From contig CBFFRP010000288.1 of NCBI GenBank assembly GCA_965644295.1, positions 62,001-126,000 of the forward strand: a DNA stretch of 64,000 nucleotides, in the 5' to 3' direction. Under the pieces are notes generated by a model that had not been told where the DNA came from, searched no databases, and saw only the letters and a program-made list of their open reading frames with translations. This document shows, one piece after another, positions 1 through 64,000 of this stretch. How positions within the stretch are numbered: the first letter of the stretch is position 1; each line of letters opens with the position of its first letter. This stretch comes from Paraphysomonas bandaiensis (lineage: Eukaryota > Protista > Chrysophyceae). The position numbers were made by a program, and so were the translations under genes.

Positions 1-944
1 CTCCCGGTAAGAAAATATACCTGAATCCTGATGCCTCGCGCTGTTTCTTTGGCTGCGTAAATTAAATTGGTATCACCAGACGACCAATATACATACTAAC
101 GTACCGTTCCATTGGCATTAAAAGCACCACTATAGACTAATCTCGACCGGCATATTCCACATACATGTCTGCGAATTTTACACCGTAACTTTTTATATAG
201 TATACACTGTGGAGTCGTTACTACCTAGTAGGGTCCACTCCTTTCTTGCTATGGCGAGAGTATATTTTTCCACATGATTCATTCGTACATTGAAATTTGT
301 GCGGTGTGTGAATTTCATATGAATGACATCGGGTGACAGTAATACCAGGAATTTGTCGTTCAGCACGTCTGGCCCATTTCCAAAAACACTCTCCATGGGC
401 AGGCTTAGCAACTCCATCAATCAGCCATGCAGCAGCATGACACATTTCGTGCGCGAGCGTCTGCCGCAGGCGCTCTTCATTGTCAATGACCTTGTCATAA
501 ATGCAATCACATATTGACATATTTGGCAATAGACGTAAAGCACACCTTCTCCGACAACTCAATGGAAGCTTCACGGGGGCTAGATGATAATGATCTCTTT
601 ACAAATCTTGTATAGCCAGCAGTTTTCGTAAGTCTTTTACTCCACGAAACTGTCATATCAGGTGGTAGTTCGTTTCTAAAAGCTGCCTTATTATACTCTG
701 AGAAATATTTCGCTGTTAACTTATCTCTATTTGCAGAGAACTTTCTGTTACATAGAGGGGTTACTGGGGGTTTACAAGGCACAGTTACAGGCATAGTGTT
801 GCATGATTTATCTTGTGAATGATCATCAGTATCATTATCTCTGGTTGTCGTATGTGATAGTAGCTCATGTATGCTAAAACACTTCGACCAATTGTATTTT
901 ATATCAAGAGATTTCAATTGAGTGAGTGTAGAAGATGTCCTCAT
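1..944 (-). CDS. SprT-like metalloprotease with Zn ribbon (GCNA/ACRC-like), multi-exon, 3' end runs off the window
   Basis: WSKRLTKTAG, IELSEKV, TLAHEMCHAAAW (HExxH), HGECFWKWA and RCHSYEI, then CTNESC...CGIC zinc ribbon across GT-AG introns; the next exon PKKQREASGFS resembles the start of the GCNA HMG-like region. Confidence 0.85.
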
Positions 945-1507
945 TTTATAGTTCAATATGAGAGGGGTAATATGCAGAGATCATCCTCTTAATGTGACTT
1001 ACTGCTCATGTATATGCAGTGAGACTGGTGGGGAGATATCCACAACATATCCATATAATAAAATATGCTTTTTTGTAATAAAACTCTGTAAAAATTGCAA
1101 TCGATAATATATAAACCCCCCTTTTTTATATCATTTTCCTTTCCTAAGATCATACAATACCCCAAAGTACATGCTCGAGATAACGGCTACATTATGCTGG
1201 AGGCCTGTTTGCTCCTATAATCCTTATGCTTCCACTGTTGAATAAAATTATCTTGTCCACTTACTGTGTATATGCCATGGCTGGGTAATCGGAAATCGTG
1301 CCAGAGTGCTCGTATTCTCTAAAATATATATCCCCTGTTGTTTCTGTTGTATGAATGCATGCAGCTATATCACGTACGATAATTCACACACATGATGATG
1401 TCTAAAGGTCAGCTGCTATGATTGATTCTCCAACTGGATCATCTCTTGCTTGCAACTGAACCATGAAGGCATATTGATTAGAAGTAACCACTATGCATGC
1501 CTCTGCT

Positions 1508-1595
1508 CCCTCAACAAAGTCAGACTCGCACCTTTTCGTGGTGTTCTGGGGGAAAAGTACCGGAGAGACTCTCTCTGGGAAATTAACGTGAGCCG
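1508..1595 (+). ncRNA. HDV-like (Pr77-type) ribozyme, probably inactive (catalytic C replaced by T at 1583)
   Basis: P1 CCCTCAAC/GTT(CT)GGGGG, P2 CTCGC/GTGAG, P3 ACC/GGT, L3 TTTTCGT, P1.1 TT/AA, P4 CCGGAGAG/CTCTCTGG, J4/2 TTAA. Confidence 0.65.
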
Positions 1596-2016
1596 CAAAC
1601 ATAGTCAGCAGATATTCTTCAGCCCACTCATAGCCGAATGCTTGTGTGGTACAAGGGACACCAATAAGTGTCACTTGTGTAGACGTCTTTGGGCCCTGAC
1701 AAATAAACAGGCATCCGGAAATGGGCCCACCTCAAGGGCATCCGGGACAGGGCCCACCTGAAGGGTAACCGGGGTATTGGGCTGCCTGCTGAAGTCAAGC
1801 ATCCAGGATGTTTACCTTGAGAACTCAGAGCGGAAGTGGTCGCACCTTGGTGCTTGCGGTGACGCACAAGCAGCTTCCGTAGCGTTAAATAGTAGGATAA
1901 AAAAAGTGTGTACTGATTAGTTACAGGTAGAGGTCTAACTAGTTTTCCTAGCATTCATCTAGCAACTAAGTTGGTGCAGGTTTTTAACGCCTATTGCTAA
2001 TAATAAGACTTTCAAT
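1508..2016 (+). mobile_element. Short non-autonomous retroposon (SIDER/RIME-like), copy 1, full length
   Basis: Homologous to 11394-11862, 30986-31605 and 34964-35452. Starts CCCTCAAC, ends ...CTATTGCTAATAATAAGACTTTCAAT, and is flanked by the direct repeat ATGCCTCTG (1497-1505 and 2017-2025). No credible ORF. Confidence 0.85.
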
Positions 2017-2344
2017 ATGCCTCTGTACTCCCTTCGTGTGATCATCATTTGTAGACTTCACGTCGTTTTACTGCTTCAAAAGGTTGAGCATGTTTTGTTT
2101 TCTAACCGCGATTGTATTATGGGCTATGTTTATGCACACTGTACCTCAATAGTTATGAACCGAGTATTTCATAGTTGTCTACTTCTAGTGGTGCCACTTG
2201 AACACTTTGGTGGCAAATACTACTGCTTAGAAGTAGTGTCGGGTAACCACACGATATTTAGTTAATATAGAGATAAAGTAACGTTAAATAAGAAATTTAA
2301 TTCAATTGACATTCTATAATATTGACAGTATAGTCTGCAATAGC

Positions 2345-5140
2345 TCAACCAGTTTTGGACAATATATACGATTCATAATAACTACGTCGAGGCCACTTAT
2401 CACTGTCATCTACAGTATATTTACAAGGGATTATAGAAATATAAGGAATAGATTCCACGGATTCATATATTGGATGCGTACTGTGGTCAGACCTTTCGTA
2501 ATCATGCATATGTTCGTCGAAAGTACCAGAAAAGTGTGATATACTGAACGCTTTGTCATGTACGTCTTTTCTACTATTCGAGATGATTGCTGCACTGGCG
2601 ACAGGCTCTCGACAACGCCTTCGCTCAGGGACGTATTCACTTCCCACACACCCTGCAGTAGTAGACACAGGCCTGTATTCGCCTCTGTGAATAGGTTTAA
2701 CGTGATTGACTTCATTAGTCTCGCCGATCTTAACATGGTTAACATCGCTAGTCTCGCTGCTGATAGCAAGCTCCGATATGTTCATACGGTTACTGAGTTC
2801 AATTGGACCGTGTTGTTCAATCAGGTACTCAGCTAGCATATCACCAATGCTATCATGCTCATCTCGTATCTCCTCTACTGATGACTGATTCTCCACGGGG
2901 CTGCAGCCTCTGCTGCCAAAAACAGAAGCAAACCTTCCAGACATTTCAAGTGCACTCATTACATCTTCCTGTGCGTTCTCATTCACAGTGGAAGAATGGC
3001 GATCATTTGAATGAAATCGAAGAGGAGCTGGTGTCTCGTGCTTTAGACGACTAGTACTTCCTATAGTGTGGTATTTCTCAGACGAGAAACTATGCGTACC
3101 TACAGTGAGAAAGCCGTGTTCTGCAGCTACATCATTACACTCGTCATCAAGTGTAGGACTTGGTACTCCGCTACTCATTGCTAATCGTAAAAGTTCTGAT
3201 GAGACCTCTATGTCGTACACTCCGTTCTTTATCTCGTTTTCTTCATGTTGAACAGTACCAGGGTCTTGCTCAGCGCTATTGAGCGATAACATAGAATTAG
3301 AAGGTAACTCCTTTTGAAAACGAGATGTCCATACTGCCCATGCTCTTCGAAGAAGGTTTTTGTCGGCGATGGTTATCATATTACTGAGCAGCTTCCTTAC
3401 AATGCCTTTAGGTGTACTCTCATGAAAAGACTTCCATTCACCAAAGAACATGATCAGGCATTGACGGGCATCAGTCCGTGAAATATATTCGTTTTTAATA
3501 CTTAGAAGTTTCTCTTTGTACAAAATATACCGCCGAATTCGCCTTTTTCGCCTAGAGTATAGGTACCAAGTTGACAATGCATTGCTTAGACGGCGATGCT
3601 GAGATAGAAGAGTGGAGTGGATGGTGTTATGCCTGTTGGACCTCCTCAAGCGCATCCAAGAAGTCATAATAGTAAATGCACGCCGCCCAATAAAATGAAA
3701 AGATATTCTATATGGCTCCGTGATACTTTTAATTCGGATATACCATAGACGAAGGGCAACTCTCCCCCATTTATGAATCCTATAGCTCTTGGCAATCTTT
3801 AATAAATTGCGCTGAATCCTACGATTATTCTGTCGGAACTGACAACAACCGAAACGCCACTTTTTCCACCACATACGCAAACGATAGTTCATTAAAAAAT
3901 ACTTAAGCTCTCTCCTATTCTTTCTATACATAGATCCAGCTTTCAATTTCCTCCACCATAAATCCAAAGAAAATCCACGACCAAGCCGAAATCTGATTCT
4001 TGAGGTAATTCTGGAGGCAACACGATATCCCCACCTTTTAAGATATCGAGAAAAGTTTACAGTTCTTATCGCTCTTGTAATCATTTCAGGCGATGGGCTA
4101 GATATATATTCAAGAAAAACTTCGTATATATGTCGATGATATCGACCGCCCAGGAATGCATAACTCGGTAGATGCCAATGCATTCCTTTCCCACCTAGAC
4201 CGTGTGCATTCAACACACTTGAACAATCGGAAATAGAGTCTTTAGACACCTTACTATTAGCGCATCCACAACTTAAAATAAGCTGGTGTATATGAGCTTT
4301 AATTGTTGTTCTTCTGGTACTCCCCTGTGAAGAAAACAGAAAAAAGCGATCGAATGCGATATGAAGCACTCGAAGCCGGTGGAAATGGAGAGAGAGTTCA
4401 AACATTGAACGGTGCTGGATTGCTTGCTTCCCATGGTTGCAAAGAATAGCGAGTGCATTAGATTTTTCGTATTCCGCATAAACCGCCTCAATCCGTGGCA
4501 CTTGAGTAGCAGCACTACAAGACACTTTTGGTGTAATAGAGATGACGGAGCGGTGCAAGGTTGTGTGCTTTATGTTGTGTAAACATGCTCTGTCCCAGTT
4601 CTCTCTGCACCTAATTGAAAAAATGCGATTGGTGCGCATTCTTGTCATCCCTCTTTTCCTAGCATTTATACTTTGCAAAGACAACACTATATATTCCTTA
4701 GAGCAATAGAGGATATATTTTACGGTACATACCTTTTGGCCATTTGCACCTTCGTTTCCACCGAAGGAATGATTGTCTGACATTGAGTCTTTTAAACAAC
4801 TTTATTGTCTGATAAACATTTCATAATAATATCATTAAATACTCGTTGTAATATATACCTTTCTTGCTGCAGTGATATGTTTCCACATATAGAAAGCTTT
4901 ACGCTTCGCTATCATGTTATCATGAGCTGTCTGCCATATCTTCATGCATTTTTTAGAAACTGATACTAGAGATACTGGAGATTGTGAATGATTAGCAGGA
5001 TGTGTCTGGTGACTTGTTTTTAGTTGTAGTTTAGCCTTTAGTTTGGATAGGGATTTAGTGTAAGTAGCCCATCGCTTAAAACATTCAGCATGGAGAGAGA
5101 AATGTCTCCATGAATCATATTGTAGAAGGACATCTTCCAT
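2345..5140 (-). CDS. Hypothetical protein with Sfi1-like Trp repeats (putative centrin-binding), multi-exon
   Basis: Long ORF 2345-4783 plus an upstream exon (4835-5152); recurring (F/L)xxW(K/R/Y) motifs: CFKRWAT, AFYMWKH, ALRLWY, ALSTWYL, FFGEWKS, LRRAWAVW. Confidence 0.5.
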
Positions 5141-5558
5141 GGAGAAGATCAATAGGAAGATTACTTGATTATATCATTGTAATTATCTGATCTGTTGTTT
5201 AAGGTTGCTATAAGGACTTTCTATAGTATGATTCAAATAGACTGGAGTTTATCTCCAACAGCTAGAAAACAGGGATATATATGTTGGAATAGTGAAGGTA
5301 GTGTAAAAACAGTATTTTATGAGGAATGGGAGAATTAAAATTGGAAAAAATAATATTTAGGACTTGAAAAATAGGACTTTATATGTGGAAATTGTGTGTG
5401 ATTTGGTGAATGATTCAAAAATCTTAGAAATCTGGAGATCTCTCTATGTATATACATGTACAGCACATGGCCTTAATGTATGTATGATATGGAGAACTGC
5501 TGTATATATAGACTAGAATCCATTCATTCCATCAATTCATTAAATACATAACAAAATA

Positions 5559-8500
5559 ATGGAACAAGAGAATAATGAGGATGGACTGGAAGATCCTATG
5601 CTTCCTAAATCACATATCACTGACTCCAATACAGCAGCAGATGACTGTGAGCCAGCCTCATTATTTCAATTGCTTCAAATCAAAGAATTTTTAGATATAA
5701 TTTTAATGATATGTGGGGCAATTGCTGCTATAGTTACAGGTGCATCATTACCAGCGTTTAATGTTCTATTTGGTAGTTTGATTAATGAAATTAATGATAC
5801 GAGCTCTGGATTTGGAAGTGATATAAATCTGCTCATTCATGCATTGATTGCCCTTGCTGTGGTTAACTTGATATCTGGTGCTTTACAGGTATGATATTAT
5901 GATAACCTTTGTATAGTACATGTGTTATGCTCAATATGCTGACACGCAGGTGTACTGCTGGTCGTATAATGGCGAGCGTCAGACTAGACGACTACGTGAG
6001 TGGTATATCCGGAGCATTCTACGACAAGAGATTGGGTGGTTTGACACTTGTGGGGCGGGGGAACTCTCCACAAGGGTTGCAGACTTGTGTGGACAAGTAT
6101 GAGTTAAACGACATGCATCTGATATATTTGAAGGCTGTTTTAGGTACAGGACGGAATTGGGAGAAAATTGGGCGACATGCAGCAGTACTTTGTACAGGTA
6201 TAGATATATTGACTACGCTATGCTCTGTCAGCTATCTCTATGTCGTATGTCTTGGAAGTTGCTACGATAGCTGTATGATAGTAGACTGTGATCGTTTTGC
6301 CTGTATATGATTGGAGTGTTCGTCAAGGTGGTCGCCTCATTTGCTGCATCATTTTATCTTAGCTGGGAATTGACGGTACACAACCTTTTTTCTTTCGTTT
6401 TTATTGTAGCTAATTGACGTTGTTAAAGATTGTATTGATTGGTACTGTGCCATTTATTGGCCTAGCGGGTTGGTTCATGATAGGTATGTTGTGCTTTAGT
6501 TTCTTGTGTTTGAATTATGCTGTAGTGGATATATTTCTTGCGTTGGGTTGTGAATATGTGTAATTTCTACTGGATTTAGTTGCAGCAACGGCTGCTCAGA
6601 ATGCCTCATCAGACCAGTACGCTGCAGCAGGAGGTGTTGCCACTGAGGTAAAAGAGCGATTTAGTTGCTTTGGAAATAGTCATGATTGGCGTAAATCGCG
6701 TAGGCACTGGGCGCTGCTCGCACAGTTACTGCTCTCAACGCCCAACCTTATTTCATTCAAAAGTACGTTCATTGTACCGTTCAATTTATTTACGTTAACG
6801 ATCACTGATAGATACCGACAGCATTTGATTGACGCGATGAATGTAAGGAACTAATCTCTGTGCAATTTTCTGAATGTATTGGTTACAAGATTGGATAGGT
6901 TGGAATTGAGAAAGGTCGCAAAGTGGGTTTAGGAAACGGTCTTCTATTCGGTGTGTGTTTTCTCACTTATTCTCTCGGTTTCTGGTAGGTTTTTATGTTA
7001 TGAGCGTGCTTCAATGTATTTATGTGTCGTGTGATGTGTATACTCTTCTAGTTTTTGCTTGGTCTTTAAGTTTCACTTGACAGGTATGGTGCTCGTTTAG
7101 TGGCACGTGATATCGACCACGAGTGCAGTAGCCGTTGCGCAACTGGGGGCAAAATAATTTCTGTTTTCTTTTGTGTCATCGTCGGTGCAGTGGGTGTTGG
7201 ACAGGTAAATATGGCCCAGCGTTGAATTATGGAAACTTTCGTGATGTATTATTTTGAGTCGCTGTAATTGCGTGTATACTAATGCTTTCTTTAGTTGGCT
7301 CCTCCTGTAAATGCTTTTTTTACCGCCAAAGCTGCAGCAGGGAAAATGCTTAGCGTATGCAAACGTAAGCCTCTCATTGATGGATTATCTATTGAGGGAT
7401 ATACGCCTGAAAGTGATGTCCAAGGGAACATCGAATTAAAGGGTGTTCGATTTGCCTATCCCAGCCGTCCAGATGCCATTGTGTGTGATAACTACAATCT
7501 TTGTGTTGATTCTGGCGAGGTCGTGGCTTTGTGTGGCATGAGTGGATGTGGAAAAAGTACTATTATGAATTTGCTACTCCGTTTCTATGATCCTCAGGAG
7601 GGACAGTTACTTCTTGATGGTATAGATACGAAGTTACTAAATATACGTTGGCTCCGGTCCAAAATTGGCTACGTGGGACAGGAGCCCGTTCTGTTTAGTG
7701 GAACTATAGCAGAGAATATTGCGTATGGTATTGACAGAGATATTAACACAACTATAAGTGAAGATGAGATACGACAACGGGTAATTGAGGCCTCAAAGTT
7801 ATCTTATGCCCATGACTTTATTAGTCAATTCCCAGACGGGTATGAAACAAGGGTAGGCACCAGCGGAGTAGCCTTATCTGGAGGACAAAAGCAACGAATA
7901 GGTATGTCAGATAGAGAAGATTGTATTGAGGGCATGAAAATATAGTAGCTTTTGTATGCTTCTTTATCTGGGATTACTGCGAGTTCATACAATTAGTTAA
8001 ACTTGGATATATGTCTCTGTGTTGTATTGACTCTGCTAATTACTATACAGCTATTGCAAGGGCGCTTGTAAAACGTCCGGCTATTCTTCTCCTGGATGAA
8101 GCTACTAGTGCGTTGGACGCAGCTAGTGAGCAGATGGTGCAGCAGAGTATTGACTCTCTGCAACAATCTCGGGCACAAACTACGCTAATTATCGCCCACA
8201 GACTCAGCACCATACGCAATGCCGACCGAATAGCACTCATATCGGATGGTCAAGTTGCGGAGCTTGGCAGCCACGATGAGTTGATAACAAGAAATGGGAA
8301 ATATGCTGATCTCGTTCGTTTACAAATGACTACTACTGGGAGCGACCCTCGACAGGAAAACGACAGTGAGAAGAATATTGAGTCAAGATTACCTACTGCT
8401 AGCTCTACGCCCGCCGCTCCTACTTTAGTGGAAACTATTGGCAGCGGCCTGAGAAATGCATCAAGGAGCATGAGTTTTACAGAGAGTGATATACATGGAT

Positions 8501-10939
8501 TATTGCGTCCTGATAAAGAAGATCCTGACGGGATATCCAAAGAAGAGAAATCTCAGTTAAATAAGCGTGTATGGAAGATGATTCTACAGCACCCTATGTG
8601 GTTATTTATAGGCTTACTTGGGGCTGCATGCTTTGGCGCAGTATTTCCACTGTGGGGTATGATTTTAGCGAAGGCAGAGAATATGTTCTTCTATGAAGAT
8701 ACGGATAAGATGCGCCGAAAAGCTACAGTACAAGCCATTTATTTTGCTGCACTGGGTGCCGTGTCGTTAGTATCATGCACCTTACAATATTGGGGTGTTG
8801 CCCAGGTTGGTGAAAGGATATCTGCCCAGTTGAGATCCGACCTATTTGAAGCCTACATGCGGAGAGGAATTGCTTTCTTTGACCGAGAGGAGAACTCTGC
8901 TGGTGATCTCTGTTCCCGTCTGGCGGATGATTCCCGCACTGTGCATAAGGCTGGTGGCGAAGCACTTGCAAAACAACTGCAGGCAGCTTTCACACTGGCA
9001 GTAGGGTGTGTAATTGGATTCACTGCATCATGGAGAATAGCCCTTGTAGTCATTGCATGTTTTCCTGCGAACATAATTGCCTCAGCAGTTCAGATGCAGG
9101 CTATTGCCGGGCAGCAGTACGTACTATTTCATTCAACAGAGGTATATGCAGTTGTAATCAGTGTATATGTGCAGATACGACACAGAGGAAGATGACGATG
9201 GTCAGTTCTCAGTACTCGCATCAGCGTTTACCAATATGAGAACCGTTAGCGCGTTTTCGATGCAGTACAGGGTATGTATGCTCATAATTCAGATAAATGC
9301 ATTACTAATATTATTGTTGAGAGCAGATCAGTGAAAAGTATTGTGAACTTACAAAAGGAGTTAGTACAGCTCGGCTGCGGAGGGCACTCCTAGCTGGCAT
9401 TGGATTTGGGGCAAGCAATATGTCATTATTTTTAACCTATACCCTGCTGTTCTGGTAAGTTTATCGTATGTAAACTTCTGTTTTCATATTTTCAAGGTAT
9501 GGGCAAAGATTAATGAACAGAGACCTGGTGACGTTTCAGAACATGATGATTTCTATATTTTCTCTTATGCTTGGTGCGTTGGGTTTGGGACAAGCTCTGA
9601 TTGATATTGGTGACCAAAATGAGGGACTACGAGCTGCGAGGCGAATATTTAAAGCTTTGGATGATGCTAAAGCAGATCCCCTGGACGGTATGTCTAGAGA
9701 AGGAGCATCTCCAATCGAGTCCTGCCAAGGTGCAATTGAACTTCAAGGGGTATCATTTGCATACCCTACTCGACAGGGAATTGATGTCTGCAAGAATATT
9801 AATCTCTCGATTGCGGCGGGAGAAGTAGTAGCTGTTGTGGGGCCATCTGGGAGTGTATGTTGTACTTTGATCGCTGTATTAAATTAAGGTCCTTGTATTT
9901 TAGGGAAAATCTACCATCATGAGTTTGCTGTTGAGGTTCTATGACCCTGTGTCAGGAAACGTAAGAATCTTGTATACATTTTGCCGTTTTCTTCTATACT
10001 GATATGTCTTATAGGTTCTTATTGATGGTCATCGGATATCGGAACTAAATGTGAGGTGGCTGCGAGCACAAATAGGCTATGTAGGACAAGAGCCGGTCTT
10101 GTTTAATGGAACCATATTCGAAAACATCAAGGTGAACCATTACATATAATACTATGTACTCTTTTGGATGAGACTCCGCTTGTATGCAAGATTTGGTGCA
10201 CGTCACCTTCACATTATCTCCAACCCTGTGGTGATCATATCGTTTACAGCTAGGGTATCATGGTATGGATAAAATGACATGCCCATCTTTGGAGGAAGTG
10301 ATTTCCACTGTATCAAGAGAAAAAAGCTTGTCTACTCGTAAAATTGATAACGTGGTGGACTCTGTCACTTATCATCCTCCTGATATGTATAAAACTCCGA
10401 ATGGTGATATAGAATCCACCGACTCTTTAGAGAACATTGCCGTTGAGCATGGAGTGAGTGTGGATATTATTAGGGCCTGTATGACCAGCAATGCCCATAG
10501 CTTTATATCGAATTTTCCTGAGAGGTACGACACTAACGTAGGAGAGGGCAGCATTATGGTGTCAGGTGGTCAGAAGCAACGTATAGGTAATATCTTGCGT
10601 TATGTGAGCTATTTTTTCTTTTTACTTCTATATTATATGTATACAGCTATTGCAAGGGCGCTTGTAAAACGCCCGGCTATTCTTCTCCTGGATGAAGCTA
10701 CTAGTGCGTTGGATGCAGCTAGTGAGCAGATGGTGCAGCAGAGTATTGACTCTCTGCAACAATCTCGGGCACAAACTACGCTAATTATCGCTCATAGACT
10801 CAGCACCATACGTAATGCCGACCGAATTGTTGTCATGGATAAAGGCGTTGTCGTAGAAGAGGGCACGCACGATTCACTATTGGAAAATAGGGGCTTATAT
10901 TCCGTTCTTTGGAATAAACAGCAGGGTCACACTGATTGA
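5559..10939 (+). CDS. ABCB1: ABCB1/MDR-type full-length ABC transporter (P-glycoprotein), multi-exon
   Basis: TMD-NBD-TMD-NBD layout; Walker [10 protein letters not shown] and GPSGS/GKST, Q-loop VGQEPVLF, signatures LSGGQKQRI and VSGGQKQRI, Walker [28 protein letters not shown]. Confidence 0.97.
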
Positions 10940-11393
10940 TCTAACTAGTTCATGCTTTTTGTGTATATTTCGAAAAATTGAAGTATACGAAGTCGCATTC
11001 CTAGTTTTGTATTGGGATTTTGTATTGTACTACAATATTGTACTGATACACTGCACCTGAACACCCAGGAGTTCAAAGAACTACCATGTTTTATTCATAA
11101 CAATAATCGTATGTATCACCACTGTGTAAAAAGTTATTGTACTTGTCTGTCAACTTCACCAGATCAACCAAATTTCAACTGTTTCAATGATATGTCTAAA
11201 ATTCCAAACCTGATATTGTATCAATGTCGAAATTTGTCCAATATTTCGGCAAATGTTTCTTTAACGATATTCCACCCTGAGATTTACCTTAGTATATTTA
11301 TATCTAACCATGACAAGTGGCAACCCCTTGGCCTAATTCTGAAACCAATAATTCGGAATGGGATCAGAAAGGTATAAAGTGAGTACTGAATGT

Positions 11394-11862
11394 CTGATTA
11401 CTGATTATTAGCAATAGGCGTGTAAGAGTCAAAAGTAATGTAGCAAAACCATTTAACTAACTAGTCCTTAACTCTGATATTCTACTATTCGATTAGGGTT
11501 AGAATTAGGGTTAGCGCTACGAAAGCTGCTTGTGTGTCGCCGCAGGCACCAAGAAGGAAGAAGGTGCAACCACTCAAAGCAAACGCAGTGAGCAACCTGA
11601 CATCTGCTAACTTCAGGATTTTCGAGTTCTTAAGGTGAACAACCCGGATGGCCTTTGAGGTGGGCCCGTTCCCGGATGCCTGTGCATTTGTCATCGCCCA
11701 AAGACGTCTACACAAGTGTCCCCTGTATCACTCTGAGTGTGGGCAGAACAATATCTGCTGATTATATTATATGCAGCTCACGTTATTTTCCCAGAGAAAT
11801 ATCTCCGGTACTCCTTTCCCCCAGAACATCACAAATATGTGCGAGTTCGAATTTGTTGAGGG
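11394..11862 (-). mobile_element. Short non-autonomous retroposon, copy 2 (degenerate ribozyme, internal deletions)
   Basis: Reverse strand starts CCCTCAACAAATTCGAACTCGCAC; shares GTAGACGTCTTTGGG, GGCATCCGGGAACGGGCCCACCTCAA and the 3' CGCCTATTGCTAATAAT with copy 1; tail (TAATCAG)2. Confidence 0.85.
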
Positions 11863-12808
11863 CATTTATGGACATTTCGAGTACAGCTAACTTGAATACT
11901 TTTGTATGTTATGACTTGTAGGGGACTAGGTGCAATTCGGTATCAGATGTGACATACACTCTTCACTGAAATGCTTCAAGTATTGTTTCATAGGCCTGGC
12001 TATAAATATAGATCACTTGCACTGTCATCATTCTGATCTTCGAGCTACACAACACGAAGGATGGAATATAACTTGATGTGTTCGAGGATCTGATTTTGAG
12101 AGTGTTGGAAATTGCTCATTTTAAGCTAGAGATCACAGAGAGAATTTGTCATAAGACTAGATAGATTAATTAAGAACGTTTACACGAAGTTGTGATAAAC
12201 AACACTAACTCATTTTAATCCACGCATAATATCCTAGATATGCGAACCTCTCGTTACTGAACATATCTTGAAAGATCAAACTATTGCAGTTTCTCAATAT
12301 TATCATCACAGCATTTGTACATCACTATATTTCACTGTATTCTTGTACACTGTCTTCAAGTGACATACTGAAGATCCATATTCTAATTGAGAGTTGTGCC
12401 ATAATTGTAGTATCCCTATAATATATAATAGTGTAATTTACTTATATCGCATACAATCGTCTGTCAATACTGTAATTGAAATAGAAGATAGTTTCTGTTC
12501 GAACTTAGATGTCTATTTCGCACAAATATGTGCTTTCTGTTGAACCCATTTCAGGCCAAAAAAACACATTTTAGACAAAGTGGGAATAATTATATAGTTA
12601 AATCGAAGTTGCGTAGTTGCGTTTAGCACTAAAAACTAATCAACTATCAATTCATACGACTTCTGCAACGTTGGTAATTACCTTCATCCGGTGCACTATA
12701 GCAGACAGTAAGTATCATTATCGCTTTCAAACCAACCAATAGAACTTCACTATAGATGAATACTTGAGACTGACCATTACAAGTACGTATTGAAATATAC
12801 GTCAATAC

Positions 12809-14013
12809 TTAATTAGCTCGCAGCACTTCTTGTACAGATATATGGGTTTGCAGTGTCTGGAATTTAACAAGAAACGAATCTAACCGGCATTCATACATTT
12901 GATAATTGAGCACATTTTCTACTGCCTGCGAGCTCTTTTCGTCGACTCCATCTCTTCCTCTTCCCTGATATGTGCTTCGGATATCTTGCCGTAAGACCTA
13001 TTTTATGCGTGCATATAATGTGCTATAGTTGGGGATGGCATAGTACCCTACCTGTCGAATCAGCTGCTTTGCTTCATCGGCACCCGCACAATACTTGAAT
13101 GCCCCTTCATTTTGCATTTCTACCAATGCACTCTCAGCAGCGTCTACGAATTGCACTTCTCTCATGGGTATGTCTGCCTCGTATATCCACGACGGCACCT
13201 GTAGAGAAGTGGGACGAATGGGCTGCCCAGAATCGTCCACGGCAGCCATGGCAATAGGCAACTCGCTATGAACGATGTCATACGGGATGTACGGCTTCAC
13301 TGCGCAATATTAGCTTACATACAGCACTAATGAGGACGTACCGTCTAGAACAGGAGTTCCGTCTACCATATCTACACATATTATTTCAATGTAGTCTGGT
13401 CCGACGCTAACAACCTGCACGGTACTGTTTATGAGGGCAGGAGATGAAGGCACAGTAATAGTTCTTTTATTACCTCAGAAACAGATAGACCAATAGGATT
13501 GGGCCTATGAGGAGAACGGGTGGAGAGACACCCTACTCGAGCGCCATGAAGACGTGGTGGGCGGATCTTTGCAGGTATGCTTTTTGAATCCGAATTAGTG
13601 TTCTCGTGGAACACCCACACCACCCACACATGGCTGAACTCTTTCAGTTCTCGAAAATGTTCATGTTGAATTAATTTTTTGTCAAATCGTATCCGACCAC
13701 GAGCTGCACGTACTAAATTAGGTTGTCGTGGAGTTCCACGTCGATCAGGGAATGGCGACTCTATTACACCAATCATATTAAATTGATATCCTGATATCGA
13801 TGTCTTGTTTTTTATTTCTTGTCTTTTGCTCTGTTGAGCGGATATTCTACCTTTTCTTTCAACTTTTCGTAGTTGTTTTTCTTTTTCTAGTAGTTTATTA
13901 AGTTTATTAGTTTCATGTTGTATAGAGTGTATATGTTTGCATAGTAAGACTATTGCAGCACCAGAAAGACCTAAAGCAATTAAACAGCATTTAAATTGAT
14001 TCAATTGATTCAT
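12809..14013 (-). CDS. TRMO: tRNA m6t6A37 methyltransferase TrmO/TsaA, multi-exon
   Basis: IGVIESPFPDRRGTPRQP, FSHVWVVWVFH, KIRPPRL, TRSPHRPNPIGLS, DMVDGTPVLD/VKPYIPYD. Confidence 0.93.
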
Positions 14014-14493
14014 ATTATATATCAAAAGATATTGTATAGTATTCCAGATCACTATATGTGTTCACTACACATTCATATATATATATGCATATATATATAT
14101 ACACAGAGAGTGTGTGTGTGTTATATGAATGGATTAAGTCTATCCAGTATGGAGAGAGAAATATCCAATCAGATACATTGAAATATATTTACTAGATATT
14201 GATTTGATGAACCCTTTTTTTTCATGTAGTATTGAAGGGTACCCCCCCCCACGTATACATACACGGTACATCAACGCACAATAGATCTTGTGGTGCTATA
14301 GTCTGATACATATATATATATATATAGAAAGAACACAAGTGATATGAAGTATAAAGAAGTATAATAAAGTGAAGTATATTCCATGACTTTTTTCAGTTTT
14401 TTATAAATAATTTCAATAGTATAATATATGAACTAAGTCATATGGTAACATTCATATCATAGAAACCATTTCCATCATAGTTTAAGTATAATC

Positions 14494-17400
14494 ATGGAGT
14501 TATTTGAATTATATATTAGTGATATTAAAGGTTATGATTTATGTGGACGTAATGGACTTGTAAATTGTTCACCATATGTTCGTATATTTGTGGGAGAAGT
14601 CTATGCAGGTCGTACAGAGACACTTACACGTACTCGGGATCCTAAATGGAATGAATGTTTTAAATTTAAAATACATCAAATATCAAATCTTTCTGTATTA
14701 GTGAAAGTATTTGATTCTTCTGTTCTTGTTGATGATACACTTATTGGGTTTGTTGAGTTAACAATACGGTTTGAGGGACCAGGTATGACTCACAGTGAAT
14801 GTGCAGACATTCAAGATGGATCCGGTCGACTTGCTTTTCATATTAAGTGTAGACAATTGTCGATGGCTTCACTTGTGCAATATGATGATGACAAACACTG
14901 TATTGTTGATCGATTGATGCGTGAGAGTCTCTTCCAAAGCCTATTGCCCCGCTCCACGAAAAGCGTTTTCATGCACGAGTACACCAATTGTCCCAACTCA
15001 CTGAAACACTCAAACTTTTTTGCTATTGATGCAATACGAGACTATGAAAGCTTATTCAGCGTTTCAGGAACTTCATGTGTTGCTTCAAGTGAATGTTTTG
15101 TAACAAGTCGAAACAACTGTCAAAGCGACAGGCATATCGCACCAGATATAATTGACGGTTGCGTTGAAGGCAGTATAGTCTCTATTGTGACCCCCAAGCG
15201 TTTCTTTACTTCTGAGGATGCACCACTTGATTCGTGTACGGATGTCGCTGCTATACGATTGCATGCGAAATGTGGGGAAAGGTTCGAGAAGAATATTGGT
15301 CCTGGGGTTACATTAGGGGCATTGCACTTACCGTGGCATGATCATCTCTGTACAGACCACTTAGAGACGGACGGCATCACATTAGAACTCCTTTCTAAGC
15401 TACAGGAAGAGGTGAAGGGTTCTAGTGGTAACCTTTTGGCGCGCAAATTTTTTACATATGCGCAGTTGCTCAATAGTGGACGTCGAAGTACTGGAGTAAA
15501 TGGCGAACTGATTGTAGATAACAGACTACGTGTACCTCCAGTGGCGAGGAGGGAGTTCATGATCTCCGTCACCCCGGCGACAGGTAATTTGCCTGGATGG
15601 GAAAGGGATGCCGAGAGATGGACTATTGCCGAGGCACTTTTATGCCAAAGCGAAGAGGAAGCAAAGCAATATGCTGACACCAGTGGCGTCCTTGTCCCTC
15701 CAGCTGGTACGCAGAGCCCAACTGAGATTGTGCAAGCTGGAACTGACTCAGAGGTAAAGCCACTGGAGTCTGTATCTTTGGATAGTGAAATCTGTAGTAT
15801 GAAGATTGATGCAGTAAATGACACGATAGACATACCTGGTAAGGAGGTAATGGTTGGGTTTGATGATGAAGATAAATTCTTGGTTCGGGGAGGATGGTCA
15901 GACGAAGAAGATTCTATGGACTCAGGGGCTGTGCAGGAGGCGTTTTCTCAATGGGACGACACTATATGCGATGTTCTTAAAGATTCTGACGAATTAGTTT
16001 CGGTTCCGAATGACATGGAAGAAACGCGACCTGTTGTGGGAAGAAAGGAAAAAGTAATAACACTGCTTGAACGTGAAGGATCAGCGTGTTCAACTCAGTA
16101 TGTGCTTGTTGACCTCGAGCGTGATGCAGGAAGCCTACTGGTCGGTTGGACACAACGACGAACGCTTACAGATATGGAGTCAGTTGACGTTCACCAAGCT
16201 TCGCATGATATTTTGCTTAGCAGTACTACTGATCAATCAGAAGTGCACCTCCACGATAAAGCAAATCCTGTCCGTCCCATGACATCCAAAGCTCGCCACA
16301 TGCGAGTTATGGTACCCATCCCAGCCTCTATGCTCAGTGACTCTGGTCATTCCCCCGCCTCGTTGTCGTTTCTGCTGCCTCGTCATAGTGGAGATAGCCC
16401 AGACTTCAACGTTCGGGTTACCATCCAGTGTCGGGTGCATGCCGTCGATGCAGGTGTTGAAGATGGGACGTATGGGGTACATCTAAGATGGACAGTTAGC
16501 TCTCCACAATCTATTTTAATTCCGCAAGCTTCCCCGGGGTCATTTCGGGAAAGTAGTCTAGTGAGAGGTGCCCGAAGAGAGTCGTCAATCAAGGTGAATG
16601 CCTTTTGTCTTATATATCCCTGTGAGGTGATAACTGGCACATCATTGGACGACACAGGGCCAATGGCTGAAGAATACCAGTATTTGGTTGATCTCTCGAG
16701 TGATAAAATAAAAGTGTTTGAAAATTCACCAGAAGCCTTATTAGACCATGTTAAACCCGGGAATAAAGTGTTTGAGGGACGAAACGGTCAGTCAGCACCT
16801 GGAATTATTCCTACTTGTCTCTCTGGTGTTTTGCATAGTGGTGATCATGGTATTACTCGGACAACCATACAGGAAAATATAGCTCCTACACCTGTGTACA
16901 GAGATGAGCAAGTGGATCTTCTTCCCTTTCTTCATGTTGATGAAACGCCAAGAGGAGCATCCCTTTCTCTCGATGTGTATGAGAATCAATTTCTTCTCAT
17001 ACCTCCAAAGGGAGGACAACAACACGCAGTAGCACTTCGTGGTGGTCAGAAGTGGGTACCTCTTGGAGCATTATCTCTGTCCAGCATGGAGTCAGAATGT
17101 TGTACCAGACGTACGAGTAAGAATTATTCATTCAGTAGCTTAAATGGTGAGTATGGGTTTCCTGGCACAACTTCTGAAGATGGTATTCTCACCAGCAGTC
17201 TAGACAGTCTCTTTAACAACACACTTGAACTGAAGGAATTTGAAGTAAGTGATGAGTGGAGCCTCGTACGAACATACGGATCGCATCTGCGAGGTGATAA
17301 GAATTCTATTGGTTGTGACGATGACGATTACGATGATACTGCTGAGCATGATGGGGATGCGTGGTGGTACGCAATGACCCTGGACAATTTACTCTCGAAT

Positions 17401-20400
17401 GTAGCATGCTACCAATCGTACTACCCTGGTTGTGTATACCGCCGACGCTGTTGGAGAAAATCGCTTCAACACAAGGTTGATACTGTGCTGAAGTTTGAAA
17501 GTATACATTCATTGATGCGACCGCCTGATACAATTCTTCATTCACAGCGTGGGCACAATGAGGGTGAGAAAAAATTGCCTAATCAGTCTTCGATAAAAGA
17601 AAGTATGCTTGTAAATAAATTCGAATGGGAAGATGTTGTGGACTGTTGTGTTCTGTCTGCATCGAGTTTGGCTTTCACTATAAAACTGTCTGACGCAAAT
17701 TGTCAGGCGTCTCAGTGTAGCTATGTTGTTCAGAACTGCCCTGCGCACATGATTATGGACATCTTTCACATACGGCGCGGCGTACAGAAGGCACGTCGGC
17801 TAGTAGAAGAAAGTGTGGTTCCTGCCATTAGAAGTGGGCGCAGCAGATTACATAATAGTCGTGTGCAGTCGAGTGGGTTTATATCTGTTGTGACTGACAC
17901 ACAAAGAGATATTGTCGACCAGCGTGCCGTTCGGGACGCTATGATTCAACTTCGAGATATGATCGAGGCAATGGTTGTTGAAATGATCCCAAGTTTACAT
18001 GGACGGTGTAGTGGGTTTGAAGGTATATCTTCTGACGTGACTCCAGATTCCTCCCCGCCGACTACAATGATATGTGATCTTTCTCTTTATGACGCTGATT
18101 TATATGCGAAAGATGATGTTGATGTGGCGCTCGCTGCTTCCCAGCGGCCACTAGTACTACATGTTGTGTTGCCAAACCAGGCGAAATCTAATTTCGACAT
18201 CAAATATATAGTTCTAGAAAGGTTGATGGGTTACTACCGTCTGATAGCGGAGTCTACGCATTACTGTACCTTGCGACCTAATCATACCGCTTCATCTGCG
18301 ACCTCTATTCAAGTGAAGCTTAAATCACAGTACATGCCTCATAATGCCACCTCCAAGGAAATCGATGAATCTGTGACTCCAAGATCCCAGCATCGCCGTT
18401 CAAGTGGGCGGGGTGGGCATTTTTGGAAAGAAGTTAGCTTATCGCCATTCAGCCGTCCTGATTTTTCTGTGAGCGGAATTGTTGACTACGTACATAGGCT
18501 TTTGTTGGCTGCTGAAGATTCCATTTTGCGAACTTCAAACAGCGACTTTTCGTTAAGTAGAAGTGACACTTATTTGGAGCAGCAGCGCCGCGCCTTATGT
18601 GATATAGCGAATGATTGTCTATCCAAAATTGTGTCGGCGACGAGGTCGTTATTAGCGTGGAAATCGCCAGAAGACAAGACAAATAAGCTTGGCCCTTGGG
18701 CTGACGCATATCTTCCTCTCAGTTTGTTCTTTCTAAAGAATAACACACGATTGCTGATCGCAATACTAGCTGTTTCTGCATCAGCGAACTTTGGGGTGTC
18801 TAACGTTCCATGTTTTTCTCGTTTTACCAACATTCGTCATCTAATTCACTGGGAGCTACATTCGCGAGTGATTAGTATGTACACTTGGGTTCGATCTCTT
18901 CACAAAGGAGGGTTAAAGTATTTATTAGAGTCTCGATGTGCGTACTATGGAAGTCGCGTGATGTCACAATTTTTGCAGAAGGAAACGTGTACAGTCGAAA
19001 ATACTGAAGAGCATGCTGACGAGGGCAGTCAGTACTTCACGCCCATACCTGAGGTAATACTATCCGACATATCACTATTGCTTGGCTTTTCTGTATTATG
19101 TATATTGTGAGTATTGTATCTACTATTGTGTGATCAATGCGATGTAGGGGTTTCGCCATGCGCTTCGAGAATGTCTATTAGACGGTTACATGGAAGTTTG
19201 TGCTTTGTACTACACCACGGACTACTCAGACGTTACTCATGTGATTCTGCCTCAACTAGACAGATCACAGCATGACAATTATGTCACACTTCTCATGGAG
19301 AACAAGTGTTTTTCTCTCACGGCCATATCTAGACTGCATGATATAGTTGGAAACACTTTAGTAAATTGCTTATCGATTTTACTGGTACGACTCGTGATTT
19401 CATATATGTTAATTGGGTTTAAAATGTTGTTGTAGAATGAGTATATGATGATTCTTCGAGAATGTGCTGGTAAATCCAATGAAGGTAAGACATTGGTACG
19501 TATACTTTATCGACGTTATATAACTCTCATATTAGCGCCACATGAGTCGGCGAACCCTCCGACAGTTCCAGTGGAGCCCTCGTGTTTCGCGCCTCACCCA
19601 CTGATGGACGTACCCAAGTATGCTACGCGGGGGGCTCAATTAAGGACGTTACCATGGAACCGTAAATCTTTTAGCTCGGATGGGCGCTATAAACATGGCC
19701 TGGGGGGCATGCTTGATTCAGTGTTTTGCGTGATGAGTGCAATTGCCAGCGACTGTGAGCAGATCGAACGGTACATAGAGGTAAAAATTTATTGACTGTT
19801 ATTACCATATTGAGTTGATATCGTGAAAATGGGAATATAGGAGATTGCAGTAGTTATGCGCCCATTCTTTTACACGCAGCTGGTATGTATTGCCACGAAA
19901 CACTCAATTTGATAATCATAGTTCTTGTGATGTAGCTTGCGAGCCTCGAACGTAACGAGTCTGCTGCGCTGCGTAAAATAGTAAACAATATCGACAATGT
20001 ACACTCTCAATTGCACCGACTCCAAGAAAATTTTCAGAGGTGAGTGTACGTACTTTTGGCTGAAGGTATGTTCCACTTATGAACGCTCTCCGTAGGCTAT
20101 GGAAACGTGCCTTGAGAGAGCAATGTCGTGTTATATTTAAATACGTTGAATCTTTCGAATTAAATGTAAATGATGGGGAAACAAGAAAAGCCAGTAGACT
20201 TAATCTGGGTTTGAAATGGAAGCGTATTTCTAAGAAAACAAAGTCTAAGAAGAATCAATCTGGTTCCTCAATACAGGAGAAGGTCACAGAGGAAGGTGCA
20301 GATATTCAGTCGACAGAATGCAAGATTTCTGGTGCTGAGGACGCAACAGGCATCTCACCACATTCAGAATATATATGCTCGGATGCCAATAATAGTGAAC

Positions 20401-22410
20401 TTGAATCCAATGAAATGTGCCCGGAATTCATAGCGCAGAACGATTCCTCGGCTTCGAAGGAAACGGATGATGAGCATGAATCCAATGAAGAGTGTCCGGG
20501 AGTTTTAGCACAGAACAATTCTTCAGCTGCAAAGGATATGGATGATGATCATGAATCCAATGAAGAGTGTCCGGGAGTTTTAGCACAGGACAATTCTTCA
20601 GCTGCAAAGGATATGGATGATGATCATGAATCTAATGAAGAGTATTCGGGAGTTTTAGCACAGAACAATTCTCTAGCTTCAAAGGATACGGATGATGAAG
20701 AAGAAAACAACTACTCAATTGGCGGTTGTGACGATGAGCAATCTACAAGTAGCAGCGAATATGATAAAGGTCCAATTTCGTTTTTTGTCAACAACGTACA
20801 AGATATATTCGAGTCACCAGATGAGTTTGGTCGAAATTTGAATTTTCTTAGTAGACTGATATACAATTTATCGAGTCCAGAAGTATACGACATGTTTTGT
20901 AGCTACGGGCTTATAAGTATAGCGACGCCTCTGTTAAATGCCTTGACGACGGTGCATAACTATGTGGATGGCATAAATGCGGGGTTATGTGAGATGCCTA
21001 TAAATTCCTCTGAATTGAGCAGCGAGGTATGCTGGTGCATGTGTATTATGTTCATTATAAGTAGTGATACAGCTGAGGGGAGAACTGATGAATGTGTACA
21101 AGCTTGCGTATTACTTGATTCTACCTAGCTGGAAAGTTCCCAAGGATATAGCCTCCTCCTCTCCACCGTTGGAGGCCGGCGCTTTCACTACTTTATTTGG
21201 TACAGTAAAAGTCTAACTTGATCACATTAACTCGATGTTTACAGCTGTAGAGGAGACAGATGACGACTGTGCAGATAGTAGTGTACGACACGTTCGGTCT
21301 AAAATAAAGGCACGTAATTTTGTATCATTTTATCTGCGGTCACTCACTATATATGTTACTCTTCAGAGCTTAGATAAATCCCTTTTTGCGACTCTCTGTG
21401 CAATAGAAACTGCATTCAAGAAGAGAACACGAGGGTATATAGGGAACGTTAATTGAATACTGAGACTAACTTGTGGATATAAAATTGCAGGAAGGATATG
21501 GAGTTCCTAGATATATTATCTTCTATCGATGAGTTTCAATCTCCTCTAATTACGAAATTGTATTCGCGTGAGGCACAGCTAGATCTCATGTACCTTGCAT
21601 CGGATTCAGAGACCTTGCGTTCTCCACATAAACCCGATATAGTATCTATCGAGAAAGCTGGATTTAAGTATTCTGAAATGGTGGAGGTAATGTTTTTTTC
21701 TGATTTTATTTATTTTTACAGTGGAGTTTTGTAGATATCGGGGCTATGTGTGAGGGGAATCAGCTCGTTCCCCACACTCTCTGAAGAAAATGCTCAGTCT
21801 TCAACTAATAAAGACGATACACAACCGTTAACAGGTGATGCAGCGGTAGCCTCGGATACGGAGGCGCGGCGCACGAATATACCGATCAACAGCTGCTATA
21901 TTGAGATTGTCGCATATTCTAGATCTGGCACCAAAAGAAATTCCTTCCAAACAAAGGTATGAATTATGCAGCCGCAATGATATTTAACAATCCGTGGATG
22001 CTGTAATATATATGCTAGTGTGCTGCTGCAGGGGACCGAAATCCAACTTGGTTCGACGTATTTCGTTCAGATCCCCAAAGGTGATGTACTGGAACGTATC
22101 ATCTGTACTTCCAATGAAACTCGTGAATTATACTGTCAGGTGTTCGGATACTCTGCCAGGCGGCACGGATCCTTTGGAGAGACTGGACATAATGCTTTAC
22201 AATAGGCGGGTCATATCACCGGCGTCCATGCTATTTGCCGCTGTGACGGAGTCATCTCTGATTGCCAGGACTACAATACAGTTAGAAATGCTCAGACTGA
22301 ATTCTATTAGACAGTGGTTCGAAATGACTTTGTCCGAAGACTATTATCACACCGGTTGGTCAGTGATAATTCATGTTCATACACGCATTGTCAAAGAAAG
22401 AAATTCGTAG
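14494..22410 (+). CDS. Large C2-domain protein (N-terminal C2, DysF-like region, helical region, probable C-terminal C2), multi-exon
   Basis: N-terminal C2 (SPYVRI...TETLTRTRDPKWNECFKF...VKVFDS...DTLIG); VYENQF and WWYA...YRRRCWRK resemble DysF halves. The downstream same-strand ORFs appear to be linked by GT-AG introns; that joining is inferred. Confidence 0.7.
20400..20699 (+). repeat. Coding tandem repeat, 4 x 75 bp (HESNEECPGVLAQNNSSAAKDMDDD)
   Basis: Units start at 20400, 20475, 20550 and 20625. Confidence 0.92.
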
Positions 22411-22887
22411 ATTCCTTTGTTAATGCTCACATAAAAATTTGCTGATATGTATTAAGCTATATATCATATTATATACTATGATATAACTGGCTATTGCTTT
22501 TCGGTTATTATTTCCGACATACTTCACAAAACGGATTGTTGCAATAATTCAACTATTACTATTCTTCGTGTACAATTTAGACTATTTCGGAATGCTGCTC
22601 TCAGTAGACTGTTTACGTTATAATGCAACAATATGGGCGACATGTAGCATCACATGTTGCAGGCTGTCGTATATATAGATATATAGCCCTGTACTTCTGT
22701 ACATATGTACATATACATTTATACACAACGAACTTACAGATTACAAGACTTAAATAGTCTTTTGTAATGGAATATATATTATATTATACATTTTATACAT
22801 TATATGGAAATTTTCGTGTATGTTCTATTAGGTTGAGTACATTAAAAAGTTATATATGTACCTGCCTTAAGTGCATACGTATTCGCA

Positions 22888-23720
22888 TTACTCATTCGAG
22901 TGTTTGCCTTCACAATGTCGATGATGGTGTTGAGGTGTCCCGTGTACATGAGAAGTTGGTGCAGTAGTTTTGTGCGAGTGGGGATGCCCAGGCCCGTCAG
23001 GTGGATGGGAACCAATGGGGTGTCCATCTGGTTCTGGAGCTTCCTGAGAAGGGTGTCGTGGCACGAATAACTTATGTTCAGGAGGAGGTACAATATGTTT
23101 TTTATGTGTTGCATGGGGTTGATCTCTTAGAGGGTGAAATTAGTGAACAACTAGTGCGCTTGATGTCATGCATGGAACTTACAGGCCATCGTGGTTGTGA
23201 TTTACAGGAGGATCAATTACTTTATTCTTGGAATACTCTTGCGCATCCCTAAGAGAGATCAAAAATACAAGATGAGAGTTTACTACAATACTTACGGTGT
23301 TACTGTGAAGTCCTTCTCATTTGGATCTCTCACAAGTCCTTTATGTTCCTGAACAATATCCCTGTTTATTTGATTATACAGTATAACTTTAACATGATCT
23401 ATATACTTGCATTTGTACGTCATGACTCTCTTTATTGGGGTCATGAAGCCCTCCTTTCGGGTGTCTATTTTCATGTGACAGAGCACCAGAGTTCATATAA
23501 TCGAGATCAACTGATGGTTCAACTGGTTTCTTTCCTGTACGTTCTTGAACATCCCTGATATATAACTATGATGATGGTCTGTATGTGTGTGTATGTGTAT
23601 GTATGTATGTGTGTGTGTGTGGGTTACTTACATGGTGGTTTCAATGCTTTCTATATTAGGGTTATGAATGTTACCCTTATGTTGAGTTTCTGGTGTAGGA
23701 AGCATCTGGTGAATAGATAG
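22888..23720 (-). CDS. Hypothetical His/Pro-rich protein, multi-exon, 5' end uncertain
   Basis: Reverse-strand exons bounded by GT/AG: DVQERTGKKPVEP..., DIVQEHKGLVRDPNEKDF..., and a last exon DQPHATHKKH...PGHPHSHK...QHHHRHCEGKHSNE*. Confidence 0.5.
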
Positions 23721-24242
23721 ATATGAACTGTGTTCTATACTGTGACTGTGATCTTAATATAGTGATACTGTGAGGAGTGTGTGTATGTATGCATGGAGGA
23801 GTGTGTGTATGTATGTATAGAGAGAAGCTGTAGAGTGTTATTATGATCTTCTTTCGAACCATTAGAGTGAATTATATCCAATCATGTATTTTTCAGGTAG
23901 TTTAATTGGTTAGAAATGTTGGAAATGAAGATATTATGGTCTTCGTAGAATATGTCCCATATATATACCATACTGCAGTATACAGTAGAAGTATATGCAA
24001 TTGTGTACAGTGATGTATATACGTCGTAGTTGTATGTATATATGAAGGTTGGAATTCCTACTACGATCGTAGGGTTTCTGATGTACGTACATACCGATCG
24101 GCTGCAAGCATTGTTACATATACACACACATACATACATACACACATACATACGGACACACATATACATACACACACTTATATATACATACACCAGCCAC
24201 TCTGCATACCTCTCATCATATAGATCATATACTATAACAACT

Positions 24243-26556
24243 ATGAGAAAAGCTTTTACATCTGTTGTTATAGCTGTTACCAGTCTATGTGCACTTGGAG
24301 ATTACACTCCTGAAGCACTAGCAGATCAAGTAACGGATCTACCAGGAGCTGAGCATCTAGACATTAACTTTAATCAGTTTTCTGGTTATGTTAAAGTCAG
24401 TGATACAAAGAATCTTCATTATTGGTTTGTGGAATCTCAACGTGATCCTGCTAGTGATCCTATTGCCTTCTGGACTAATGGTATGATGTATATATACATA
24501 CGTGTATGTGTGTAATGTATTACTATAGGGGGCCCCGGGTGCTCTGGACTGGTGGGTAATCATCACACTGCAATATAATTGTTATGTAATAATATGTTAG
24601 TATGGATTTCTTACTGAGAATGGACCTTTTTGGACTGTCAACAAGGACCTCACTCTCAGGTGAGTTGCAGCCTTTGATGGCGATTATATTTAACAGTAAA
24701 TAGCATGAACCCTTACTCCTGGAACAAGATCGCCAACATGGTGTTTATTGAGCAGCCATGCGGTAAGAAAAATATTATCTTTTATTGTTGTTAATGAAGT
24801 GTGCGTTGGGAAGACCGTGTATATCCTTCATATTTAATTCTAATTTTGCATACTGTATACTAGGTGTTGGTTTCTCGTATTCTGAGCAGGAAGATCCTTA
24901 TGGAGAGGATGGTGATTACAAAACTAACGACGACCAGGCCAAGAAAGACAACTACGCCCTCATTCAGGCTTTCCTGGATAGATTCCCGCAGTATCGCAGC
25001 AACGATGTAATTAGCATTCCCGTGCCGTATATGTTGTGATATCGCAGCTACACGACATTATATATTGGCTATTTGTCTATAAACTAAATTTATTATGTGA
25101 CGAAATATGTGCAGCTGTATATTGCTTCTGAATCATACGGTGGACACTACATGCCCCAGCTCTCTCAGGAGATTGTTGACCGCAATGCTGCTGGCCAAGA
25201 CCCTATCCTTAACTTCAGGGGAATGGCCGTTGGAAATCCCGCGACTACCTTCTATAGCATCATGCCTGCCGGTCTTGACACATACTGGGGCCACCAACTT
25301 GTCTCCAAGCCTGTGTACGACGGATTTGTTGAGAACTGTCGTGACGCTCCCCACTTTAACGTAAGTCTGACAGGGGTGGTAGGTTAGCTTTAGAAGTGAA
25401 TACATTGCACTGCGTCGTAGTGATTATTGTCCTTATGTTGCTAATGCATAGTGTTTTTGACTTTCTTACGTTACCATACAGTTGACCGTCTGCGAGGCCT
25501 ACTACATGAAGATGTACCGCGAAGTGGGTAACCTAAACCCCTACGCCCTTGATTACCCCGTTTGTACGGAAGACGAGTCAACTCCTGCTGGGAGAGCAAA
25601 GAAGTACGGCCGTGGCCAGCGTACTTGGCTGATGAACTACGCCCTTCCTTCACTATTTTCGCACATGGCGAAGGGAAAGCTGTCCGCACAGAGCTTGGAG
25701 AATTTGGAGCAGGTCCGCAAATCTATCTCTCTTTCCACTATTGATGAGTACGAGCCCTGCGCTGCCGACTACATGACTCAGTACCTCAACCAGGTACCGT
25801 AGCGTTATGGTTTTATTGTGGAAATATGTAGCTCTGTACCACTGTTTGATCGACTGTGGTAATTATTGCATTGTAGGAGAGTGTCAAGAAGGCTCTTCAC
25901 GTCAAGAGTGATATCCAGTGGAAAGATTGCAGTACCATTCTAAGGTACTAAAGTATATAGAGGATGTTCTGCTGCTATGGTTACCGTACATGTATATCAC
26001 CATAGTTTTCATGCGGAGGCCTACACTGTGTTATATAGAACGAAAGATATATTGTAATCACTTGAATGTAGATATGACAACGGCGATCGCCATCATGACG
26101 TCACACCCATCTACAACTATCTCATTGACGGAGATTTCGGCTTGAATATCCTCGTCTTTTCCGGTGCGTTCTGGTGCCATATTAGAACTTCTGTGTTGCA
26201 TTCATTGTGTTATCTTGTTGGGTGCATATGATATAACTGTAAATTGTGTACAGGTGATGATGATGACGTGTGTGCCACCATTGGCACTCAGGACTGGATT
26301 TGGGATCTCGGATACAAGGTATTGCGCGTACTGCTCTCTTTTGTTCATTTTCTCATATACTGCCAAGGTTGCTGGCCGTGAGTGGGAATCATACACCGTA
26401 GACGAGCAGGTGGGTGGGTACCTGACCAAATGGCAGAACACGAAGTTTGCTTTCGCTACCGTGCATGGTGCTGGACACGAGGTTCCTACCTACAAGCCCA
26501 ATGTTGCATTTTGGCTCTGGGACAACTATCTCAAGGGAGAGCTTACCAACGCATAA
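24243..26556 (+). CDS. Serine carboxypeptidase (peptidase S10), secreted, multi-exon
   Basis: Signal peptide, LHYWFVES, WTNG/GPGCS, GVGFSYS, SESYGGHYMP (catalytic Ser), GDDDDVC, VHGAGHEVP (catalytic His). Confidence 0.96.
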
Positions 26557-26856
26557 GAATGCCAACTTATTGCTGTATTTAAGCACAAATGAAAAGTTTA
26601 TGCTTGATTAGTTGACTATAGCTGGGCTTATCGTCAACTCATCAGCCTTACTAAGTAATCGAACCATATCTGACCTTTTGTCGCATTTGTGTGAAACTAG
26701 CTATTTCACGCGCTTTAATATTTAATATTGTTAGTGCTGGAATTACATATGTGATGGACACACTTGCAGTCGCTACGAAAATCAAACACTGTAAAGAGTA
26801 CAGACCACGCCACTCACTCTATATTAATGAGTTTCTTTAAGCACTTATCTATCTTA

Positions 26857-27894
26857 TTACGTATAGTTTATGTACTGAACTCGCCCATCTTTGACCGTGC
26901 GTTTGAACTGAAGCCCTAGACTCAAGTTTAGTCCTAAACCCAACAATGCATCACTAATACTACTATATTCAATCTCCCTTAACTCGGCCCTACCAACTCG
27001 AAACTTCAACTCTTTACTGCCGTTGTCACAATTAGAAACCTCAGACTTCACGGCCACATGTGTAACCCCCCCGTCGTCATTAAGTATACTAACACGAAGT
27101 TGAAAGTTCATCTCACTTCGACGTACAAGAAATGTTCCTTCCTTATTATTTATTACTTCCTGATTCTCACTTGTATCAGTAGAATCGCTCGCCCCACCAC
27201 GCACTAGATACTCAGCCCTCTCTCTTGTCATCACTCCTCCATAATACTCCCAACCACCTAACGATCTAGTATCACACTCAACTGGAGGTGGGCTTTCAAT
27301 TATGCAAGGGCCATATGCCGCCTCTGTGATAGAGTTTTTTTCTCGTCTAATATGAAGTGGTTCCATATTATTTATATGTCGTACTAATCGGTGAACAACG
27401 TCGCGGACAGGACATTGCTTATTCTGTGCTCCCCTACTGTGATCATAGTCACCAAACTGCTCATGTCCTACAGTCCAATACCAGTCTGTAAGGGAATGAC
27501 AACGTACAAAATCATCAAGCTCTTCATACTCCACACAAAGAGGAATAACATCAGCCTTATGAGCTAACACAATCACAGGTATCGCCTCATCCACATACCG
27601 TCTAAGTAACCGTACCCATGGTTCAGTAGAGGCTATAGGGTGATCACCCCCTGAATCAACTACAACCATAACCCCTATCGTATTATCAAATATATAATCA
27701 TGTACACTACGATATGATTGTAGTAAATGTCCTCCTATGTCCCATAATTGATATGTATGGTTTGATATCGTGTAGTTATGTATCTCTACACCTTGAGTAG
27801 GGGTGTGTTCATGGGGATAGTCGGAGTTAATGAGACGTGATATGATAGTAGATTTACCAACACCAGATGATCCGATAAGAAGAAGTTTGTTCAT
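26857..27894 (-). CDS. Ras/Rab-like small GTPase fused to a C-terminal SH2-like domain, single exon
   Basis: G1 GSSGVGKS, G2 PTQG, G3 WDIGG, G4 AHKAD; C-terminus WEYYGGVMTRERAEYLV...EGTFLVRRSE...LRVSI...VTHVAV. Confidence 0.8.
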   Translation of the reverse strand: MNKLLLIGSSGVGKSTIISRLINSDYPHEHTPTQGVEIHNYTISNHTYQLWDIGGHLLQSYRSVHDYIFDNTIGVMVVVDSGGDHPIASTEPWVRLLRRYVDEAIPVIVLAHKADVIPLCVEYEELDDFVRCHSLTDWYWTVGHEQFGDYDHSRGAQNKQCPVRDVVHRLVRHINNMEPLHIRREKNSITEAAYGPCIIESPPPVECDTRSLGGWEYYGGVMTRERAEYLVRGGASDSTDTSENQEVINNKEGTFLVRRSEMNFQLRVSILNDDGGVTHVAVKSEVSNCDNGSKELKFRVGRAELREIEYSSISDALLGLGLNLSLGLQFKRTVKDGRVQYINYT

Positions 27895-27952
27895 TGGTGT
27901 GACTAGTGTGTGATGAATGAATGATATGCATGATACACTGTTCCAAGACTGC

Positions 27953-28276
27953 TGTATGTATGTATGTATGTATGTATGTATGTATGTATGTATGTATGTA
28001 TGTATGTATGTATGTATGTATGTATGTATGTATGTATGTATGTATGTATGTATGTATGTATGTATGTATGTATGTATGTATGTATGTATGTATGTATGTA
28101 TGTATGTATGTATGTATGTATGTATGTATGTATGTATGTATGTATGTATGTATGTATGTATGTATGTATGTATGTATGTATGTATGTATGTATGTATGTA
28201 TGTATGTATGTATGTATGTATGTATGTATGTATGTATGTATGTATGTATGTATGTATGTATGTATGTATGTATGTA
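27953..28276. repeat. (TGTA)n microsatellite, ~81 units
   Basis: Uninterrupted TGTA tract between two divergent genes. Confidence 0.99.
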
Positions 28277-28444
28277 CCGGCTACAATGGCATTACGGGTT
28301 ACAGGTGCTGTGTTGGATATGTGTTCATGTTGTGGACTCTGCTCTGCTTATTCTTAAGAGCTCCATCAGTCTGAGCTCACTCACACGACACACATGAACA
28401 CCCACTACATAAAACACTCATCCAGATACATTTCTATTAAACTC

Positions 28445-30520
28445 ATGTCCTCACTAGTTGAAAGAACAGTACTCCAACAACTCCATAGCTTCTTTCCCTC
28501 TACTAACCCCCTTCTACTGGTAACATACATACATACATACATACATAACCCTTATATCATAATATACATATAGTTATTAAGTATAAGTGGTGGATGTGAT
28601 AGTATGACACTTCTTCATTCAATTGCTGCTGTACGGGAGAACTGGAAGGCCCCAATTAATACACATATCATCCATTTCAATCATAAGGCTCGTATAGAGT
28701 CTGATGAAGAGGTATCATACACAGTTATATTGTATCATACTGTTATTGTTATATATAATGAGATCATAGGAAACTTTTGTTCGTCATTGGGCGGATGTTT
28801 ACAATATGCCAATTCATGTATTTGCTTTCCCTGAGATGGATAGAAGATCGATAGGTTTCCAAGCTCGTGCCAGAGAATGGAGGCGTCATCATGGACAACA
28901 AGTGCTACGTAATCTATGGCAAGGATGCAGTGGGAGTGCTAGTATTCTTACTGGACATCATGCGGAAGACCAGGTGGAAACCAGAGTGATGCGGCTTCTC
29001 CGCGGTACGCACTTGTCTAGGTTAAGCGCTGTAAGGCTGTTGCATTCTACTGATATTTCCTCTGTTAATGGGGCACTTAAGATGCAGTCGAAAGAAGGCT
29101 TTTATGCTCGTCCGCTTATTCCTCTGCGAAAAAGTGATCTTATCGGATATATGCGTGAACGGGGCCTGGAATGGAGAGAGGACGTCTCGAACACTGACTG
29201 CAAGTACACAAGAAATGCTGTCAGATTGCGCCTATTACCTGAGATGGAAAAATCCGCTGGTGGGTGGGAAGCCCTGCACAGGTACATTTATGCATTTACT
29301 CTGGTAGAATTAAGACAAGTATCACTAGTTCGCTAGCTATTTCACAAGGAAAAGGTTGATGTTTTACCTGATTGCAGGCGATTGTTGGACTTAGAACAGC
29401 AGAGTAGACACCTCAGAAACTGGATTGAGAAAGAGGTATGATGAGACGTTTGACAGTGATCAGGACATTACTTTTGTATCTAGACAAATGATTTTATGAC
29501 TGCTTTTCCTGACTGGTTGCAAGAGTTCCCCAACTTAAACCGAGTGGAGGTTATTATATCCAATCCTTTCCGTAAACTTTCCCCCTTGGTGCAAACGGAA
29601 CTCCTCCGGATATTGGTTGATAGATGTGGAAGTCCTTCACACAAAGTTTGCGAAGAAACAGAGGAACTTGCTCCTTTTTTGTCTCACCGACAGACGGAGA
29701 GACTACTCTCTCTTGCACTTAGTGCTGGAGAGGAAAGTGGAGACAGTGGCAATGCCCACGTTCCATCTGCTCTCACACTCTCGCGAGAATTTCGTGCTGT
29801 GAAGGAAGGGTCGAAGCTTATTATTCACCGAATAAACTTAAAAACTGACACGTCAGTCACTACAGTCGACAATTTTACCTTTCAGAATGTTCAGTCGGGA
29901 CCCTATTCTATATCAATCCATCATCCACAGGTGTTTAAATATATTTCAATGATAGAGAAGATATAGGCTCACTACATTTGGTATGTAGGACATTCAAATC
30001 TCTGTTGAAAGGCACACCTGCAAGTGCAAGGTATGCGACGCGATAGATTACTCGAAGCCCCGCCATGGTTCTATCAGCCTACGTGGCGGTTCTGTCATCC
30101 TCTGTGGAATTCCCACGGGCGCGCAACTTGGTGTCAGGTATGTCTTCTCTTCATTGGAAGTTTATTGGCCAACGCATGCCGCTTATATGTGTAGATTCCG
30201 TAAAGCAGGTGACAAGTTCCACCCACCGTGGAGATCGGGTATTAACATGTGACATATCTTGTATTTATTAATTTTGTATTTAACAAGAATCTATAAGATT
30301 GAAAGACTTCCTTCGAGAGATTAGTATTCCTGTGGGTGATCGAGACAGTGTGCCACTAATAGATATGGACGGACAGGTGTGATGTGAAGTGTATTGGTAC
30401 TGTTGCATAATTTCTCTGCAGGTTATTGCAGTCCCTCCGTACACCGCTTCACAGTTTAGTTGTTCCAGTATAGGTGAGGTGGGGAATTCGTGCATTGTAG
30501 TAAAAATAGGTTACCAATAA
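28445..30520 (+). CDS. tilS: tRNA(Ile)-lysidine synthase TilS (organellar), multi-exon, start uncertain
   Basis: PP-loop SISGGCDS, HFNH, ARAREWR, LTGHHAEDQVET, RPLI, WREDVSN, YTRNAVR, and C-terminal RKAGDKF...LKDFLREISIP. Confidence 0.92.
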
Positions 30521-30736
30521 GTTGTCTCCTGTATATATTACTTATTACCACCTTTTATTTTTACATTTTGAATATACAGTGTGTGTTTTGGTAAGTTTTA
30601 CTGGACTTTTTTGTCAGTAAAACACATGTGACTTTATAATATGAATCAGTAGAACTGTACTTTGTGCATTGATTTCAATATTGGGGTCGTTTTTTACATT
30701 GTTGTAGGTTATATAAACCATGTTAGTAGTGGTCCC

Positions 30737-30968
30737 CAGGCTTGCGTAACCATTAATGGTAATGGCCATTTATTATTATTAGTCTAATTATTAGCACTTT
30801 CCATTTACTTCTTTCTAAAAAGCAATAAAGCAATAGTAATCAAACCATAAATGGTCCATTAATGGCCATTAATGGCCATAAAAGTGGTGGGATTTTTAAA
30901 ATTAATGGCCATAAAAATGGGGAAGCAATGCGTCGCCATTAATGGCCATTAATGGTTACGCAAGCCTG
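30737..30968. mobile_element. hAT-type MITE, 232 bp
   Basis: Perfect 23-bp TIRs CAGGCTTGCGTAACCATTAATGG; 8-bp TSD GTGGTCCC (30729-30736 and 30969-30976); internal CCATTAATGG palindromes. Confidence 0.93.
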
Positions 30969-30985
30969 GTGGTCCCTCGAGCAGT

Positions 30986-31605
30986 ATTATTAGCAATAGT
31001 GAATTAATAGTCAGTGCTTAACTATGATATCAGATATCCTACTGTTTAACGCTACGAATGCTATCACCACGCTCTATCACCAAGGTGCAACCACTCAAAG
31101 CTCAAAGCAAACGCAGTGAGCAAGCAAAATGTTGATATACTTGACATCTGCTGACCTCAAAATTTTTGAGTCCTTGAGGTGAACAGCCCGGATACTTGAC
31201 TTCAGCAGGTAGACCAATACCCCGGATGCCCTTGAGTCTTGAGGTGGGCCCATTCCCGGCCTGTGCATTCGTCATGACCCAAAAGACGTCTACACAAGTG
31301 ATACTATTTAGTGTTCCTTGTACCACACAAGCAGATAAAAAACGGGGAGGAGGGGACAAGGACAAGCCTTTTTTTCTACCCCCCAAACGCCCCTCAACGG
31401 GATTACCACCGTTTTCACCTGTCACAACATCCACTATTGGTATAGTAAATATTCCATTTTTGTAATCGGTTATTTTTCCATTGTTGCTGAGTGTAGTGGT
31501 TTCAAACGTTGTCTGGTTACAAAAACGGGGAGGAGGGGACAAGGACAAGCCTTTTTTAGATATGAGTGTGCAGAACAATATCTGCTGGCTATATATGCGG
31601 CTCAC
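30986..31605 (-). mobile_element. Short non-autonomous retroposon, copy 3 (5'-truncated, carries a nested insertion)
   Basis: Homology begins at GTGAGCCGC, the 3' end of the ribozyme, and ends CTATTGCTAATAAT; interrupted at 31338-31557. Confidence 0.85.
31338..31557. mobile_element. 220-bp mini-element with 37-bp terminal direct repeats and a 5-bp TSD
   Basis: AAAAACGGGGAGGAGGGGACAAGGACAAGCCTTTTTT at 31338-31374 and 31521-31557; AGATA at 31333-31337 and 31558-31562; absent from the other retroposon copies. Confidence 0.75.
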
Positions 31606-31754
31606 ACTCATAGTGGTCACCATACTCATAGCACAAGGTGAAAATATTTGTATATAAAATTACGAACGAACTTGAAACAAAGATCTTACCACCTTTAAGC
31701 TTCCATCACTGTTGAGGATTAAAATAATATACATGTTCTATTAAATATAAAAGC

Positions 31755-33549
31755 TTACGCGGTCGAAAAATCAACTATCCTAAAATGAAACAAAAAAACG
31801 ATTTATCATTTTAAAATACCATTTTGCACACTTGATCGACATTACTTGGGACACTGCTGGTTTCACTAACTACTGATGACCTACTTACTGGAGACTCTAT
31901 ACTATCCAAGCGACTATAATCATTACCACTGGGAGAGAGCTCTGTAAACGATCCATACTGCGTTTCGCGAACCTTTGTTGGAGAGATTCGGGACTCCTCC
32001 GGAATATCTTCTTGGTGAAACTCCAACTCCTTAATGTCTCGAATATTTCGCATGATACAGAACAGTAGAACATTTATTCCCATCTAAACAGTGACATATC
32101 AACACAGACTCACAGTACAACGAGTGCTACTGACCATAACGACAGTCACATAGGTCAGTACGTGCCACCCAAAGTGTGCGTATACTGTCCCGGCCGATAG
32201 ACTCCCTAATCCACTTATAGTAAACAGAAAAAAATCGAATACTGCTTGTACGTCAAGTGCTTCAGACGCCTGTCAATACACAAGACAAATGAAGTCAGTC
32301 GCTATAAGCTCTTGACGAACATCAGTTACTCACCTGATAGCACGAGGTCAACATAACTGTCCCTGACGAAAATGAAAAATTCCACGCTACCCCGATTAAT
32401 ACCATACCCACAGAGTAATTCCAAAACAAATATCCGGATGCAAACATCACAACAGCAATAGCAAATATGCAAGTGCCGAATATCGATACTGTAAACGAAC
32501 CAAAGTAAGATATAAACGAGCCTGTGAAGAACCCCGGCAAAAACATGGCCAGTAAATGTAACTCTAACACGAGAGATATGCTGAACATAGAAAAATTATA
32601 AGCATCCATACTAAGACTGAATTCGGACATAAACATGACCATTACAGTGTTTGCGACAGTAGCAGTGGTACATGAAAGGATAAAGAGTGGCTGAGTAATA
32701 ATCTCCAACATGGGACGCTTGTACTCCTCTATCCGCTCACATTCGCTTTTATTTCCATCACTATCAGCTGTGTCTATCGCCTGAGTCTTAATGTGTGAAG
32801 GGAATGCAATTGTATATAGAATGGCTTGATTGACGACAGTGTACACTCCCATCATCAGGTAGCATCCAACATAACTTGCACCGATAAGATTTTTAGTGTA
32901 CGTAGCAGACGTAGGACCCAAAAAAGCAGCAAGAACACCTCCAGATAAAACGTACGTAATAGCAGAGTTTTTGAATTCAGCAGTTGAGACGTCGATAGCC
33001 GCAAACCTAAAAGTGATAAATCATCATGAGATTACCAGGTAGGTTGTTGGAAGTGAGAGGAGGATAGTCACTCACCGATAGAACTGCCCCACACCCTACA
33101 GATAATTAACGTTATATGATAAAGAAGAGAGCACATTCGAATAGTAGAGTACCTGACCCACTCCTATGAAAAGGCATCCGGAATATAGACACACTTCACT
33201 GCTACACGATATTGCAAAAGCACAAAGTATGCACCCAAATAATTGACAGCAACATCCAATAGAAAACCCACCAAAGCGACCAAATCTATGAAATAATCTT
33301 CCAGAAGTAACAGATGATGCAGCAGCACCGATTAAAAATATCGATATTGTCAATGAAGCATTCGAACCGGATGCTCCTATAGACAGTGCGGATAGAGGCC
33401 CAACATCCTGTACGTGTATCGGATCATATAGTTATTATATATGCTATGATATGATATACCGTTAGAAATGTTGAGGTACTGAGGGTTAATGCCCAGCATA
33501 GTGCAAGTTTTATAATATCTGAAACATTCCACTGCTTATTATGTACCAT
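31755..33549 (-). CDS. Major facilitator superfamily transporter, multi-exon, 3' end approximate
   Basis: Many TM helices; GRLFHRFGRFGGF (motif A-like), QFYR/FAAVD, LELHLLAMFLPGFFTG, GVAWNFSFSSGT. Confidence 0.88.
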
Positions 33550-34257
33550 TGTAGTTAATACTGTCAGATATGCAATAGAATATGGATATTACAATCAACT
33601 ATATCATGATAGACTAGTGTTGTCTTCTCTAGTTCTTAATAAGACATATGTGATGAGATATTATGCAATCTTCATGCAATTGACTATGTGTACATCGAGT
33701 TGGGAAGACGACAAGCAAGCTGCGTACCATATGCTGGAATTTGTACTGCTTTTTATATGCACCTCCTGCTGTATGGTTGTCCAATGAGATTTTTTTCATT
33801 TGAAAACTAGAAATCGGTCAAATCTAGAAGCATCTACCAATTTTTAGTGGACTGGGATTTCATCATATGTTTTCTATGACGTACTCTGTACAGTCTACTC
33901 ACTGCTGTACGATAAGAAATGGTTCAGTTTTTTGTGTATGAAATATCCGGATATTTGATTATATATTACTTTTTTGTCCATAGTTTATACTGTTTTTTAG
34001 TATGTCTTTCTTGATATATATACACATGGCGGTTTCAAATCCTCCATACATACATACATACACACATACATACATACACATACAGAGCATGACTGTATCG
34101 CTCATATCGTATCGTATCTGCAGTTGTGAGGCACTTGTTTATCTCTCCCCCCATTAAACAAACACACTGTGTGCAGATACATATCACCACCTTAACATAA
34201 GGTTCATTTAACACACTCAGTAGAGACATACACCACTAACTAACCAACACAACTACA

Positions 34258-34661
34258 ATGGCAGAGGAACCTGATACACAGAAAGCAGAAGATCGCCAGG
34301 TACAATTCTACATATATATATATATATATAAATCATATGATTTTACTCGTTCATTACAGGTGAAGATTCATCGAGCGGATATTCCACCTCATATATCTGC
34401 TAAAGGCATTGAAAGAATTAATGAAGCAATGGATAAATTTCAGATTGAAAAGGTTTAATAGAATGACATGTGACGGACATGATTAATAGTGAACAGGACA
34501 TGGCAACTTACGTGAAGAAAAAGTGTGATGAAGATTTTGGAGGAACTTGGCATTGTGTTGTTGGTAGAAACTTTGGATGTTCCATCACACACGATACGAA
34601 GTATGTATTTTTCTTTCAAGTAGATCAAATGCACGTGCTTTTATTTAAATCTCACGAATAA
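34258..34661 (+). CDS. Dynein light chain type 1 (LC8 family), 3 exons
   Basis: IEK/DMATYVKKKCDEDFGGTWHCVVGRNFGCSITH...LLFKS. Confidence 0.95.
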
Positions 34662-34963
34662 CTGTGCGGTGACTAGATTGTATATAAGCATGGCTTTGGT
34701 AGCTTGTTTTGCGTGGCGGAGAGTTTCGTCTATCTTTTATGGTTAGCAGTATCCGTCTTACTTAACTGAAATTTGTCTCTCCGGTTTAACTACCCTGGAT
34801 TTTGTTTTATTTTCTTCTCTTACGCACCCCGTACAATACATCAATATTTTCCCATTCGTATCACACAGAACACGCCAAGTAACGCATGATATTGCTCCAT
34901 CACCCCGTCATATGTCATATTTGACATTTTTCGATAGCTTATTTAGAAATGGATTTGCTATAT

Positions 34964-35452
34964 ATTGAAAGTCTTAAAAAACCTGCACCAACTTAGTAGC
35001 TAGATGAATGCTAGGCAAACTAGTTAGACCTCTACCTGTAACTAATCAGTACACACTTTTTTTATCCTACTATTTAACGCTACGAAAGAGGCTTGTACGT
35101 CGCCGCAAGCACCAAGGTGCGACCACTTCCGCTCTGAGTTTTTAAGGTGAACATCCCGGATGCTTGACTTCAGCAGGCAGCCCAATATCCCGGTTACCCT
35201 TCAGGTGGGCCATGTCCTTGAGTCTTGAGGTGGGCCCATTCCCGGATGCCTGTGCATTCGGAATGACCCAAAGACGTCTACACAAGTGATACTTATTGCT
35301 GTCCCTTGTACCACACAAGCATTCGGCTATGAGTGGACAGAAGAATAGCTGCTGACTATTTTTGCGGCTCATGTTAGTTTCCCAGAGAGAATCTCTCCGG
35401 TACTTATCCCCCAGAACACCACGAAAAGGTGCGAGTCCGACTTTGTTGAGGG
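34964..35452 (-). mobile_element. Short non-autonomous retroposon, copy 4, full length, best-preserved ribozyme
   Basis: Colinear with copy 1 over its whole length, from CCCTCAACAAAGTCGGACTCGCACC to AAGACTTTCAAT. Confidence 0.88.
35365..35452 (-). ncRNA. HDV-like (Pr77-type) ribozyme with the catalytic C retained (35377)
   Basis: CCCTCAAC AAAGT CGGACTCGC ACC TTTTCGT GGT GTTCTGGGGG ATAAGTA CCGGAGAG ATT CTCTCTGG GAAA CTAA C ATGAGCCG, read as P1-P2-P3-L3-P3'-P1'-J1/4-P4-J4/2-P2'. Confidence 0.72.
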
Positions 35453-35859
35453 CAGTAAATGCTATTCATCTATTCTTGACCCATTCACGGGTGCCCACAG
35501 AAGGGAAATGTCATTCAACCTAGTAAAAGTGGTTGAATTTCCTATTCATACTAATTTAGGTGTTACAACCTAGTCAAAGTAACAAATGATAAACCTAGTC
35601 TTAACATATTATATATTGTACTTATACATTATATACTACATATTAAAAAAACGAGATAACAGAATTTTGTAAAACCAATACAGCATGAATAAGTATCAAC
35701 CAGTTGTAACAGTGACAGCAACTAGTGCTATATTTTTATCTTCCTTATAGTAGTACGAGGTATATGAGACAACAGATTGACGATACGTTAATAAGAAGGT
35801 TTATTAATATTAATTATAATTTACGCAATAAAGAGAACATTAATATAGGATTCAGCCAT

Positions 35860-38343
35860 TTAATACCTAAAGACACTAACATGGTCAATATCTTGGTGCT
35901 GTCCTGTAATCTGTCCTTGTCGAAATTCTTCAGATTTGAATGCAGCTTTGAGTTGTTTTTTATTCGCTCTTTTCTCTCGTCGTTCTTCCTTAACCTAAAC
36001 ACACAAAAATTTAGTGCTTAACCCGAAATAAATGAGTGATCTAATGCAGCTTATGACAGAACACGAAAGTAGATATTTAAGCATGTCATCAGCGAGACTG
36101 GAGTTCTACAATACCTTGGCTTTTCTGAGCTTCTTTTCTTCTGCAGTCTCCACTTTCCTCAACGGCTTTGGCTTTTCTCTCTTGCGTCGACTAGTTTGAT
36201 CTTCCTCTTCATCTCCACTGACATCACTGTTGCTTCCTTCCTCTTCACTACTATCCTCACCAATGTCTTGCACTGGCTCTAGCTTTGTTTTGGCTTTAGG
36301 CTTATCCTTCTTCTCCTTAGGAAGCATATACTTTCCTCCTAGGACAATTTTCTGTGTCTGTGTCGGAGTGCGGAGAGACCCCTTCGAGAAAAATGCGGCT
36401 GACTGATAGGCGTAAGAATGGTTACTGCTCGCAGCATACGAAGTCCCGCTCATAACCGACGACGCGTCGTCAGTACCATCTGCCTTCTTTGATCTTTTCT
36501 TTTTCTTCTTATTGCTTACTTCTTTCTATAAATAGTTACACCCGATAAGCCCTATAAAAAGTCTTTAAGATATACAACATACCTGAATGCGAGCAGGGTG
36601 GTTGTCAAGAGTGGAGTATGTTGACAAGATCGTCTCACAATCCCATTGTTCCTACAAACGGTATCAGCCCAGGATCATTGCCTTTTATGTATGTTACCTC
36701 CACACGCTCTTCTCTCAAGTACTCCTGGCAAGTCATCAACTCCTCTATATCTTTATCCGCATCACTTCCGTCTTCTTCAACAGCTTCTGTGCTTTCAATA
36801 GTAAATTCTTGGACGCGTTTCACTAACTCCGCCTCATCAATTTGGTCGGCATCATCACTTGTAGCAGAGGGATCCTCTCCTATGGCACGAGAGCCTTTTT
36901 TATAGCTGCTGACTCCTGTAGCGAGTTTTTCGTCCTCAGCTTCCTGAGTTTCATTCTAAATACAATCACAAATCGTAATGGGCACTAACCAACAAAAACT
37001 CATCAAGTGCCGCAACAAGAAGCTCGTTATCACCATCTAAGTCTATGTTTCCTTGCATGTGCTCATCTTCAGCCTATATATAATAGCCAACGCCATATCA
37101 GAATTTCCATAAATATAAATATAACAAGTTGGGTCGCATCAACGTACTTCATCTTCCAAATCTCCAATATTTTCATCATTATACTCCTCAAGCGTCTTCT
37201 CGAACTGCTCCTCTACTGTTCGCATGTATTCTTCCGGCAGTTTTCCTGTCATACAAGACTCACCCATAAACTCCATGCGCTTATGTTTGAATGGAATTTA
37301 CTTACCATGTCTAACCTTCTTGTCTGTTGTACTTCCTGCATAGTCTGATGCCCCATCATAGCTAGACACCTCGTCATCTTCATCATCACTCCAGCCTCTG
37401 GGAGCTACGCCACCCATCATCTGCCCCTCACTGGCGACATGTCATGAATACGTGGGCATAAGTTGCACAACCTTACCTTCGGGCGATGAGAGCCGCAATA
37501 TGGGCATCATAGTCAAAATCTGGTGTCTCTGGTTCAGCCATCGCCTGCAAACATATATAACGTTACAATACACAAGTGGGTGCATGGTTAGAAATCACGA
37601 CACCACAGGCGGTCTCAGGCACACCACAATACCGTTTCAACAAAATCATCTAATAACTCTTCGAAATCCCCTTCCTCAGCTTCAAAAAGGGCCTTTTCAA
37701 GATCTTCATCCATGAATTCTGATAAATCATTTTTATCAAAATGTCACTAATGATATTAGCTAGTCTCTCATACCATTGCTTATGGTAATGGCTTCCAGCC
37801 GTCGATCAAACTCTGCCTCCGAAGGTAGTGCATCCGGAGGAAGGTCCACTATTTTACTAGGGGGTAAGGCGCGAACACTACCGTCTCGTCCGATGAAGTT
37901 TCCTCCGCCTAGTCATTTGCATGAGGGCAACATAATGTTAATGATAAGAAAACGCACCCATTTCTTTTAAGTGCTGTGAGTAGTCGTATCCATCATTTTT
38001 GAAACCCAAAGGAGTTATATGATCTTTTATCTTCTTCGTCATTGGTGCAGATGAATCAGCTCTAGTGTCTTGTTTCTAATCAATAAACAGTCAATTACTG
38101 AATATATACACATATATACATACATACACACATACACTCTACTAACTAATCATATCACCTCATTAGCTTTAACAAGAACGAAATTTGATGGAGGAGCTTC
38201 ACCAAGATGTGCAACATCAGTCTGAGATCTATGTAAGAGGAAGAACTGTTGTCCTTCACCTTTAGCTATGAATTTTTTCTTATTAGAACCTTTACGACCC
38301 TATAGAGTGTTATGTATATATATATACACTCATTGCATACCAT
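35860..38343 (-). CDS. LTV1: LTV1 40S ribosome biogenesis factor, multi-exon
   Basis: N-terminus KKKFIAK...FFLLHRSQTD, DGYDYSQHLK, TILSTYSTLDNHP, and C-terminus ETAEEKKLRK...VKEERREKRANKK. Confidence 0.9.
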
Positions 38344-38979
38344 ATCTGATCACGATATCACTGACAGGGGCTGTGGATTCAATGATAAGATAGATTTGTT
38401 AGATATCTATCGTGTATAATCGATAGGAATGAATTGAAGAGAAAGAAAACTAGTGGATGTTAAGGTTATATAGAGACCTCCATATAACACCCATACATGT
38501 ACATACGACTGTATGTATATATATATATGTACAGGGTCACTCTGATACTCAGCCATTGAGAGTACAGCAGTATATATTATCCCCAAAATTAAAGCTTTTC
38601 GACATATTTTGGAAAATGTAGGGATTTATATTGACTAAATCAGTGAAATTTACATATTGTACATACTTCTAGGTTAAAACTACAGAATATGGGTGGCCAA
38701 TAATTGTCCTCTACAGTACGTCCCGTTTGTCCAGTTATCTCCTCTTATTTTTTTCAGTTTAGTTTAGCATATGGATGTCTGTGTTGTTGATATGTCTAGG
38801 AGTCAATTAACGGTACAGTAGCATAGTGCAACTTGAATGATATTGCAAGAAACAATATTATATCCCATTATTTTGAGATTACTGAATTTTATATTCACAG
38901 AGGGCTTATATTGAAGTGCATGTATGCATAAGAGGCATCGTGTTATCGGCAGATATAAAGATATAACGGTGTCACTATT

Positions 38980-40068
38980 ATGCACATGTATTGTCTGCAT
39001 CCTATCAGACTGTTGATATTACTTTCTCTTATATTAGAATCTGAGTCTCGTAGTATTGTTAGTAATCGATGGGTGCGACCTGTTGTGGCATTGACAAGGG
39101 AAGCAGAGAAAAATGTACATCTGCGGCGGCTGTTGCCGAATGTATCGTGTGTGGATATCCCATGTATCGAATTTGCTCCCGGAGAAAATACTATATCCCG
39201 CGAAGAGATCAGAAACAATAACATCGTTGTAATAACATCGCCACAGGTGGGTTACGGTGGCGTATTTATGCTATTATTTAGAACTATTTTCGTTTTTCTT
39301 CGCAGGGTGCAAAAGTTTTTGCAGACACTTGGATTGACTTAGGCAAACCAAATTGTTGTGTAAGAAATATTTCAATATAATATTTAATATACATGCTCTT
39401 ATTCATTTATAGGTTGCATCTGTAGGGAGTGGCACATCTGAAATATTGAGGCAGAAGGGTACGAGAGATGGGCCTACTTCAGTGTAATATCCTAATCAAT
39501 TATATATACAGGTTTAGAAGTGACCTTTGAGCCCACAACTCCAACTGCAGAATGTCTTGCACAACAGCTACCAATGGTATTCATTATATGACTTTATTCT
39601 CTTATCCTCTCGTACATTCGTGATGTCACGACATATGGTAGGACCTTGGACCTAAAGTTCTATGCCCGACATCTGATATTTCAAGGACTGTTCTTGAAGC
39701 TGGCCTTCGAGCGCGTGGGTTTGAGGTAACAAAACTGGATCGTTTTCTTTTATGATATTTGGTGTTATATTTAGGTGACACGCCTTCATACCTATTGTAC
39801 ACGTCCGGCAACTTGGACGCCAAATATTCACAATAATGCGTGTGCTGCTGATATTGTCACATTTGCTAGCCCGTCTGCTGTACATGTATGGGCGGACAGA
39901 ATGGGGACAGCGTTTACGGCTGTGGCGATTGGACCCACAACGGAAGATGCTTTACGAAAAAGGCGTTTCAAAGAGGTTATCGCACCTAAGGGCTCAGGAA
40001 GTTTAAATGATTTTGCATTTTGCATAAATGAAGTTGTCCGAAACTACCATCTCTGTACAAATTACTAA
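38980..40068 (+). CDS. UROS: Uroporphyrinogen-III synthase (HemD) with N-terminal signal peptide, multi-exon
   Basis: VALTRE, VVITSPQ, SVGSGT, VTRLHTY, VTFASPSAV, VAIGPTT; hydrophobic leader LLILLSLIL. Confidence 0.92.
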
Positions 40069-40177
40069 TATATATTGCGTTTGTAGTTCTAATTTAATAT
40101 ATCTTCTATATATCATATATCCCAATCAGAGTGGAACTCTTTATTTTGGAAGACATACAACATTTGCAATTTAATTG

Positions 40178-40350
40178 CAATTAATTGTTACGCAGCCCTG
40201 CAGCATACAGTGAATGGGTTTGCCTTTATCTCTCTTTATTTATGGATATTTAGGCTGTAGCTGGAATAATTTGCACATTTAGGATTGGGACTTATGTTAT
40301 TACTAATGTAAATATATAGACAATAGACAGGGCTGCGTATCAGCTAATTG
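40178..40350. mobile_element. Two isolated, outward-facing hAT-MITE termini
   Basis: CAATTAATTGTTACGCAGCCCTG ends at 40200 and CAGGGCTGCGTATCAGCTAATTG starts at 40328; both match the TIR of the MITE at 49517-49650. Confidence 0.7.
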
Positions 40351-40575
40351 GAATTGTAGGTGGTTAATTTACAAAATGTGGGCATTATGAAGTATCATTG
40401 CTTGTAGACAACATTGTACGAAGATCCCAATCCCAATTCAAATGACCTATCATCTAGTTGTATATTGTATATCCATACAGACAATGACTTGAAGAGAAAA
40501 GATGTAAATATTATTACAATCAATATTCAGTGATTAAACGGGCCAAGAATGTAAACGTCAGTTACAACAATACTT

Positions 40576-41585
40576 CTAGATTTCAATGAAAGCTTTCTTC
40601 TTTTTCTTCTTGGTGACAGGCTCTTTCACTTCCTGGACAGATTTAGTAGACTGACTGCCAGCCGCCTCGTCAGCCTTCACAATTGTTTCCTCACTGGCAG
40701 GCACGGGATCTACAGGTCGGGTTGCTTCTGCTGTAGCCTCCGGTTGGCTAATGGGTTCAGACTTCTGCTCCTCTGGAGCTGGCACACTTGTAGCAGCTAC
40801 AGCCTCCAACGGCTGAGCAGAAGTAGATTCTGTGACAGTGGTGCTAGAACCTCCGTCCACTTCGGCACTAGTCTTCTTAGTACTCTTTGATTTCGGCACT
40901 GCATTTGTTCTACGAGAAGCATTATACAAATCCATTTACACTAATGTGATATCTATACCCTGTCTTTTTAACGTCCTGTTCTCTAGAAATAACTTCGCCG
41001 AGGGTGGGATATTCATCTTCCAGAGTCTTCGCTGGCTTCTGAAGGTGTTTAGGCTTACCAAACTTCAAACTTCTATTGAAACGATCCTCCAGTGAGAGTG
41101 ATGCTGATGGTGGGGCTGGTTCAGGCTCTGGTTCCTTGGGCTTCTCTTCAGTAGTTGACTGCACAGCCAATTCGGACTGGCGATGGAACACTTCCTGTAG
41201 AATTTTTCTACGAAAAACCATAGAGGGTGAACTACATATATAGGAATCCTTTACATCATACCTAGTGTCATCCGTCTCAATTTTAGTGCCGATATCTTCT
41301 TCTTCGACAATTTCTGGTGCACTGTATAGATAGCAAACACACATGTAATCAACACAACAGTCTTTCATAGTAATATTATACGTACTGATATTCATCAACC
41401 ATTCTACCACTTGTTACAATAATTTTACGCTTCTCTTGCACTTCCCATTCATCATCTTGGTTGTCTTTGTCTACTTCAGTTTTCTTTACCTTCTCTTTAG
41501 TTGTATGAACTTTATTCGACAATGCTGCTGCGTTTACAGGCTTCTTTCCTTTCTTCTTTTTAAACAAGGAATCAACACCAGACAT
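40576..41585 (-). CDS. Low-complexity charged protein, possibly CDV3-like, multi-exon
   Basis: MSGVDSLFKKKKGKK, DDEWEVQE, LEDEYPTLG; exon chain with GT-AG introns. Confidence 0.55.
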
Positions 41586-42176
41586 TATAATCACAGCACA
41601 ACCAGATGTAAATGTAGTGCAGTGTGAGAAGAATAGAATTACTTGAATATATAAAAGTGGAATACTATGAATTGCTTTCTAGAGTGTAGTATATGCATAT
41701 ATATATATATGTACTGCTACTGTATGGTGTATGTGTATACCATAGTCACACAAACTCCATATGGACATGCAGTTCTGTCAGTCGTAGTCATCCATCTGAC
41801 AGACATCACTGTGGCCGATAGTAGTGGATGGGGACTGCTGGCCAGTTCACTCGAGGAATGGATTCTGTTTGTCCCATTTATTATAGTATTGAGAGGAATG
41901 GGATGCTATTTTTTTTTGTATTGTGTGGATGTATGTGTATGGCGTATGTGGTGGGATATACTGTATATATATGTATATATACAGTACACACAGCACTATG
42001 TATGTATATATATGTGCATATTAAACAAGCAAGTAGTTCATCCCACTGCACTGTGTCTTCCATTAGTATCTTGTGGTAATTGAACAATTCTTTGTTGTAT
42101 TAATAATCCTTATCTGATATATCATCTTCATCATATCACACTACTTGTTTATTATCCGTTTCTTATATCATTGAAT

Positions 42177-43108
42177 ATGTCTGAAAGCCCTGAACACACA
42201 CGATGTAATCGCATGATGGAGAATGCAATTCTTGGAAGTAGTAACATGAATTTATTTGGTAGATGTAACTTGATAGTGGTGTGTGTTTACAGATCGCTTG
42301 ATTGGTAAAATGGTTGCTGAAATAGAGGATTTGGGATGTGCCATCCCTAAAGATTTCTTTGTGTGTGCACCTGCTCCGGATAAGGTTTGTTACCGATGTC
42401 ATATATATATTAGTAGTGGTTTTTATTGGAGATTTAGAATGCTAGTGGAGGGTTTGTCATGCCTACAGATAGTGATAGTGAAACGTATAAGCCAAAGGTA
42501 TGTATGCCTTCAACCTGAAATTCCCTTGTATAATTCTGTTCCAGATAGTAATGTATGAAAATAACATTATCGAGAAAGAAAGCTTCGAGAAAACTTTAGC
42601 CCACGAATTGGTGAGTCGGTTAAATTGATCTACTTCATAATTTACATTGAACTTAGGTGCATGCTTACGACCAATGCAGGGCTAAGTTGGAATGGAAAAA
42701 TTGTATGCATCATGCTTGTACCGAGGTGAGTAATTAAATGAACTGTTTTGAGACGTTCTAATAGTGAGGAATACATAGATACGGGCGTCAAACATGAGTG
42801 GGGAGTGTAACTGGTGGCACGAACTTCTTAGAGGTCATGTGTCTATGAGCGAAGGGAAGATTGAGTGTGTAAAGAGGTACGCGGGTTCTGCATATGCAAT
42901 GTTGCCCGTTATTGTTTTTGCAGGAGGTCAAAGAAGTCTGTATCTTTAAATCCTTACTGCAAGGTATGCTACTAATTTGAGTTTTCTCTTTGTATGTTTG
43001 TTGATATCGTGTTATAAGGGAATATCTGACTGGGCAGTCGATACGGCTTTCAGTAAGTGCTACGACGATATTTCGCCTCTTAATGAAGATGATATATGGC
43101 GAAGCTAG
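42177..43108 (+). CDS. ATP23: Mitochondrial inner membrane protease ATP23 (peptidase M76), multi-exon
   Basis: TLAHEL/VHAYDQCRA (HExxH split by an intron), NCMHHACTE/IRASNMSGEC, CYDDISP. Confidence 0.93.
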
Positions 43109-44164
43109 AAAGTTGAACTGTAGAGTACAAAATTTAATCTTTTAGTGGTAATAAGAGTCATTTATATTTTTCGTCATCTGGAAGTCGAAATGAGAAAAAT
43201 CGGATGAGTGGAATGGGCTTAATGTCTAATGTCTAATATATATAATATTGATTTATAGTCCTATGAATTGGAATCATTAGTAACCTACGATGCAGTATCA
43301 ATCTAGTGATGTTGAATCGGTTAACTTAAAGTTCGCTTAGTACGTGTAAACGGTTGCCTATGCACCTGAGCAATGTTCACCCAATTTCATTGAATTAAGC
43401 GTTAGTTATATGAAACGTACACAACCACTAGTAACTCGCACACTAATATTACACTCAACGAGGCATTTCGAAACTATTGGGATATAAAGAGAATAAAGAT
43501 TTGATATTCTCCTAGCTATTCATAGAGACAATAGACAGGAGTAAACAACGTTACACCGGTAAAATAGTGTAAAAGTATGAGTTATGAGTCAACAGATTAA
43601 AAGATACATATTCTGTTAATGTGAATTGGAATACTTCGTAGACGCTTTGCATTGACATGACGCCACTATACTTCAAGTGCATATCTTTATCTGCAAGGAA
43701 TATAATCTATATCCAGCCCAATGGGGCCGTTCTATACCCAATACAATGCTATTGATATCAGTATTTCAGGTAGATGTGGGTTGTGTCCTACTCTAGTCGT
43801 GTCCGGATCCAGTTCATAATCTACTGCAATGATACTCAGCCATGATATGCATTCTCTCATCGGCTCATATGTGTATCATTGATGTCGTCAGAGAAATGCC
43901 TCTATTTTACGACCAGATAATCGATTTTTTATACATTACCTTCTAGAAATAAGGATTTTCATATATTTTACACCAAAAATGTAAAATTACATAGGAAAAA
44001 ATTAATCAAAGGGGATTTTATCAGTTATTTCTTCCTATTTAATGCCATATGATGTCATGTGTCATATATACATACATACATAACCCTCTAGAGGCGTGCT
44101 TCACTATAGTATTAAACATTAATATAATAGTGAATTATAAAGAGACTGTGTAATAAAAATTGAT

Positions 44165-44996
44165 ATGGGATTATTTGATATAATATCTGATGCTCTCGGA
44201 TTTAAGAAGAGAGAGGCTAAAATTCTTGTGATTGGACTGGACAACTCTGGAAAAACAACACTCATTAATCATTTAAAGCCTAAAAAGGTTTGTATTACAG
44301 TGTATGTATATATATCTTATGTAAAATGTGATGTTATTTAGGCTTCTACTTTTGAAGTTACCCCAACTGTTGGATTTCAAGTGGAAGAGTTGCGCAAAAA
44401 CAATATTAATTTCACAATATTTGATATGTCAGGACAGGTGCGGAGCTGATAATTTATTTTGTGTCACATTAATAGTGTTAAATAGGGGCGTTACAGAACA
44501 TTGTGGGAGCATTACTACCAAGATGCTGAGGTAGGACGATTGTTATTATTTTCCTACGAAGAATAGAGTAATGAGTACATATGTAGGCAATTATTTTCGT
44601 CTTGGATAGCACCGATAGGTTGCGCATGTGCGTTGCTAAAGAAGAACTCGAACAGCTCTTAAACCATGCAAATATTCGTGATTCGTCAATGCCTATTATA
44701 TTTTTTGCAAATAAGGTATACTTGGTTATCTTTGACTGAGATGTGCGCTGAGTTTTTGTTCCAGATGGATATTCCTGGGGCAATGACACCTGAGGAGTGT
44801 ATGGAGGAACTGGAGCTACATGAGATACGAGGCAAACCTTGGCATATAACGTAAGTATTTAAAAGCATCTCGAAGTAAGATATGTAATTGAGTGGGACAT
44901 TGCTGATACAGGTCAAGTAATGCTATCACTGGTGATGGAGTCGACACTGGTATCGAGTGGCTTTGTGATCATTTTATGGGAAATAGAAAGAAGTAA
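44165..44996 (+). CDS. ARL6: ARF-like GTPase ARL6 (BBS3), multi-exon
   Basis: [63 protein letters not shown]. Confidence 0.95.
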
Positions 44997-46035
44997 AGGA
45001 TGTAGTTGGAGTTACGTCTATGAAGCGACTCAACTGCTGACAGTATCCAAACATGCACTTAGTTAGTTTGAATTTTGAATGCTTTGGGCGTTTATATAAT
45101 TTAATAACCTTGAAGATTAATTATATGCCCGTCCTATATGGTGAATAAAGCAAATCTCACTTTGTTCATGCACTGACTGGTTGAAGTGAAAAACTATACT
45201 GATCTTTGAAGCAGCTTAACCATGGCACTATAATCTAGAATGCTAGAAATAAACAATTGACCTTAGTGATGGTAAATCAATGTTCTTGTGATTATTAGAG
45301 TGTAAAGTGATGAACACAGTAAATATAGTCGGATTTCAGAGTTAAGCACTCGTTCAATTGAAATGCTAAATTGACTGGACTCTATTCTATGAATTAAAGA
45401 GTAAATTTAGCTATACAATAATGGAAGTACATTCGGTTTCTGATATGTATGTAGTATGTATATAGGAGATTGGGAAATATTTCCCTGATATAAGACTTAG
45501 TACTTATAAATATATATTATATGATAAACATATATATTATTTCAGGAGTATAAAAAATTGATCTTAGTAATAGTAAAACAATGTTGTGATTATTAGAGTG
45601 TAAAGTAATGAACACATGTAGAATAACAACATAAAACATAACTATCATACTATCAGACACAACAGAATAGTTAGATGTGTAACTGATAATGACGATCATG
45701 CTCACACATTCATCACATTCATTTAAAATCTAGTTAGAAGTCTATATCTAGGTTAGGGAACCATATATTGCTTTTTGATTGATTATGTATATTGTGTAGT
45801 GAAATTGAGGTTACATTAAGGCCATTGATTAGATGCTGAATTGGATGCTCGTCTGGTTGCAGTTTCAGAAAGTCAATTGTACACAATGCTGTTATCGAGG
45901 AGCAGAATAAATAAATAAGTTTCATGTGGTACATATATAATATGGAAAATAAACAAAAGTCCAACGCAAATTGAGACGAAAATAATTAATAATTAACAAG
46001 CACTTCAACATATTCATACTTCTCAAAAATAGGCA

Positions 46036-46515
46036 CTAGAACTTTCTATTCTCTAATAATGACTCATTTAGACTTTCACGACATGAGTGCTCAAATATAG
46101 TGGCTTCATAATAGTAGAATCCACCATATCCCCCCCATACAAGTGCTGAAATAACGAGATAAGCAAAATGCATCCTTGTGGGATGTGTAAACGAGGCTGA
46201 CGCAATGTATACTGACACGGTAACGATGAATGAAGCGCAAATCAAACGACTCAGCAGAACAAAATGTGGCTTAATGATGTCCTTAGAGGCTAGTATCCCA
46301 TATATACCAGTTATAATTGTGCAAGTGAAGCACACTAGGCCATCATCGTAAGACTCATGCATAATTAATCCGCTCTCATATGATCCGCTTAATGTTATAG
46401 CCAAGGCCCAAATCCAGAATATAAAAGATACACCTACTACAAATATAGACTCGAGGAGTATTCGTTTACTGATATCCAATACTGTAAGTTTATTGAGTGC
46501 ATTCAATTCAACCAT
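46036..46515 (-). CDS. Hypothetical membrane protein with about 4 TM segments
   Basis: 159-aa ATG-initiated ORF with four hydrophobic segments, divergent from the S10 gene. Confidence 0.65.
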   Translation of the reverse strand: MVELNALNKLTVLDISKRILLESIFVVGVSFIFWIWALAITLSGSYESGLIMHESYDDGLVCFTCTIITGIYGILASKDIIKPHFVLLSRLICASFIVTVSVYIASASFTHPTRMHFAYLVISALVWGGYGGFYYYEATIFEHSCRESLNESLLENRKF

Positions 46516-47075
46516 CTATCCAACTATAGTAGTGCAGTACTACAATAGTATATGCATGTCACAAGTTATGTAATAAACAAATAGTTTCACTTCTGTATGA
46601 TATAAATAGAAATGATATGAAGGAAGAAGTATCTTATTATATGTTGACCATAGATAACAACTTCATATGGTTTATATCAGAGATTCTATTGCAAAGATGC
46701 ATGCATGCATACATGCATACATAGCTAGACATGTATCTATGTGCTGTGTACATACTCTGTATGTATGTATATGTCGATGTGTATGCATGTACAGGTATAT
46801 ATACTAGCAATGTACTGAGTGTATACTGCTGTATGAATACCAAATACCTACAGTCGCACATACATACACTCCTCTGCTCTGTACAATATACAGCAGCGCA
46901 TGATATGAGTGATGGTACGTACCGCCCGTGTATCATACATATGCACTGTAGTTCCCCGCTACAGAGACACACCATCATACATACATACATACAATACACA
47001 CACATACAACTCTACACATATCTCCATACATTAATTATACATACCTCACTATATAATTACACCTCGTCCAATCTA

Positions 47076-48951
47076 ATGTTATACACCTTGGGCGTAGTTT
47101 CTTCTCTTTTCTGTGGGTTGAGTGCCGTTTATGGTGCTATTGAAGCCGACAAAGTCACCTCCCTTCCTGGCTATAACGGACAACTCCCCTCGACGTAAGT
47201 TTCCATACATTAACATATACATACATATATATATATATTAATATATATTTATACAGTCATTACTCTGGATATATTCAAGTAGGGGATATCTCACAAGTTC
47301 CTGGTCACTTACATTACTGGTTTATTGAATCTGAGAATGATCCTGCTAATGACCCTGTCGTCCTATGGCTTAACGGGGGGCCTGGTATGTATATATATAT
47401 ATACAACACATACATGATATGATGATATATATTATAACAGGATCATCTTCTTTGATTGGTCTTTTAACTGAAAATGGACAGATTGTGACGAATGATGATT
47501 CATTTACCAATCCTGTTGATGGAGTTCCTCAGGTCTTCTATAACAAGTACGGGTGGACCACTAAGGCGAATATGCTCTATTTGGAGAGTCCAAAAGGAGT
47601 GGGATTTTCTTATTGTGATGATGCGAAAACTTCAACTCAGTGTGTGAATACCGACACATCCACGGCCCAGGACGCCTATGAGTTCCTCGCAAACTGGTTT
47701 GCTGCCTTCCCAGAGTATTCCTCCAATAAGTTCTACATCACTGGAGAATCATACGCTGGAATTTACATTCCTATGCTCATGGATCAAATCTCAACGGACT
47801 CTCTTAATGCAAAGCTAAACCTTGTTGGTGCTGCGATTGGCAATGGATGCTGGGGTAACACCGTGGGAACTTGCGCTTTCAGTTCACCTGAGGCGCAGCA
47901 AATTTCCGCTGAGTTTTACTACGGACATGGCATGTACTCACAGACCCTCCGCGCTGAAATCGACCAGGCATGCGGAGACTTTTCCTCTCTCAATATCCGG
48001 TAATTATTTACATAAAATGTAACAGTATTCCATTCTGGCATTAGCGTGTATGTGCTTTACCTGTTCGGGTTCTGATTAAAATATGTAGGTGTGCGGAGAA
48101 GTTATCTGAAATGAACAAGGAACTTGGAAATTTTGACATGTAAGCTCACCATTGATGAACGATATGATTTTTATTTACATGAAACCTATGGGTATTTCAG
48201 TTGTAACTAAAGTGTAATAACTGCAGCTACAATATCTACGATGAGTGCGGAAGGGATGATCGCCGTCGTACCCTCTCTACTTCCTCGCATGCTACCCTTG
48301 ACGAAGCACGTGATGCAATGTCTGCCCCCTCTGTTGTTGTCGAGACTGCTGACTCCTTTTATGTGTCTGCTGGGTATGGACAGGCACTCAATGGTTACGA
48401 ATGCGGTGCAGGTATTATATGTAGAAGGCTATTGTCATTCGTGTAGCTTGCGCAGTATGACGTCGTCACTGTTGTGAATATTTTATTCCATGTATATCAT
48501 ATTTTTGCAATTTGATAAAGCTTATGTTTCATCCATAGAGACTGCAATGGACGCCTGGCTCTCAGAACCTACGGTCATGTCAGCTCTCCATGTGAAGGCC
48601 GACACTGTGGGAATGCAGTACGACAAGACGGCTACCGACTTACGACCCCTATACTCGGACCTTATTCAAAAATACCAGATGCTAATCTATTCAGGTGATG
48701 TCGATGGCTGCGTCCCATACGTGGGAACTGAGTACTGGACACGCAATCTGAACTACACGATTGTGAATGATTGGCACCAGTGGTTGGGCAAGCCAGATGA
48801 CACTCACGCTTTACACAAGGCAGGCTATGCTGTCACATATGATAAATTCCAATTCATTACTGTGAATGGAGCTGGTCATATGGTTCCACAATTCCAACCA
48901 GGGTATGCGTTGGATATGTTTGAGAAGTTCCTGGCTGCCGAGACATTTTAA
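47076..48951 (+). CDS. Serine carboxypeptidase (peptidase S10), second paralog, multi-exon
   Basis: Signal peptide, [57 protein letters not shown]. Confidence 0.96.
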
Positions 48952-49516
48952 GACTCCCTGTCTTTGTATTATCTGAGACTATGGGTACTCATACGTGAAT
49001 CGCAGTATCATAGTACTACTATATGACATTCAGTTTATGCGTGGTAGATTTATAACTGTAATGACTGGGTCGTACTACTTGTAATGAATACTCTGTCCTG
49101 AACAGGTCTTCTTCAGTAATAATAATTGCTAATGAAATGTGACATGTAATGTGGTCAAAAGGGTGGCTTTCAGGGAATGTACGACAGTTTCAAACTAGGT
49201 TTCACTGCTATTCATTTAAGCCTGAGATGACAAGCTTCTCTAAGTGACTGTAAGGATTTGGCTGTGTAAATTGTAAATGCTGGTGGCACGAAAACAACAA
49301 CATCCTACACTATCACTACAGTTAAAATTGTACTGTGTTTGCTGTTCGCACTTCGCAGGCTATGTGCGATTCCTAGTCTCATCAGTTCATTTCATTCATT
49401 GCGTGCTGTTATAAACTCTCTTCAATTGCACAAAATAGATAATGCAGCAGCTCTCAACCGTCTAGACATCTCACATTATCATAATAAGAGCACAGGTTAC
49501 ACACATTACTGTGCAT

Positions 49517-49650
49517 CAGGGCTGCGTATCAATTAATTGTCAATTAATTGAACACAGGTTATAGTCAATTATAATTGCAATAATGATATGATGTCCCAAT
49601 TTCAACAATAGACAATTAATTGAAAATCTATTAATTGATACGCAGCCCTG
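49517..49650. mobile_element. hAT-type MITE, 134 bp
   Basis: Perfect 21-bp TIRs CAGGGCTGCGTATCAATTAAT; 8-bp TSD CTGTGCAT (49509-49516 and 49651-49658); internal CAATTAATTG palindromes. Confidence 0.93.
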
Positions 49651-49747
49651 CTGTGCATACGTGCATACTCTACATTGACTTATCAATTCTTTATTGCAAA
49701 GTTATTCAATTTAGCACTACCACATAGATTTTATATATGATCTATAG

Positions 49748-51185
49748 CTATAGTGTAATGAGCATATCCAATGTTTCGTAATCGTCAGTCATTGATATGC
49801 CGTCATCGTACCAGATCTAGGGGATTTGTTGATAAAATCATATCCAACTACTTCTACAGGATCTATTCGTCATTATCTTCAAACTTTGATAACCAACTAG
49901 ACATCTGCAGTAGCACATAAGCCGGCATAAACATGTGCTCATCAAATACTTACACTAAGTAATGTAAGAGCATTCTGAACAGCTGGGTCTTGCTTTGTAA
50001 ATGCATAATCGAGAGGAGTTCGGTCATACTGTCAGGGATATTAATATAACCGCTGTGCTAAACACAGAGTGCAGCTTACATTATTCTTTAACTTTAGGTC
50101 GGCACCCTTTTCAATAAGATAGGTAGCCCCTGCGGAATACTTCTGCTCCATACATTGGTGAAGGGGTGTTTGTCCATCCTATTCGCGCCAATTATATCAC
50201 GTGTAGGATATGGATAATATAACGCCACCTTGTTTTTCGAATTTATGTCTACGCCTTTACTCAGTAAACAATCAAAGAATTGCACAGCTTTACAATGTGC
50301 TGCAAAGTTAAGAGGTGTTCGGCCCATCTATTTCATAAAATCAAGGGTGATCAGTGACCTTCGAAAGCGACGTACCTCATCACACCTATTGACATCAGCA
50401 CCCTTTTCTATCAATAGTTTTAAAATGGCTTCATTTCCACACTCAATTGCATGATATATCACAGACATTCCGGCCTGCATTATCGTTATTAATCAAATAA
50501 ATTCTGCACAACACAACCTTGTCGGTAGCTTCTATGTCAGAACCCTTCTCAAGTAAAAATGAAATCAACTGACAACCTCTAGAGTTCTCGGCTGTCGAGT
50601 CTCCTTCATCAGGTGGTCTCCGGGCAGCACACATTAATGGAGTTCGTCCAATCTGAAGCATAAATTACGAAAATAACTTACATTGCTAGGTATCATTAAA
50701 CCTTGTCTCTGTCATTCACACTTGTTCCAAATGAAAGCAATAAGCTAACAATTTCTTGTCTATTCAACTTCACTGCAGCGAATAAAGGAAGAATTCCATC
50801 ATGAAAAGACTGTTACATCCCATAAAACCACACCAATTTATATCAAACAACTGCATACATTCTCTGTTGCATTCACATCTGCCCCACACTCTAGTAGTAC
50901 TTTACATGTCTCTATATGTCCACGATTAATCGCCTCTTGTAATGGGAAGTAACCATTCTATAGAAGACATGTATCAGATACTCCATAGATGAGTTGTATC
51001 TATCAGATTACCTCATATCTCTCATTAACTAACTGTGATCTTCTATTTAATTGTATCTTAACATCATTTGATCGATTGGATTTAATAGCATCCCATAACT
51101 CCACTCGTGCTTAATAAAACATTATCAGATATAGTCACCTTATGAATGGATACACGAACTAACCTTTACTTATTCCACCTCCCAT
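49748..51185 (-). CDS. Ankyrin-repeat protein with a putative N-myristoylation start (MGGGISK), multi-exon
   Basis: Repeats GYFPLQEA...GADVN, GRTPLMCAA...GSDIE, GRTPLNFAA...GVDIN, GQTPLHQC...GADL. Confidence 0.9.
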
Positions 51186-52354
51186 ATTTATGATTATCAG
51201 GATGGATATGTATATATATGAATGGGTTATGTATGTGTATATATGTATGTATGTATAAGATGGATGAGAATATGATGGAAGAAGTTTCATCATAGCTCCA
51301 CTTTATATACAGCAGCAGTGGAGTATTTCTTGAGGATTATCATAAAAAGTAGGGGTTTATGAAATTATTTTCAGGGGTTTATGCTTTTTTCATTACGCCC
51401 ATCCTCATATCTTCATATGCCAGGTATGGCTGCCCCAATACACCACACCAAATATGATCCAGGCACAGATCCTCATGGAATAGCACTAATAGTATTGAAA
51501 GATGATATAAGAGAGTGAAATCGTGAAGTATATCAGATGAAGAATGATAGGACACCATTCTACGCCTTTATAAAGCAGCATTTGTCCAGTGAGTCAATGG
51601 ACGCCGTCACGATACATAAAGCCGTCCTCTCACTCTTTGGAAGGCTATAAAGGGGACTCACAGCATCTCCGGTACGTAGACCCCCTGACCTCACCGATGA
51701 TGCCGAGATCGATGATATGAATACACATGCATTAACTTGTGTAATGCATTATTAATGTTGAACAAATCGACTCGGTGAAAATGGAAAATTGTGACATCGT
51801 CGACGACAACTTACATCAATCGTCAAGTCCAATAATGGTCAGCGAAAACGACGACAATGAAAGCCACCGACCCGATTCAGAGTCTTTCATACTGCAAAGG
51901 GGTCCATTCCGGCTGCTTTCTCTTTCTGTATGTAGAATTTCGAATATGAATCATTAACAAAACTGCAATTATTGACTTGAGAAAACTTGTTACTTGTACG
52001 GTCACAAAGTGGTTAAATCTATATTAATTAATAATGAAGAGTTTTGATTTAATAACTGCTATACTTACTGTATAGAGAAGGAGCAAATGATATAGTATCC
52101 CAGGTAGAGATTCTTAAGTCAATAACATATTATATACTTATATACTAGGTAATAGATTCTGGTACCGAAAGGTATATTGCATATTGAACTTTTACCACAA
52201 TGATTTTTCCATTCATTTTCGTATAAATGTCTCGAGAAAACCGTAACACAAAACTGACAACGACTAACCCAGTAATTCTCATTATTACTACGTAATCAAG
52301 AACATATGCTGAAAACATATTTTAATATAACTTGTTTGGTTTTCTCTTGGTGTA

Positions 52355-53588
52355 TTACTCTGCATTTGATTGTATGAGCTCTTCAACCGCTCTTGAGTAC
52401 CATTTCGTTGTCATTTTGTAGTATCTTACACTTCCGGCGTACACGGAATACAAAAACAAGAACACGATAAACGATGAGTGCAGTGAGTAGTAGTGAAAAC
52501 AAAGGTATGAGAAAACAAACATTAAGTGAGAGAAAACGGCATGTGCAATCATGTACACGAGAGCAGGGACTGGATGGACTGTGTCAGTAGATGTTGCTGT
52601 ACCCAATAACAATTTACATACGGTTGTATTGTTGCGGAGAGTCTCGGACCATACGGTGCGTTGCCCAGTGGAAGTGGGACTATGCTTGATCCCCCATATT
52701 AGTAACCACAAGGTGTATGGTGTCCACCAGACCATGTACATCACAAACGGGGGAAGCATGAACTGACCCAACGCGTTCAAATCAAAATACCCTTATAATA
52801 GATCAATACGTCAACCCTTGTGGTAATAAAGTGTTACCTTCTTGCGTGCACACCCCGATATCTGTATCGTCGTGCCACACTGCCTCTTCCACAGCACTAG
52901 TAAATAGACCAGGGTAAGCTGAACTGACATCATTGTGATGCCATCTTAGTGACCACATGAGTATTGGTGGTATAATATGTATTATCAGACTCGCTGTCAT
53001 GGCAGGATCATGAAGCACTAGAGGATTACCGACCAGTATAACGCCCCACCCCAGTGGTCCGCAGGACATGGCAAAGAGAGCAGTGGTTACGTACGGATTC
53101 GCTGTTATAAACCTACATAAAAATATATCTTACAAAGTAAAAAAATAGCTGTCAATAATGTGTTTGTAATCACTCATAAGATTCAGTTTCGTCGATATTA
53201 ACAGTTATAAGTACCTAAAGTCAACAAGTTTCTTGACGTCCAAATAAAACAGTTGACATAAACATAAAATGCTGAATAAACACATAACTAAATGAACAAT
53301 CCAGCATAAATCAAGCATATATAATGCTTCACTCTTCTTTTTCTTATATCTCCATACCCATACAAATAATGGACTACATATGAATGATTGCCATAACCAA
53401 AAATGTTCTGGACATTTTCCCAAGATATAAGTTGATATAACAACATTTAAGAAGCCTAGAGTAAAAGACATTGGACTCATGCCTTGCTTCTCTATCTCAA
53501 TAGACTTGCGTTTAATAGTTTCAAGTGCTCTTTTAATACCATCTTTTTCTGCAATAGAAAATGATCGTATTAATTTAGGTTTACTCAT
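52355..53588 (-). CDS. GPC1: Glycerophosphocholine acyltransferase (Gpc1/DUF2838 family), multi-exon
   Basis: YMLDLCWIVH, GPLGWGVILVGNPLVLHD...SLIIHIIPP, YMIAHA, SVYAGSVRYY; multiple TM segments. Confidence 0.8.
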
Positions 53589-53730
53589 ATTTGTATTAGT
53601 AATGAATATGATGAGGAGGTATGGTGGAATTATGGAATGAGGACATGTGCTCTATGCGGTAGATGAGCTGGACCAAGAACTATATGAGAATCCTACAGAC
53701 AAGAAGAGACTTCGTAAGCAATCTTCTTTT

Positions 53731-54126
53731 TATGTATGAATGTATGTATGTATGTATGTATGTATGTATGTATGTATGTATGTATGTATGTATGTATGTA
53801 TGTATGTATGTATGTATGTATGTATGTATGTATGTATGTATGTATGTATGTATGTATGTATGTATGTATGTATGTATGTATGTATGTATGCATGCATGTA
53901 TGTATGTATGTATGTATGTATGTATGTATGTATGTATGTATGTATGTATGTATGTATGTATGTATGTATGTATGTATGTATGTATGTATGTATGTATGTA
54001 TGTATGTATGTATGTATGTATGCATGTATGTATGTATGTATGTATGTATGTATGTATGTATGTATGTATGTATGTATGTATGTATGTATGTATGTATGTA
54101 TGTATGTATGCATGTATGTATGTATG
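53731..54126. repeat. (TATG)n microsatellite, ~99 units with a few interruptions
   Basis: Direct inspection; lies between two divergent genes. Confidence 0.99.
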
Positions 54127-54149
54127 GATAACCAGGACTGTTGATTGCT

Positions 54150-54984
54150 ATGTCTGAGCAGTGTATTAGACGCCAAGTATCTCTATCTGTCATCATATTT
54201 TAACCCTGTGTCAGTTACAGTATGCTTGGTAATAAGAGTAAGTCTAAGTTCTACAGGACGGGAGGGACTCGTGGTGGTCAGGTATGCTGTATACTCATAT
54301 GCTCGTATACAATTACGTGTTTTTCTTATATATATATGTATGTATGCATTGGTCCGTATAATACTCATGTATATGTATTATCTATAGGATCAATTCAAGT
54401 GGGATGATGTGAAAACAGATAAATATCGTGAGAATTATCTGGGGCACAGTGCTATGGCACCAGTGGGACGGTGGCAGAAAGGAAGAGATATATTATGGTA
54501 TACGAAACAAGGCACCGAGCAAGAGAGGGCTATGAAAGATGAGATTGATGCTATGCGTCAAAATGATGAGGATCTTATCAACGAAACACTTGGACTGAAA
54601 CCGAAGAAAAGACGTTTTGTTGAAACAAAGTTGGAGAAAGATGAGTTAAAGCAGTTGTTTAGTCGAGGTGTAACTGAGCGGGCGGCAATAGATATAGAGC
54701 GAATTGAGGGCCTGGGTGCGGCACCATCTAAAACGCATGAGCATATTGCGAAGGGGTTAACCCATGTTGAAAAGGAAATTCTCCGTTTGAAGGAAGGTAA
54801 ATCTATCGATGAGTCGACAAATAGACAGGATAGGTTGGGGTATGATGCTGAAGAAAATAGCAGAAGACAATATGAAGATGACGAAGATAGAAGGTCGAGC
54901 AAGAAGCAGAAGAAGGAAAAGAAGGAGAAAAAAGAACACAAGAAAAAGGACAAAAAGAAGCATAAACATAAAAGCGATAGATAG
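54150..54984 (+). CDS. MMTAG2: Multiple myeloma tumor-associated protein 2 homolog (C1orf35), multi-exon, start uncertain
   Basis: GGTRGGQ/DQFKWDDVKTDKYRENYLGHSAMAPVGRWQKGRDILWY; Lys-rich tail. Confidence 0.9.
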
Positions 54985-55306
54985 TTGTTTAATATGATGT
55001 CGAATACAGCTTTTGCCAGTATTGAGTACAAACATCAGTATCTCTGACGTCTCTAATTAGTTTAATTCTTTGTTTTCAATCCAATTACTAAGTAGCATTA
55101 ATATATCTTGCTATGTAATCTACAAGAGACCGCATATAAATCATAGCATTATATACTAATTTCTATCCTTCGGGCGCTTAAACCTTCATTCATAACCCTA
55201 ACATACACAACATAACAGAATATCTCCTATCTACTTCAAATTACATAGCGTATAAGTGCATGCCTTCAAATATATATATACGACGCTACATTCCAGCTTT
55301 CATAAC

Positions 55307-58300
55307 TTACACACTTTCGCATTCCATCGTGTCCAAGCCATTTCCCCTACATATCCAGCAATATGCGTGAAGATTAATGTAAAGTCAAGTAGATATCAGT
55401 GTACTTACCAGTCATCGTGCCATTCAACTCCATTGATAGAATGAGGATGCACTGCAGGATCCCAACGGCAAAAGAATCTCTCCCACAACCGTATACACCG
55501 CTGACTGTACTTCGGCCACAACGGGTTGTTATAAGGGCGATAATTGGTATTGACAAAACGCTCTCTATTGTGTTCCACATAACTCCATATTGACTGTGTG
55601 GACTTCCGCACGTTCAGTTGTTCAACTCGCTGCCTTTCAGAATTTCCAAGGAAATTTCCAAACAATCCACTGTGCACATGATCGGCAACAAAAACTAACA
55701 AACTTTCATTATATTCAAAAGCTGAGCCAAACTGGACTAAAAGCTGGTACATAGCATCCAACCACTGGACGAAAACAGGGGACCGTTCATCAGGAAGATT
55801 AGTGTGAGGCTCAGCATGACCACATCTATCTTGAAACTTATAACCAAATGAGCACCACTCCTTTTCTACAAGAACACAGAAGCCAGTCAATGTCCGGTAA
55901 TATGGGTCTAACAAAGTCTCTGTCAGGGAACATATCTATATCAGTGTATGTGAGTATACATATGCATTGAATATCAACTTAAATAACCATACCTGAGCAG
56001 TTCGATCCCAACCATCAGAGCTGTCAAACGTTGGATATTAAAAACAACCAGTATATACATTTATACGCACGATCTCAGGTATCACCACAAATACGATAAT
56101 AGTGTAACGTACCAGTGAATCAAAACCGAAGAACCCTCGAGCCTAATGCGCTCTGCTGCCTTCACTGCTGCCGCTAGTAGAAGTTTGCAGTGTTTCGTCC
56201 ACCCACTTTCATCCAAGCGGACGTAGAAATTGCCATCGCTTTCCGGAGTACCGTGAAGGCCACATGCCGATGGTGTGAGTAATTCTCCTGGTTACCCTCT
56301 CAGTTAGAAAAATAAACAAAAGTGGCCACAACGCATTTCTCTACTGCACTATACTTGACATACCTACTGCTGCGTAGGAGGTTCTCATTACATGAATGTT
56401 TTCAATATTACAAAACTCTAATTCGGTCGAAACGTAACACGTTACATCTTCTGTTCCTTTACCAGCAGCCATATTGACTGTGGCAGCCATATGGCCTCGG
56501 GCATCCAGAATATGAAATGTTGGTTCAATTTCATGTGACCTGTGTTACGTTATTTTCACATTTGTCTGATATATATGCAGTGTGTACAATTATATAACAT
56601 GACATTTACCTGGACTTATTTAAGGACCCCGACAGTCGACAGTAATTCAACAGCAGCTGATCAGCGGCCGAAGTCTGAAGTGTAATACCTACTAACGGCT
56701 GAGCAGACCGAATTAGTACGCTTTGTGAGATTGGGTCAATGTATGTGACAGCAGGTAACCGATTACGACTGCGATAGGCCGAGGCAAGTGCAATATTCTT
56801 GTCAGACAGCGCTCGAGGGAGCACTATATACGGGGGGTAGGTATCCACAAGTTTCCAATCAGAATTATCGTACACCTGCACACAGAAATATACTCAAAAC
56901 AGCTTGTAGACATATACATATCTATTAAACAAGAAAGAAATGGATACATTAAGGTGAATACCTATCACTTATACATATGAAATGCAGCATTCTAGATACC
57001 TGCCAATCACTGTTAGCATGAAGTCCCATTCGCATGTAGTCGATGCGAACATCACTGAGGGCCCATCCATCACTATCGAATGACCCCAAGTATCTACACA
57101 TCATGTATTTGGTGATATTTCGCTTCGTGGAATATACGTTATAGCATATATACATATCACTACCACTACACACTACACGGTATGAAGTATATAAATGAAA
57201 CTCATGTATACAAAGGATCACCTATATGCAAAGAGATGCGCTCTAACTCCAGAAAAACACATCTGCTGAATAGTATGAAGCAACATTTCCACGTACTGCA
57301 ATCCGTGACCAGGCTTTAAAAAGTGTATACGCATTACTCGTAAATCCTTCGTATGGATTCGTATGCTACACTTTTGTGGAGATGTTGATGACGTGATTAA
57401 GGCCATTTTGTGAACAGTGTTGAGAGGAATGGTAATTAGATTGAAAAATGGCGGAAGATGATACTTGGAAGAATCATGTCGTCGTTGGGTACATATCAGG
57501 GCGATTCGGTAATTGGTTAATGTCATTGTACCTACACTAAACGGAAAGTGAGGTGGGACATCGGGGTTGTTTCGTATTCCACTGGATGCCATGGCCGACG
57601 CGCCTAGGTACCACTTAACTCTGGGGATAGTATTTGCGACACTCTCTCCAGGGAGTAAAGGGAGGTCGCCTTCAGAGACATCTCTCTCAGCTGGAGAACT
57701 CAAAGGCAAAATATTGGGCTGAACTGGAACTCCATCCGAATTATTTTCAGATTCTTTACAGTATTCAGATGGAGCTTCTGGCAATGTGACGTCACTGATA
57801 TCAGAAGGCATTCGCAAAGGACTTTCCAACTCCTGAGGCTCTGTTATCAACTGCTCGCTCTTATGCATCCAACTAACAAGGCAAGAATACAAGCTATATA
57901 CGTGAGTGCCAAGAAGAACATGAAAAAAATCTGAAAAGTCAAATCGCTTCTGAGCTGACATCGCTAACATGGTGTCAACGGTCTGAGCAGTGTAACTGAT
58001 GTCTTGTGAAGATAGAGCCTGGGACAGAGTAGTTGAGGTAATAACACCTGTATTCTTGCGATCGATGGCATCAAATGCAGCACGCACGACTGGTCCACAG
58101 TCCTGCATATACTCAACATATTGTTGAAACTGATACGCTAACTCTCGACCAGCAAACCTATAGGCCTTGACACCAAGACTAAGTGCCCGTCGACTCATCA
58201 TTTGAACAGTGCATTCAGAGCCTCGAATCAAATTAACCAGATCAGTACATTTCATTCTCTTCTTTTTCCGTCCCATATACATACGCACTACCCCAGTATA

Positions 58301-58652
58301 TAGCTCCAAGTGTATGACTATTTCTTCATTCATCGGTTGTTTTAACATCGTACAGTTAAAAACAATTATCCCGCGGGTACCATACGCAATAAATCCCTCA
58401 TCCTGTCACATCATATCACCACATACATTAATCTTATGCATATACCTCTAGACAACTCTCATCATCAGAAGAATCATCACCATTATTATTATCATATAGC
58501 CCAAATAGTGAATGAACTCCAGGTGATTTTAATAAATCAGAAGCAGCTTGTCCACCATTCTTAACAACACTAAATAGAAACTTAGAAACATTTGGTGTAA
58601 TATCAGAGAAGTTTCCTCTTTCTGGTTTTATATTTCCATCATTAGAATCCAT
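55307..58652 (-). CDS. Myotubularin-type phosphoinositide phosphatase with N-terminal EF-hands, multi-exon
   Basis: Catalytic VLIHC/SDGWDRTAQ, YRSRNRLP, RSAQPLVG, ILDAR, IENIHVMR, LDPYYRTLTGF, EKEWCSFGYKF; EF-hand AFDAIDRKNTGVI; GRAM-like GTMTLTNYRI. Confidence 0.93.
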
Positions 58653-59410
58653 GATCTTAATGAGATTAATAGAGTGAAGTTATATTAACAGGTAAGTGTA
58701 TGTATGTATGTATGTATGTATGTATGTATGTGTGTGTAGAGTGATATTAAGTATACAGTTGTAGTATGGTAATACTCCTATAGCCTTATAGCATATGCTG
58801 GTTAGCTTGTACCCCTGGTTATGGTACTTGTTGTCAATGAAGATGATTCAACTCAATATGAGTGTCCAGTTATCGTCTCTCTCTCTCTCTATGTGTGTGT
58901 ATATGTATATATGTATCATTATTTGGTGCATATATACAGAGGCAGTTGATGCTGTTGACTGCTGCTGCTGCACAGGTAGGCGTATCCTGTACTTATATTC
59001 GTACTTATATACCACTATATTAGTACATGTATGCTGGTATACAAGTACTTCAGATTGATATCTAAGATATGAAACTATAGATACATGCAGATATCCTGAC
59101 CCTGTATGAGGGTTTCTACATCTAATTCAGTTCTAAATCCCCTATTTTGAGACCCAAAACCATAAAATAAGGAATTTAGGAACACAGTCGATTAAATTTC
59201 GTAATTTTCTAACATTCCAAGAGGGGAATCTATCCACTCGTACACATACATACACGCATATCTAAACACACTCTCTCTTTCTATACATATAATGACAACT
59301 CTCCTTATAATATCATCTAATTGAGCCAATAAGATACCTCCCTTCTCCTCTCCATTAATAACCTGATTCAGTTAATCACGTATATAGCCACATACCCATA
59401 ATAGACACAA

Positions 59411-59480
59411 CAGCCAATCATATCCAATCAAATCCAATCACAGCCAATCACATCAAATCATATCAAATCTCAGCCAATCA
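59411..59480 (+). repeat. 7 x 10-bp CCAATCA-type tandem array
   Basis: CAGCCAATCA TATCCAATCA AATCCAATCA CAGCCAATCA CATCAAATCA TATCAAATCT CAGCCAATCA. Confidence 0.9.
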
Positions 59481-60759
59481 GAGGACAACAATAGTGTAGC
59501 ATATATGATACAAGGGTTCATATGTAACTTATCTCTCTGACAGTTTCATACAATGCACTCCTCTGTGTATAGATATAAGGAAACAATCCATCACTGCCTT
59601 CTGCTCTACTAAACATCACATGTATTCATGAATAGTGATAGTGTCGCATATGTATGTAGTAATCGTATTGTAGTCACTCATATGTGACAGCCTGTAAGTT
59701 GATTAGTAACATTGTACTGTAGCATGTTGACCGTATATTCATGATGCATCGTGTATTGCATATACAACCAATACGAGTATTACAATATATATAGTGATTG
59801 TATTACATGAAATACCGATCCAACCACCAATGACTTAAATGTTATCATTATTATTATTCATTGGTATTGTGCAGTATTAGTTGCTTGTGCTACACTTATT
59901 CCTTCTATTAGCAGAATATCTGAATACATTTTTGAGTATACATACTGTAATGTACGCCTACGTACGACACATACTTATATGCTGTCCTGAATGTAGATTA
60001 CTAAACGACTAGGGAATTATATTGAACTGTTCAACCAGTAAGTGAAAGTATAACAGTATAGGTGTTGGGTATCTTAATTGCAATAATTACAATGCATATG
60101 CTATAATGTACTACTAGTCGAACTAGTATCTATACAAACATAGATGAAATAGCTTCAGGTATAGTGAACGCATATTTGTCTCCTCATTATAACTAACGGA
60201 TAGACTATTTTTAAAGTTGTTTGGAACTTCAATCTGCCCTATTTCTCCGGTATAGGTGGAATATTAAGTTTGCAAATGACTTTTTTCATTACTCAGTACA
60301 AAATTATTGTCGTCTAGAATGCAATTTGTATTGTTCTGATGTATTCAATTCTTCACTAAACAACGTCTGCATATACTTAGCTATGATCAAAACAAGTATA
60401 GTAGAATGTAGAATAATGTTGTCGAGGTCAATAAATTATATGGCAACATGTTTTATTGAACTACAACCAACTCCTACGTGCGTACTTGAAGTTTGGTAAA
60501 GTCAATCGCTAGTAGTTATCCTGTATTCTATGTAGCAATGAAATACAGAATATACATGACTACAGTATAGGAGTAGCTATTACAAGTATACAAAGAAACT
60601 GAAAATATAGTAGCTGTTAAAGATATGATTTGTAGAACAGAATGTTGATGTTGGTGAATGACGTGGTTCCTAACTCACAGGGCTACAACATCATAAACTT
60701 ACTATATCTCCTATAATATCAATCAGTCAATATTGCACTAACTAAAAGCGTAAATTAAT

Positions 60760-63700
60760 ATGGCAGCGGATGGAAATTTCACGAATGTCGCCTCAGGCTC
60801 AAAGGTACCTCCCTTCGAGGAACTGAACTTCAAGAAATTCAAGAAGTTCTTCACCTCATTCCTCATGAGACACAATCGAGCTCATCTTGTCCTCTCAAAG
60901 GATAAACCAAGGCACATTCATGATCTAGACTCTACAGTCCCAGCGGGAGCTCATATGACTGATGCACAGAAGAAGCGACTACGCAAAGCGAAGAAACTCT
61001 GGAACACCCGGAACGAGACCGCGTACTCCTTCCTGATGGAAGTGTGCAATGCTCACCCAAAAGCAGGCACAACAGCGGCTCTCTACGAAGGAAGTACAGC
61101 AAAAGGGTTACTACAGGCACTGGAAGAGAGATTTCTCAATGTTGAAAAGAATACAGTACAGGCAGAGGTCACAAAGTTCAATTCAATGAAGATTACCTCA
61201 AGTCAGTCAGGAGCAGAGTTCGTCGACAGCGTTGAAGCCCAGGCCAAGATTCTCGAGAATCTAGGTCGTGAAGTCACGGAAGACGACAAGCTCACTCGAC
61301 TAAAGGAAGGTCTCACAGACAAGAGATATTCCCAACTAGCACACAGCCTGTATACAGCAAACGATGTGACATACGCAAGAGCAAGCAGCCTAATCAAAGG
61401 GTATGAAAACACATCATTCGGCAAGCATGCGTTGCAAAATTCAGGGGAAGACAGTGTCAATCAAGCAGTGGATGACAGTAAATGGAAAGAGCACAAGAGA
61501 AAGGGCAGATGCAATAAGTGCAAGAAACTTGGCCACTTTGCTAGGGAGTGCAAGACTCCAGAGCATGTCATAAAGAGGATGAAGGGGACAAGATCACAGA
61601 GAAAAGATAGAGATCACAGAAACAGGGGTGATAACAAAACAAAGCTACCTGTGTGTGAGATATGTGACATCCCAGGCCATCAGACTAAAGACTGCTTCCA
61701 CTTGAAGACTGCTAAAGCTGCAGTGGTCAGTTCTAAACGGGGGCGAGACTCTAGAAGGGAAACGGCACCCTACAAGAACAAGAAGAAACCGCGAGTGTCT
61801 GTACATGATTCAGAAGATGAAGCGGGATACGAATCGATGATATGTGTGGAAGAAGAGGTGAATCTAGCACAGAGCATGTCAGATGTTATTTATTTAGACA
61901 GCGGGTGCAACAAGATGATCCTTACCTCCAAAAACCACATGACCAACCTTCAGCGCGCTGATAGGCAGATGTCCACAGCGAACAAAGGTAAACTGTCAAT
62001 ACACAGTGTTGGCGATGTAGGAAGCTTTAAAAAGGTGTACTACGCACCTGAAGCAAGTAAGAACCTCGTAGATATGAAGAGCATCACAGATAGGGGTTGT
62101 GTTGTGACGTTCGATAATGATGAAGTCGTCATTCGAAATAAGACTACGAACAAGACACTCATTAGACAGAGAAGTGTTAATGGATTATATCCAGTTCGAC
62201 TCGAAGACTTACTTCAGCTTGGAGAAGAATCCTCAGCAGCACTTGAGGAGCAGGGGTTTGATGACCAGCGAATTCTATGGCACAAAAGACTTGGCCATGT
62301 CAACTATGATAAACTGACTGAGTCCGACCGCCGAGGCCTAGTTGATGGAATAAATCTGGACAAGAAATATTTCAGAAAAAAACACAAAAAAACGATATGC
62401 AAATGTAATACCTGCATGCGATCGAAACTCACGAGAAAGAACTTCAGGACTCCACGCCAGTTGATGAACTTAGACAACAACCCAAAGGAGAGAGGGGTGC
62501 TCAGTGCAGATACGATGGAAGTCCTAAACACGCCATCGATGGAAGGCTACAAACATGTGTTACTATTCAAGCACAGTGATGCAAAACATGTATGGGCTTA
62601 TGGGTTGAAAAACAAGACTGGGAGTGAAGTGTTAAAGTGTATGAAGGACATGGTAGAGACCCAACTTGTCAAAGAAGGATTGCAACTACGACGATATCAT
62701 GCAGATGGCGCAGGAGAACTAGTAGGGCAACATGTCAGGCAGTACTTACGTGAAACCACCAGCACAAGGACTGTACAGGTTACTTGGACTCCACGTGACA
62801 CACCCGAAATGAATTCGCTATCGGAACGCACTAATCGTACAGTGAAGGAGATGGCCCTTGCTATATTGCTCGATAGTGGCATGCCATCAGTATTTTGGTT
62901 CAAAGCAGTCTTGCATGCTGTATATCTGATCAACAGGTTACCTACGAAGACAACGAAAGGATACATCTCACCTTTTGAGTATATTACTGGAACCGCACCA
63001 GATGTGAGTGACTTGAAGATCTGGGGCTGCAAGGCATGGGCTATTGTGCCGAAGGAGCAGCGCCGCAAAGAGTGGAAAGAAAAGGGAAAACCTGGATACT
63101 ATATGGGACAATGTCAACAACCTGTTGGACACCAAATATATATTCCAGACCTGAATGCTATTATTGTTGCAGTCAATGCACAGTTTGATGAGTCAATTCC
63201 AGAGCGTTCACAGGAGTATTTCGACGAAATAGATAATCTACAAATCGACACCTCAGAAACAGCAGAGAGTGTAAATGACTATCAGTACCTGGTGGGCCTC
63301 AGACATCTTGATGGACACCTGTGTTATGTTACCACCAGAGTGATAGAGAGAAGAGGAGTCATTGTTGCATATAGGAGATTAGATATGAAAGGAAATACTA
63401 CCGAGGAGCAAACTCCAATTCATATCAAAGATGTAGTAAAGATGACTCACTCTACAAAGTGTCAGACCGACAAGTTTAATAGTTTGCGAAATGAGTTGGA
63501 TCAGACTTGTAATGACAGTGACAATGAACAGAGGACTCCTGACCGCTCAAATCGGGGCGCATCTTCAACAGGTGGGGCAGATCGAAATCCCAGAACTGAA
63601 AAACGACCTCGAAAAAAACGGCACATTGTTAACGTTGGTGTCCTCGGCGATGTCTCATTGTTTCTTGATTCCTCCAACAGCACAATTAAAGAGCCACAGA

Positions 63701-64000
63701 CGCTGGCAGAAGCAAAGAAGACTCCACAGAGAACATACTGGATTGAAGCTACCAGGAAGGAGGTGCACAAGCTTGAACGAAGGACATGCTGGAAGATTGT
63801 CCGAAGGCCGAAACACCGAAAAATCATAAAATCTAAATTGGTCTTTAAAGTAAAGCGCGACCATCTTGGAAAAATTAAGAAGTTCAAAGTTCGACTTGTG
63901 GCGAAAGGGTTTACTCAAGAACAAGGAGTCGACTATAATGAGACATTCTCCCCAGTAGCTAAAGGTGTATCATTTAGGCTAGCACTAGCACTGGCTCTGC
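60760..64000 (+). mobile_element. Ty1/Copia LTR retrotransposon gag-pol ORF, truncated by the window end
   Basis: One open frame from ATG 60760, missing from the ORF track because it has no stop in the window. Zn knuckles CNKCKKLGHFAREC and CEICDIPGHQTKDC, protease YLDSGC, WHKRLGH, integrase ADGAGE...PEMNSLSERTNRT, RT RLVAKGFTQEQGVDYNETFSPVA; PR-IN-RT order. Confidence 0.97.

What the first reader, a model, noticed from the sequence alone, without database searches (positions are those of the whole stretch)
1508..2016. Dense ~500-bp non-coding retroposon family (4 copies in 35 kb) with SIDER/RIME-like anatomy
Seen: three copies share the exact 5' start CCCTCAACAAA and one is 5'-truncated. Three keep the 3' CTATTGCTAATAAT, and copy 1 has a candidate 9-bp TSD (ATGCCTCTG, offset 2 nt from the 5' end). 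I saw no TIRs, no tRNA-like head and no ORF. Two subfamilies are visible: copies 1 and 4 share the AAGACTTTCAAT end, while copies 2 and 3 share TTGCTCACTGCGTTTGCTTTGAG. Inference: a ribozyme-headed non-autonomous element mobilised by an ingi/Vingi- or RTE-like LINE located elsewhere.
Basis: partly seen in the sequence, partly recalled or inferred. Interest (0 to 1): 0.8.

Follow-up and report, generated by a model that had tools for sequence, protein, structure and literature searches.

The report
Diatom SINE-like retroposon with LINE tail
This is a real, very abundant 509-base non-coding jumping element of a diatom-like alga that copies itself by borrowing the machinery of a giant LINE whose last 190 bases it carries, and whose conserved first 88 bases may be a self-cutting RNA; it is a new example of a known strategy, not a new one.

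Summary
Window 1508-2016 is one copy of a 509-bp non-coding retroposon, and the window holds three more copies. All copies share a fixed 5' end (CCCTCAAC) and a fixed 3' end (…AGACTTTCAAT plus a short AT run). In 25 of 30 copies the element is flanked by target-site duplications of 8-18 bp. The genome holds at least 458 intact heads.

The partner was found. The last ~190 nt match, at 84-88%, the complete 3' UTR of two young families of a ~9.35-kb LINE. This LINE has a single ORF of about 3,020 codons with SET, AP-endonuclease and reverse-transcriptase domains. The shared tail starts with a two-hairpin RNA domain that shows compensatory changes.

The LINE 5' ends of three families lack the SINE head, so this is not a RIME/NARTc-type deletion derivative.

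The 88-nt head fits an HDV-like ribozyme fold exactly from +1. Only 3 of 20,000 shuffles fit as well, but the descriptor was set after seeing the fold. Rfam does not recognise the head, P1.1 is weak, and similarity to trypanosome Pr77 is only marginal. I put the ribozyme at about 55%.

An ingi, Vingi or RTE clade is not established.

Other agents of this scan reported the same SINE family and the SET-carrying LINE on other DNA of this genome; my results agree.

The parts
1508..2016 (+). Copy 1 of the 509-bp retroposon, a member of the young subfamily, 3.2% from that subfamily's consensus.
   Evidence: Full-length matches (1-509) occur at 40 or more other places in the genome.
1508..1595 (+). 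Conserved 88-nt head, a candidate HDV-like self-cleaving ribozyme. In the family consensus the helices are P1 1-6/40-45, P2 18-22/80-84, P3 23-25/33-35 and P4 53-59/64-70, with C75-U-A-A in J4/2. In this particular copy the putative catalytic C75 is a T, so this copy would be inactive.
1596..1826 (+). Body of unknown origin. It contains a core that is conserved across subfamilies (about 1672-1740) and a tandem pair of about 27 nt (about 1710-1766). It is unrelated to the LINE at the DNA level.
   Evidence: Alignment A1; BLAST against the LINEs matches only the tail.
1827..2016 (+). LINE-derived 3' tail. It equals the complete 3' UTR of LINE families C and D (consensus 88% and 85% identical) and ends in …AGACTTTCAAT.
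1833..1877 (+). Two-hairpin RNA domain at the start of the tail: an outer 5-bp stem, a GCAC/GUGC hairpin and a GNRA-capped hairpin. It is the probable recognition element for the LINE reverse transcriptase.
   Evidence: 98.6% of cells are paired, against 24-49% when the partners are slid. Four pairs have changes on both sides across SINE and LINE A-D. The MFE fold reproduces the domain.
1497..1505 (.). 5' target-site duplication ATGCCTCTG, followed by two extra bases (CT) at 1506-1507.
2017..2025 (.). 3' target-site duplication ATGCCTCTG.
34964..35452 (-). Copy 4, young subfamily, 92% identical to copy 1, with an 18-nt deletion in the tail.
11387..11862 (-). Copy 2, old subfamily. It has an extra block before the tail and a LINE-C-like end (…AATAATCAGACATTCA). 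A telomere-like duplication is inserted at 11491-11514.
30986..31605 (-). Copy 3, old subfamily. It is 5'-truncated at about element position 80. An internal insertion is flanked by about 37-nt direct repeats (about 31338-31556).

Best explanation
The element is a SINE-like, non-autonomous non-LTR retroposon of a diatom-type alga.

Proposed mechanism:
1. Its RNA carries, as its last ~190 nt, a copy of the 3' UTR of a giant single-ORF LINE (SET-APE-RT; families C and D).
2. The LINE's reverse transcriptase recognises this tail in trans, most likely through the conserved two-hairpin domain and the terminal …AGACWTTCA(AT)n.
3. The endonuclease nicks an A/T-rich target, the 3' AU(A) end of the RNA anneals there, and target-primed reverse transcription copies the RNA.
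4. This leaves 8-18-bp duplications and occasional 5' truncations.

Shown: the family, its fixed ends, the TSDs, the shared tail, tail-structure covariation, and a young and intact partner LINE.

Inferred: recognition of the tail in trans. Also inferred: the element is transcribed by read-through or Pol II rather than Pol III, and its exact 5' end is produced by the conserved 88-nt head acting as an HDV-like self-cleaving ribozyme. I put the ribozyme step at about 0.55.
For: Family and ends:
- At least 40 full-length copies are at 94-96% identity to copy 1.
- There are 458 intact heads, against 0 for the reversed control pattern.
- Mean divergence from the consensus is 1.8%.
- Identical 5' and 3' ends with TSDs of 8-18 bp (mode 11-14) are seen in 25 of 30 copies, and the TSDs often begin with AT or TA.
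- 5'-truncated copies exist.

Partner LINE:
- SINE positions 320-509 match the 3' ends of LINE C and LINE D at 87-88% and 84-85%, right up to the terminus. The match starts just after the LINE stop codon.
- The LINE C copy is 9,351 nt with one 3,021-codon open frame holding SET, Exo_endo_phos and RVT_1 domains. It is flanked by a 13-bp TSD.
- At least 40 LINE C 5' ends are 99-100% identical and start at the same base.
- The LINE A copy is flanked by an 11-bp TSD.

Tail structure.

Head:
- It is nearly invariant in 33 old, otherwise diverged copies.
- The HDV-like descriptor is met at +1 by both subfamily consensuses. Only 3 of 20,000 dinucleotide shuffles and 28 of 128,000 window positions meet it. 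It is kept by 16 of 30 young copies and 7 of 33 old copies.
- The MFE and centroid folds give P1 from +1, a P3-like hairpin and P4.
- A truncated metagenomic homologue (L106) keeps the unpaired anchors and P3. It has a different P1 3' strand, and its P4 has two pairs changed on both sides.

Transcription:
- T4 at positions 26-29 and T5 at 473 argue against Pol III.
- PolyA metatranscriptome contigs hold the element, some with upstream flank.
Against: - No experiment shows mobilisation in trans or self-cleavage.
- The tail is 84-88% identical to LINE C and D, not identical. A closer LINE subfamily may exist.
- Rfam's HDV-type models do not match the head even at E up to 10 on 130 nt.
- The fold departs from the canon. 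P1 has 6 bp, 4 nt separate P3 from P1, and no G-C P1.1 can be formed.
- My descriptor was set after seeing the fold.
- The stems P1, P2 and P3 never vary within the genome, so they give no covariation.
- Similarity to L1Tc Pr77 positions 27-77 is marginal (z 1.5-2.3).
- RNA contigs cannot show RNA ends, and DNA carry-over in the RNA libraries is not excluded.
Confidence: 0.85

Rival explanations
1. The element is the same LINE-dependent retroposon, but the conserved head is an internal (Pol II-type) promoter or initiator that fixes the start of transcription at +1. It would not be a ribozyme, or it would be both, as is claimed for L1Tc Pr77.
For: - The head is the most conserved part across old and young subfamilies, which fits any function of the master copies.
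- Rfam finds no ribozyme.
- P1.1 is weak.
- In L1Tc the same 77 nt are reported to act as both promoter and ribozyme (PMC3383444).
Against: - The fold requirements are met exactly from +1, far more often than in shuffles.
- P4 keeps pairing through indels and in the L106 homologue.
- No promoter motif was identified.
Confidence: 0.3
2. It is a classical Pol III SINE whose tRNA-, 5S-, 7SL- or snRNA-derived head has diverged beyond recognition.
For: Its size and LINE-derived tail are those of a SINE.
Against: - There is no tRNA.
- No Rfam family matches.
- I saw no A or B box by eye.
- A T4 run at positions 26-29 and a T5 run at 473 would terminate Pol III.
Confidence: 0.05
3. It is an internally deleted LINE of the RIME, NARTc or R2-SIDE type, sharing both ends with its parent.
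For: The 3' end is the LINE's 3' UTR.
Against: - The 5' ends of LINE C (at least 40 copies), LINE D and LINE A were defined and have no similarity to the head or body.
- LINE B's 5' end was not examined.
Confidence: 0.06
4. It is a DNA transposon derivative (MITE) or a Helitron fragment.
For: None beyond its small size and high copy number.
Against: - There are no terminal inverted repeats (3 of 40 positions).
- TSD length is variable (8-18 bp).
- 5' truncations occur.
- The 3' end is shared with a LINE.
Confidence: 0.01

Closest known systems
NARTc/L1Tc and RIME/ingi, and SIDER, of trypanosomatids (PMC3383444, PMC4035085)
   Same: These are short non-coding retroposons that depend on a LINE. 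Their 5' end is a conserved segment of about 77-88 nt that is proposed, or for L1Tc shown, to be an HDV-like ribozyme cleaving at +1. They have TSDs.
   Different: Those elements share their first 77 nt with the LINE and have a short A-rich tail. Here only the 3' 190 nt are shared, the three examined LINE families (A, C, D) lack the head, and the tail ends in a short AT run. Sequence similarity to Pr77 is only marginal. The host is a diatom-type alga, not a kinetoplastid.
Stringent SINE/LINE pairs in which the LINE reverse transcriptase recognises a 3' stem-loop, such as the eel UnaSINE1/UnaL2 pair (from my own knowledge, not checked here)
   Same: The SINE carries the LINE's 3' UTR with a conserved hairpin and a short terminal repeat instead of poly(A). 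Mobilisation is in trans by target-primed reverse transcription.
   Different: Those SINEs have Pol III (tRNA-type) heads. This one has none and contains T4 and T5 runs.
Entamoeba EhSINEs paired with EhLINEs (from my own knowledge, not checked here)
   Same: They are SINE-like elements of about 500 bp in a protist, without a Pol III-type head, and share only the 3' end with a LINE.
   Different: No ribozyme head is described there. Their partner is a restriction-enzyme-like-endonuclease LINE, whereas this partner is an APE-type LINE with a SET domain.
R2 SIDEs and the HDV-like ribozymes of R2 and other LINEs (PMC3774820)
   Same: A 5' HDV-like ribozyme releases the element's RNA from a co-transcript.
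   Different: R2 is site-specific and its ribozyme belongs to the autonomous element. Here insertion is dispersed and the three examined LINE families (A, C, D) lack the head.

Membership tests
LINE-dependent non-autonomous retroposon (target-primed reverse transcription) | Target-site duplications of variable length flanking fixed element ends | tested here: met
   25 of 30 copies have TSDs of 8-18 bp, with a mode of 11-14 bp.
LINE-dependent non-autonomous retroposon (target-primed reverse transcription) | 3' end shared with an autonomous LINE of the same genome | tested here: met
   SINE positions 320-509 match the 3' UTR of LINE C (87-88%) and LINE D (84-85%) up to the last base.
LINE-dependent non-autonomous retroposon (target-primed reverse transcription) | The partner LINE is intact and recently active | tested here: met
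   LINE C has a 3,021-codon open frame with APE and RT domains. At least 40 of its 5' ends are 99-100% identical. LINE copies carry TSDs of 13 and 11 bp.
LINE-dependent non-autonomous retroposon (target-primed reverse transcription) | No coding capacity; 5'-truncated copies occur | tested here: met
   The longest open frame is 74 codons. Truncated copies are seen.
Classical SINE (Repbase SINE1, SINE2, SINE3 or SINEU) | 5' head derived from a Pol III or snRNA gene (7SL, tRNA, 5S, U1/U2) | tested here: not met
   No Rfam match and no tRNA. T4 lies at positions 26-29.
HDV-like self-cleaving ribozyme | P1 helix starting at the first nucleotide of the cleaved RNA | tested here: met
   Positions 1-6 pair with 40-45 (five Watson-Crick pairs and one G-U). 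The MFE fold also predicts this helix. It is 6 bp long, against the canonical 7 bp.
HDV-like self-cleaving ribozyme | P2 crossing P1 (nested double pseudoknot), 3-bp P3 with a loop of about 7 nt, and a P4 hairpin | tested here: met
   P2 is 18-22/80-84 and can be extended to 14-22/80-87 with one bulge. P3 is 23-25/33-35 with a 7-nt L3. P4 is 53-59/64-70. Only 3 of 20,000 shuffles meet the descriptor. A 4-nt spacer between P3 and P1 is atypical. The descriptor was set after seeing the fold.
HDV-like self-cleaving ribozyme | P1.1 mini-helix (usually two G-C pairs) between L3 and J1/4 | tested here: not met
   By inspection of the consensus head, only A-U or G-U contacts are possible and no G-C pair can form.
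HDV-like self-cleaving ribozyme | Catalytic cytosine in J4/2 | tested here: inconclusive
   C75-U-A-A lies just before the P2 3' strand in the consensus. This is a pattern match only. Copy 1 of the window has a T at that position.
HDV-like self-cleaving ribozyme | Covariation supporting the helices | tested here: inconclusive
   P1, P2 and P3 are invariant among subfamilies. P4 keeps pairing through indels and through a G-C to G-U change. In the L106 homologue, two P4 pairs have changed on both sides.
HDV-like self-cleaving ribozyme | Match to curated covariance models | tested here: not met
   No HDV, CPEB3 or drz family is listed at E up to 10 on 721 nt or on 130 nt.
HDV-like self-cleaving ribozyme | Self-cleavage at the -1/+1 bond | not testable with these tools
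   This needs in vitro transcription or mapping of RNA 5' ends. The available runs are kept as contigs only.
Pr77 hallmark of the ingi/L1Tc clade | Sequence homology to the 77-nt signature | tested here: inconclusive
   I compared the head with L1Tc positions 27-77, rebuilt from primers printed in PMC3185411. The local score is no better than shuffles. The global score gives z 1.5-2.3, a p of about 0.03-0.09.
Pr77 hallmark of the ingi/L1Tc clade | The same head on the autonomous partner LINE | tested here: not met
   The 5' ends of LINE A, C and D lack it.
ingi / Vingi / RTE LINE clades (for the partner) | Placement of the RT in the clade; an RNase H domain for ingi | not testable with these tools
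   No reference RT set (Repbase, RTclass1) is on hand. Pfam finds no RNase H. The closest solved structure is the human L1 ORF2p RT, at E of about 1e-8.
MITE / Helitron | Terminal inverted repeats with a fixed-length TSD, or 5'-TC…CTRR-3' ends without a TSD | tested here: not met

The most novel reading that the evidence does not exclude
This would be a composite retroposon of a kind not described. An HDV-like self-cleaving ribozyme that does not come from its partner LINE is fused to an unrelated body and to the 3' UTR of a giant SET-domain LINE. The ribozyme frees the element from host read-through transcripts in a diatom. It also has relatives in other marine eukaryotes (L106). That would imply this ribozyme-head strategy is much older or more widespread than the trypanosomatid and R2 cases.
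Probability: 0.45. Interest if true: 0.6.

Novelty: new member of a known kind. Interest (0 to 1): 0.45.

Why it matters
Mobile elements of diatoms are mostly described as LTR retrotransposons. Here a SINE-like family with hundreds to thousands of copies and its LINE partner are both defined, and both look recently active.

That gives three practical things:
- markers for strain typing;
- an explanation for dense repeats next to genes;
- a concrete SINE/LINE pair, with a defined 3' recognition structure, for studying target-primed reverse transcription outside animals.

If the head does cleave, it extends ribozyme-defined retroposon 5' ends to a photosynthetic stramenopile. It would also show that such a head can be acquired independently of the LINE.

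Tried and rejected
- Rfam at gathering thresholds over the whole window, and at E up to 10 on the element and on a consensus-like head, gave nothing relevant. ARAGORN found no tRNA.
- I first read a second tail module in L061 (8443-8631, preceded by 87-bp tandem repeats) as a separate non-autonomous element. One search shows it is the true 3' end of a 10.28-kb LINE A copy. That copy is inserted into an old SINE and flanked by the 11-bp TSD ACAGCCCGGAT.
- I looked for the head at LINE 5' ends. It is absent from LINE C, D and A.
- The local alignment of the head with L1Tc Pr77 is no better than shuffles.
- Covariation within the genome cannot test P1-P3, because the heads are almost invariant.
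- The metagenome pattern scan gave three chance hits and one true but 5'-cut homologue, L106. The viral-contig scan gave only one of the same chance hits.
- The laid runs were contigs, so RNA ends, strand and expression level could not be read.
- The word-based protein search found only four relatives of the LINE, none with an informative name. The Atlas look-up of a window ORF gave no taxon.
- Paper searches found no description of a diatom SINE of this kind or of a SET-domain LINE. That is absence from the held library only.

Full report
**Observation**

The stretch 1508-2016 is one copy of a dispersed repeat. A BLAST of this stretch against the window and a four-way alignment locate the other copies:
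- copy 4 at 35452-34964 (minus strand, 92% identical);
- copy 2 at 11862-11387 (minus strand, about 76%);
- copy 3 at about 31605-30986 (minus strand, about 75%), which is 5'-truncated at about element position 80 and interrupted by an insertion.

These are the shared 5' start, the CTATTGCTAATAAT block in three copies, the AAGACTTTCAAT end in copies 1 and 4, and the block private to copies 2 and 3. The 9-bp duplication ATGCCTCTG flanks copy 1, with two extra bases at the 5' junction.

**Family in the genome**

The window belongs to a 62.5-Mb assembly. That assembly has about eight full-length silicon-transporter genes, which fits a diatom-type alga.

- A search with the 509 bases returns 40 full-length hits at 94-96% identity, out of 3,613 first-look candidates.
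- A 24-base pattern of the head occurs 458 times, against 0 for the reversed control.
- Thirty fetched copies differ from their consensus by 1.8% on average.
- Copy 2 represents much older subfamilies, with best matches of 66-82% and 2,684 first-look candidates. Most of these start at the same first base.

**Ends and insertion signature**

All copies start with CCCTCAAC and end with AGACTTTCAAT followed by zero to four further A/T-rich bases.

- Twenty-five of 30 copies have target-site duplications of 8-18 bp, mostly 11-14 bp. These often start with AT or TA, so the target and the RNA 3' end overlap by microhomology.
- One copy has its last 14 bases duplicated (L004).
- 5'-truncated copies occur.
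- There are no terminal inverted repeats and no open frame above 74 codons.

This is the signature of target-primed reverse transcription. It is not the signature of a MITE or a Helitron.

**The partner LINE**

A search for RVT_1 in the genome, followed by a search with the RT of one hit, shows one LINE superfamily. It has at least four families: A (90-100% to the query), B (about 78%), C (55%) and D (51%).

I fetched their 3' regions. SINE positions 320-509 align to the ends of LINE C (87-88%) and LINE D (84-85%) right up to the terminus. The match begins about 45 nt after the LINE stop codon. The SINE tail is therefore the LINE's complete 3' UTR.

Families A and B share only the conserved hairpin region and the terminal AATAATCAGAC… motif.

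A full LINE C copy has these features:
- It spans G000:C440:13290-3940 and is 9,351 nt long.
- It has one 3,021-codon open frame with SET, AP-endonuclease and RVT_1 domains, no RNase H hit, and a C-terminal CX2CX8HX4C motif.
- It is flanked by a 13-bp duplication.
- At least 40 LINE C 5' ends are 99-100% identical and begin at the same base, so the family is very young.

A LINE A copy of 10.28 kb sits inside an old SINE copy, flanked by an 11-bp duplication.

The closest solved structure is the RT of human L1 ORF2p. The clade (Ambal, RTE-like, or other) could not be assigned. The literature says only that diatoms hold 'RTE-like' and 'Ambal' LINEs (PMC2806351; PMC12803021).

**Tail structure**

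The first 45 nt of the shared tail (window 1833-1877) form three helices: an outer 5-bp stem, a GCAC/GUGC hairpin and a GNRA-capped hairpin.

- Across the SINE and LINE A-D, 98.6% of cells pair, against 24-49% when the partners are slid.
- Four pairs changed on both sides. Because the sequences fall into two lineages (SINE/C/D and A/B), these are few independent events.
- The MFE fold of the SINE tail predicts the same domain.
- In copy 2, a 10-nt insertion sits in the loop of the first hairpin and leaves the stem intact.

I infer that this domain, together with the terminal motif, is what the LINE reverse transcriptase recognises.

**The head**

The 5' ends of LINE C, D and A have no similarity to the SINE head or body. 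The element is therefore not a RIME/NARTc-type deletion derivative.

The first 88 nt are almost invariant in 33 old copies whose other parts have diverged. That points to a function in the source copies.

On the consensus I can draw an HDV-like nested double pseudoknot that starts at +1:
- P1: 1-6 with 40-45;
- P2: 18-22 with 80-84, extendable to 14-22 with 80-87 with one bulge;
- P3: 23-25 with 33-35, with a 7-nt loop;
- P4: 53-59 with 64-70;
- C75-U-A-A before the P2 3' strand.

A relaxed descriptor of my own, written after seeing the fold, gave these counts:
- it is met by both subfamily consensuses;
- it is met by 3 of 20,000 dinucleotide shuffles;
- it is met by 28 of 128,000 window positions;
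- it is met by 16 of 30 young copies and 7 of 33 old copies.

Copy 1 in the window fails because C75 is a T.

The plain MFE fold independently gives P1 from +1 and P4, and the centroid adds a P3-like hairpin. The three P4 variants in the genome all keep pairing.

One metagenomic homologue (L106) is cut by its contig end 6 nt before L3. It keeps the unpaired anchors and P3. Its P1 3' strand is unrelated in sequence and directly abuts P3. In its P4, two pairs have changed on both sides.

Evidence against the ribozyme:
- no Rfam HDV-type model matches at E up to 10;
- P1 has 6 bp;
- 4 nt separate P3 from P1;
- no G-C P1.1 can form;
- P1-P3 show no covariation.

I also compared the head with L1Tc positions 27-77, rebuilt from primers printed in PMC3185411. 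The similarity is not better than shuffles locally, and only marginal globally (z 1.5-2.3). The 'Pr77 signature' is therefore a resemblance, not shown homology.

**Transcription**

T4 at positions 26-29 and T5 at 473 argue against Pol III.

Contigs of polyA metatranscriptomes hold family members exactly within the element's limits, some with unrelated upstream sequence. This is compatible with co-transcription. However, contigs cannot show RNA ends, and DNA carry-over is not excluded.

**Verdict**

This is a real, abundant, recently active SINE-like retroposon. It is mobilised through the 3' UTR of a giant SET-APE-RT LINE, and its head is plausibly an HDV-like ribozyme (about 0.55).

Earlier notes of this scan on other DNA of the same genome reached the same general reading. 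These are s1-443475, s1-439144 and s1-436732 for the SINE and ribozyme, and s1-443463, s1-440729 and others for the SET-carrying LINE.

What I add:
- the assignment of the partner to families C and D;
- the absence of the head from three LINE 5' ends;
- the tail-structure covariation;
- the TSD statistics;
- the finding that the Pr77 similarity is not statistically solid.

Noticed in passing
G000:C440:3940-13290 (loci L065, L069, L067); also L061/L062 (C426): The partner LINE family encodes a PR/SET-type domain in frame ahead of the endonuclease. Its motifs YINDPL and EELLINYG are conserved between LINE A and LINE C. The metagenomic relatives P0001 (72%) and P0003 (44%) carry SET and APE in the same order. 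I found no paper describing a SET-domain LINE. Pfam gave no OTU hit at E up to 0.1, although earlier notes of this scan mention OTU-like modules.
   Followed up: partly
G000:C426:349853-360130 (L062:2854 to L061:8631): A full 10.28-kb LINE A copy is inserted into an old SINE copy, flanked by the 11-bp TSD ACAGCCCGGAT. Its 5' part holds three in-frame tandem repeats of about 160 nt. Its 3' UTR holds an internal duplicate of the tail module (L061:7533-7726) and about 5.4 copies of an 87-bp tandem repeat (L061:7966-8439).
   Followed up: partly
G000:C143:23925-24804 and 33411-34290: A LINE D copy (C143:24806-33412) is flanked by a perfect 880-bp direct repeat. This could be an unusually long target duplication, a recombination product or an assembly artefact. 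The repeated stretch itself contains two other dispersed repeat families, of about 490 nt and about 320 nt, each with many copies.
   Followed up: no
L106:1-60 (metagenome contig Ga0316042_109360): This is a homologue of the head from another organism. The L3, J1/4 and J4/2 anchors and P3 are the same, while the P1 3' strand and the P4 stem differ. The contig is cut 6 nt upstream of L3, and the following 1.3 kb are non-coding.
   Followed up: partly
window 11491-11514 (minus strand, inside copy 2): A telomere-like sequence is inserted in the tail of the old copy: two units of about 11 nt, CTAACCCTAAT and TCTAACCCTAA(TC).
   Followed up: no
window 31338-31556 (minus strand, inside copy 3): An internal insertion of about 180 nt is bounded by about 37-nt direct repeats (AAAAAAGGCTTGTCCTTGTCCCC…).
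   Followed up: no
window 27793-28600: A long (GTAT)n microsatellite, reported by the repeat tool as 8-nt units. Related tracts lie at 24103-24193 and 53802-54114 in inverted orientation.
   Followed up: no
window 8044-8240 and 10640-10836: A 197-nt direct repeat at 95% identity. The first copy lies inside an ORF with an ABC-transporter membrane domain (8011-9195), which suggests a tandem gene or exon duplication.
   Followed up: no
window 20396-20695: A tandem array of about four 75-nt units at 83-87% identity.
   Followed up: no

Follow-up and report, generated by a model that had tools for sequence, protein, structure and literature searches.

The window, by which we mean the whole 64,000-nt stretch of DNA analysed, carries at 34962-35452 a 491-nt copy of a non-coding retroposon sitting between two convergent genes. 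The plus-strand neighbour ends near 34789 with a poly-A end and the minus-strand neighbour near 35800-35850, the element being in sense orientation and ~350-400 nt downstream of the latter gene. Both flanking genes contain GT..AG introns of 44-120 nt as seen in RNA assemblies, the nearest protein cluster for an ABC-transporter exon of the window is from a diatom, and the locus is present in marine poly-A metatranscriptomes. We therefore take the host to be an intron-bearing, stramenopile-like alga (diatom-like, judging by this one cluster and the marine metatranscriptomes) and not a kinetoplastid, which agrees with a preliminary description of this DNA as part of a non-kinetoplastid, probably stramenopile genome. 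For the minus-strand neighbour, considered as a candidate LTV1, the largest exon has no Pfam match, and an 812-aa ORF gave no match in a protein homology search. The retroposon copies in the window and their main parts are:

34962..35452, minus strand: whole 491-nt non-coding retroposon copy, its extent taken from copy comparisons
35365..35452, minus strand: Pr77/L1Tc-type HDV-like ribozyme motif of 88 nt, predicted from sequence, the covariance model and the HMM
35136..35452, minus strand: 5' module of ~317 nt, common with the ~1.2-kb families, which align only over the first ~318 nt
34962..35135, minus strand: 3' module from the 3' UTR of an APE+RT LINE, assigned by LINE similarity
1508..2018, plus strand: second copy of the 491-nt family, 511 nt long, with the ribozyme motif at 1508-1595 (sequence; R2 covariance model, 28.9 bits, E 1.5e-5)
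11774..11864, minus strand: decayed ribozyme head of a third, older copy (R2 covariance model, 12.2 bits, E 0.21; L3 and P3 mutated)

The element belongs to a family of short mobile elements with ~1,000 copies in the host genome, at least 727 of them with an intact core, the strict core motif having 727 matches genome-wide as against 6 for a reversed control. The family makes up ~1-2% of the ~62-Mb genome by a rough estimate. Its 5' boundary is sharp. Searching the 62.5-Mb genome with a 116-nt query produced 1,846 first-look candidates, and of the best 40 alignments nearly all begin no more than a few bases from query position 19, the equivalent of 35452. All 30 copies from the first DNA query part from unrelated flanks at this nucleotide (nt 1) or within a few nt of it, and in a BLAST comparison of the fetched loci and the window 38 instances extend to the 5' end, almost always opening with CCCTC or CCTTC after unrelated flanks. 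Of the 31 copies examined, 19 have perfect target-site duplications of 8-14 bp (mode 11) that adjoin nt 1 without any additional base, which puts the head at the very 5' terminus of a non-LTR retroelement. The exact 5' boundary and the abutting duplications are thus directly supported, and the preliminary description was right in having this sequence head a repeat family. The window copy at 34962..35452 ends in ...AAGACTTTCAATAT without poly-A and its own target-site duplication is degraded; the copy at 1508..2018 is flanked by a 9-bp duplication, ATGCCTCTG.

The first ~317 nt are common to three related non-coding families, namely the ~491-nt family and two ~1.2-kb families, the latter two differing in the P4 hairpin described below (variants A and B). 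The ~1.2-kb copies are 96-99.9% identical to each other, indicating recent activity, and their body shows no similarity to the LINE loci compared and no convincing ORF. All three families end in ...TTTCAATAT directly at the target-site duplication, with no poly-A. The tail of the 491-nt family, its last ~170 nt, is plainly LINE-derived: identity is 89% over 152 nt with the region just past the ORF of a LINE at G000:C440 (L075) and 82% with the corresponding 3' UTR in a second LINE group (L077), and the ~1.2-kb families carry a shortened form of the same tail. With such tails, the elements are LINE-mobilised and SINE-like.

The segments of the head, numbered along the minus strand with nt 1 at 35452, are:

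directly 5' of the C at 35452, minus strand: cleavage site predicted from the head fold
35445..35452, minus strand: P1 5' strand (CCCUCAAC), pairing with 35408-35417
35431..35439, minus strand: P2 5' strand (CGGACUCG, with A17 bulged) and C22, complementary to 35365-35371
35418..35430, minus strand: P3 (ACC/GGU) around the 7-nt L3 UUUUCGU, columns invariant in the class
35408..35417, minus strand: P1 3' strand (GUUCUGGGGG), 10 nt as against 7 in the class, by comparison with metagenome members
35382..35400, minus strand: P4 hairpin of 8 bp with a 3-nt loop, C53-G60 pairing with C64-G71, from sequence
35374..35381, minus strand: J4/2 (GAAACUAA) with candidate catalytic C76 at 35377, fitting the class motif GGAARCYAA
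35365..35371, minus strand: P2 3' strand (UGAGCCG), from sequence, P2 columns covarying strongly in the class

P1, which in HDV-like ribozymes normally comprises 6-7 bp starting from nt 1, has five solid, G-C-rich pairs (C1-C5 with G41-G45, one pair being U-G in the minus-strand reading) and a remainder that depends on the register. This remainder consists either of three pairs past a CU bulge (A6, A7 and C8 with U38, U37 and G36, C39-U40 being bulged) or of one pair, an A.C mismatch and a GUU insertion. P2 has seven pairs, one of them G-U (C14, G15 and G16, then C18, U19, C20 and G21 beyond the bulged A17, with U82-G88), and crosses P1 to form the outer pseudoknot, as in HDV-like ribozymes. 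An adjoining C22-G81 pair exists in the family consensus; position 81 has changed from G to A in the window copy, which is the sole difference from the consensus in its core. The HDV-like combination of a 3-bp P3 (A23, C24 and C25 with G33, G34 and U35), a 7-nt L3 and a P1.1 is present, P1.1 being the single pair U28-A46 (U at 35425, A at 35407), which obeys the covariation rule of the class given below. P4 is followed by J4/2 with its candidate catalytic C in a C-N-A-A context, as would be expected of an HDV-like ribozyme. A nested double pseudoknot had been proposed for the first 88 nt in the preliminary description; every helix that it listed was found at 35365-35452 on the minus strand, and the candidate catalytic C that it placed at 35377 is located in J4/2, as C76 in our numbering. 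MFE folding of the head recovers P1 and P4 with a non-significant z-score of -0.56, as is expected for a pseudoknotted fold. An Rfam scan of the window element returned only noise, with no HDV family at the gathering threshold or at E <= 10.

The resemblance of the head to Pr77 was examined with trypanosomatid and metagenome sequences. The L1Tc Pr77 sequence was rebuilt from primers printed in PMC3185411 and PMC4748587, and the sequences of LmSIDER2A, TvSIDER1, L1Tco and the T. vivax ingi head come from the supplement of PMC4035085. This trypanosomatid set has in common with the window head a C-rich start, CACC-L3-GGU with an L3 ending in CGU, AGUAC, a hairpin, and GGAARCYAA. A strict motif (CACCU-N3-CGUGGU ... 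AGUAC ... GGAARCYAA) matches the window element, at least 120 metagenome contigs, L1Tco and LmSIDER2A, the last two being active in co-transcriptional cleavage (PMC4035085).

The metagenome contigs were retrieved with a motif fitting the host element, L1Tco and LmSIDER2A, for which ~1 chance match had been estimated beforehand; the scan found at least 120 contigs (L079-L198) representing 56 distinct sequences. Their layout consists of P1 (7 bp), J1/2 (mostly 1-3 nt), P2 (7 bp), CACC, L3 (7 nt) and GGU, followed by the P1 3' strand (7 nt), 3 nt, AGUAC, P4, GGAARCYAA, 2 nt and the P2 3' strand. At least six of seven pairs form in both P1 and P2 in 45 of the 55 scorable sequences, with very different helix sequences. 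In 27 aligned members, paired cells amount to 94.9%, compared with 64.5% in shuffled alignments and 38-45% with slid partners, and there are 174 double-change cells (52 in shuffles). All seven pairs of P1 and all seven of P2 covary, with the qualification that complementarity guided the choice of P1 starts and that the set had been filtered for pairing, whereas P2 and P1.1 were placed by position alone. P1.1 covaries in 27/27 sequences (UA 17, CG 8, AU 2). In multi-copy metagenome families the flanks diverge exactly at nt 1 of P1, and at three loci APE+RT ORFs lie 0.3-1.1 kb downstream of the motif. On one contig the motif adjoins a GH64 gene whose nearest protein clusters are from Ascomycota; for one ribozyme-headed LINE the nearest clusters, comprising very few records, are mostly arthropod and chordate. 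A scan of 14 canonical metagenome members against Rfam gave no match at E <= 1 and, the window element having none either, this subclass is absent from Rfam.

A covariance model built only from the four trypanosomatid sequences of the PMC4035085 supplement, a check suggested in the preliminary description for Pr77/SIDER2, does rank the element first in the window, aligning it end to end at 35452-35362, with a score of only 9.6 bits (E 0.38). The R2 covariance model was trained solely on the 27 metagenome sequences, and its alignment to 35452-35365 runs end to end, scoring 40.1 bits (E 2.6e-8). An HMM made from the alignment of those 27 sequences matches L1Tco (2.5e-11), LmSIDER2A (5e-10), the window (2.1e-8) and TvSIDER1 (8e-5), the last lying outside the retrieval motif, whereas none of 800 shuffled control sequences falls below E = 3. 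For the fixed core, the scores of the covariance model and the HMM are partly circular, as the retrieval motif was designed to include the host element. What is independent of that motif is the existence of a covarying class with validated ribozymes within it, the match to TvSIDER1, the fit of the host P1, P2, P4 and P1.1, and the start of the alignment at the separately mapped 5' boundary. The claimed resemblance to Pr77 has thus held, with a strict motif common to the window element, L1Tco and LmSIDER2A and one metagenome-only HMM matching both sides, and from these comparisons of sequence we take the host head to be homologous to the HDV-like ribozyme of Pr77/L1Tc type, its membership of that sequence and structure family being shown directly.

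That the similarity to HDV-like ribozymes and Pr77 arose by chance at the start of a repeat is extremely improbable. The MFE z-score, the E-value of 0.38 with the trypanosomatid-only model and the lack of an Rfam match are what such a coincidence would produce, but it would leave unexplained end-to-end profile matches at E ~1e-8 that begin at an independently defined 5' boundary, a P1.1 obeying the class rule, and 727 motif matches against 6 in the reversed control. Another view would be that the elements are conventional SINEs with a head from an RNA polymerase III small RNA (tRNA, 5S, 7SL or snRNA) and an incidentally ribozyme-like fold; short, non-coding, high-copy elements with a LINE-derived tail do have the usual SINE anatomy. 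This too is very improbable, as the head matches the ribozyme class at E ~1e-8 and has no Rfam match, tRNA, 5S, 7SL and snRNAs included, even at E <= 10.

The host family nevertheless departs from the class, as the preliminary description had cautioned in calling P1 atypical. The distance from GGU to AGUAC is 13 nt in the host family, with three additional bases at the P3/P1 junction, as against 10 nt in L1Tco, in LmSIDER2A and in almost every one of the 56 distinct sequences from metagenomes (11 in one); the 13-nt spacing occurs in 0/56 of them. The window head therefore lacks the arrangement of the subclass, in which a 7-nt P1 3' strand comes right after GGU and is followed by 3 nt and AGUAC. 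The covariance model reads GUU as an insertion, leaving 6/7 pairs in P1, while the CU-bulge register of the preliminary description gives eight P1 pairs and retains the usual closing C-G beside P3. In the strict class register P2 has 5/7 pairs, the bulged A being needed for the full helix, and J1/2 is 5 nt in the host head, longer than the class norm.

Compensatory changes across the genomic copies, which the preliminary description had put forward as a check on P1-P4, are found in part. P4 is kept across the variants, that of variant B being a 7-bp all-Watson-Crick stem with a 4-nt loop, and there are isolated cases in decayed copies: C1-G45 has become U-A in one, and three copies, for which the covariance model favours the CU-bulge register, lack a 5' C as well as a G from the G run. 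These copies were chosen by the covariance model itself and are weak evidence for that reason. The copies are otherwise uniform and covariation within the genome, and with it the evidence for selection on the fold, is weak, as the family is young. At least three subfamilies that are active now or were so recently have a consensus in which the invariant class core, the context of the catalytic C and the P1.1 pair are all intact.

Transcription of the family is directly evident from its abundance in spliced, poly-A transcriptome assemblies. The RNA data consist of assembled contigs from four runs, which are uninformative on RNA ends, cleavage and transcription starts. In at least 12 of the contigs, sequence from other upstream flanks continues across the predicted cleavage site into nt 1, so that uncleaved co-transcripts, or DNA carry-over, exist.

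We consider it likely that the 88 nt are a diverged Pr77/L1Tc-type HDV-like self-cleaving ribozyme heading recently active, non-autonomous non-LTR retroposons. A copy would be transcribed, often inside a longer read-through transcript, and its head would fold as a nested double pseudoknot in which the C at 35377 acts as catalyst for cleavage immediately before C35452, leaving an element RNA whose 5'-OH end is nt 1 itself. The LINE-derived 3' tail would then be recognised by a LINE reverse transcriptase, and target-primed reverse transcription would generate the 8-14 bp target-site duplications. Self-cleavage of the host head is probable, judging from its sequence, despite the irregular P1 and P2. 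PMC3774820 describes R2 ribozymes whose P1 and L3 deviate strongly, and the SIDER2A ribozyme of L. braziliensis is not functional (PMC4035085); with both precedents in mind, activity of the host head is likely without being assured.

The second of these precedents, an element kept with a non-functional ribozyme, points to a serious if rather unlikely alternative, namely that the head is a true Pr77-type descendant that is catalytically dead here. It would then have been retained to promote RNA polymerase II transcription internally, as Pr77 does in Trypanosoma cruzi, or to provide a 5' structure for stability or retrotransposition, with the end at nt 1 set by transcription initiation. The three extra bases between P3 and P1, their spacing without parallel among the 56 metagenome sequences, the bulge in P2 and the RNA contigs that cross the predicted cleavage site would all be accommodated. 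So would CGTG, which at +25 to +28 acts as downstream promoter element in Pr77 (PMC4748587) and is present in the host head at +30 to +33; CGTG is also part of the ribozyme core and has no independent weight for a promoter. By analogy with trypanosomes, an additional internal-promoter role may be inferred for the host head. A dead head is harder to reconcile with an invariant core, catalytic-C context and P1.1 that remain intact in the consensus of the active subfamilies, with a P4 that is paired in both variants A and B despite their differences, and with the report of R2 ribozymes that deviate strongly. Insertions without an extra 5' base also fit an uncapped, processed end, although weakly. 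We accordingly retain a self-cleaving head as the better explanation of the elements.

A putative autonomous partner of these retroposons was sought among the LINEs of the genome. In the tail-sharing LINE, SET, APE and RT domains are encoded within one very long frame, in which no RNase H was matched by Pfam. There is no ribozyme at its 5' end (group C) in two independent full-length copies that have the same first base (AATTCTCTGCCC...); for the second LINE group (group D) no motif lies within ~1.9 kb upstream of the estimated ORF start, and the locus of LINE group A has neither ribozyme nor tail. None of the first 100 listed motif matches has an RT or APE match adjacent to it, and a genome search with the canonical model gave nothing above the retroposon copies (maximum 42 bits) among the 150 scored of ~10,800 candidates. 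The head and the tail of the host elements thus appear to come from different sources.

The preliminary description had gone further and proposed that an ingi-clade ribozyme has spread in this genome. This is not supported, as at least 120 metagenome contigs carry the signature, which is thus neither peculiar to the ingi clade nor confined to kinetoplastids, and as head and tail are apparently of different origin, unlike the situation in trypanosomatids, where LINEs and their short derivatives share Pr77. Among the LINE copies, listed matches and scored candidates compared in the host genome, the hallmark heads no ingi-clade APE-RT-RNase H LINE, and the host elements are without the poly-A 3' end of L1Tc, ingi and SIDER; trypanosomatid elements were screened by a poly-A tract.

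The setting of 5' ends by HDV-like ribozymes is well established for non-LTR elements and their short derivatives, among them R2 and its SIDEs, Baggins, RTE and L1Tc/NARTc/RIME/SIDER, in insects, other metazoans and trypanosomes. A further case of such a ribozyme setting the 5' ends of a non-LTR element is described in PMC6765202. The searchable literature holds no report of an HDV-like ribozyme in diatoms or other stramenopiles, and discusses Pr77 for trypanosomatids only.

The closest known system is L1TcRz/Pr77 of L1Tc, L1Tco, ingi, NARTc, RIME and SIDER (PMC3185411, PMC4035085), whose core and layout are those of the host head: P1 C's at nt 1, CACC-L3(7)-GGU, a one-pair P1.1, AGUAC, P4, and GGAARCYAA with the catalytic C. 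Like the host head, Pr77 forms the very first nucleotides of non-LTR retroelements and of their non-coding derivatives, the target-site duplications of the trypanosomatid elements are of similar length (~11-12 bp), and CGTG occurs near +25 to +33 in both. The differences are that the host is a non-kinetoplastid alga, that its P1 has three extra bases in the 3' strand, that P2 includes a bulged A and that J1/2 is 5 nt.

The R2 ribozyme and the R2 SIDEs of insects (PMC3414825, PMC3774820) resemble the host elements in another respect, an HDV-like ribozyme setting the 5' end from a co-transcript, and R2 SIDEs are likewise short, non-autonomous elements that keep the ribozyme and the 3' end and have no poly-A tail. 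R2 is however specific to a 28S rDNA site and uses a restriction-like endonuclease, the core of its ribozyme is nearer to HDV, differing in the orientation of the P1 G-C pairs and in P1.1 (PMC4035085), and R2 SIDEs are internal deletions of their own LINE, whereas the host head and tail apparently have different sources. The HDV, CPEB3 and drz-type ribozymes in Rfam have the same nested double-pseudoknot topology with the catalytic C in J4/2; the host P1 starts with C and not with a G1-U wobble, and its P1.1 is a single pair.

Taken over all the sequences compared, the Pr77-type core is a broad family across several eukaryotic groups, outside Rfam, and the host head is a further member of a ribozyme type widespread in environmental eukaryotes. 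The hallmark of trypanosomatid Pr77 is thereby placed in a much wider sequence family, one that could be curated as an RNA family and used for annotating the 5' ends of retroposons. It is possible, though somewhat doubtful, that the Pr77-type ribozyme is an ancient pan-eukaryotic 5' module of non-LTR elements (found in diatoms, fungi, soil, moss and coral eukaryotes, and kinetoplastids) which was captured in this host as the head of a new SINE type, with the tail of an unrelated, ribozyme-less SET-domain LINE. If this were true, a short element could define its own 5' end from any read-through transcript with no need for a polymerase III head. A very young and abundant family whose head and tail are seemingly of different source bears in any case on how SINE-like elements are assembled.

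The metagenomic family (L079-L198) has core motifs identical to those of the host head, flanks that diverge at nt 1 of P1 and, for some members, a position ahead of APE+RT ORFs. It differs in having a canonical 7-bp P1 straight after GGU and an uninterrupted 7-bp P2, and its J1/2, mostly 1-3 nt, reaches up to 7 nt in one family. Beside these canonical members, the host head, with bases inserted where P3 and P1 meet in a tight junction, is a naturally occurring variant and could serve as a probe of how much the fold tolerates.

The LINE from which the retroposon took its tail lies on contig C25 of the host genome (G000), within locus L074, and also occurs on contig C440:

L074:1880-4204 (G000:C25), minus strand: tail-donor LINE

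Its open frames reach about 3,000 aa in intact copies, and a SET domain (PF00856, E 9e-9) is encoded in the same frame as the APE endonuclease, immediately upstream of it. The N-terminal ~970 aa have no Pfam match. No LINE described so far is known to carry a SET domain.

Copies of the retroposon have been inserted into one another. At two loci of the host genome, L005 (G000:C485) and L019 (C404), the ribozyme heads of older copies are interrupted by younger copies, with the target-site duplication inside the segment comprising L3, P3 and P1, resulting in nested heads. A different arrangement is found at G000:C421:70105-73370, where three heads on the same strand are spaced by 1,393 and 1,775 nt, each preceded by the same flanking sequence. 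Here the ~1.2-kb element appears to form a local array, either tandem or segmental.

Canonical HDV-like ribozyme motifs of the Pr77 type are present in at least 120 metagenome contigs (L079-L198) from varied samples, and their covariation is strong; the 14 contigs tested against Rfam gave no match. Open reading frames for APE and reverse transcriptase follow the motif in three metagenome contigs, and a GH64 gene of Ascomycota-like type lies near it in one. In one metagenomic family (L117, L123, L127, L149, L152 and L158), A-rich runs are found a few bases 5' of P1; these could reflect head-to-tail arrays of poly-A-tailed elements.

Just upstream of the retroposon copy at window positions 34962-35452, a short repeat with many GACTAGGT-like words occupies window positions 35480-35600. 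The same repeat recurs at L074:7940-8120, adjoining a LINE, and may be another small mobile element. Elsewhere in the window, three 75-nt tandem repeats (20396-20695, 83-87% identity) lie within a 349-aa ORF (20079-21128) that has no Pfam match, and a long tandem array with a period of 8 nt (repeat family D1, 98 registers) spans approximately 27793-28600.
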